Shown: positions 1 through 64,000 of the stretch, piece by piece
How the letters are laid out: the number at the start of each line of letters is the position of its first letter
Position numbering within the stretch: the first letter of the stretch is position 1
From: Neoechinorhynchus agilis
Taxonomy: Eukaryota > Animalia > Acanthocephala
Reading direction: 5' to 3'
NCBI GenBank assembly: GCA_051530055.1
Contig: CM121343.1
Location: 6,294,389-6,358,388, forward strand
Length of the DNA: 64,000 bases
The notes under the pieces: model-generated
What the model saw: the letters and a program-made list of their open reading frames with translations, nothing else
What the model was told of the DNA's origin: nothing
Databases searched by the model: none
Translations under genes and position numbers: made by a program

Positions 1-10
1 TCATGGAAGC

Positions 11-3000
11 TTGGGTAAAACAGCCGCTAAAACTAAGAACGCTGAGATGATCGTTGATTGGTCCGTAGACAGCACTCTGATTCGCTGGCGTTACGACGAC
101 GAATATTTTGCAATTAATGGTTTAGATTCAAATGGTACGCGGAAGCTTTTCGTGTATGATCGTAATGGGATTCTTTACAGCCGCACGGATCAGATTTTTA
201 ATATGAGTCTAAGCACGTCAATGTGCTGGAAGCCGGACGGGGAGCATTTAGCTTGTGGAATCAAGGAATCAGGCGAATGGTTTATAGGATTTTTTGAGAA
301 AAATGGGTTGGAACACGGGGAACGATTAAAGCTGGATACGTACGCAGAAGCGATATCATCCGTAAATAATTTAAGCTACTCTTTATCAGGTGATTTATTG
401 GTTATTTGTATCGATCATCGAAAAGAAGAGAGTGGCGACCTCTTCAAATTAATTCTTCTTTTTCAGCGAACTAATTACAGTTGGTTTTGCAAGCAGCATT
501 GCTTCGAATGGGCTGACGGTCATTTGGTATTTGCATTCGACGACAAAAATCCACTTGCGTGCCATATAAGTGCACTTTCTAGTTCAAATAATCAGCTTTT
601 TTATGTTCGAACCGAGTACCAAATGGTTTACGATACTAGCGATGATATGCAACGACAAGTCGGTGTAGATAAGTGTTCTTAATTTTTTAATACTATTGAG
701 AACTACTTATTGTAATTAACGGAACAAAAATTGACGTTACTCCGTTCGGTAGCATGATAATACCGCCTCCCTACAGTGCTGGTTCCATACGAAACTTTAC
801 TGAATGTGTCAATGAAATACATTGGTGCCAATATTTGATCGCGATAACAGCCAATCTACGCCTTTATGTCTTTGGAAACGCTGGCTCACAGGGGACAAAA
901 GTTCAAAACACAGTAGGTTTTTACTTGAATGAACAAGTTTTTCAAACCGAGATAGAATATCCACACAAAGAAGAGCTTGAATTGAAGAACGACTTCCGTG
1001 ATATAATGAACATGGATTTTTTTAATTTTAATTTTTTCGTTTTACATGATCCGTCTTTTATCGACGCCGTCTGTTTATCTCAATGTAAAAAATTTAATGG
1101 ATATATCCATTTGAGACTTGAAATGAACAATGATACTGCCAAAATTAGAATTTATGATGTCAATATTTCGATATTGCACGATGATGAATGCGTTATTGAC
1201 ATGACCGTAAAGTAGCGATCCCTTCAATGGGATAACTTTTCGAAGAAATCGCTATCATAACTCCTAAATTAAATACTATTGTAATGTTAACATCGCAAAG
1301 ACGGTTGATAAACATTGACGATTACTTTAAGAATGATGAATTATGTGTTTCTAATGTAAATGCAAAATCTATATGCGTCGCCCAGAAACCGATTGACAGT
1401 CTACATTCTCGATCAGCTAATGGGGAAATTTTAATTTTCGGATTCAATCGAATGATAAACGAATTAGCTGTCTACTCTACAACTTACTGTCAATTGATCT
1501 ATTCAATCCATTGCCTAAATTACCATATTGATGACCACTACCTTTACGTTATAATTCGGAAGCCTATGGATGGTGCTCTGCACACCGGAGATGGACCAAA
1601 TCTTTACTTTAATTCCCTCGATGCCATATACCGATCTATTAAAGAGCCTTCGAAACTAAAAGGTCACAGTAGAGCCATAGAGCCAGGCAGTCAAATAATC
1701 ACGAGCGTAGGATCAGTGTACGACAAAGCAAGTGGAAGCGATCCGATTCATGTTCTACTTCAAATGCCACGCGGAAATATTGAACTTATAACTCCGAGAC
1801 CATTCGTTTTAAATCGAATTATAACATTGCTTGAACATCATGAATTTAAACTTGCGTTCGATCTTTCTAGTCGTCATCGAATTAATTTCAATGTTCTTTG
1901 TGATTACAACATAGATGATTTTCTGTCAAGTGCTGAACAATTCATTGATCAATTTGGTAATGCTTCAAATATTAATCAGTTTCTCACAACTTTGGAAAAT
2001 ACGAATTGTATAACCGACGGGATTTACTCCGATTTTATTTGTCGCCCATCTTCTTCAATGAAATTTGCTAACGAGAAAAAGGTCAAGTTAATTTGTGATA
2101 GGCTAAGCAGTGTAATTTCTAATTTAAAAAATCAAAGGTAAATTTACTCTTTTTTTATTTTAAAATTTTAATGCATCGATGTAGTGAAGAAAATGACATG
2201 TTATCTTGCTTAATTAATTGTGACATAATGGGCGCTACTGACTTGAATGTTGGTTTATCCAATGCGCTTTTGAGATTAAAAAAGTTGCACAATGATGGTA
2301 TTTTTAATGGTATGACTTTTCAATGCAAAACTATCGCTAATTTAGATAGAGCGCAGGATCAGGCCTTTAAAAGTCTGCTTCAATATGCGTTTTCCGCAAA
2401 CATAACTGCGGAAAATCTGTTTGACATCGCTCTTGGAAACTATGATCTTAATTTAACACTCATGGTATCTCAAAAAACCGGACAGGTATGTACTAATTTG
2501 TAAGCTATTTGATTTAAATTTTTAAAGAAAAGATCGAAATGTAAAAAATGGAATCGACTGTTTAGTTTTAAACTTTTACGTGAAAATTTATTTGAATTCT
2601 TTTGATAATTGCCAGATATAATAAATAATGGAGTTTATTTTTATTTGTAGAACATAATAAAGCACCAAACGTGCAATCACCACCGTCCGCAAAATTGGAG
2701 CTTCTCTCCTTCCTCGGCTGTCGCTATCACGCTGGCAGCATTGCCCCGTTGTACTGCAAGCGTGATATTTTGTCGAAGGAATACGCCTGCTCTTGAGTCT
2801 CCGGTTGCCTCTCTCAATTTCTTCGAGAGATCCTGGATTAGAGTGCCGGGCTGCCAAGCGCTCCATACGTCTCTACTCCGAAGGGGACCAAATAGTGGAT
2901 CCTTGCTAAATCCCTATATTTTCGTACCTTCCTCCCTTCCGCTGCACTGGCTGCACCTCCAGCGATTTCGAGAGAGTAGGGAATGTTGCTTACTGTGAGG

Positions 3001-5076
3001 ATGTCCACACACGTGGCGTCCCAGAGAAGTCATTTGCCCTCCCGCCATGGAATCACCGAAATTCAGTCAGGTCGACGACCGTCTAGTCCCAAGATGTCGG
3101 GGAAGCTCGCCGTTCTCAGCGCCCGAGGAATTACGCTATAGGTCCCAGAATTTCCCGAAAGCATCACCCAAAGACGTAGATCGACAGCGGTGGGGCGTGC
3201 ATATCGGGAGACCAATTCTTAAGAACACTGCGATCCTCGTTACCTCATCAGTAAGAAGATTTCCCAAATATGCCCGAGGAACAGCGTCCAGCCACGCCCA
3301 CTTTTATTTAGAAGCGATTTTTTAGATGCTAAGAAAGTTTTATTCATGCCTTTCGTAATATCAATGAAAGTTAAATAAATTACCCTTAGAACATTCGAAA
3401 TTTTTCACACCCCTTGGTCTCCTAGACCGAGGAACTCTTCATTAAAGATCCATGTTGTACGATTGAAGGGATTCTCGTCAGCCGGAACGATTGAAAGTTT
3501 AAAACAATTTATAGAATTTCGTGCATTGAATCCTAATTAATCCATTGGAATAGTAAATTTTGGCTTGTGGTGAAGATACTCCCGGTTAGAAATCATTTTA
3601 TTGTAATGAAATATTTTGCGAGCACGAATTTTGAACAAAGTTTTTCTTGAACTAAGAGACCACCATTAGACCGAAACATTTCGAAATTGCTTTTGTATTG
3701 AAACGATCTAAATAATGTTTATATTTACACCTTATATGATTGCCTTAACCAACGTAGGATCCAAAAACTGCACTTCAAATACTGAACAGATTCAAAGAAT
3801 ATCAGAAAAGTAAAGGACAATTATATATGAACTACCAAATAGATTTATATCTTCATCATTTTTTGGATGGCTTACACAATATTCTAGCTGTTCGAAAAAC
3901 CGTTGGAACTAATGAATATGACGACGAGATCGTTAAGTTCGTCAAACGGCATGCATTGTATAAAGAATGTTTGACAAATCTTGCACTTTGTGATGAGCTA
4001 CATGTTTTTCCAATCAGGGTTAACAATGATTTGTTTAAAATGATCTCTCAAACTTGCAGTTATGAATCGAGTATGGGAAAAAGCTTTATACTGGGACTCA
4101 TGACTTTTACTCGGAAGCTATTATTTCCACTCAAAAGACGCCTCCAATACCCTTTTCTGATCGATATTTAAGTGCCGGTCTTGTTCTTCTGAGGGCTAAT
4201 CTAAAGAGTGGAGCAGTTGCTTGTTTCGAAAAGTCGGATAATCCGAGTGCTGCGAAGTGGATGAGCACTTTACCTGAAGAAGACAATAGAACTGTCGATT
4301 TTTCAATGAGTAATTTGATGTCGACTGACTTGGGTACGGTTAGATCTGCGTTATCTGATCCCGTATTCTCTGATAAACTAAAATGTATTCTTATGAAGGA
4401 GATGGACGATATGAAGGCGGAAATCGTGAATTTATCGAAAGAGCTAAATCGGCTAAATGCTCGGGTAAATCATCTGCGCGATCAAAAGTTAGATACGATG
4501 AAACAAAGTATTGACAGTGCAGCGGACAATGGTGATTGGCTATTTCGAATTAGCGATGATTTCGATGTGGCATCTTCATCGTGTGGTTCAACATCAACCT
4601 CTTCAACACAGCTAACGTCAATAACTGCGCGAAATAGGCGACGCAAGGAAAAGAAAAAAGAGAAAATGAGAAAGCGCCTAACTAATTTGATGGAAGGATC
4701 AAAATTTGAGGATATTGCTATCGTTACTGGTCCTATTTATGATTGTCTGGTGAAAATTGATAATATTGCTAAGAGTAGCCGCTTACTTTGCGAACTATTG
4801 AGCGTCTTCTGGTGCAACGATGAAGCTGTGGGTCTTTTGGAAGAAAGTATGGCGAGTCTTCGAATTTTAGCTCTTTCCGTAGCTGAAAACGGTTGGATGA
4901 TGGACACTGATGAACAAAACGAAGACGAACTTGCACGAATTAGCGAAGATTCCATAATACAAATGGCTAGAAGGAAAATGCTTCTTGATTTTTATAGCCA
5001 TTTAAGGTTTATTGATCCTACTCGAAGATTTCCTCGTTTGATTAATCAAACAAGCAACGTTGTTATTTTAAAATAA
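11..5076 (+). CDS. ELP1: Elongator complex protein 1 (IKI3/IKBKAP), multi-exon, 5' end outside window
   Basis: Recognisable ELP1 motifs across successive ORFs: VING..DVTPF...IIPPP, VLLQMPRGNIELITPR, ...SQKTGQ|DPKTALQ (intron 2488-3758, gtatgt..cgtag), and C-terminal SSS..T.RNRRRKEKKK...EGSKFEDIAI. An apparent 1-nt frameshift lies at the A5 run 4078-4082. Not all exon boundaries were resolved. Confidence 0.9.
2645..3325 (-). mobile_element. CRE-clade (RLE-type) non-LTR retrotransposon 3' fragment, degenerate, in ELP1 intron
   Basis: Minus strand encodes WLDAVP..LGNLLTDE..RIAV.LRIGLP.CTPHRC, LWDATCVD and ...TGDSRAG.FLRQ.I...VQRGNAASV with stops and frameshifts. This is a Zn-knuckle plus restriction-like endonuclease C-terminus. 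Confidence 0.8.
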
Positions 5077-5373
5077 GAAAAAATGTTTCCGGTCACCGAG
5101 TTTACTGATTTTTGCCATTTGAGTAGCCTGTTTTGTACCGGTTTTTGGGGATTTGCTGTTTAATGTTTTAAGTAAGCGCGGTCGTATATCAGCCGTTGAT
5201 CGTTTTGCAGCATCGTGTATGTTATATAGATCGTTGCGTTTTTTCAACCCTTTGGATGCAGGATCTTCCACTCAAATTCATAACGATTTTGTTCAATAAT
5301 CGTTAAAAAATAAGAAAATGGTGTTTTACGCTAAGTTTGTTTTTAAGACTCATGATTTGAGAATTCTCAAAAT

Positions 5374-7367
5374 TCAAGAAGGATTATGTAAACACGTTTT
5401 ATTAATGTAAGAAAAGCACGATCCACACACTTGCCAGCATCTATCTTTGCTGAAGGTGTCTGGATGACGGATGTTGAAGGCAAGGGAGGTGGGACTTGTC
5501 TTTGAAGGAGTGTTAATGTGCGATCGGAGGCTTTGTACAGGAGATGACCGATTAGGAGTCTTTCCTTGTTCTCCGGTTATTAAGGAAAGATTGGGCTTGG
5601 GGGAGGAAAGATTTTTGGTAGAGGGAGGTACGAGCGAGGGGGGATGAAAACGGGTGTTTACGAGGGAAGAGTATTTAGAGATGAAGGAAGAAAATCGTGG
5701 AGTGGGTAGAAGACGGAGGGCGTTTTTGGAGAAAATGGAGTGGAGGTGGACGTCGAGGGGAGGGAGTGAAGTTCCGCATATTCTCGCTGCTCTCTTGTGG
5801 AAGGTCTCGAAGGAATGGAGAGCATTGGGGGAGAGGGCGAGGAAAGCGGGGAAAGCGTATGTAAGGATAGGAAGGATGGCAGAGAGATAAAAGTGAGCAA
5901 GGTATTTAGGGAATACGCCGTGACGCCGGAGGAGTTTGCGAAGGTAAAGACGAGGGTTTGCTTTAGAGAATGTAAATGAAATGTGGGCATTCCATTTAAG
6001 GTTTTCTTGTAAAATCACGCCCAGAATTCGGAGAGAAGAGGAGCGTTGGATGGGTAGAGGGAGAAGCGCGGGGAGAAGATTGCGTTTGGAAATGTGGGGG
6101 GCAAGCTCAAAAGATTTGGATAAATTTAGGGAGAGGTTTAGGGTGGAGAGCGAGGAAATGAGATGGTTGAGCTCGTCCATGGTTGTGGAGAGGGAGGGAG
6201 ATGCGATGGTAATGACTGTGAGGTCATCTGCATAAAGAAAATATTTGGTAGTGGGAGTGAGGGGATGAAGGTCATTTAGAAAAATGTCAAAGAGGAGAGG
6301 GGAAAGTACGGCGCCTTGGGGGACCCCTTTTAAATATGGGCAGAGAGGAAGAACATGAAGCTCCACATTGGATATATTGTTCGCGGTTGGAGGAAAGAGG
6401 AAATCCAAGCGAGTTGCCAGGTTTGGAGGCCAAAGGAAGCACATGATTGGAGGAGAAGGGAGTGATCTACCGACTCGAACGCCCTGGAAATATCCAGTTG
6501 CACGAGACGGACGGTTGATGCTGGACTGGAATCTAAGCTGCGCACAAGCGTATCGTAGATGCAGAGGAGGGCATCAGAACAATAGTAATTGGGACGGAAA
6601 GCGAATTGGGAAGGGGAGATGTTTTTGAGGAAGAAGGGAAGTAGGCGGGTTTTAAAACATTTTTCTAAGATTTTAGAGAAAGGTGAGAGGATAGAGATGG
6701 GACGAAAGGATGTGGGGAAATCCGTTTATTGTTTTTGGTTAGGGGGACGACCCGCGCTTCCTTAAGACACGATGAGAAAGAGCCCAATAGAAAGCTAAGG
6801 TTCGTTATGCGCGTTAGAGGATCGATAAGTTCCGGGATGATGAAACGAATGGCCCAATTTGGGATAGTCGAATTAGGGGAAGAATGGCGGGACAGGCGTT
6901 TAAGGATCTCTAAGATTTCGAGAGGGGAAACTATGGAAGGGCACGTATGAATGGGCGGGTCAGAAAGTGAGAACGGAGGTTGGGACAATAGATGGGAGGT
7001 TTGGGGAGGACAGAGGTTTTTATTCATGGTGTTAAGGATTGAGAGGAGATGGGATTTAAGGAGAGACGCGAAGGAGGTGGAGCTACCAAGACCAGTGACA
7101 TTTTTTATTTCACGCCACCAGTTTAGATTGGGAACGGACGAGAGACGAGATGATAGGAATAATTTGCGGGCTATACGGATGCGTTTTGTCAGTTTGGAGT
7201 AGAGGGAAGGGTAAGCAGGATTACCTGGCCGCAAAGCCTTGGTGACCTGGATTTGAAGGGTTTTTAGAAAAGGCGAGAACCATGGAGGATCGCGGTTCGA
7301 TATTCGTATTGTTTTGCAAGGAAAGGAGGTCTTCATCGCAGATTCTATTAGATTTAACAAAGAGCCC
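5374..7367 (-). mobile_element. 5'-truncated, frameshifted LINE (CR1/L2 group) ORF2 fragment, copy 1
   Basis: DPPWF..LK linker, LKEARVVPL.K, LDISRAFESVDH, GVPQGAVLSPLLF, YADD and LGV.L...LKWNAHI...KAN.RLY.LRKL, spread over three frames. No APE domain. AATAAA lies about 25 nt from the 3' end. Confidence 0.9.
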
Positions 7368-10300
7368 AACTCCGGATCCGTCATCCACACCAGATCCGCC
7401 ATCCACTCCGGATCCGTCATATACGCCGGATCCGTCAGCCACACCGGATCCCCCATCCACTCCGGATCCGTCATATACTCCGGATCCGTCATCCACACCT
7501 AATCCGCCACCCACACCAGATCCGTCATCCACACCGGATCCCCATCCACTCCAGATCCGTCATATACGCCGGATCCGTCATCCACACCTAATCCGCCACC
7601 TACACCAGATCCGCCATCCACTCCGGATCCGTCATATACGTCGGATCCGTCACCCACACCGGATCCGTCATCCACACAGGATCCGTCATCCACTCCGGAT
7701 CCGTCATATACGCCGGATCCGTCATATACGAGGGATACGTCATCCACACAGGATCCGTCATCCACAACGGATCCGTCATATACGCCGGATCCGTCATCCA
7801 CTTCGGATCTGCCATCCACACAGGATCCGCCATCCACTCCGGATCCGTCATATAAGCCGGATCCGTCATCCGCACCAGATCCGTCATCCACACCTAATCA
7901 GCCACCCACACCAGATCCGTCATCCACACAGGATCCGTCATATACGCCGGATCCGTCATCTACACCAGATCCGTCATCCACACCTAATCCGCCACCCACA
8001 CCAGATCCGTCATCCACACCGGATCCCCCATCCACTCCGGATCCGTCATATACGCCGGATCCGTCATCCACACCTAATCCGCCACCTACACCGGATCCGT
8101 CATCCACTCCGATCCGTCATATACCCGGATCCGTCATATACGCCGGATCCGTCATCTACACCAGATCCGTCATCCACTCCGGATCCGTCATATACGCCGG
8201 ATCCTTCATCCACACCGGATCCGTCATCCACTCCGCATCCGTCATCCACACCTAATCCGCCACCCACACCAGATCCGCCATCAACTCCGGATACGTCATA
8301 TACGCCGGATCCGTCTTCTACACCAGATTCGTCATCCACTCCGGTTCCGTCATATACGCCGGATCCGTCATCCACACCTAATCCGCCACCTGTTGTGGTT
8401 TTGTTCACCCAGATCCGCCATCAACTCGGTCGTCATATACGCCGGATCCGTCTTCTACACCAGATTCGTCATCCACTCCGGTTCCGTCATATACGCCGGA
8501 TCCGTCATCCACACCTAATCCGCCACCCACGCCAGATCCGTCATCCACTCCGGATCCGTTATATACGCCGGATCCGTCATCAACACCTAATCCGCCATCC
8601 ACTCCGGATCCGTCGTATACGCCGGATCCGCCATCCACACCGGATCAGTCATATACGCCGAATCCGTCATCCACACCGGATCCGTTATCCACTCCGGGTC
8701 CGTCATATACGCCGGATCCATCATCCACACCGGATCCGCCATCCACTCCGGATCCGTCATTCACACCGGATCCGCCTTCCACTCCGGATCCGTCATATAC
8801 GCCGGATCCTTCATCCACACCGGATCCGTCATTCACACCGGATCCGCCTTCTACTCCGGATCCGTCATATACGCCGGATCCGCCATCCACTCCGGATCCG
8901 TCATCCATTCCGGATCCGTCATATACGCCGGATCCTTCATCCACACCGGATCCGTCATCCACTCCGGATCCGTCATATACGCCGGATCCGTCATCTACAC
9001 CAGATCCGTCATCCACTCCGGATCCGCCATATACGCCGGATCCGTCATCCACACCGGATCCGTCACCCACACCGGATCCGTCATCCATACAGGATCCGTC
9101 ATCCACTCCGGATCCGTCATATACGCCGGATCCGTCATATACGAGGGATACGTCATCCACACATGATCCGTCATCCACACAGGATCCGTCATCCACTCCG
9201 GATCCGCCATCAATTCCGGATCCGTTATATACGCCGGATTCGTCATCCACGACGGATCCGTAATATACGCCGGATCCGTCATCCACTTTGGATCTGTCAT
9301 CCACACACGATCCGTCATCCACTCCGGATCCGTCATATACGCCGGATCCGTCATCCACACCGGATCCGTCATATACGCCGGATCCGTCATCCACATCAGA
9401 TCCGTCATCCACACAGGATCCGTCATATACGCCGGATCCGTCATCTACACCCGATCCGTCATCCACACCTAATCCGCCACCCACACCAGATCCGTCATCC
9501 ACACCGGATCCCCAATCCACTCCGGATCCGTCATCCACACCTAATCCGCCACCAACACCAGATCCGTCATCCACACCGGATCCCCCATCCACTCCTGATC
9601 CGTCATATACGCCGGATCCGTCATCCACACCTAATCCGCCACCTACACCAGATCCGCCATCCACCCGGATCCGTCATATACGCCGGATCCGTCATCTACA
9701 CCAGATCCGTCATCCACACAGGATCCGTCATATACGCCGGATCCGTCATCTACACCCGATCCGTCATCCACTCCGGATCCGTCATATACGCCGGATCCGT
9801 CATCTACACGGGATCCGCCATCCACTCTGGATCCGCCATCAACTCTGGATCGGCCATCCACTCCTTATCAGTCAACGCCGTATCCGTCATCCACACCAGA
9901 TCCGTCATCCACTCCGGATCCGTCGTCCACTCCGGATCCGTCATCCACACCTAATCCGCCACCCACACCAGATCCGTCATCCACACCGGATCCCCCATCC
10001 ACTCCGGATCCGTCATATACGCCGGATCCGTCATCCACACCTAATCCGTCATCCACACCTAATCCGCCACCCACACCAGATCCGTCATCCACTCCGGATC
10101 CGTCATATACGCCGGATCCGTCATCTACACCAGATCCGCCATCCACTCCGGATCCGTCATATACGCCGGATCCGTCATCCACACCAGATCCGTCATATAC
10201 GCCAGATCCGTCATCAACACCGGATCCGTCATCCACTCCGGATCCGTCATATACGCCGAATCCGTCATCCACTCCGGATCCGTCATCCACACCTAATCCG

Positions 10301-13300
10301 CCACCCACACCAGATCCGCCATCAACTCCGGATCCGTCATATACGCCGGATCCGTCATCTACACCAGATCCGTCATCCACACCGGATCCGTCATATACGC
10401 CGGATCCGTCATCCACTCCGGATCTGTCATCCACACACGATCCGTCATCCACTCCGGATCCGTCATATACGCCGGATCCGTCATCCACACCGGATCCGTC
10501 ATATACGCCGGATCCGTCATCTACACCCGATCCGTCATCCACACCTAATCCGCCACCCACACCAGATCCGTCATCCACACCGGATCCCCCATCCACTCCG
10601 GATCCGTCATCCACACCTAATCCGCCACCAACACCAGATCCGTCATCCACACCGGATCCCCCATCCACTCCGGATCCGTCATATACGCCGGATCCGTCAT
10701 CCACACCTAATCCGCCACCTACACCAGATCCGCCATCCACCCGGATCCGTCATATACGCCGGATCCGTCATCTACACCAGATCCGTCATCCACACAGGAT
10801 CCGTCATATACGCCGGATCCGTCATCTACACCCGATCCGTCATCCACTCCGGATCCGTCATATACGCCGGATCCGTCATCTACACGGGATCGGCCATCCA
10901 CTCTGGATCCGCCATCAACTCTGGATCGGCCATCCACTCCTTATCAGTCAACGCCGTATCCGTCATCCACACCAGATCCGTCATCCACTCCGGATCCGTC
11001 GTCCACTCCGGATCCGTCATCCACACCTAATCCGCCACCCACACCAGATCCGTCATCCACACCGGATCCCCCATCCACTCCGGATCCGTCATATACGCCG
11101 GATCCGCCATCCACACCTAATCCGTCATCCACACCTAATCCGCCACCCACACCAGATCCGCCATCCACTCCGGATCCGTCATATACGCCCGATCCGTCAT
11201 CTACACCAAATCCGTCATCCACTCCGGATAGGTCATATACGCCGGATCCGTCATCCACACCAGATCCGTCATATACGCCAGATCCGTCATCAACACCGGA
11301 TCCGTCATCCACTCCGGATCCGTCATATACGCCGAATCCGTCATCCACTCCGCATCCGTCATCCACACCATCCGCCACCACCCAGATCCGCCATCAACTC
11401 CGGATCCGTCATATACGCCGGATCCGTCATCTACACCAGATTCGTCATCCACTTCGGTTCCGTCATATACGCCGGATCCGTCATCCACACCTAATCCGCC
11501 ACCCACGCCAGATCCGCCATCAACTCCGGATCCGTCATATACGCCGGATCCGTCGTCTACACCAGATTCGTCATCCACTTCGGTTCCGTCATATACGCCG
11601 GATCCGTCATCCACACCTAATCCGCCACCCACGCCAGATCCGTCATCCACTCCGGATCCGTTATATACGCCGGATCCGTCATCTACACCTAATCCGCCAC
11701 CCACACCAGATCCGCCATCCACTCCGGATCCGTCGTATACGCCGGATCCGCCATCCACACCGGATCAGTCATATACGCCGAATCCGTCATCCACACCGGA
11801 TCCGTTATCCACTCCGGGCCCGTCATATACGCCGGATCCATCATCCACACCGGATCCGCCATCCACTCCGGATCCGTCATTCACACGGGATCCGCCTTCT
11901 ACTCCGGATCCGTCATGTACGCCGGATCCGCCATCCACTCCGGATCCGTCATCCATTCCGGATCCGTCATTCACTCCGGATCCGTCATCCACTCCGGATC
12001 CGTCATATACGCCGGATCCGTCATCTACACCAGATCCGTCATCCACACCGGATCCGTCATATACGCCGGATCCTTCATCCACACCGGATCCGTCATTCAC
12101 ACCGGATCCGCCTTCTACTCCGGATCCGTCATATACGCCGGATCCGCCATCCACTCCGGATCCGTCATATACTCCGGATCCGTCATATACGCCGGATCCT
12201 TCATCCACACCGGATCCGTCATCCACTCCGCATCCGTCATCCACACCTAATCCGCCACCCACACCAGATCCGCCATCAACTCCGGATCCGTCATATACGC
12301 CGGATCCGTCTTCTACACCAGATTCGTCATCCACTCCGGTTCCGTCATATACGCCGGATCCGTCATCCACACCGGATCCGTCATATACGCCGGATCCGTC
12401 ATCCACTCCGGATCTGTCATCCACACACGATCCGTCATCCACTCCTGATGTCTACGCCAGATCCGTCATCCACACCAGGTCCGTCATCCACTCCGGGTCC
12501 GTCATATACGCCGGATTCATCATCCACACCGGATCCGTCATCCACACAGGATCCGTCATCCACACCGGATCCGCCATCCACTCCGGATCCGTCATGTACG
12601 CCGGATCCGTCATCCACACCGGATCCGTCATCCACCCCGGATCCGTCATATACGCCGGATCCGTCATCCACATCAGATCCGTCATTCACCGGATCCGTCA
12701 TATACGCCGGATCCGTCATCTACACCAGATCCGTCATCACTCCGGATCCGTCAATACGCCGGATCGTCATCCACACCTAATCCGCCACCCACACCATGCA
12801 TCACTCCGTCCTATACGCCGGATCCGTCATCCACACAGGATCCGTCATCCACACCGGATCCGCCATCCACTCCGGATCCGTCATGTACGCCGGATCCGTC
12901 ATCCACACCGGATCCGTCATCCACCCCGGATCCGTCATATACGCCGGATCCGTCATCCACATCGATCCGTCATCCACACAGGATCCGTCATATACGCCGG
13001 ATCCGTCATCTACACCGGATCCGTCATCTACTCCGGATCCGTCATATACGCCGGATCCGTCATCCACACCTAATCCGCCACCCACACCAGATCCGCCATC
13101 AACTCCGGTTCCGTCATATACGCCGGATCCGTCATCCACACCTAATCCGCCACCCACACCAATCCGCCATCAACTCCGTCCGTCATATACGCCGGATCCG
13201 TCATCCACACAGGATCCGTCATCCACCCGGATCCGCCATCCACTCCGGATCCGTCATGTACGCCGGATCCGTCATCCACACCGGATCCGTCATCCACCCC

Positions 13301-15750
13301 GGATCCGTCATATACGCCGGATCCGTCATCCACACCAGATCCGTCATCCACACAGGATCCGTCATATACGCCGGATCCGTCATCTACACCAGATCCGTCA
13401 TCTACTCCGGATCCATCATATACGCCGGATGCGTCATCCACACCTAATCCGCCACCCACACCAGATCCGCCATCAACTCCGGTTCCGTCATTACGCGGAT
13501 CCGTCATCTACACCAGATTCGTCATCCACTCCGGATCCGTCATCCACTCCCGGATCCGTCATATACGCCGGATCCGTCATCCACACCGGATCCGTCATAT
13601 CCGTCATCACACCGGATCCCACTCCGGATCCGTCATATACGCCGGATCCGTCATCCACACCTAATCCGTCATCCACACGATCCGCATCACTCCGTGTCTA
13701 CGCCGATCCGTCATCCACACTAATCCGCCACCCACACCAGATCCGTCATCCACTCCGGATCCGTCATATACGCCGGATCCGTCATCTACACCAGATCCGT
13801 CATACACGCCGGATCCGTCATCCACACCTAATCCGCCACCCACACCAGATCCGCCATCCACTCCGGATCCGTCATATACGCGGACCGTCATACCGATCGT
13901 CTCCGGATCTCATACGCCGGATCCGTCATCCACACCTAATCCGCCACCCACACCAGATCCGTCATCCACTCCGGATCCGTCATCCACACCTGATCCGTCA
14001 CCCACACCAGATCCGCCATCAACTCCGGATCCGTCATATACGCCGGATCCGTCATCTACACCAGATCCGTCATCCACTCCGGTCCTCAATACGCCGGATC
14101 CGTCATCCACACCTAATCCGCCACCCACACCAGATCCGCCATCAACTCCGGTTCCGTCATATACGCCGGATCCGTCATCCACACCTAATCCGCCACCCAC
14201 ACCACATCCGCCATCAACTCCGGATCCGTCATATACGCCGGATCCGTCATCCACACAGGATCCGCCATCCACTCCGGATCCGTCATGTACGCCGGATCCG
14301 TCATCCACACCGGATCCGTCATCCACCCCGGATCCGTCATATACGCCGGATCCGTCATCCACATCAGATCCGTCATCCACACAGGATCCGTCATATACGC
14401 CGGATCCGTCATCTACAGCAGATCCGTCATCTACTCCGGATCCATCATATACGCCGGATGCGTCATCCACACCTAATCCGCCACCCACACCAGATCCGCC
14501 ATCAACTCCGGTTCCGTCATATACGCCGAATCCGTCATCTACACCAGATTCGTCATCCACTCCGGATCCGTCATCCACTCCGGATCCGTCATATACGCCG
14601 GATCCGTCATCTACACCAGATCCGTCATCCACTCCGGATAGGTCATATACGCCGGATCCGTCATCCACACCTAATCCGCCACCCACACCAGATCCGCCAT
14701 CAACTCCGGTTCCGTCATATACGCCGGATCCGTCATCCACACCTAATCCGCCACCCACACCAGATCCGCCATCAACTCCGGATCCGTCATATACGCCGGA
14801 TCCGTCATCTACACCAGATCCGTCATGCACTCCGGATAGGTCATATATGACCGATCCGTCATCCACACCTAATCCGCCACCCACACTAGATCCACCATCC
14901 ACTCCGGATCCGTCATATACGCTGGATCCGTCATCTACACCAGATCCGTCATCCACTCGGATCCGTCATTACGTCGGATCCGTCATCCACACCTAATCCG
15001 CCACCCACCAGATCCACCATCCACTCCGGATCCGTCATATACGCTGGATCCGTCATCTACCCAGATCCGTCATCCACTCCGGATCGTCATATACGGGATC
15101 GTCATCCACCGGATCCGCCACCCACACGATCCGCATCCACTCCGGATCGTCATTACGCGGATCCGTTTCCGTGTTCCACCCGGATCCGTCATATACGTCG
15201 GATCCGTCATCCACACCTAATCGGCCACCCACACCAGATCCACCATCCACTCCGGATCCATCATATACGCTGGATCCGTCATCTACACCAGATCCGTCAT
15301 GCACTCCGGATAGGTCATATATGCCCGATTCGTCATCCACACCTAATCCGCCACCCACACTAGATCCACCATCCACTCCGGATCCGTCATATACGCTGGA
15401 TCCGTCATCTACACCAGATCCGTCATCCACTCCGGATCCGTCATATACGTCGGATCCGTCATCCACACCTAATCCGCCACCCACACTAGATCCACCATCC
15501 ACTCCGGATCCGTCATATACGCTGGATCCGTCATCTACACCAGATCCGTCATCCACTCCGGATCCGTCATATACGAGGGATACGTCATCCACACAGGATC
15601 CGTACCACTCCGGGGCCGTCATATACGCCGGATCCGTCATCCACGCCGGATCTGTCATCCACACACGATCCGTCATATACGCCGGATCCGTCATCCACAC
15701 CGGATCCGTCATCCACTCCGGATCCGTCATCCACACCTAATCCGCCACCC
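7368..15750 (+). repeat. 18-bp tandem repeat array (ccg gat ccg tca tcc/tat acN; cct aat ccg cca ccc aca), roughly 460 units, with higher-order structure
   Basis: Read directly. Most units contain GGATCC or a 1-2 nt variant. A diagnostic block recurs at a 1076-bp period (9868 vs 10944). Confidence 0.97.
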
Positions 15751-16251
15751 TCATCGTGTGGTTCAACATCAACCTCTTCAACACAGCTAACGTCAATAAC
15801 TGCGCGAAATAGGCGACGCAAGGAAAAGAAAAAAGAGAAAATGAGAAAGCGCCTAACTAATTTGATGGAAGGATCAAAATTTGAGGATATTGCTATCGTT
15901 ACTGGTCCTATTTATGATTGTCTGGTGAAAATTGATAATATTGCTAAGAGTAGCCGCTTACTTTGCGAACTATTGAGCGTCTTCTGGTGCAACGATGAAG
16001 CTGTGGGTCTTTTGGAAGAAAGTATGGCGAGTCTTCGAATTTTAGCTCTTTCCGTAGCTGAAAACGGTTGGATGATGGACACTGATGAACAAAACGAAGA
16101 CGAACTTGCACGAATTAGCGAAGATTCCATAATACAAATGGCTAGAAGGAAAATGCTTCTTGATTTTTATAGCCATTTAAGGTTTATTGATCCTACTCGA
16201 AGATTTCCTCGTTTGATTAATCAAACAAGCAACGTTGTTATTTTAAAATAA
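15751..16251 (+). pseudogene. ELP1: Duplicated 3' fragment of ELP1 (promoterless)
   Basis: Matches 4576-5076 and is fused directly to the end of array 1. Confidence 0.85.
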
Positions 16252-16548
16252 GAAAAAATGTTTCCGGTCACCGAGTTTACTGATTTTTGCCATTTGAGTA
16301 GCCTGTTTTGTACCGGTTTTTGGGGATTTGCTGTTTAATGTTTTAAGTAAGCGCGGTCGTATATCAGCCGTTGATCGTTTTGCAGCATCGTGTATGTTAT
16401 ATAGATCGTTGCGTTTTTTCAACCCTTTGGATGCAGGATCTTCCACTCAAATTCATAACGATTTTGTTCAATAATCGTTAAAAAATAAGAAAATGGTGTT
16501 TTACGCTAAGTTTGTTTTTAAGACTCATGATTTGAGAATTCTCAAAAT

Positions 16549-18554
16549 TCAAGAAGGATTATGTAAACACGTTTTATTAATGTAAGAAAAGCACGATCCA
16601 CACACTTGCCCGCATCTATTTTTGCTGAAGGTGTCTGGATGACGGATGTTGAAAGCAAGGGAGGTGGGACTTGTCTTTGAAGGAGTTTTAATGTGCGATC
16701 GAAGGCTTTGTACAGGAGATGACCGATTGGGAGCCTTTCCTTGTTCTCCGGTTATTAAGGAAAGATTGGGCTTGGGGGAAGAAAGATTTTTGGTAGAGGA
16801 TGGTACGAGCGAGGGGGGATGAAAAAGGTTGCGGTTACGGGTGTTTACGAAGGAAGAGTATTTAGAGATGAAGGAAGAAAATCGTGGAGTGGGTAGAAGA
16901 CGGAGGGCGTTTTTGGAGAAAATGGAGTGGAGGTGGACGTCGAGGGGAGGGAGTGAAGTTCCGCATATTCTCGCTGCTCTCTTGTGGAAGGTCTCGAAGG
17001 AATGGAGAGCATTGGGGGAGAGGGCGAGGAAAGCGGGGAAAGCGTATGTAAGGATAGGAAGGATGGCAGAGAGATAAAAGTGAGCAAGGTATTTAGGGAA
17101 TACGCCGTGACGCCGGAGGAGTTTGCGAAGGTAAAGACGAGGGTTTGCTTTAGAGAATGTAAATGAAATGTGGGCATTCCATTTAAGGTTTTCTTGTAAA
17201 ATCACGCCCAGAATTCGGAGAGAAGAGGAGCGTTGGATGGGTAGAGGGAGAAGCGCGGGGAGAAGATTGCGTTTGGAAATGTGGGGGGCAAGCTCAAAAG
17301 ATTTGGATAAATTTAGGGAGAGGTTTAGGGTGGAGAGCGAGGAAATGAGATGGTTGAGCTCGTCCATGGTTGTGGAGAGGGAGGGAGATGCGATGGTAAT
17401 GACTGTGAGGTCATCTGCATAAAGAAAATATTTGGTAGTGGGAGTGAGGGGATGAAGGTCATTTAGAAAAATGTCAAAGAGGAGAGGGGAAAGTACGGCG
17501 CCTTGGGGGACCCCTTTTAAATATGGGCAGAGAGGAAGAACATGAAGCTCCACATTGGATATATTGTTCGCGGTTGGAGGAAAGAGGAAATCCAAGCGAG
17601 TTGCCAGGTTTGGAGGCCAAAGGAAGCACATGATTGGAGGAGAAGGGAGTGATCGACCGACTCGAACGCCCTGGAAATATCCAGTTGCACGAGACGGACG
17701 GTTGATGCTGGACTGGAATCTAAGCTGCGCACAAGCGTATCGTAGATGCAGAGGAGGGCATCAGAACAAGAGTAATTGGGACGGAAAGCGAATTGGGAAG
17801 GGGAGATGTTTTTGAGGAAGAAGGGAAGTAGGCGGGTTTTAAAACATTTTTCTAAGATTTTAGAGAAAGGTGAGAGGATAGAGATGGGACGAAAGGATGT
17901 GGGGAAATCCGTTTATTGTTTTTGGTTAGGGGGACGACCCGCGCTTCTTTAAGACACGATGAGAAAGAGCCCAATAGAAAGCTAAGGTTCGTTATGCGCG
18001 TTAGAGGATCGATAAGTTCCGGGATGATGAAACGAATGACCCAATTTGGTATAGTCGAATTAGGGGAAGAATGGCGGGACAGGCGTTTAAGGATCTCTAA
18101 GATTTCGAGAGGGGAAACTATGGAAGGGCACGTATGAATGGGCGGGTCAGAAAGTGAGAACGGAGGTTGGGACAATAGATGGGAGGTTTGGGGAGGACAG
18201 AGGTTTTTATTCATGGTGTTAAGGATTGAGAGGAGATGGGATTTAAGGAGAGACGCGAAGGAGGTGGAGCTACCAAGACCAGTGACATTTTTTATTTCAC
18301 GCCACCAGTTTAGATTGGGAACGGACGAGAGACGAGATGATAGGAATAATTTGCGGGCTATACGGATGCGTTTTGTCAGTTTGGAGTAGAGGGAAGGGTA
18401 AGCAGGATTACCTGGCCGCAAAGCCTTGGTGACCTGGATTTGAAGGGTTTTTAGAAAAGGCGAGAACCATGGAGGATCGCGGTTCGATATTCGTATTGTT
18501 TTGCAAGGAAAGGAGGTCTTCATCGCAGATTCTATTAGATTTAACAAAGAGCCC
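16549..18554 (-). mobile_element. 5'-truncated, frameshifted LINE (CR1/L2 group), copy 2
   Basis: Near-identical to 5374-7367, with the same RT motifs and frameshifts. Confidence 0.9.
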
Positions 18555-21500
18555 AACTCCGGATCCGTCATCCACACCAGATCCGCCATCCACTCCGGAT
18601 CCGTCATATACGCCGGATCCGTCAGCCACACCGGATCCCCCATCCACTCCGGATCCGTCATATACTCCGGATCCGTCATCCACACCTAATCCGCCACCCA
18701 CACCAGATCCGTCATCCACACCGGATCCCCATCCACTCCAGATCCGTCATATACGCCGGATCCGTCATCCACACCTAATCCGCCACCTACACCAGATCCG
18801 CCATCCACTCCGGATCCGTCATATACGTCGGATCCGTCACCCACACCGGATCCGTCATCCACACAGGATCCGTCATCCACTCCGGATCCGTCATATACGC
18901 CGGATCCGTCATATACGAGGGATACGTCATCCACACAGGATCCGTCATCCACAACGGATCCGTCATATACGCCGGATCCGTCATCCACTTCGGATCTGTC
19001 ATCCACACAGGATCCGCCATCCACTCCGGATCCGTCATATACGCCGGATCCGTCATCCGCACCAGATCCGTCATCCACACCTAATCAGCCACCCACACCA
19101 GATCCGTCATCCACACCGGATCCGTCATATACGCCGGATCCGTCATCTACACCAGATCCGTCATCCACACCTAATCCGCCACCCACACCAGATCCGTCAT
19201 CCACACCGGATCCCCCATCCACTCCGGATCCGTCATATACGCCGGATCCGTCATCCACACCTAATCCGCCACCTACACCGGATCCGTCATCCACTCCGGA
19301 TCCGTCATATACGCCGGATCCGTCATCTACACCAGATCCGTCATCCACTCCGGATCCGTCATATACGCCGGATCCTTCATCCACACCGGATCCGTCATCC
19401 ACTCCGCATCCGTCATCCACACCTAATCCGCCACCCACACCAGATCCGCCATCAACTCCGGATCCGTCATATACGCCGGATCCGTCTTCTACACCAGATT
19501 CGTCATCCACTCCGGTTCCGTCATATACGCCGGATCCGTCATCCACACCTAATCCGCCACCCACGCCAGATCCGTCATCCACTCCGGATCCGTTATATAC
19601 GCCGGATCCGTCATCAACACCTAATCCGCCATCCACTCCGGATCCGTCGTATACGCCGGATCCGCCATCCACACCGGATCAGTCATATACGCCGAATCCG
19701 TCATCCACACCGGATCCGTTATCCACTCCGGGTCCGTCATATACGCCGGATCCATCATCCACACCGGATCCGCCATCCACTCCGGATCCGTCATTCACAC
19801 CGGATCCGCCTTCCACTCCGGATCCGTCATATACGCCGGATCCTTCATCCACACCGGATCCGTCATACACCCGGATCCGTCATCCACTCCGATCCGTCAT
19901 TACGCCGGATCCGTCATCCACACCAGATCCGTCATCCACTCCGGATCCGTCATATACGCCGGATCTCATCCACACCGGATCCGTCATCCACACGGATCCG
20001 TCATCCACACCGGATCCGCCATCCACTCCGGATCCGTCATATACGCCGGATCCGTCATCCACACCGGATCCGTCATCCACTCCGGATCCGTCATATACGC
20101 CGGATCCGTCATCCACACCAGATCCGTCATCCACACCGGATCCGTCATCCACACCGGATCCGTCATCCACACCAGATCCGCATCACTCCGGATCCTCAAT
20201 ACCCGGATCGTCATCCACAACACCACCCGATCCCATCACCGGTCCCATATACGCCGGATCCGTCATCCACACCATCCGCACCACACCATCCGCATCACCC
20301 GGATCCGTCATATACGCCGGATCCGTCATCCACACAGGATCCGTCATCCACACCGGATCCGCCATCCACTCCGGATCCGTCATTACGCCGGATCCGTCAT
20401 CCACACCGGATCCGTCATCCACCCGGATCCGTCATATACGCCGGATCCGTCATCCACACAGATCCGTCATCCACACAGGATCCGTCATATACGCCGGATC
20501 CGTCATCTACACCGGATCCGTCATCACTCCGGATCCTCAACCCGATCGTCATCCACACCACCGCACCACACCGATCCGCATCCACTCCGGATCCGTCATA
20601 TACGCCGGATCCGTCATCCACACCTAATCCGCCACCCACACCAATCCGCATCACTCCGGTCCGTCATATACCCGGATCCGTCATCCACACAGGATCCGTC
20701 ATCCACTCCGGATCCGTCATATACGCCGGATCCGTCATCCACACCGGATCCGTCATCCACACCGGATCCGTCATCCACATCAGATCCGTCATCCACACAG
20801 GATCCGTCATATACGCCGGATCCGTCATCTACACAGATCCGTCATCTACTCCGGATCCATCAATACGCCGGATCCGTCATCCACACCTAATCCGCCACCC
20901 ACACCAGATCCGCCATCAACTCCGGATCCGTCATATACGCCGGATCCGTCATCTACACCAGATTCGTCATCCACTCCGGATCCGTCATCCACTCCGGATC
21001 CGTCATATACGCCGGATCCGTCATCTACACCAGATCCGTCATCCACTCCGGATCCGTCATATACGCCGGATCCGTCATCCACACCTAATCCGCCACCCAC
21101 ACCAGATCCGCCATCAACTCCGGTTCCGTCATATACGCCGGATCCGTCATCCACACCTAATCCGCCACCCACACCAGATCCGCCATCAACTCCGGATCCG
21201 TCATATACGCCGGATCCGTCATCTACACCAGATCCGTCATCCACTCCGGACATACCGATCCGTCATCCACACCTAATCCGCCACCCACACTAGATCCACC
21301 ATCCACTCCGGATCCGTCATATACGCCGGATCCGTCATCTACACCAGATCCGTCATCCACTCCGGATCCGTCATATACGTCGGATCCGTCATCCACACCT
21401 AATCCGCCACCCACACCAGATCCACCATCCACCCGGATCCTCATACGCGGATCCGTCATCTACACCAGATCCGTCATGCACTCCGGATAGGTCATATATG

Positions 21501-24500
21501 CCCGATCCGTCATCCACACCTAATCCGCCACCCACACTAGATCCACCATCCACTCCGGATCCGTCATATACGCTGGATCCGTCATCTACACCAGATCCGT
21601 CATCCACTCCGGATCCGTCATATACGTCGGATCCGTCATCCACACCTAATCCGCCACCCACACTAGATCCACCATCCACTCCGGATCCGTCATATACGCC
21701 GGATCCGTCATCTACACCAGATCCGTCATCCACTCCGGATCCGTCATATACGAGGGATACGTCATCCACACAGGATCCGTACCACTCCGGCCGTCATATA
21801 CGCCGGATCCGTCATCCACGCCGGATCTGTCATCCACACACGATCCGTCATATACGCCGGATCCGTCATCCACACCGGATCCGTCATCCACTCCGGATCC
21901 GTCATCCACACCTAATCCGCCACCCACACCAGATCCGTCATCCACACCTAATCCGCCACCCACACCCGATCCGCCATCAACTCCGGATCCGTCATATACG
22001 CCGGATCCGTCATCCACGCCTAATCCGCCACCCACACCAGATCGTCATCCACTCCGGATCCGTCATATACGCCGGATCCGTCATCACACCAGATCCGTCA
22101 TCCACCCGCATCCGTCATCCACACCTAATCCGCCACACACACCAGATCCGCCATCCACTCCGGATCCGTCATATACGCCGGATCCGTCATCTACACCAGA
22201 TCCGCCATCACACCGGATCCGTCATCCACACCGGATCCGCCATCCACTCCGGATCCGTCATTCACACCGGATCCGCCTTCCACTCCGATCCGTCATATAC
22301 GCCGATCCGTCATCTACACCAGACCGCCATCCACCGGATCAGTCATATACGCCGAATAGCCCATCCACACCGATCCGTTATCCACTCCGGATCCGTCATA
22401 TACGCCGAATCCATCATCCACACCGGATCTGTCATCTACACACGATCCGTCATCCACTCCGGATCCGTCATATACGCCGGATCCGTCATCCACACCTTAT
22501 CCGTCATATACGCCGGATCCGTCATCCACATCAGATCCGTCATCCACACAGGATCCGTCATATACGCCGGATCCGTCATCTACACCCGATCCGTCATCCA
22601 CACCTAATCCGCCACCCACACCAGATCCGTCATCCACACCGGATCCCCCATCCACTCCGGATCCGTCATCCACACCTAATCCGCCACCAACACCAGATCC
22701 GTCATCAACACCGGATCCTTCATCCACTCCGGATCCGTCATATACGCCGGATCCGTCATCCACACCTAATCCGCCTCCTACACCAGATCCGCCATCCACC
22801 CGGATCCGTCATATACGCCGGATCCGTCATCTACACCAGATCCGTCATCCACACAGGATCCGTCATATACGCCGGATCCGTCATCTACACCCGATCCGTC
22901 ATCCACTCCGGATCCGTCATATACGCCGGATCCGTCATCTAAACGGGATCGGCCATCCACTCTGGATCCGCCATCAACTCTGGATCGGCCATCCACTCCT
23001 TATCAGTCAACGCCGTATCCGTCATCCACACCAGATCCGTCATCCACTCCGGATCCGTCGTCCACTCCGGATCCGTCATCCACACCTAATCCGCCACCCA
23101 CACCAGATCCGTCATCCACACCGGATCCCCCATCCACTCCGGATCCGTCATATACGCCGGATCCGCCATCCACACCTAATCCGTCATCCACACCTAATCC
23201 GCCACCCACACCAGATCCGTCATCCACTCCGGATCGGTCATATACGCCGGATCCGTCATCTACACCAGATCCGCCTTCCACTCCGGATCCGTCATATACG
23301 CCCGATCCGTCATCTACACCAAATCCGTCATCCACTCCGGATAGGTCATATACGCCGGATCCGTCATCCACACCAGATCCGTCATATACGCCAGATCCGT
23401 CATCAACACCGGATCCGTCATCCACTCCGGATCCGTCATATACGCCGAATCCGTCATCCACTCCGCATCCGTCATCCACACCAGATCCGCCATCAACTCC
23501 GGATCCGTCATATACGCCGGATCCGTCGTCTACACCATATTCGTCATCCACTTCGGTTCCGTCATATACGCCGGATCCGTCATCTACACCTAATCCGCCA
23601 CCCACACCAGATCCGCCATCCACTCCGGATCCGTCGTATACGCCGGATCCGCCATCCACACCGGATCAGTCATATACGCCGAATCCGTCATCCACACCGG
23701 ATCCGTTATCCACTCCGGGCCCGTCATATACGCCGGATCCATCATCCACACCGGATCCGCCATCCACTCAGGATCCGTCATTCACACGGGATCCGCCTTC
23801 TACTCCGGATCCGTCATGTACGCCGGATCCGCCATCCACTCCGGATCCGTTATCCATTCCGGATCCGTCATTCACACCGGATCCTTCATCCACACCGGAT
23901 CCGTCATTCACACCGGATCCGCCTTCTACTCCGGATCCGTCATATACGCCGGATCCGCCATCCACTCCGGATCCGTCATATACGCGGGATCCTTCATCCA
24001 CACCGGATCCGTCATCCACTCCGGATCCGTCATATACGCCGGATCCGTCATCTACACCAGATCCGTCATCCACTCCGGATCCGTCATATACGCCGGATCC
24101 TTCATCCACACCGGATCCGTCATCCACTCCGCATCCGTCATCCACACCTAATCCGCCACCCACACCAGATCCGCCATCAACTCCGGATCCGTCATATACG
24201 CCGGATCCGTCTTCTACACCAGATTCGTCATCCACTCCGGTTCCGTCATATACGCCGGATCCGTCATCCACTCCGGATCCGTCATCCACTCCGGATCCGT
24301 CATATACGCCGGATCCGTCATCCACACCTGATCCGTCATATACGCCGGATCCGTCATCCACACCAGATCCGTCATCCACACAGGATCCGTCATATACGCC
24401 GGATCCGTCATCTACACCCGATCCGTCATCCACACCTAATCCGCCACCCACACCAGATCCGTCATCCACACCGGATCCGCCATCCACTCCGGATCCGCCA

Positions 24501-27210
24501 TCCACTCTGGATCCGCCATCAACTCTGGATCGGCCATCCACTCCTTATCAGTCAACGCCGTATCCGTCATCCACACCAGATCCGTCATCCACTCCGGATC
24601 CGTCATCCACTCCGGATCCGTCATCCACACCTAATCCGCCACCCACACCAGATCCGTCATCCACTCCGGATCCCCCATCCACTCCGGATCCGTCATATAC
24701 GCCGGATCCGCCATCCACACCTAATCCGTCATCCACACCTAATCCGCCACCCACACCAGATCCGTCATCCACTCCGGATCCGTCATATACGCCGGATCCG
24801 TCATCTACACCAAATCCGTCATCCACTCCGGATCGGTCATATACGCCGGATCCGTCATCCACACCAGATCCGTCATATACGCCAGATCCGTCATCAACAC
24901 CGGATCCGTCATCCACTCCGGATCCGTCATATACGCCGGATCCGCCATCCACACCGGATCAGTCATATACGCCGAATCCGTCATCCACACCGGATCCGTC
25001 ATCCACTCCGGATCCGTCATATACGCCGGATCCGTCATCCACACCGGATCCGCCATCCACTCCGGATCCGTCATTCACACCGGATCCGCCATCCACTCCG
25101 GATCCGTCATCCACACCGGATCCGTCATCCACTCCGGATCCGTCATATACGCCGGATCCGTCATCCACACCGGATCCGTCACCCACACCGGATCCGTCAT
25201 CCACACAGGATCCGTCATCCACTCCGGATCCGTCATATACGCCGGATCCGTCATATACGAGGGATCCGTCATCCACACAGGATCCGTCATCCACACAGGA
25301 TCCGTCATCCACTCCGGATCCGCCATCAATTCCGGATCCGTTATATACGCCGGATTCGTCATCCACAACGGATCCGTCATATACGCCGGATCCGTCATCC
25401 ACTTCGGATCTGTCATCCACACAGGATCCGCCATCCACTCCGGATCCGTCATATACGCCGGATCCGTCATCCACTCCGGATCCGTCATATACGTCGGATC
25501 CGTCATCCACACCGGATCCGTCAACCACTCCGGATCCGTCATATACGCCTGATCCGTCATCCACACCGAATCTGTCATCCACACACGATCCGTCATCCAC
25601 TCCTGATATGTCTACGCCAGATCCGTCATCCACACTAGGTCCGTCATCCACACCGGATCCGTCATCCACTCCGGGTCCGTCATATACGCCGGATCCATCA
25701 TCCACACCGTATCTGTCATCCACACACGATCCGTCATCCACTCCGTATCCGCCATCCACTCCGGATCCGTCATGTACGCCGGATCCGTCATCCACACCGG
25801 ATCCGTCATCCACCCCGGATCCGTCATAAACCCCGGATCCGTCATATACGCCGGATCCGTCATATACGCCGGATCCGTCATCCACACCAGATCCGTCATC
25901 CACACAGGATCCGTCATATACGCCGGATCCGTCATCTACTCCGGATCCATCATATACGCCGGATCCGTCATCCACACCTAATCCGCCACCCACACCAGAT
26001 CCGCCATCAACTCCGGATCCGTCATATACGCCGGATCCGTCATCTACACCAGATCCGTCATCCACTCCGGATCCGTCATCCACTCCGGATCCGTCATATA
26101 CGCCCGATCCGTCATCCACTCCGGATCCGTCATCCACACTGATCCGCCATTCACCGGATCCGTCATATGCCGGATCCGCCATCCACTCCGGATCCGTCAT
26201 ATACGCCGGATCCGTCATCCACACCGGATCCGTCATCCACACCGGATCCGTCATCCACACCGGATCCGTCATCCACACCGGATCCGCCATCCACTCCGGA
26301 TCCGTCATACGCCGGATCCGCCATCCACACCGGATCCGTCATCCACTCCGGATCCGTCATATACGCCGGATCCGTCATCCACACCGGATCCGTCATCCAC
26401 ACCGGATCCGTCATCCACTCCGGATCCGTCATATACGCCGGATCCGTCATCCACACCGGATCCGTCATCCACTCCGGATCCGTCATATACGCCGGATCCG
26501 TCATCCACACCAGATCCGTCATCCACTCCGGATCCGTCATATACGCCGGATCCGTCATCCACTCCGGATCCGTCATATACTCCGGATCCGTCATCCACAC
26601 CTAATCCGCCACCCACACCAGATCCGTCATCCACACCGGATCCCCATCCACTCCAGATCCGTCATATACGCCGGATCCGTCATCCCCACCTAATCCGCTA
26701 CCTACACCAGATCCGTCATTCACACCGGATCCGCCTTCCACTCCGGATCCGTCATCCACTCCGGATCCGTCATATACGCCGGATCCGTCATCCACACCGG
26801 ATCCCCCATCCACTCCGGATGCGTCATATACTCCGGATCCGTCATCCACACCTAATCCGCCACCCACACCAGATCCGTCATCCACACCGGATCCCCATCC
26901 ACTCCAGATCCGTCATATACGCCGGATCCGTCATCCCCACCTAATCCGCTACCTACACCAGATCCGCCATCCACTCCGGATCCGTCATATACGCCGGATC
27001 CGTCATCTACACCAGATCCATCATCCACACAGGATCCGTCATCCACTCCGGATCCGTCATATAAGCCGGATCCGTCATCTACACAGGATCCGTCATCCAC
27101 TCCGGATACGTCATGCACTCCGGATCCGTCATGTACGCTGGATCCTTCATCCACTCCGGATCCGCCACCCACACCAGATCCGTCATCCACTCCGGATCCG
27201 TCATCAACTC
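18555..27210 (+). repeat. 18-bp tandem repeat array, copy 2, roughly 480 units
   Basis: Same units as array 1. Colinear with it at the start, then rearranged. The PDPSST frame ends ...SSTLK-TGA (27216-27218), and AATAAA follows at 27260-27265. Confidence 0.97.
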
Positions 27211-27860
27211 TAAAGTGATCAAGGCGACCCAGAGGTATGTGGGTCCTCTTCTTAAACAAAATAAATCAAACGTGTTGTTGAATGTACACTTTAGCTTTTG
27301 AAATTGGAACTCAGCACCTATCGCTTTCATCTTCTATACCTTCCATTCAAATTGTGCATGTCGAAAAAGTCTTGAAAATACAGACTCGTATCCACTTTCA
27401 TATCAGAATTTGTGACTAAGATTATCACTATTGAGTATCGATCATAGAGTTGCTCAGCCGGCGTGATCATTGTGTAATCTGCGCTTTTATTGCATTCTCT
27501 TGCATTATACTGCAAGACTTTGGATTTTGTTTCAAGGAAAAAAGTTCAGAAAGTTGCGCATCATAAGTTCATATCCAATCCACCGAATTTGAGCGATCCG
27601 TATTACAGAGAAAAAATATGCCTGGGAGCATCTTTGAATGAAAATGAAAACTTACACGGGATTTAAATCAGAGAATAAGAGTAATGGGGAAGATTTCCAA
27701 TTATAATCCCCACGTGAAAGGCATGAGTTATGTATACTAGACGGTCAGAAATCATTTCATGATTTTGGAATATATCATAATCATCCATGAATCGATGCCA
27801 TAAGACAACGAGAATTTGTGTTAAAAAATATGTGTAAGTTTGAAGAGTTACCCTTCTCAA
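27211..27860 (-). CDS. Possible unidentified gene fragments abutting the array
   Basis: Three short protein-like ORFs (27663-27860, 27327-27515, 27211-27330). Two overlap by ATGA, as a 1-nt indel would produce. No family recognised. Confidence 0.25.
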
Positions 27861-28100
27861 TATTTAATATTGACCGTGTATTACCGGCGCTCAGAGTTAG
27901 ACATAAATTTTTGTTAAAATGCATTTGCTCAAATTTTCTTTTATTGAAAAATACGATAAATATTTAAAATGTCCAAAAACGACAACTTTAAATTGTTTGA
28001 AGTGCTTTTCGTTTAAATACACTTGAACGTGACCTAAACGTTATGTAAAATACGCATAGCAAATGCGATTTTTTTTTCTGAATTTGCTAAATAGATTGAA

Positions 28101-29163
28101 ATGCCTGGAAGCAATGAGTTGCAGGCGGAAAGAGTAGAATTGAATAAATGCCCTCGTTGTCATGAGCCAATATTTGAGGATGATATTCACTATCGAGTGT
28201 TTGACAATTTGTACCATATTGACTGCCTCAAATGTTCTGATTGTGAACTGTCACTTGTTAAGTCAGCTTGCTACTCCGATGAACATGGAGCTTTATTCTG
28301 TGAAGCGCATTACTTCGACAACCATGCTCCGAAGTGTCTCATTTGTAACAAAATGATTCTTAGTGTAGACTTGATCACTGTCCGAATAAACAGAGATTGC
28401 TTTCATATAGAATGTCTTCGTTGTAATGAATGTCAGCAACTCATCTGTCCAAATGATCCGATAAATCTGATCCGCGTTTGGGATACGGTAAACAGTGAAC
28501 GCAAATTCGTTCTATGTGACAATCATTATGTTGGCCGTCAGAATACGATGAACACTGCGAACAATGTAACTGGTGGATCGCATCCAAGAGTGATCGAAGG
28601 AATTACAAGAAATGTAGATGAGGCGGCCGGAATTAGATTGGTTCATGGATTTGCAATGTCTACTTCGAACGACACATTTACTCAATCCAATGAAGTGGAC
28701 TCAACTCCAACAATGGCAGACACTATCCCGAAAAGAAAATCTAGAACCATAATTTCAAAAAAACAACTCATGGTAATTTTTTTAACATTGTGAACTCTAA
28801 TGATTCTCATTTAGATTTTACAAAATTACTATAGCAGGCAGAAAAATCCTGATTATGAAGGAATCCAGTACCTATCTGGCCGTACGGAACTTCAGCCACG
28901 AGTCGTTAAGGTACACTTTAAGAATTTTAGATCTAAAAATTCAGGTTTTTAAATAGGTATGGTTTCAGAATAAGCGAGCTGCGGAACGTAGAGCACAGAC
29001 AAAGAGTGCTAACAATGCCAGCCAAGTGGGTGAGTATAGATCATCTAGGAGTGGAGATGACGATGAAGCTGCAAAAGTTATTCAAGAATTGCCCGATGTT
29101 ATAAATGAGTTCAGCTGCGCATATAAGTTAAAAGAAGATGATAAATTAAACTTCAATGAATAA
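28101..29163 (+). CDS. LIM-homeobox transcription factor (2 LIM domains + homeodomain), 3 exons
   Basis: Two C-x2-C..H..C..C..C..C..[HC] LIM domains. Splicing 28101-28772, 28815-28910 and 28957-29163 (GT-AG introns of 42 and 46 nt) gives KRKSRTIISKKQLMILQNYY...RTELQPRVVKVWFQNKRAAERR. Subfamily not assignable. Confidence 0.92.
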
Positions 29164-31670
29164 ATCAATATCGCATCAAACGAAAACACAATATCGTTCA
29201 AAGTGTTCTTTACAATTACCAATTTTGATCAAAGAAAATTGATTAATTTTTTCCCTTGTACTCGTTGAACCCTGCGATCGATCAGTGTTATGTTTTTAAT
29301 GTTTAGTTTTTGAGCCATGTCCTTAAATATAATGGTTTTCGACTTGATAGTTTTTAGCTGCTTATCAAAATAATCGACGTTACCCTGCTTAAATTTTAGA
29401 ATTCCATTGGATTTGCCTCATTGCAATCCTTTTGCTAAAAATAATGCGTTAATATTCCAATGTTATCGGACTTTATTTTTCTAATATAGTAAAAAATTGC
29501 TTTAAGGGCAAGACATCATCACTTTAACAAAGACTGAGGAGGCGAGGTTACCAAAATATTTCCCCTATAAATCAAATATGTGATGACCGGTTGATTATTT
29601 TCACCAAAAGTATATACTCTGATTATCCCGAAGGATTTTCTCTGTCGATGATACACAAGGTGTTTCGCTCGGTTTTTCTAATTTTAATCCAACTGAAACT
29701 AGAATACCGACATATTATTCGTTATAATTGGAATACAAGAGTTCCTTTTCCGACATAAATTCAACTTAGGCACTATTGGCTTTCGACATTTTCTTTAAGA
29801 ATACCAATTTCCATAAAAGTTATAAGATAAAACTTTAAAAAAATCAAGAAAGTGGATGAACTTGCGCAATTTGTTCGTAACTTAAAAATCTCCCATTAGT
29901 TACTTCGACAAATATAAATTGAATAGAGGTGGAATTTTATTAAAACGGTAATGTAAATAAGGCGACGAAAAGTAATTTGCAGAGCGTGAAACATTTGTAA
30001 AGAATAATTAAATAAAATGCAAGTCACATAATCGAATACACAGTATTACACTGATGAATTTGTTTATCCACGTTCTGCTAATCTTTTTATTCGTAAAAGT
30101 GTAGATGAAATGTTGAAGCGAATCAGAAAAGGAATGCTTCAATGGAAAATATGTTTCGCCGTTCTCATTGGAACGTTGAGCGCTTGGAGATTAAAAAAAA
30201 ATTTAAAGTGTTACATAAAAATTAATAAAATCATTCACAAAAAGAGCGTTTCTAGTTCACGTTTGCGATTATTTTAAATGAGCACCCTCACTACCTCATA
30301 AATTGAAAAATGATTCGCTTGAGTCTAAGGCAAAACGTATTCAGCGCATTTTCGATTATGAACAAATTTAGTCAATAGTGAAATACGAAAATAGAGCCGT
30401 ACGATTTTGTTTCGACCAAGAATGATTGCCCCCAGTTTCACATGGGTGAAAACTCGAAATCGCGTAACATTTTCTAACTCCATGGTGTCAATTTTTAGGT
30501 GTTCGTCGAGCGGAACTTTGCAATAAAGGAAGTATGGGTTATAATCCCAAGAATCTTAAATGGAGTACGCCAGCCGCGTTGCGCAATATCCGGTTTGCAT
30601 TGTCATGTTGCGAAATGGTGGGCCAAAAATTACAGTGGTATGCCAAGGGTTACGAAGTTTTACTTTCGACACTAAAAAAACTGAATCGCCGAAGCTTGGG
30701 ATTCACATAACGGCGGCAAAGAAAATGTTAGTATTAATATCTGCGAATGTAGGATTTTAAATTGGAAAATGCATAAACCTAATCTCTTCTTTTTTTTCAC
30801 AATGATGTAACATAAGTTTTACTGGGAAATGATTAAATTATTCGGACTTTGTAGTCACTTAAAAAAGAGCGAGAAGCGTATTACTTGTCTATTGGATGAT
30901 TTAGTTGGCAGTTGATGAAACCATTAATAGTGCGGACAGATTTATCCATTTCAATTTTGCACACTATTTTTCTCCTTCACAGACAACTCGTATTTTATCA
31001 AGACGACGAAATACTAAAATTGCTGATTGTATCGCCTCAACGGGTTCCCCTGTCCTACAGCGTAGCAATGGAAGCACGATAGGAAATGATAAAATCATGG
31101 TACCAAAGATGCAATATTTGCAATGGCTAGGATATTTCCCTTCACTGGAGTGATGATAAATGAAACCCATACGTTCCGAGTAGTCTGTGTGGAGCAGTGA
31201 TTTATGAGTTGCCTGGGACATGTTAGGTAGCTAGAGTATGTGCACATTTTGACCATTATTGTCTTCTCCTGGAGTCTAGACCTTATGAGATTTTATAATG
31301 CAAATGAGCTTCATGTCTGAAGGTCTAATTTCCTTTTTATCTTACTACTTAGACATCATGAGAACCTAGACACTGGCCGTGAATAAAATTAGATTCGTAC
31401 TAGAGGACGATGACATCCGGTTCCTAAGTCTTTAGTACAAATATTCAATGCTTACTAGACGTACATGTCTCATTGCATGTAAATGAAATTAACGTCCATA
31501 TTACTGTCTAGATCACCACAATATTGATCGGTCAACATGAAGGTGCTGTGTAAACGAAAGTGTATTTGTGATTTTTCTCTTTCGTAAATACTATTATGAT
31601 CGCGAACAAAATCGTTCCGTAAGTCCATAAAATATTTGAGCTTAATCAATTCTTTTTATGGGAAAGACTA

Positions 31671-32764
31671 TTGTTATTATCTTCAAACGTTCGTTTTGGT
31701 TTCGCGGATATATTGATGAGACATGGAGACACTGTTATTTTGGAATGTGAACCAGCTAATATAAATCAATACGGAAATTATAAATGGGAATTAAATGGAC
31801 ACACCTTGAGCAATACCGCGAGCACGCTTGTTCTTTTCAAAGTCAAACCGTTCAATAGTGGCCAATATACTTGTTATAATGAAGGACTTTTGTATTCGAA
31901 GTTTAACGTCATCGTGGGTTCAGGTATTTTAAGTTCTCAAAATTATTGAGTTAACCTTTTTTTATTAAGATTCTGTCCTGGAGTTGCGACCAAGTGTAAG
32001 CTTTCTACAAGCTTCCAACGGTGAAAACATAACGATTTCGTGTGCAGCGTCCGGAAATATTTCACTTATCGAGGTATTTTCACTTAAATAACGATCGGTT
32101 CTTTTCGGGCGAAGAAATTAAAATGATTTTTTTAAATCCAATATTTCCATTGGAACAATCTTGTACGCGTTTTTTTCAAGGTTGCTTGTAAGCCTTGAAA
32201 TATGTGAGTAATAAAATCATTTTAATTTCCAATATGAACAATTCAATCTTCAAACAAGAATAAAGATCTTTTTAACGTGCTATTTTAACCACACAGTGGA
32301 TGCGATGCAGCAATAATTGGCATGACGAACTCACCCAAGAAAATTTTGAAGTTGAGCCTTTATCAAATAGTAGGGCAATCATCAATCACAATGGTCACAT
32401 CAGCTTCCTAACGCTCGTCAATGTCAATCAGGACGATTCAGGTTGTTACCAATGTCGTATGCTGACTGGAAGTATAACTTACGCTCATGTATATATCTCA
32501 GTGATTGAAGGAACAAGTATGCTTAGCGATTTTTCAGAAAGCAAAGTTTTTTTAGTTCTAGACAACAATATCCTCAACGGCATTGCAATTGCAATATTCT
32601 TATCATTTTCTACTTGCATCATTTGTGCCATATTGCGAACGTCTGTCCAATCGCGACAATGCAAAGAAGGAACTAGCCGAAGATTGGCCTTATCGGTGGC
32701 ATCGTCACAATCATCCAACCAAATCAGCGATCTTTTCAATTTCGATCCTTTAAACTTTGTATAA
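31671..32764 (+). CDS. Ig-superfamily single-pass membrane protein (about 2 Ig domains + TM); 5' exons unresolved
   Basis: V.LEC...YKW.LNG...L.L..V...NSGQYTC; ITISCAA; LTLVNVNQDDSGCYQC; then hydrophobic IAIAIFLSFSTCIICAIL-R. Confidence 0.8.
32115..32229. mobile_element. Small MITE-like element in Ig-gene intron
   Basis: 15-bp TIR aattaaaatgatttt/aaaatcattttaatt. A related sequence at about 43565-43665 has the internal part inverted. Confidence 0.45.
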
Positions 32765-33037
32765 ATTCGGGCTTTTATGTAAATAAACAAATGAACGGTG
32801 TTATTTGCTGCAAAGTGTATCAATGCTTGTACGCTACCAACAATACAGCCCCCATTTAAATTACTAACGTGTCTGACTTACAAGCAACGAGACCAAACTT
32901 TAAAACAAATTTCTCCACTTTATGAAACACCTGAACACGAGCAGTAGTGATTCACTGTAGCACCTATTTGCTCCTCAAAAGCACTTGAGCTACTAAATAC
33001 GTGACTTAATTCACTGCCGCTGTCTAGAAAAAGCACA

Positions 33038-34212
33038 ATGAGTATGGAGAATGCAAGCGAAAAAAAGAATGCTGAAATTAAAATCGGGTTAGATTCCGCG
33101 AGATAACACCGACGGTTGAATTTTCACTAAAAACATTTTATAGAAAACTCGCATTGCCAACAGTTATTGGTTATGGAGTTCAGGAACCTGGACTCTCGGT
33201 AAAAAAGATGCACATAGGAAGGCGAATTCCAGATCCAATGGATGTTGGAATCCGCGTCCAGTTTTGTGGAATATCTTTGACCGACGTTAAAATGATGGAG
33301 AATGAATTTGGTAAATCCCAATATCCAATGATACCTGGTCATGAAATAACTGGCTTCGTGGTTGTAACTGGTAAGAAGGTGACTAGATTTCAAGTTGGCG
33401 ACAGGGTCGGAGTTGGATTTCTTGCCAACTCATGCAGAAAATGCCCCCCGTGTCTAACAAAAAGAGAACAATACTGTACTCGTGAGCTGTGGACGATTGG
33501 TTATAGTCCATTTTACGGTGGTGAAAACTATATAAAAGGAGGACTGTGTACCTACATCTCAGCTGATGAGCAATTTGTGTTTCACATACCTACGTTATTG
33601 CCAATGGAAATTGCAACGCCACTTTTAAGTTCTGGGGCTGAAGTTTATGCCCCATTAAAACAAGCTCGAATTTCATCACGGACTCGTGTAGCTGTCGTGG
33701 GTTTCATAGGCTCCGGTCATATAGCGATCATGATTGCAAAAGCAATGGGTGCAAAAGTCTGGCTCGTGGAGTCCGAAAAAGACATTGAAGTGGACGCAAA
33801 ATCATGTGGTGCTATTGGTTTCATTTTAGCAACGGATTCTGAGGCTATGAACAAACATAGCAATACGTTTGATATAGTCATGGATACAACCACCGGAAGG
33901 TTCGATTATAATGATCTACTGAGACTTTTGCGATGCGATGGAAAGTTACATGTTATCGGTATAAACGGCAAAATGATAAATATCGATATAAGCGAGCTCG
34001 TAACAAGGAGAATAAGTATTACCGTTTCCAGAAATGCGTGCCGCAGTGAGACCCAAGAAGTTCTCGATTTTTGTGCTATGCAAAGAATTAAGCCTAAACT
34101 TGAATTGACCAAGATCAATCATATAGATGAGGCGCTTGAAAAGCTTAAAACAAACAACGTACGTAACTCACTTGTTATCGATGTCGATTCTATGAGAGAT
34201 GATGAATTTTAA
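33038..34212 (+). CDS. Cinnamyl-alcohol-dehydrogenase (CAD/YahK)-family MDR Zn alcohol dehydrogenase-like protein
   Basis: PMIPGHEITG, GDRVGVG, CRKCPPC-x7-C structural Zn site, PLL..G..VY.PL, VAVVG..G.GH.A...AKAMGA. ATG at 33038 joins the long ORF in frame through a phase-2 GT-AG intron at 33088-33143. Confidence 0.9.
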
Positions 34213-36334
34213 ATTTGATATCATAATGAAAAATCACCACGATTGATTTAGAAAATCTATTTACCTTCGTCAATTTTAACCTAATAATAAATACACTTCG
34301 AACAACGGTCTTCTTCATGTCAATTGCTCCATGATTTAAACTTTTCATGATGCCAGTAGCCAGAGAGCCATTCTGCTCTTATTTTAACGTTCATGGATTT
34401 TTAATAAAGTTTCGTTTACCGCCTTTATTGTTTTTCAACTATCAGATAACACATTCTAATTCCGAGCGAACACTCACTGCGCTTTTTTACGCTTATTTAT
34501 TTTCCAGCCTTACATGCTATTGAAGTCACCAGCTCCCCAAAAAGCACTACTTTTATCCCTCGCTCAAAAAATTAACTTAAAAAGGAGAGCGAGTAGTTGC
34601 TAAAATTTTCCAGGGATCCTTCTCCGCCATGTTTCGTGTGATTTGTATAAATTGCTTCAATTGTTCGTCGTTTAATTGTTTTGTTCTGCTCTGGACTTCT
34701 TTGGGGGTATATGTCTTCTGCTTGTTAAAAGAGAATCTAACCATTTGTTATTAGTCGGTAAAAAATTAACAATTCTGGAACCATACTTTGGATGAAAATG
34801 AAGAGGAGATAAGAGGTTCCTATTTACATAATAAAGTTTCCTTAAACATGATTTTCGTTTTTTCATAAAAATGTTAAAAAATTGACTCTAAGTTCGGGCG
34901 GTTCTTAAGAGATTGTTATTTATTCCTAACTTTAGAGATTTATTGATTGTACTTTATGAAAGATGCTCTTAAGGACGTATTTATAAAATTTTATTAATGG
35001 CGCTCGAAACAATATAACATTTATGCGAAAGTTCAAGCTGAAATAAAAAATTTTGGTGTTCATAATGGTCGCTTATTTTTCTTTTTATTTATAATTTTTT
35101 ACCAATTCCAACACTATATTTTCCTTTTACTGAGGCGCTTTGTCACATCTACAGCAATCGATAGAATTTGCACTGCAATTGCTTTTTGTTTTGATAAAAG
35201 TTGTTATGGTATTTAATTTTTGCCAGCATGCCAAACGTTACTTATTGCCTCCAGTTTTTGACGTTCCTCGTATTTAAAAACCGGATTTGTACTTTTTCAT
35301 TCGTTGGAAGTTTCAAATAAAATAAGGATTGTAAAGAAATTATTCATTATAGTTTCAATTGGCGATGTTTGATTCAGAAATAGATTTATCTTGAAAATTT
35401 TCAGCCTTTTCGTTGGCCTTCTTCAGTCAATTGTTTCGCAAATTTTTCACTGACAAACTTTCAAGATTAATCTACTTCTGAATCAAACATAGTTAATTGA
35501 AACTGAAAATGAGGATTGCTGTACATGCGGCGTATATAAGACTATTTCCTAAATGAGTAACTGAATTGTATTTTCTTAACAAACTTTCTTCGTTTTTGAT
35601 TTTTCTTCGAAAATTTCGCAGTGAAATTGGAATCAATTATGGGAAACATTTTCGTTGCTGAACGCGTGCATTTGTCGATCGCTCATTTGTTAAACTAATA
35701 GCAAAAAAGGTTTTTAATATAAGCATTATTTCAACTGTAAAGCACATTTAGAGTGTTTTTAAGATTCACGAGCTTTGATTCGTTGTTTTAAGAGTCAACA
35801 AATGATATTAAAAGAAGATTGCTTAAACTGAGCCAATTTCCATTCATGAAACTATTTTCTACTCAGGATCTATTAAAAATGCAATAGTTCGTTCGCAGAA
35901 CAATAGTGATCTTCATGCCAAATATGCACTTGTTGGCATAATCAGCACGAAGGGAAAGTTGATATAAAGAAGGCTTAATCCATAGAATGTACCCTTAGAA
36001 CAATCATAAAGGGGAGAACAAAACATAACAAAGGGTTGACAACCTAAAAAGCTCTAAATGCATAAAGAATGATGAGATGGAAAGTACAAAGCCAAGTGGT
36101 TCATGTCCTCAAAGAAGGCAATTCTGCTGGTACGTTTCGCTGCCACGAAGGCGTCAACGAATGTTTCGCTTATCAGTTCTCTGAGATACTAGTTTCTGGG
36201 ACTTAAACCCATGGAAACTAAGCACTCAATATCTTTTCATCGTCGTGCCTATCGAGAAACCTACAGCACGTATCGTTATAAAATTAGCAAAGTCTTTTTC
36301 GTTATGGAGGAAAAGGTTTTTCGATTCATGTTTC

Positions 36335-37305
36335 ATGAAAATTAAGAATCAATCAAAATTTGATCACACGTTTCACACTTTAGGCCAAACTTACGACTTC
36401 CTATATTTAGATTTACAAACAAACCGGAATATTTATATTCAAATTTGTTTATTTCTAATAATGCTGGCAGCATTCATTTCCCTGATAACTTGGAGTATAC
36501 TTGTTCCAAAAGCAGGATCCGCCCCTTGCGACCTAATCAAGCAAGATTACACACTCCGTCTTCATGGAAGCGAATGGCTAACGGATCCCAAATGCCTTAA
36601 CTTATACGAAGACCGAGCAAAAGTGAGATTAGTCGAGCACGTTAATAAGACTTTGGAGTACAAAGGATGTACAAAAGCAACACCACGATGTGAATAATGA
36701 CTTCTTTATTGTCTCGAGAAACCAAGAAGTCATTTCTTAAAGAACATGCTTATTTTAATCACTCATTGGGGATAAGAATGAATACTCCACCTTGCTGTCG
36801 CATGAATGCCGTCAGCGTCTACCGAGATGTAATTGATTTATTCGAGAAATATGGAATTCGCTATGTCCTCTTCGGTGGTAGTGTTTTAGGTCTAGTACGG
36901 CATATGGGTAAAATGATCCCTTATGATGATGATATTGATATTATTGCAGATCTTCGCGATCGAAACACGTTCAATACGAAATGCAAACCTGAGCTAGAAA
37001 AACGTGGAAGATTTGTTAAAGAGACCCTTAATCCACATCAAACTCATATAAAAGCAAGTCAGTTTAATCAGATGACTGCAGATATCTTTTGGTTTAGTTA
37101 TACGTCAGGCAATAAAATAGAAATTCACTTTAAAAACCTAAAGTTTCCAAGATCCATGTTTTTCCCCGTCAAACGGCAGATTTTCGAGGGAATAATGGTT
37201 AATGTGCCAAACAAAGCAATAAATTTCGTCAAGGAAAGATATGGAAAAAACTGGAATGTGGAGCTTAGCTGCCAAAAACGCTCTGGTCATAACTGTGTCG
37301 CTTGA
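36335..37305 (+). CDS. LicD/fukutin-family phosphotransferase, type II membrane protein, with a 1-nt frameshift near 36692-36699
   Basis: N-terminal TM (ICLFLIMLAAFISLITWSILV) and YVLFGGSVLGLVRH.G.MIPYDDDIDI. The two ORFs overlap at TAATG. Confidence 0.8.
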
Positions 37306-37964
37306 GAAATAACTTGTTAAACATCTACTGGTTACAATAAACGCGTTTTGAGCAGTCGTTTAGGATATAATTCACTCACAGAAAAAAGGCAAAATTATCT
37401 AACAGACTCAATTTAGACGCATTTTATCCACAAAGGTGATATTTCTTGGCGCAGTGTTGCTTGAATCCACTTTGGTTTCCAGCGTTCAACAGAACAAGAA
37501 TGATCCAAAAGACCTCTCCAGGAGTTAATCTTGCGGATCCATACTCCATTAGCGAAAGATGTTTTTGCCACCGCCGCTAGATCTATTATCACTCTTCACG
37601 ATCCTGTGAAGACATTCGATTCTCCTTGGTAAAAGCGACCTCGGTTAACATTCAAGTCCCCCGGTGGTCGGGGAGCGCAAATCATTTGGCACGAACAAAT
37701 AGTGTGATGGTAGCATGCAGAATGCGCAGTTTTCGAACACTTAGGTTTGCCATTTGAAGAGACATAGGTATAAACCTCAAAAATTATTTTATAACTATGC
37801 TGATTACAAGCTTAACTTACTCTTTGATCGTCAACTCTCAAGGGATCCAAGTGAAAATAAGTAGGTGGAGAATACTCGGTACATAATGAGTACTGGTGAA
37901 AATCTGAGCGTTCATCGCCTCTTGACCTAAAAGTAAATATTGGCGATATGAAGAGTGCCCGATT

Positions 37965-38240
37965 TTACCTTCGGCAGTAAATGGAAGCCAAGATAAAAGT
38001 GAAGATTATACTGAAAACGGCGCATACGATTGAAATTGCCAATATAATTGCACTGGAATTCTCATAATTGTTGTTATTTGGGTGAGAAGGAGAATTGTCA
38101 ACTGGCTGTAGGATAGGACAAGTATCGACGATCGGATAGTTCCTGTAGCGAACTGGAGGTCGTGGTGGCGGCGGTACAGTGAATTTTGGCGGAGGTGGTA
38201 GCATTCGTTGCTGGCACAGGCACTGTTCCCTTCTATTCAT
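37965..38240 (-). CDS. First exon of a small Pro-rich single-pass membrane protein, unknown family
   Basis: Pro-rich tract, hydrophobic AIILAISIVCAVFSIIFTFILASIYC followed by RR, and a splice donor (ag|gtaaa) near 37968. Confidence 0.4.
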   Translation of the reverse strand: MNRREQCLCQQRMLPPPPKFTVPPPPRPPVRYRNYPIVDTCPILQPVDNSPSHPNNNNYENSSAIILAISIVCAVFSIIFTFILASIYCRR

Positions 38241-41200
38241 GTTTTAATCTTCTTAAGTGTGATAATTATGCGCGAGTACTTGAATGAGTGTCAATAAGTG
38301 ATTAGGTTTTGATTGGCATCTGAAATCTTGGAGAGGCGCTTTATCTCACTTTCGAGATAATTATAAAGACAATTTGTGAATGGATCACTACCGGCTCGCA
38401 GACTGGTCCGACAAAGTGTTCTACGGGCTCAAAACTCAAATGAATATAGTTTAGGATTAATCACCGATTGGCGCTTCGGTCTTCTCTCATGTGAGTTGTA
38501 GCGCATTTTGGTGGACAAGTCGATAAGAAGGTGCTGATAAACAAGATTGATAAGTACGATGAAAAGTAGGTCAGAGTCTTGTACATACAATCTTCTGAAA
38601 TACCTGCTGTTATGTTTTGAAAGTGTCTCTGGAACGCAGCTGATTTCCTGCATTCTCTGGGTCCCATTCCAGAGTCCGTCGATAAGCCACATCCTTTGCT
38701 TTCTAGCTATTATTCTAGGATACACAAGGAAATAGTAATGCCAACCTAGCGACCACCATTTGACGCCTTCAAACAAAAGCTAACAATCCTTATGCATTAA
38801 GAGAGTCCCACCTCAAACACGATGGACGTTGCAATGTGAATAGTTAATGTGGATTAATAAGCTCTAGAAAGGGATTGAAATGATTGTAGTGTGTGGGTGA
38901 AGGATATATGCAAATCAGTCTTTAATTAAGGTACGAATAAAGTTTCGAATTTCAGAAGTCGAGGGTTTTAATTACTAAAAGTAGCGGAGAGTAATTAAGG
39001 AAATACTCAAATTTTGGGTTAAGTGGCGAATCAAACGTCGGGAAAAAGAATAGACCGGATGCAAATCCATTAGCACTTTGTTCGGTATTCAGTAAACTAT
39101 GTAGTTAATCCATATATACATACTTGTAGAATTCGAAGATTTCAAAAAAAAAGAGTATCCAATAAGTGCCAAAGGGGGCATAATTGAGAAAACAACGTCT
39201 ACTAAATAAAACATACAGTTGATGTTTATTTCATAATCATGTTCGATGGACCGAGAACCGGCGATGATTACGCTTATGGGCAATTATGAATTTATGTGGA
39301 GGAAATTAGAGTGACACATGTATATTCTAAAGGCGCACTTCCAGCCGGAACCGGTAATTATTCTAGAACTAAGGCATATTCGTTCACCTCAAGAAGGCCG
39401 TATTAGCGAAGAGATTGGACCAATGAGGATTTCCTAACTTGGACATTTGATAGCAAAAGTAAATGGCGACATGTACTTATATGAGTGGCTTGTCAAGATT
39501 CCCAGATAAGTCCACAGACATCCTGACCTTCAGAGTCACTTCTAAAGATGATAAGCGCAGACCTGTAGACGCAAATTAAACACAGAAAATTGTTTTAACA
39601 TATAAATACCCTGTTAGTTCGTTACAAACGGATCTTTCAAGTTTCGAGGCGTTGTCTATGCAAAGGCAGTCTCAGTATGAAGGAGCCAAATCTATTCGAT
39701 CTTAACCAGACGGCTAAAATGAAAGTATGAAAAATTAGCACTTCGTTGATACGTAGACTTTAAGAAAGAGTCACTCAAGCGTTGTCAAGACACTTGTAGG
39801 CATGTGGATACATGGAATAGAGCGATATCAATCGATAGGACCCTTTGGAGTGCCATCATGACCACCAACGGTAGCGTGTTAGGTGTACCCGAATGGATTG
39901 ATGCACTTTTATGCTCCGAAATGGATTCACATTTCGATGATGGTAGTGCCGAAATCTCGCGCAGTGGTTGTATAACACCGTCCATATAGCCGCTAGCAGG
40001 CATCGTCGGGAACAAGCAAAAGTAAATAGTCATCCGTGGTTTCACAAAGGTATCAGGTTCTACCACAATGATAACAAGTACATCCTCGGGAATGTTTTCG
40101 GTAAAAATACAAGAGTCCGAGCCTCAGGGGTCACACGGGGATTGCGTTTATACAAAAGATTCCATCAATCAACAAATGGAAATGAGGGCAAAAAACACGA
40201 TCATCTATAAACAACTCCATCTTATGAATCAATTCACTCAATTAAACTAACAATCTTAAATGCGCCTTTCGAACAGAGTACAGTTGTTGCTAACAAGTTT
40301 TTAGCTTTATTTTCACAAAAAAAACCAAAGTGGCAGGTTGCACTGACGGCTACAATAACGCATTCGTAAACCTTGGCACTATGTGGCGCCTCGCATACGC
40401 TAAGTACGGGTGATTAACACAATGATAAGAGGATGCTAAATTTGCCCCTTAGGCGTTTGGGTAATCCATTATTCGAAGTGAAGTGACCTTGATAAGCACA
40501 CGGATTCTGTTGCGCAACCCGGCGGTGGCAGGTGATCTCTATAATTGCTGCGTGTAAATGTTCTGTAAACACCATTGAGTAAACAAACAACAAAAGATAA
40601 ATGTCCAGGAGTCACCGAGTTGTCCGTGAGAACGCAGAAATGAGATTAGCTCACCTTAGTATGTATAGATGGAGTTTCTGTAACATTAAAGGCCTCTTCC
40701 TTTCGCTCCATATCCGACTAGACACTAGTACTCGATTGAGACAGGTAATACCTAAGATTATCATCTATTCCGTCTCTCTAGAAGCGACAAAGAGCCGACA
40801 ACGACACTTCTGAACTTTTATGTGCTAATTTAACGCCATAATGAAATGGTACCCAAGCGACTTCAAACGTTGCGGACTTGCGAAATGATTTTATCGACTA
40901 AGAATTGCCCATACCCTTTAAGATTTTCAACGAGCTGCAATTATATTCCATCTATCGGAGAGGTGTGGAATTCACAACCCAATTAGGAGATAAAATCAGT
41001 GAATTACGAATAAAGACTTTTTAAGTCACTTCGCTGTATCCGCCGCTGCACCTCTAAATTTTATACAAACACAATGAGGAGAGGGAAAATTTCGAGAGAT
41101 TCAGCTAGTTTAAATCAACTTACTTTAAGTCCACAACTGCTGCCAGCATCTATTAACATTGGGACAACGCACAATTCCTGACTTTACAGTGAGATGTAGC

Positions 41201-43702
41201 CAAAAAATTACTACTGAAGTCTCTCAAGAGAATTAAAAATGGCTCTAAAGGGGCAATTTTTCATCGGACGATGGATTCGCTTAAATTTTGTATTAGGCAA
41301 ACGCGCGACAGCTTCCTATGAATTTTTTCCTATACATGAATCGATGAATTTGCCCCTAAGCTGCGACTGAAAGATTTTAATCCATCTGTACAAACCATCC
41401 ATCAGTCAACTTTCGTCCGCATATATAAATGGGCCAAACATGATTACAGAATAGAAGGAGGAGACTGAGGATTTATGATCGAGGGCATGAAAGACGCCTG
41501 GGAGATGCATAATTTGATTTGTCGCCTCAAAAAAATCATCACAAGGAGTGCAACTCTCACTGTCTGGCTATTAATCACAAATCCTCGTTTCGTTCTGTTG
41601 ATTGTCTTCAATTGTCCCTATGCATTTGCAGTAGAAATCAAAATTATACTAGGATATTCTCACATTCACTTTAGCTTAATTGACATTTTAAGCAAAAATT
41701 AAGCGCAATTCGGGTTAGACGTTTTTAACCAATGAAAATTGGTGATCATTATAAAGAGTGTAATGATCACGGTCGGGCAAGTGTTTCTTCGGCAATCGAC
41801 CATTAGCAATGCAGACAATAGAAAAGATATACACTATTTTGTCATCTTGTCTACAACGGGACTATTTATCCGCATTAAATACACCATCATGGCGATCGTT
41901 AATTTTTTTAGTTGATAAATAGAGTTATTCTTTATAGGAATCAAATTGCAAGGGAGCACATTTTTCCCATGGCCGTGATTTCTTTTTCTTAAATCTTAGC
42001 TGTTGAGTATTTTAGGATCGTTTTGAAGATTGAACATATTCAAAGTGACGACTTTAGGAACAGTTTGGAAACGTGGTCATCGGCAAAGTGTTAAAAATTT
42101 TGAACGATTTTTTAGATGAAAGTAGAATTCATAAATAATTGTCATTCACCATGATTTGGTGAGCGAAGCCGCAGAACCAACAGCTTAATATTTTTGCAAT
42201 TGCGAAATCATGCATCGTTTTATCCATGCAGTTTGTAAACTAAAGACTTGAAAATTGTATGAGCGTTAAAAATAAAGGAACAAACCATTTATTGTGTTTA
42301 TCTTGGTTTACTGTTTCAACTCAATATACTCCATATTCACGATTGTTTTTTCCGTGCCTTTTCATAATAAATTATTTGTGGTCTTGGAGATAATAATTTA
42401 TTCCAAAATTTTGCTGATTTACATGCTTTATAATTAAAACTTCGTTAGTATTAGTGTTCGTTTCTATATAGCTCATTGTTCCGCGAACTTGTCAATACAA
42501 TTAGATTATAAACCAATAAATTATTTGATCAAATCCCGATGTACAAATCATACAAGCTCAAAAACGATTCCGTTAAATATAAAACAAAAATTTTCAAGCT
42601 TTAGGGTAGAGAAACGTTTTGTACATTTTAACTTTTAGGCTAAAAAAGGTCAGTTGACATTTTGAAATTTTGGTCAGCGTAAATCTATTTTATTGAAATT
42701 AGAGTGAAACTCTTGAATACGGTCCACAAGATAATAAGAACCTACTGTTAATGCAGTTACAAAAAATTAACTGTGTTATGCTACAATTTTAACCTCTCAA
42801 CGAAGTCCTCCTAATTCGTTCCGCCCTCTTTTGTTTTTTTTGTCTGGTTGTAAAATTAATGTAAAATCATTAGGTTCGTAAACAATAACCCTCCAACACA
42901 ATTTCACTTTTGTATTTGCGCCTGAAAATCCAATCCTTATGTCCAAATGGAAAATTTAAGCATACTTAAAGGAAGTCCGGACTTCTCTACGCCTAGGTGA
43001 TTTTAAAGCATTCACACGTTGCAAGCAATGGAGCTTGTCCTCACATCTTAACGGTTCTGCTCGAGATATTTATTTAAGACGTTACTTAGCTTCCCTGCTT
43101 GAAAAATTCATATTAACTTTTGTAAACCATAAATTTCCTCCAGAATAAATCCTTTGTATTACACATAGCATTGAATTCGTACTTGCCGAGTAAATATGGT
43201 CACACTCACGTTGCCTGTTTTCGGAAATTCGTCCGTTATGCTTTCGATGCAACCCTTTAAATTACATTTCGACCACATTTGAGGTCAAGCAAGCGAATAT
43301 TTATTTTAATTTCTCTTCAATTCCTGTTTCGCCACATTTCCCTTCTATTGATGAAAGTCGCGTTATGTACCAAAGGCGATACGAAAAGGTTTTTAAAATA
43401 TTTCTGATTTATGGTTCAGAGCACAAATGGATGTGTTGACTTTGTGATTAAGCAGTTTTATTGCTACATTGCACTGGAAAACATTTATTGCTTAAGAAGT
43501 TGTACAATAATATAAGAGATTTAGGTGTGCTCCAAGGATCAAATACTTTCCTTACGGCGGAGAAATTAAAATGATTTTAACCTTGATAAACGCGTACAAA
43601 ATTGTGCTGAAATATCGGATTTTAAAATAAAATCATATGAACAATTCAATCTCCAAACAATTTATTATTGAAAACGTCGATATGTGAGTGGAATTATTAT
43701 TG

Positions 43703-43890
43703 TTAGAAGTCTACACCCTCGGTCGAAATAATTATTTCGATTAAAGACGTTCTATGAACCTCGTCAGGTTCATCATCTCAGTTTGTTAGTAATGGACGCT
43801 ACTAACAAACAAACTCATGATGAATCCGACGAGGTTCGCAGAACGTCTTAAATCGAAATAATTATTTCGACCGAGGGTGTAGACTTCTAA
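43703..43890. mobile_element. Palindromic MITE-like element, family A
   Basis: Arms of about 75 bp are near-perfect inverted repeats. Relatives lie at 55270-55480 and 61261-61349. Confidence 0.8.
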
Positions 43891-44419
43891 ACCACAATTT
43901 TATTATAAAAATCTATGGAGTTTGTTGAGCTACTCAATGTAGGTCATAAATACCTTTATCTCATACGACCACAGTGATTAAATAATCATTTTGAGCGCTT
44001 TGGGTTTGAACATAATCTTAATTACTGTCTACTCATTATTATTAGAGGCGCAATTTTTGAAAATTACTAATAAAATTAACAAAACAATAGGAGGAAATAC
44101 TCTAATTTTAAAAATATTAACGACTTATAAACAACTACAACTGTGCAAACTTTCAACTTCAAACCCGAGATTATTCGTGGTAATGTTTTCATTGGTGATT
44201 CGTAGCGGTTCGAAAATTTCACTTAAATCGATTTGTCAAACCGGGTTCCGAAAACTAAGGTGACATAATCATGAAAACGTATAAGTAATGCTTAATATTA
44301 CCGTGGTAGTAATTTTTTAAACTAAGTTGTGTCTATTCATATTTCCTTAGGCAAAGTCGAAGATATAATTACTTCTAACAGGTATTGAAACAAATTTTAT
44401 CCGTTTAAAATGCTACACT

Positions 44420-45660
44420 TTATTGTGTAGACACTGCCATAGTGTGATCGCCATTTAATTCTCCAATTGGACACTTTAACGATTTATACGATTAAGCTAG
44501 AAGCACCCAGACATACAATTAAATGGTTTGATGGTGGATTGGGCTGAAATTAGATTACAGGAGATTTTAAACGCGGTGGCAAGACTCCTGGTGAAATGGT
44601 AGCTCGTTTTTAAATCAAGATATTATCTTTATTTGAGTGTTGAAATATATAATATACAATTTATCGAGATTCTGATTCTCAATTTTTTCGCTTAATCACT
44701 TTTTGAATCCAGAATAGCTTTCTCAATGATTCCGAAATTTTTCCAAATTATACCCATTTGTGCCTGTATCGATCTGATATCGCTGGCATTAAAAAAAGCT
44801 CGAATTTGCAAAAGTATAAAATACATGTAACCGAAATCGCTATCCGTCGACAAGTTTGATTTGATTCCAATCAATTTCTTAGCCCAGAACTGCTGTTTAT
44901 AATTTCTACCTAACCTAGACTCATAAAAGCTTAGATTTCTCTGAGTTAGCGTTAGGTTTATATGTTTGGTTGATATTAGCTGCTATAGACATGATTTGTG
45001 GGTACTTTGTGAAGATGAATTTTAAGGAGTTTTGTAAATTGTACCCATAATGGTCTTCATAAATGGACTGAACATCCTCATATAGAGTTCGACATTGATT
45101 TAACGATAAATAAGCAATTGTGCTGCAAATGAGATCCAATTCATTCTGAGTACTTAGGCCAAGGCAGAACAATTTAATACAATGATGAAGTTCACGTGCT
45201 TCACTAATGATCGGTATTTTCAAACTTCAGCACAACAATGCCGATCTTTAGCTTAAGAACTGTTCCCGTGTACTTATAAGACCACAAAAAAGTCTAATAA
45301 TTGATAATGGTCGCCCATTTTTTATCAGCCGTGCACAAATCGCATCGGATAATTTGTAAATAAAAAGTCTTTGGAACTGGTTAGTTAATTGAGAATTATC
45401 ATGGTTCTTCAAAAATTCTTTAACCAGTTTCGCTTCGCATCCATGGATAGTAAAGTCGGTTGACTGATGGGCATTTAACTTTTGAATCAATCGTTGAAGA
45501 GACACACACTTTAAAGTCAAATCGTCTCCATACATTGAATATATGCCGCACTATGTTTTACTTTTGTGCTTTGTTAAACAGTGAGTCATCAACCTTTCAT
45601 TTTGAGAACTTTCGTTTGCTGAGTTTCCGTCACATTCGTATAACGAGGAACGTTCATCAT
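44420..45660 (-). CDS. Probable highly divergent annexin-like protein, multi-exon
   Basis: Annexin-like repeat motifs: YSMYGDDL..K; ARELH..IKLFCLGLST.NE.DLIC....S..Q.....Y...YGYNL...L; IEKAILDSKSD; SL...IGELNGD. Exons not fully resolved. Confidence 0.45.
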
Positions 45661-45744
45661 AAATATGATGAAAAATAAAAGTTAAATGTTCGTATTTTTT
45701 TCGAACATACATAATTTATAGTTTCATCAACGCTCCTATTCATC

Positions 45745-46057
45745 GGCGCTGGCCAAAATGCTAGCCGCATTGCCCCGCTGCACCGCAATGCTTATTTTTT
45801 GCGCCAAGAACGACGTCGATCTTGGCTCTCCAGTCGCAGCGTTGATTTGTTTCCCCAAGTCCTTCAGGAGGGCTAGTGCCGACCCTCCCAAGGCCCCATA
45901 CGTTTCCACACCGAAGGGGACAAAATGGTAATTTCGGATTTCAAGTTATTACATCCCTTCCTCGGCTTTTGGCATGAGGCCACGGCATGTAAGAGATCGC
46001 TGTGGCTTCATCCGTGACCTTATGCCAAAAGCCGAGGAAGGGATGTAATAACTTGAA
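45745..46057 (-). mobile_element. CRE-type RLE 3' fragment with fold-back at its 5' end
   Basis: Minus strand encodes YHFVPFGVETYGALG...L.DLG..I..ATG..RS..FL.QKISIAVQRGNAASI. Perfect 36-bp inverted repeat at 45940-45975 / 46022-46057. Confidence 0.75.
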
Positions 46058-46151
46058 TCAAAATAACACGGCTTGCCAGTAACATTTAAAAATTAATTAA
46101 CACTTTCCCCGAGTTATAAATACTGACCGAGTTTGTACAATCTGCGGTTTT

Positions 46152-46391
46152 GCTGAGGTGGTCAAGTGGACTAATGCTCTTGATCCCAGTAAAGGGGCAA
46201 CGGGTTCGAATCCGTTACCGCCGATGACGCACAACCAAAAAGGGACCAAATACCGCTGAAGGGAATGCGAAACTCACTGATGAGTCTCGCCTCTTTGGAG
46301 GAATGTTACAATTCGCATCAAAGTCTAAGTGATTCAATCACTTCTCTAACGTAAGAGATCGGTGTGGCTTCATCCTGTGGCCTGTCATGCA
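46152..46391 (+). mobile_element. tRNA(Leu/Ser-like)-headed SINE-like element
   Basis: A-box-like TGGTCAAGTGG, B-box GGTTCGAATCC, no complete cloverleaf. The post-head motif gttaccgccgatgacgcacaaccaaa is shared with 51415-52104. Confidence 0.6.
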
Positions 46392-46732
46392 TTCGAGAAT
46401 TTTTCGTTTTACTACTTTACTGGTATCACAAGAGTTCTACATAGTTATTGCTAGGCAATCAACAGGTCGTAAAATAGCAAGCAATAGATTTTCAAGATTG
46501 TTATCGATCAAAAACAACGAACTTTACGGATGAGTTTGCTGAGGAATTTTAATCTTTAGCATAAAGGCGTTTCCAAATTAAAGATTTCGACATATTCAAC
46601 CTCTTTCGAAAAATCGAGAAGCCATTATTATTCACTCATTTATGTTCTTTAAGGCATTTTGATGCACCAAGTGTTTGAGTAGAAGTATAAAATAAAATCA
46701 TCGATAGAGAAAATCCTTCGGATTAGTCAAAG

Positions 46733-46896
46733 TATTATTTTGGTGAAAATAATCCAGATAATAGCACATTTGATTTATTGGAAATATTTCGCGAGGTAAC
46801 CTCGCCTCATCAGTCATTGTTAAAGTAGGTCACCTCGCGAAATATTTCCAATAAATCAAATGTGCTATTACCGGGATTATTTTCACCAAAATAATA
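46733..46896. repeat. Palindromic element, family B (70-bp arms, 24-nt spacer)
   Basis: 46733-46802 is the reverse complement of 46827-46896 with 3 mismatches. Confidence 0.9.
46781..46813 (-). ncRNA. Candidate minimal type-I (Penelope-type) hammerhead ribozyme core
   Basis: Minus strand reads CTGATGA-G-[GCGAGG tta CCTCGC]-GAAA-TATTTC: both conserved core boxes, a 6-bp stem II and a palindromic stem III. Stem I pairing is weak. Confidence 0.5.
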
Positions 46897-46942
46897 ATAA
46901 AATAAGATATTACAATATCGACTACGGTCGCGCGAATATAAC

Positions 46943-47125
46943 TGTGGCCGAGTGGTGGTGGTTCAAGTCCACTAGTCGCTGGGTTCCACGGGGGTAGCGA
47001 AGCTACTGGAAGGGTAGTGGTCAGGTCTGAGATCGCCCATTGACCCCATAAGAGGGTTGGTCCTTTCCAGCCGAAAAGCTCCCAAAGAACGAAAAAGGGA
47101 TTATGTGTGAGACTGTGCAATAAAT
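46943..47125 (+). other. GC-rich structured element with collapsed tRNA-like A/B boxes
   Basis: TGGCCGAGTGG is followed 3-4 nt later by GGTTCAAGTCC. Hairpins gtagc-gaa-gctac and ctggaaggg...cctttccag enclose ggtca/tgacc and accc/gggt stems. Confidence 0.35.
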
Positions 47126-47522
47126 AACTACTTAAAATGTTTCAACATAGTATTTATCGATTTTTATAAATCAGAAACCCAAGAGGATTGAAAGGAATAA
47201 ACTTGTCAGTGTCCCAAAGGTTAATAATGCCGATTGCAGACTAAGAGAGACATTTTTTATTAATGCGCCATGGTAACAGTTAGGACAACACTGTTGACTA
47301 AACCGGAGGACATAGTCCTCAGGACTTTTCAACTGAATAAACGTGCGAGGAGGGAAATACGCTCAAGCAAGAGATTTTCGGAACCTCTGAGCATTAACCG
47401 TCATCGATTATATCATTTGAAGTACCATTCAGTCAGTGCTTTAAAGTAGCGATATTGTCTCTAAGTTGGTGGCTACTATGGTTTAGGCTGCGACTGAACG
47501 TTTATTTTACTCACGTTATTGT

Positions 47523-48248
47523 CTAACAGCAGCACGATGGTTGGCAGCAACAGCATCCTCCGCCGCATCCGCCACCGCATCCGAGGCATCCACCACATCC
47601 TCCACAAGATTCGCAGCAACCACATCCGAGACATCCAAGGCTTCCGCCACATCCACAATCACAGCAACCGCAATCGCAGCATCCGCCACAGTCGCCGCAT
47701 CCGCCGCATCCGCCGCATCCGCCGCATCCGCAGCATCCGCAGCATCCATCGCAGCAGCATCCACCACAGTCACAGCAGCATCTGGGTCTTGGTGGCACGC
47801 AGCAGCAGTGGTTGCATACCATAGCTGGTCGAGGTGGTTCCATGACGCATCGCGTCTTAAGGATTGGTGGAGGTTGGCAAGGTTGCTCATATATATTATG
47901 AACGACCTTTTGAGCAGGACGCATGCAAATCACACGCTCGATGACGTCCGGTGGCGGCGTTGGAAGCCTGTGCCGGCAGCAGCTATGCTGTGGTGGAGGG
48001 GTTGCACATCGATAGAACTGTTTGAAATGCTGTGAGCAGGGCGGGCAACAGCAACCGCCTCCGCCGCAGCATGGACTGCAGCACGGACTGCAGCAAGAAC
48101 AGCAGCACGAATCATCGCAACAACCAGAGCAACAGTCGCACCCACACGGTGAGCAGCAAGATCCGCAGCACGGCGAATCAACGGTTTCCATTTTTTCCCG
48201 TTTAAATAGTTTTTCTTCTCCAAATTGTGTAGTTGAAGCAGCGCACAT
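47523..48248 (-). CDS. Cys/Gly-rich structural protein with a central Pro/Val/charged domain
   Basis: Single 241-aa ORF, about 70 Cys by hand count, CC/CCC and GC(GG) repeats at both ends, central [17 protein letters not shown]...VV.NIYEQP..PPP, no signal peptide. Confidence 0.8.
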
Positions 48249-48804
48249 CTGGGTTATTATTTATGGGAAATCTAAAAAAATGGGTTATTATGAACCTAAG
48301 ATCGACAATGTGTTGCCACATTGAAATGCTTGTTGTAAACAAGTGAACTATTTAGGTATGCAGCAGGAGAGTACAATGATTTCCCAATTTTCGTTCCTCT
48401 TTTATAGACAACCTCGAACTCCACCAATGTTAGTGACTGTTCAAAAATGCATCATCTTAATGTAAGGAAAATAGACTGGCACAATCACCTACACCAAAAG
48501 CAATACGTACTTTCCATGCTTTCAACATCTAGTCAATGTACGAAGGTGCCTTTTGTTCAAAAAGTTTCCCTGTTCATTTCAATACTATAAAATCATCAAC
48601 GTTATTCACTGCTTGTGCAATCAGAATCAATCATACTAACTTTTTTCAGTGTTCGTCAACAGCACACTTTAAGTCACTAAAAATCTATTTCTCATAGAAA
48701 ACTATAATCACGCTCCAACCATACAGTATAATTCATGTCATCATTGAAATATCTTGAAGATCATTACCACGAGATCTTTTGACATTCTAAAACTAATTCA
48801 TCTC

Positions 48805-49364
48805 TAGCAAGATTAAATTCAAATTTTTATTAGCAATTGCGATCTGCATAAAACTATAAATATATCCAGACGCAATCTTCACTAATCCTCGAAATCCTTG
48901 ACTTTTTCTTTTGAATTAGCAAGATTAAATTCGAATTTTTATTAGCAATTGCGATCTGCCTAAAACTATAAATATATTCAGACGCAATCTTCACTAATCC
49001 TTGAAATCCTTGACTTTTTCTTTTGAATTAGCAAGATTAAAATCGAATTTTTATTAGCAATTGCGATTTGCCTAACACCATAAATATATTCAGACGCAAT
49101 CTTCACTAATCCTTGAAATCCTTGACTTTTTCTTTTGAATTAGCAAGATTAAATTCGAATTTTTATTAGCAATTGCGATCTGCCTAAAACTATAAATATA
49201 TCCAGACGCAATCTTCACTAATCCTTGAAATCCTTGACTTTTTCTTTTGAATTAGCAAGATTAAATTCGAATTTTTATTAGCAATTGCGATCTGCCTAAA
49301 ACTATAAATATATCCAGACGCAATCTTCACTAATCCTTGAAATCCTTGGCTTTTTCTTTTGAAT
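48805..49364. repeat. 112-bp minisatellite, 5 copies
   Basis: Units start at 48805, 48917, 49029, 49141 and 49253, with few substitutions. Confidence 0.95.
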
Positions 49365-50446
49365 TATCGTGTTCAACAAAGTGACCCTTACTGCTTGTGG
49401 ATTCTCTATACCGTCGTATTCAACGCAGCAGTAGCGATGATGTTTGATGCGGTACATTCACTATTTGATGTGGAAATGATTCACAGTCGTATTTTCGTTT
49501 CGCTTTCCTAACGGGCTCCGAGAAAAACTACAGGAAAATTTCATTGGAAGATCTGGGTTCGTGCATAATTGATAGTGAAACCCTTACAAAAATTCAATGA
49601 TTGGTCGTAGTGACTTTTTATTTAATAGACCGCAGCAACGCCCTCAACCACGCAATGGGCAAATCCGACTAAATTGTGATCGACGAAGCGCTGGAAATGA
49701 TAAAATACCATGCCAAGTAACAGTTGTCACTCGTTTCCTAGCTCATAGTGATACTGAGGTTTGTAATGGAAAGGAGCCGCAAACCGCTTTTCAAAAACCC
49801 GATAATGTGGATAGGCTAATGAAAAACGATTGTTCCAATGATATAGCATCATATGAAAAAGGGTTGTTACGATGCTATCCACAGAACGTGGGAAATCTAT
49901 TTGAAAACAAAGAGAGCGGTTCACACTTTTACCGGCCGATTAAGTTAAAACTTGCAAAAGAATACAGCTTGGACTACGCTTTGCAGTGAATGATTACCGT
50001 GTTTTGAAATAAAAACTTGAAGCTTTAACCGTGTTCCTTAAAATATGCTATACTGCTTAATTTTTGAACTTTTTAAATATCTAAACGCTCAAAAATCCGA
50101 TTGGAATAGAGGAACATATTTATAAGTCATTGCCTCGAGGATGCATTCAACATTGGAATTATTGTTTAGGTCTGCACCCGGAAAATGATTATTTATTAAA
50201 GACGTTTCGAACCACGTCGGGTTCATTATCATCAGTTCTAAAATACAAGTGGTTAAGTAATTATTCTGCTTTCGCACGCTCTTATGGTTGGTTGTGTTGT
50301 TTCATTTCGGTTAGCTATGAAGGCAGAGTTTGTAACCTCGTCGGTCATTGAGGTCCGATTTCTGTTCTTTGATTAAGAAGGCTTCCTTAATTTTTTTATC
50401 TTGTAAATGTATTCAATCAATCTTCATTTCTCGACAATTAACACAC

Positions 50447-60841: not shown

Positions 60842-63800
60842 TTAATCACTCACATCAAAGTCATTAAATCGGATAAATGGGGAATCACAGTGACTTCTTA
60901 CAAGTGGGTATTTAAAAGGGCTGTCATTGAATGTATCGAAATTAAATTCCGCGTTACCAAGTTCCATCAACCGTAGAGCATCTGAACATTCCATTGTGAA
61001 ATCCAACGCCAACTTCAAACTCAGGAAATTGGATCGATATAAATTATTCGTAGCAGTAGTTGCGTAATCAATCATCGATAGCAGAAAATCACGTTCACCT
61101 ACCCGACGCGTAACCCGTGCGTACCGAACTCCATAAAAAGTAACGATCCATCTCGCTCGACTAAGTATGTGGAATTTTAGAGATTTACGACTTTATTTGA
61201 ATTCATTTAATCCAAGAGAATTCCCGATCTAACTTAAGAGCTACATTAAACCACTTGTATTTTAGAACTGATGATAATGAACCCCTTAAGAGGTTCGAAA
61301 CGTCTATAATAAATAATCATTTACCGGGTGAAGACTTCTAAACAATAATTCCAATTACATTAAATGTTTTATATACCGAATTTTCTTGCCAAAAAGTCGT
61401 AAAATATTCATGGCGGCGTGTCCGGAAACCAAAACGGATATTATATTTCACGAAAAGCACGGCAAAAAATACTCGACTTGCCGTATACATTCATTTGATC
61501 ATTTTACGGAAAACACGTTGAGAGCATACATCCGAATCCGTAAAATGATGCAAAATTTCTGTTAGATTGGGCTTATCATGCAAAAATCGATTTCCTTGTA
61601 AATAATTCTCATTCGCTTCCTAGTTTATACATAACGCATAAAATATTTTGAATACATAAAATGATTTAAAAATATGTGATTTGAATGCTGATAAGAAATT
61701 CTTAAACGCAAATTCAATGTGTGTAGGAGCGATTAAGGACCATTACGGCTTATGTTATACACACGAATGTATAATGCACGAGATCACTATTTTGAGCATA
61801 TTGTCTAAGATATTTCCTAAAGAAACGATATCCAATGTTCATGTCTCCTGTCTTCCAAAAAGTAACTCCCAACCTTGGTACAATGAATTTGTTGGTATTA
61901 CTATCGTCAGTGAACGCCTGCGCGTAAAATTTAATAGCCGAATTAAAATTCTCTAAACGTCTCAGTGGATGTCAAAGTACTTCCGCCGATTAATATCCAC
62001 TGGGATCAAAATTTACGTTATAGAAATAATCACCAATAGTCACGGCTACTCTCCAGTCATACAGTCGAATGGTATATGCAGTGAGTATGCGGGTAAGAAA
62101 ATCGTCCGTATAATAATGTATGACTTCGTAAGCAAGGGCAAGTCCTAAGTAAGACCAAAAATCCCTTCTGTTGATCCTTATAGCCCGTTGATAGCAATAA
62201 AGCGATTTATTGTGGTTTCCTGATCGAGCACATTCATCCCCGCACCGTGACCATGCACGACTGTAGGAAGGAGAAAATCGCGTTGCTCGATGAAAATACT
62301 CAAGAGCTCTGACATTCTCATTCTTTTCGGAATAAAACATTCCTATCACATAAAGACTCTCACGTCTCCATTTACAAATTGCATTACAGTCTTCTGCTAA
62401 CTGGTCAAGATCTTTGCAGTACATTGATTCACTTAATAGATCAGCATATTTGTCTACAAACTCAAGATTGTATGGATCAGTTTGTCGTAGCTCTCGAAAT
62501 ATGTCATAAGCTGGATTAAGCCGACCAGCGATGTGATTACAAAGAGCGATCTGAGATTTGAGGTACGTACTTTTCGGGAAAAGGGTCTTTAAATAGTGCT
62601 TGTGTTGCAAATGTTCTGCTGCAGAAAAATTGAAAAAGAAAAATAATGTTAATAAAATCTCTTTTGATTTGGGTTTAGAAGAACGGATCGGTGGAATATC
62701 AATACACAAACACTGTAATTTTGTTCTTTTCGAGAAGTGCTAGAAATTCGTGTAATTTCATTAGTAAACAAAAGACTTTCCAAAATAAGAAAATACGTAC
62801 TTTTCGGGAAAAGGGTCTTTAAATAGTGCTTGTGTTGCAAATGTTCTGCTGCAGAAAAATTGAAAAAGAAAAATAATGTTAATAAAATCTCTTTTGATTT
62901 GGGTTTAGAAGAACGGATCGGTGGAATATCAATACACAAACACTGTAATTTTGTTCTTTTCGAGAAGTGCTAGAAATTCGTGTAATTTCATTAGTAAACA
63001 AAAGACTTTCCAAAATAAGAAAATACGTACTTTTCGGGAAAAGGGTCTTTAAATAGTGCTTGTGTTGCAAATGTTCTACTGCAGAAAAATTGAAAAAGAA
63101 AAATAATGTTAATAAAATCTCTTTTGATTTGGGTTTAGAAGAACGGATCGGTGGAATATCAATACACAAACACTGTAATTTTGTTCTGGCGTATTTCGAG
63201 AAGTGCTAGAAATTCGTGTAATTTCATTAGTAAACAAAAGACTTTCCAAAATAAGAAAAATACAAACGCATTTCCTCCATGTTAAACAGAGTCATTTGCA
63301 TCAAATCAAAAGGGCTTCACCGGGTCTTCCCATTTCGATAATTGAATGTGCAATAAACAGATCCCGCATCCAATGACCCTTCCCCATTTCCAGTTCAGCC
63401 ATTTGCGTACAAGAAGTCACAATGTTGCTCATTTCTAACCATGCGGACCAGAGGAATGGTTGCCGTCTAATTGCTCTAATAAAATGATTTGTAGCGCTTT
63501 GATAGAGCTGACAATGTACGTCGATCATTCCTTGAATAAATTCAATGTATGGATCGTAAATTGTGGTAGACTTTATTGGCAGAATTGATGCAAGGTCTTT
63601 ACCAAAAGCACTCATTTTGCGCCTGATTTCGAGTAAATCCCTTCCTAGCAGAGCCATATCGCCACAGTGGTCTCTATACAAAGCCAAATATTCGGCGTAA
63701 GAACGTAGTCGAACGTTGATGGGCGCCTTACAGTCTTCAAGGTAATCCACACAAAGTCGATAATGCTTTTTGTCAAACAAAGCCTTTGCTCGCTGATATA

Positions 63801-63969
63801 ATCCGAATTCTCTGACAAATGATCCATTGAAATTATCAAGTAAAGAGAATCCACGTTCCCCGACAAGCCAATCCCATCTTAAATTTTCCATTGACATAAG
63901 CATTTCGGTACACCAACGAGCAGAGTGGATCATTCCGTTCGCTTCTAGTTCATCAATCGCACTGCGCAA
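60842..63969 (-). CDS. CDC23: Anaphase-promoting complex subunit 8 (TPR protein), multi-exon; start near or beyond window end
   Basis: G..HSARWC.E, PFLWSAWLE, HWMRDLF.AH, FPKSTYLKSQIA, DPYNLE..D.YA.LL, A.EYF.RA, AW...G.E, A..CY.RAI.IN.RDF.S..GL..AYE. A further TPR exon lies at about 61740-61955. Assignment of the last exon (60842-61075) is tentative. Confidence 0.85.
61261..61349 (+). repeat. Single arm of family-A element with hammerhead-like core
   Basis: CTGATGA-taat-GAACC-ccttaaga-GGTTC-GAAAC-GTC (61268-61304), followed by the family-A outer arm (ttaccgggtgaagacttctaaacaataat). Confidence 0.6.
62564..63263. repeat. 230-bp tandem triplication inside CDC23 spanning an intron 3' end and exon start
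   Basis: Units start at 62564, 62794 and 63024. The third carries a small insertion and a cag/tag variant. Confidence 0.95.
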
Positions 63970-64000
63970 TTCCGTTTGGATTTTATATTGACGTGAGGCA

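Follow-up and report, generated by a model that had tools for sequence, protein, structure and literature searches.

A protein-like 18-bp repeat array in the acanthocephalan Neoechinorhynchus agilis is probably a duplicated hypervariable minisatellite

A 64-kb stretch of chromosome CM121343.1 of Neoechinorhynchus agilis (Acanthocephala), hereafter the window, carries a long 18-bp repeat array, flanked by the 3' end of ELP1 on one side and by a LIM-homeobox gene on the other. Is this array a gene for a giant Pro/Ser/Thr-rich protein, and 'not a neutral satellite', as its first-pass annotation had proposed, or does it only resemble one? The features of the locus are as follows.

11–5076, plus strand: ELP1 gene, several large exons (from ORFs)
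4261–5076, plus strand: ELP1 last exon, stop at 5074–5076 (Pfam HB_ELP1, E = 2e-12, on 4261–5073)
4576–7367, no strand assigned: non-array flank, copy 1 (3' part of the ELP1 last exon, 3' region and LINE fragment)
5374–7367, minus strand: non-LTR (LINE) retrotransposon fragment, 5'-truncated, copy 1 (minus-strand ORFs)
7372–15750, plus strand: array 1, 469 units, 8,379 bp, ~18 net frameshift clusters
15751–16251, plus strand: duplicated fragment of the ELP1 last exon (sequence and stop map)
16549–18554, minus strand: LINE fragment, copy 2 (minus-strand ORFs 16549–17631 and 17852–18685; identity to copy 1)
18559–27209, plus strand: array 2, 486 units, 8,651 bp, ~20 net frameshift clusters
28101–29163, plus strand: downstream LIM-homeobox gene, three exons, two introns of ~45 nt (Pfam LIM, E = 1e-16)

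The array extends from 7372 to 27205 (consensus CCGGATCCGTCATCCACA, ~1,100 copies; TRF: period 18, 1,104 copies), and is broken at 15751–18554 by the second copy of the non-array flank. Clean 18-mers account for 866 of the 955 units, and 140 distinct unit types are present. The main unit translations are PDPSYT (127 clean copies), PDPSST and PNPPPT; TRF and unit translation confirmed the unit length, hexapeptides and coordinates reported earlier. PDPSYT units recur every 3–4 units, the unit types are irregularly interspersed, and a strict higher-order repeat is absent. The array is 57% GC and its plus strand is C-rich (GC skew about −0.45). The unit is open in three of the six frames, and C occupies five of the six second-codon bases of the PDPSST phase, which by our own calculation would occur in ~10% of cases by chance. 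The locus has the features of a minisatellite: a head-to-tail array of a 10–100 bp unit, with interspersed variant repeats and internal block duplication and exchange.

The array is duplicated head to tail within an 11.2-kb unit that also includes part of the ELP1 last exon and the antisense LINE with its truncated 5' end. The two flanks (4576–7367 and 15751–18554) are 99.0% identical; they differ by 16 substitutions and a single 12-bp indel, and 1-bp indels are absent (0.57% divergence over the 2.8 kb compared). In LINE copy 1, the minus-strand ORF at 5374–6444 has a YADD motif and matches Pfam RVT_1 (E = 9e-12), a second minus-strand ORF spans 6665–7498, and the truncated 5' end adjoins array 1. 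The end of array 1 is fused directly and in frame to the ELP1 fragment (…PNPPP/SSCGSTS…ILK, stop at 16249–16251). Over their first 733 nt the two arrays differ at three sites and have no indel; beyond it they are mosaics of 96–100% identical blocks. We found 52 block pairs at ≥96% identity, at many different offsets, and paralogous blocks that match 99.6–100% over 250–730 nt without gaps. Judged from these alignments, the arrays are shown to grow and shuffle by duplication of 0.15–1 kb blocks within and between both copies; unequal exchange, replication slippage and short-tract conversion between units may underlie it. A tandem duplication would have copied the ELP1 last-exon tail, the antisense LINE and the array together as the 11.2-kb unit. 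Both arrays described earlier are thus present, but on the same alignments they are paralogous copies of one duplication rather than independent replicates. A similar revision applies to the 15-nt unit that had been described as a recurrent, frame-keeping variant. It is present at four sites (9863, 10939, 22998 and 24543), but the offsets between these copies (1076, 12059 and 1545) are those of block duplications and, therefore, they represent one event spread by block duplication.

The second array could also be an artefact, in which the assembler or gap closer placed in series two haplotypes that the pooled worms carried at a single hypervariable locus. The assembly was made with MaSuRCA from ONT R9.4 reads of ~50 pooled worms, and purge_dups and TGS-GapCloser, the latter to close gaps, were also used (PMC12690905). 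The flank divergence of 0.57% is within the allelic range, and the arrays differ in internal structure as minisatellite alleles do. On the other hand, the junction at 15750/15751, which leads from the array into mid-exon ELP1, is clean, N-free and non-homologous (at most 1 nt of microhomology), and a false one would have required at least one spanning read. Also, the end of array 1 matches the inside of array 2 (21362–21925, 98.2%), as expected of a true duplication followed by exchange. We consider a false duplication unlikely, and it would bear on the number of arrays only. The locus resembles tandem segmental duplications with a non-homologous junction in its 11.2-kb head-to-tail unit and its minimal microhomology, and differs from them in that the two copies later exchanged and rearranged their array parts and that an assembly origin is possible.

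Whether the arrays maintain a reading frame was judged from the following features together with the stops and indels.

7536–7556, plus strand: −1 unit (C5 to C4), 170 nt into array 1, identical at 18723, 26638 and 26889
22800–26137, plus strand: longest stretch without net frameshift, 3.3 kb (stops: one in PDPSST, one in RIRHPH, seven in antisense VDDGSG)
27216–27218, plus strand: TGA ending the PDPSST phase, 9 nt past the last unit, with AATAAA at 27260–27265

The PDPSST phase switches genomic frame at ~38 net frameshift clusters (18 + 20), such that all three genomic frames are used and no intact stretch exceeds 3.3 kb. Of the 51 indel clusters, 13 are in frame, close to the third that chance would give, so there is no bias towards multiples of 3; paralogous blocks differ by 70 small indels, each of 1–2 nt and none a multiple of 3. 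The first frame change is the −1 at 170 nt. It is common to both arrays, lies within the stretch having 3/733 differing sites, and recurs as had been noted before. Another −1 is common to three paralogous blocks that align gap-free over 0.8–0.9 kb. Single-base deletions outnumber insertions 120:11, and the indels concentrate at 12.5–15.2 kb and 20.2–22.4 kb, with none in 22800–26137. These frameshifts, and the absence of constraint described below, are subject to the error of a long-read assembly, and some of the frameshifts, like some of the rare 'neutral' variants, may be consensus errors.

PDPSST has the fewest stops of the frames. It has two in 5,196 codons, including TAA at 25827–25829, the only one that had been noticed before; this count, however, needs re-phasing by hand over the ~38 frameshift clusters, of which a single −1 variant had been named. 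A crude mutation model predicted 15 stops, a number inflated by amplified variants; moreover, column 17, where a change could not bring in a stop, is conserved at least as well as column 11. The antisense VDDGSG frame has 10 stops in 5,137 phase-tracked codons, and the antisense stops listed before coincide with the ends of minus-strand ORFs. The plus-strand RIRHPH frame has eight in the 5,137 codons of all clean units, and in the six frameshift-free segments the numbers are one for RIRHPH, two for PDPSST and 15 for VDDGSG. As RIRHPH is almost as open as PDPSST, the openness is largely compositional. If any frame ever coded, the data support PDPSST on the plus strand.

Next is the variation itself, tabulated by position in 18-mers alongside the stops per frame, as had been suggested. 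Variation had been described as concentrated at third codon positions. This holds for columns 3, 15 and 18, which are the most variable and account for 57% of the variation, but not for columns 6, 9 and 12, third positions too, whose variation is among the lowest (0.3%, 5.4% and 2.9%, column 6 being the lowest of all). A permutation test of third-position variation gave P = 0.047 for the PDPSST phase and 0.14 for any phase. No synonymous variation was observed at two-fold sites: GAC was used in 0/734 Asp codons, TAC in 0/222 Tyr and AAC in 0/94 Asn codons. Recent change was even: one-step variants were distributed 23/27/29 over the codon positions, transitions had occurred at 26 of the 105 nonsynonymous changes available to them and at 11 of the 48 synonymous ones, and paralogue differences per site were 5.0/5.0/5.7 with the already-polymorphic columns set aside. 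Variant types seen at least three times were 30 synonymous to 43 nonsynonymous, against 29.6% synonymous expected (one-sided P = 0.024; omega ~0.6), the synonymous count being inflated by recombinants of old third-position alleles. All these coding signals are marginal (P = 0.02–0.14) and come from features picked after inspection of the data; the coding signature is weak. Evenness over codon positions, here seen for recent changes, was the outcome that the first-pass annotation itself had named as refuting its claim, and, together with the indel pattern and the shared −1, it leaves the statement that the array is 'not a neutral satellite' unsupported. As assembled, neither the reading frame nor the amino-acid sequence constrains recent change in the array.

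The surroundings are also not those of a gene. The 5' border of the array is LINE antisense, in agreement with the earlier remark that a native 5' exon and signal peptide are missing, and no start, signal exon or flanking domain is found there. The only ATG (7282) lies in this antisense, where it opens the non-signal peptide MEDRGSIFVLFCKERR…, and the interval left of the LINE (5077–5373) yielded no trace of a 5' exon. The CCG codon makes up 70% of Pro codons in the array and 13% in the genes of the window, whose GC3 is 0.36 against 57% GC in the array. A word-indexed search of 5.8 billion proteins, including the annotation of this genome, gave two chance matches only and no PDPSST-repeat protein; the absence of an annotated product is a weak point, as repeats were masked ahead of genome annotation (PMC12690905). 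RNA-seq data are available for 74 worms (PMC12690905). In an exhaustive HMMER search all matches were compositional: PDPSST, PDPSYT, PNPPPT and PDPPST were all absent from the 150 best, and among the five that were looked up the named ones are one jellyfish protein and two bacterial proteins. For a giant protein made today, the locus thus showed no 5' exon and the databases searched no homologue or matching protein.

On balance we consider it probable that the region is one hypervariable 18-bp minisatellite, present twice via the 11.2-kb tandem duplication, and that as assembled it is no gene. Its protein-like look would have three sources: the strand is rich in C, which takes up most second-codon bases, the unit is 18 nt long, and the three old polymorphic columns all belong to a single phase. 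Some observations do not fit a minisatellite readily, namely the unit length in a multiple of 3, the C found at second-codon bases in five cases out of six, and the variable columns on third positions of that phase; likewise the synonymous excess in replicated variant types, the fewer PDPSST stops than modelled, and the stop and AATAAA (both confirmed) after the array. These features, with the lowest stop count being that of PDPSST, speak for another reading, in which the array began as a Pro/Ser/Thr/Tyr-rich (mucin-like) terminal exon of a secreted-protein gene between ELP1 and the LIM-homeobox gene. The 5' exon(s) would then have been lost, perhaps when the LINE inserted, and the array would later have drifted as a pseudogene or minisatellite and been duplicated. 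Such a peptide is plausible, since real mucin-like proteins have a similar T-P-D-P periodicity, for example, Sanderia malayensis P0123, which has a hydrophobic, signal-like N-terminus in our own reading of its first 80 residues. Against this stand the post hoc and marginal statistics, the three third positions that are the most conserved columns, the invariant two-fold sites, the CCG usage and GC content unlike those of the local genes, the empty interval left of the LINE and the lack of a homologue in either protein search. Descent from such an exon is, therefore, a possibility to which we give the lesser weight. As assembled, the array is at most a relic of a gene, and 'never coding' is somewhat more likely than 'relic'.

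The arrays could still be intact if the frameshifts were long-read consensus errors that short reads could not polish. Each array would then be the middle exon of a gene for a hexapeptide-repeat protein of ~2,800 aa, located in the tegument coat, cement or egg envelope. Pooled ONT R9.4 reads, a hybrid assembly with gaps filled by raw long reads (PMC12690905), the excess of 1-nt deletions and the bunching of indels would all be in line with this. However, the 99.6–100% gap-free agreement of paralogous blocks indicates that error is low there, and frameshifts common to paralogues occur inside such near-identical blocks; the flank copies have no 1-bp indel over 2.8 kb, the TAA at 25827 interrupts the frame, and there is neither a start beyond the ATG in the LINE antisense nor, for what the masked annotation is worth, a database protein. 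We regard intact genes as improbable. Equally doubtful is the related idea that the arrays belong to tandem paralogues, two in number, of a giant secreted protein (P-D-P-S-[S/Y]-T) that is specific to the acanthocephalan lineage and O-glycosylated and/or Tyr-cross-linked, with its 5' exon beyond recognition here. Coding by the minus strand, as a Gly/Asp/Ser-rich VDDGSG repeat, is very improbable: it shares the wobble columns of PDPSST, and none of the major unit types closes it, but it carries many more stops, is broken to TGA by the recurrent C-to-A variants (QDPS.., PDQS..) and suffers the same frameshifts. Overall, the array is unlikely to code for protein today, and a coding past is unproven.

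Among known repeat proteins, the nearest compositional match that our searches gave for mucin-type PTS exons is S. malayensis P0123 (TPDPVTTQDPGA repeats). The N. agilis array resembles these in being Pro/Ser/Thr-rich in one frame and of kilobase scale, with a period in a multiple of 3 and a T-P-D-P motif. Unlike mucin exons, it has no maintained frame, signal peptide or flanking non-repeat domains, and its codon use differs from that of the host genes; with P0123, a cnidarian protein of a different unit and 45% identity, only composition is in common. Plant extensins and mussel foot protein 1 are Tyr-containing, Pro-rich structural or adhesive repeat proteins. The periodic Tyr in a short Pro-rich repeat (PDPSYT) may recall them by analogy, but there is no sequence relationship, and neither SPPPP nor a DOPA-type decapeptide motif is present.

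The minisatellite reading has closer counterparts. Hypervariable minisatellites (VNTRs) with interspersed variant repeats include human MS32 and CEB1. As in these, head-to-tail units of 10–60 bp build a kilobase-scale array with strong G/C strand asymmetry, a few variant units are irregularly interspersed, blocks are duplicated and exchanged, and recent change proceeds without frame or codon constraint. The N. agilis arrays differ in being larger than most (two, ~8.5 kb each) and in having a unit open in three of six frames. The difference between the two array copies is no more than a hint of length or structure polymorphism between individuals.

TRF reported a single 18-bp array (7372-27205; consensus CCGGATCCGTCATCCACA). 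We observed that this array is broken at 15751-18554 by G-skewed sequence, which is a copy of 4576-7367 (99.0% identical; 16 substitutions, one 12-bp indel and no 1-bp indels). The copied flank consists of the final 166 codons of the ELP1 terminal exon with its 3' region, and of a minus-strand non-LTR retrotransposon (RVT_1 domain, YADD motif) that is truncated at its 5' end, where it abuts the first 18-bp unit. As this nearly identical flank interrupts the array, the layout, with ELP1 tail, antisense LINE and array each present twice, is a tandem duplication of ∼11.2 kb. The surroundings are those of an ordinary gene-dense metazoan region on the 7.8-Mb chromosome CM121343.1 of Neoechinorhynchus agilis.

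Features of the window
11-5076: ELP1
4261-5076 (+): ELP1 terminal exon (Pfam HB_ELP1)
7372-15750 (+): array 1, 18-bp units
18559-27209 (+): array 2, 18-bp units
28101-29163: LIM-homeobox gene
33154-34212 and 36245-37305 (+): zinc-type alcohol dehydrogenase gene and LicD-family gene
48805-49366: tandem repeat, 112 bp x5
50447-50899 (-): retroelement-like ORF fragment
51417-52105: tandem repeat, 354 bp x2
53272-53910 (+): retroelement-like ORF fragment
54299-54736 (-): retroelement-like ORF fragment
59773-59870 (+): full-length U6 snRNA gene (Rfam, 101 bits)
62564-63259: tandem repeat, 230 bp x3

At the junction 15750/15751, a PNPPPT unit is joined directly to the middle of the ELP1 exon with microhomology of at most 1 nt. 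The join happens to fall in the phase read as PDPSST (the plus-strand hexapeptide of the 18-bp unit), the odds of an in-frame join being one in three, and a chimeric ORF could result. Over 15738-16251 (+) the reading runs from the end of array 1 into the last 166 ELP1 codons (…PNPPP/SSCGSTSTSS…VVILK, stop 16249-16251). Of the 17 differences that separate the flank copies, 12, the 12-bp indel included, sit within ∼230 bp (5436-5664 versus 16611-16851) towards the LINE fragment's 3' end, and the other 2.5 kb is almost identical.

Over their first 733 nt the two arrays differ at three sites and by no indel, whereas deeper in they are only ∼83% alike in register. They are mosaics of 0.15-1 kb blocks, 96-100% identical, that recur at many offsets within and between the arrays; for example, the end of array 1 (15180-15750) matches 21362-21925 within array 2. 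Unit types follow one another irregularly, in motifs like sNpY and ssY, and a search of their order for a strict higher-order repeat found none, so that such a repeat was rejected as the source of the third-position pattern described below. This duplicated, internally reshuffled 18-bp array behaves as a minisatellite under unequal exchange and block duplication, and its two copies are not independent witnesses. In a degenerate patch of array 2 (20180-20300, 20267-20298) the unit shrinks to ∼14 bp (CCACACCATCCGCA); the patch belongs to the indel-dense stretches, whose sequence may be poorly polished.

We aligned both arrays to a cyclic consensus, which gave 955 units, 866 of them clean 18-mers, and required 158 small indel events merging into 51 clusters. 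Of these clusters, 38 shift the frame, 18 of them in array 1 and the other 20 in array 2, and the 13 in-frame clusters match the one-third chance level (P = 0.30). The PDPSST phase is accordingly found in all three genomic frames, its longest unbroken stretch being 22800-26137. Among 70 distinct indels between paralogous blocks, all of 1-2 nt, none is a multiple of 3. The first-pass annotation had taken a recurrent 15-nt unit as a sign that frame is kept; its four copies stem from one event, because their offsets match block duplications. The first frameshift is a C5 to C4 change at 7541/18728, 170 nt into each array, and it is older than the duplication, as it lies in a part that is 99.6% identical between the copies; at 13 other places the C5 form has been called correctly. 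A second shared -1 (…CCATCCA/CCCGG…; 9664/10740/22799) is common to three blocks that align without gaps over 0.8-0.9 kb. The arrays thus have no maintained frame.

Stops were counted in phase-tracked codons of the clean units.

Stop codons by reading frame
PDPSST frame, plus strand: 2 stops in 5,196 codons
RIRHPH frame, plus strand: 8 stops in 5,137 codons
GSVIHT frame, plus strand: 94 stops in 5,137 codons
VDDGSG frame, minus strand: 10 stops in 5,137 codons
Two other antisense frames, minus strand: 171 and 709 stops

The strand preference claimed earlier, plus over minus, is borne out (2 stops in PDPSST versus 10 in VDDGSG), and in six frameshift-free segments the counts are 2 for PDPSST, 1 for RIRHPH and 15 for VDDGSG. 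RIRHPH, also on the plus strand, comes close to PDPSST in openness although no one would take it for a coding frame, because a C-rich strand seldom lies a single change away from a stop. Under a rough mutation model, 15 new PDPSST stops were predicted against the 2 observed; we judged this naive expectation unreliable, since a handful of amplified variants drives its C-to-A rate. In an event-based count, none of the 16 variants that could create a stop was observed, with ∼2 expected (an estimate from one-step variants). Conservation at column 11 of the unit (numbered in the PDPSST phase), where a TCA codon could turn into a stop, does not exceed that at column 17, a position without any stop risk.

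The items listed in the first-pass annotation are present in the sequence: the hexapeptides, the antisense stops, TAA at 25827, TGA at 27216, AATAAA at 27260, the -1 variant and the 15-nt unit. Its claim that variation concentrates at third codon positions holds for half of them. Columns 18, 15 and 3, all third positions, have the highest minor-allele fractions (0.55, 0.40 and 0.29) and together carry 57% of the variation, whereas third positions 6, 9 and 12 belong to the least variable part of the unit (0.003, 0.054 and 0.029). Next in variability come columns 14, 10 and 4, at second and first codon positions, and shuffling the 18 column values gave P = 0.047 for the PDPSST phase and 0.14 for any phase. 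Two-fold sites are invariant (no GAC among 734 Asp codons, no TAC among 222 Tyr codons and no AAC among 94 Asn codons). CCG makes up 70% of Pro codons in the arrays versus 13% in the genes of the window. CpG is not depleted (observed/expected 1.56 inside the arrays and 1.13 outside) and therefore its deamination was rejected as the cause of the CCG/CCA variation.

Recent change shows no codon-position bias. For the nine major unit types, the distinct variants one step away number 23, 27 and 29 at codon positions 1, 2 and 3, and their transitions occupy 26 of 105 possible nonsynonymous and 11 of 48 possible synonymous changes. Paralogous blocks show 32, 32 and 60 differences when each is tallied once per homologous column. 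The position-3 excess lies wholly in already-polymorphic columns (3, 15, 18 and also first-position 10) and is mostly made up of exchanges between common alleles, as short-tract conversion would predict; with the seven polymorphic columns left aside, the rates per site are 5.0, 5.0 and 5.7 (P = 0.91). Among variant types recorded three times or more, a count robust to random error, 30 steps are synonymous and 43 nonsynonymous, where a synonymous share of 29.6% would be expected (P = 0.024, omega ∼0.6), and recombinants of the old third-position alleles enter this count as synonymous steps.

Searches for relatives were made with translations of the arrays. Among 5.8 billion proteins, a set that includes the annotated proteins of this genome, a 358-aa translation of the PDPSST frame hit only two, both by chance and in Pro/Thr linkers. 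HMMER, run exhaustively with a 1,009-aa query, returned 788 hits (E ≤0.001); the nine inspected have other repeat units (TPDPVTTQDPGA, PDKGET, DRSESP, PEPSSTATPA, TPYPTY and others), and the named ones among five looked up are one jellyfish and two bacterial proteins. PDPSST, PDPSYT, PNPPPT and PDPPST occur in none of the best 150 of the 788. These hits are compositional, and they only make a T-P-D-P mucin-like peptide a plausible kind of protein. A literature search for PDPSST, PDPSYT, PNPPPT and TPDPSS found no paper containing them, a metagenome contig scan with a 30-mer of the array gave no match, and Rfam has nothing in the arrays. The searched passages of the Acanthocephalus satellitome paper describe only satellites that are long and AT-rich, and neither '18 bp' nor 'minisatellite' appears in them. 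The arrays have neither a homologue nor 5' coding anatomy. Their absence from the annotation argues only weakly against a gene, since repeats were masked before annotation: BRAKER was run after RepeatMasker (PMC12690905).

The assembly combined ONT R9.4 reads from a pool of ∼50 worms with Illumina reads, using MaSuRCA in hybrid mode, Hi-C scaffolding and gap closing with TGS-GapCloser (PMC12690905). We consider it unlikely that the second copy is a false duplication arising from pooled assembly, a matter judged separately from the coding question. The array region is a likely weak spot of the assembly. Single-base deletions outnumber insertions in the arrays (120 versus 11), about half of them fall in two-base runs, and indels are concentrated at 12.5-15.2 kb and 20.2-22.4 kb; in part this looks like ONT consensus error. 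Against a general error, however, are the lack of 1-bp indels in the flanks, several paralogous blocks that are 99.6-100% identical over 250-730 nt, and frameshifts within near-identical blocks that paralogues share. Some frameshifts are therefore real and old, and some may be artefacts. Because errors could also dilute the rare-variant tests, an intact gene masked by assembly errors is retained as a reading, a rather improbable one.

We infer that the array is now a neutrally evolving minisatellite, which would change by slippage, unequal exchange and conversion, and we lean towards the arrays never having been coding. That they are a relic of a coding exon is a doubtful but serious alternative. 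It draws on the period of 18, C at 5 of 6 second-codon bases (∼10% by chance, our own calculation), the placement of the three old polymorphisms at third positions, the fewest stops in the PDPSST frame, and the stop with AATAAA at the array end; these features were, however, chosen post hoc, the two-fold and other third positions are frozen, codon use is atypical and no 5' exon remnant was found at 5077-5373. Coding on the minus strand is most improbable. Of the earlier proposal of a giant Pro/Ser/Thr/Tyr-rich protein, a coding ancestry retains some probability, the PDPSST frame having the fewest stops; the claim that the arrays are not a neutral satellite is not supported, given the unmaintained frame and the even recent change.

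Elsewhere in the window, the alcohol dehydrogenase and LicD-family genes (33154-34212, 36245-37305) are each essentially one ORF, and the N-terminus of the former is cinnamyl-alcohol-dehydrogenase-like by inspection. Such genes are unusual among animals, and horizontal gene origin is known from rotifers, relatives of acanthocephalans; a horizontal origin could be conceived here. The ELP1 terminal exon (4261-5076) had no match in the 5.8-billion-protein set, although dihydrolipoamide dehydrogenase (DLD) of the same window is present at 100% identity; the exon is probably absent from the GenBank annotation or modelled differently there. As a query for orthologous loci it gave no matches, and a record look-up of this exon, the LIM exon, the LicD ORF, an 890-aa array ORF and the LINE ORF found nothing; only the DLD locus, 29 kb away, is on record. 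The three shorter tandem repeats (112, 354 and 230 bp) have 96-98% matches, are AT-rich and bear no relation to the 18-bp array. The ORFs at 50447-50899, 53272-53910 and 54299-54736 look like pieces of other retroelements (…LWDATCVDTLAAS… motif), have no Pfam match and are unrelated to the LINE adjoining the arrays. An annotated single-exon gene at 47523-48248 (-) encodes 241 aa, very Cys-rich by eye (GCGGCGGCG…), with a 9-bp coding repeat at 47675-47747 and no Pfam match. The genome paper mentions that acanthocephalans accumulate heavy metals (PMC12690905), hence the thought that this Cys-rich protein might bind metal.

When a C-rich, short-unit array has a unit length divisible by 3, it can look like coding sequence, with open frames, 'wobble' changes and a credible mucin-like peptide, even though it is under no gene-like constraint, and gene calls on such arrays need phase-tracked indel and recent-mutation tests first. 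The array is a large minisatellite, a known kind of element; transcripts or accurate reads might revive the gene hypothesis. The locus documents a large, dynamic minisatellite in a newly sequenced, little-studied phylum, and an 11.2-kb duplication that copied part of ELP1 in frame onto the array. If the minority coding reading were true, the array would point to a giant structural glycoprotein, new to science, in this fish parasite.
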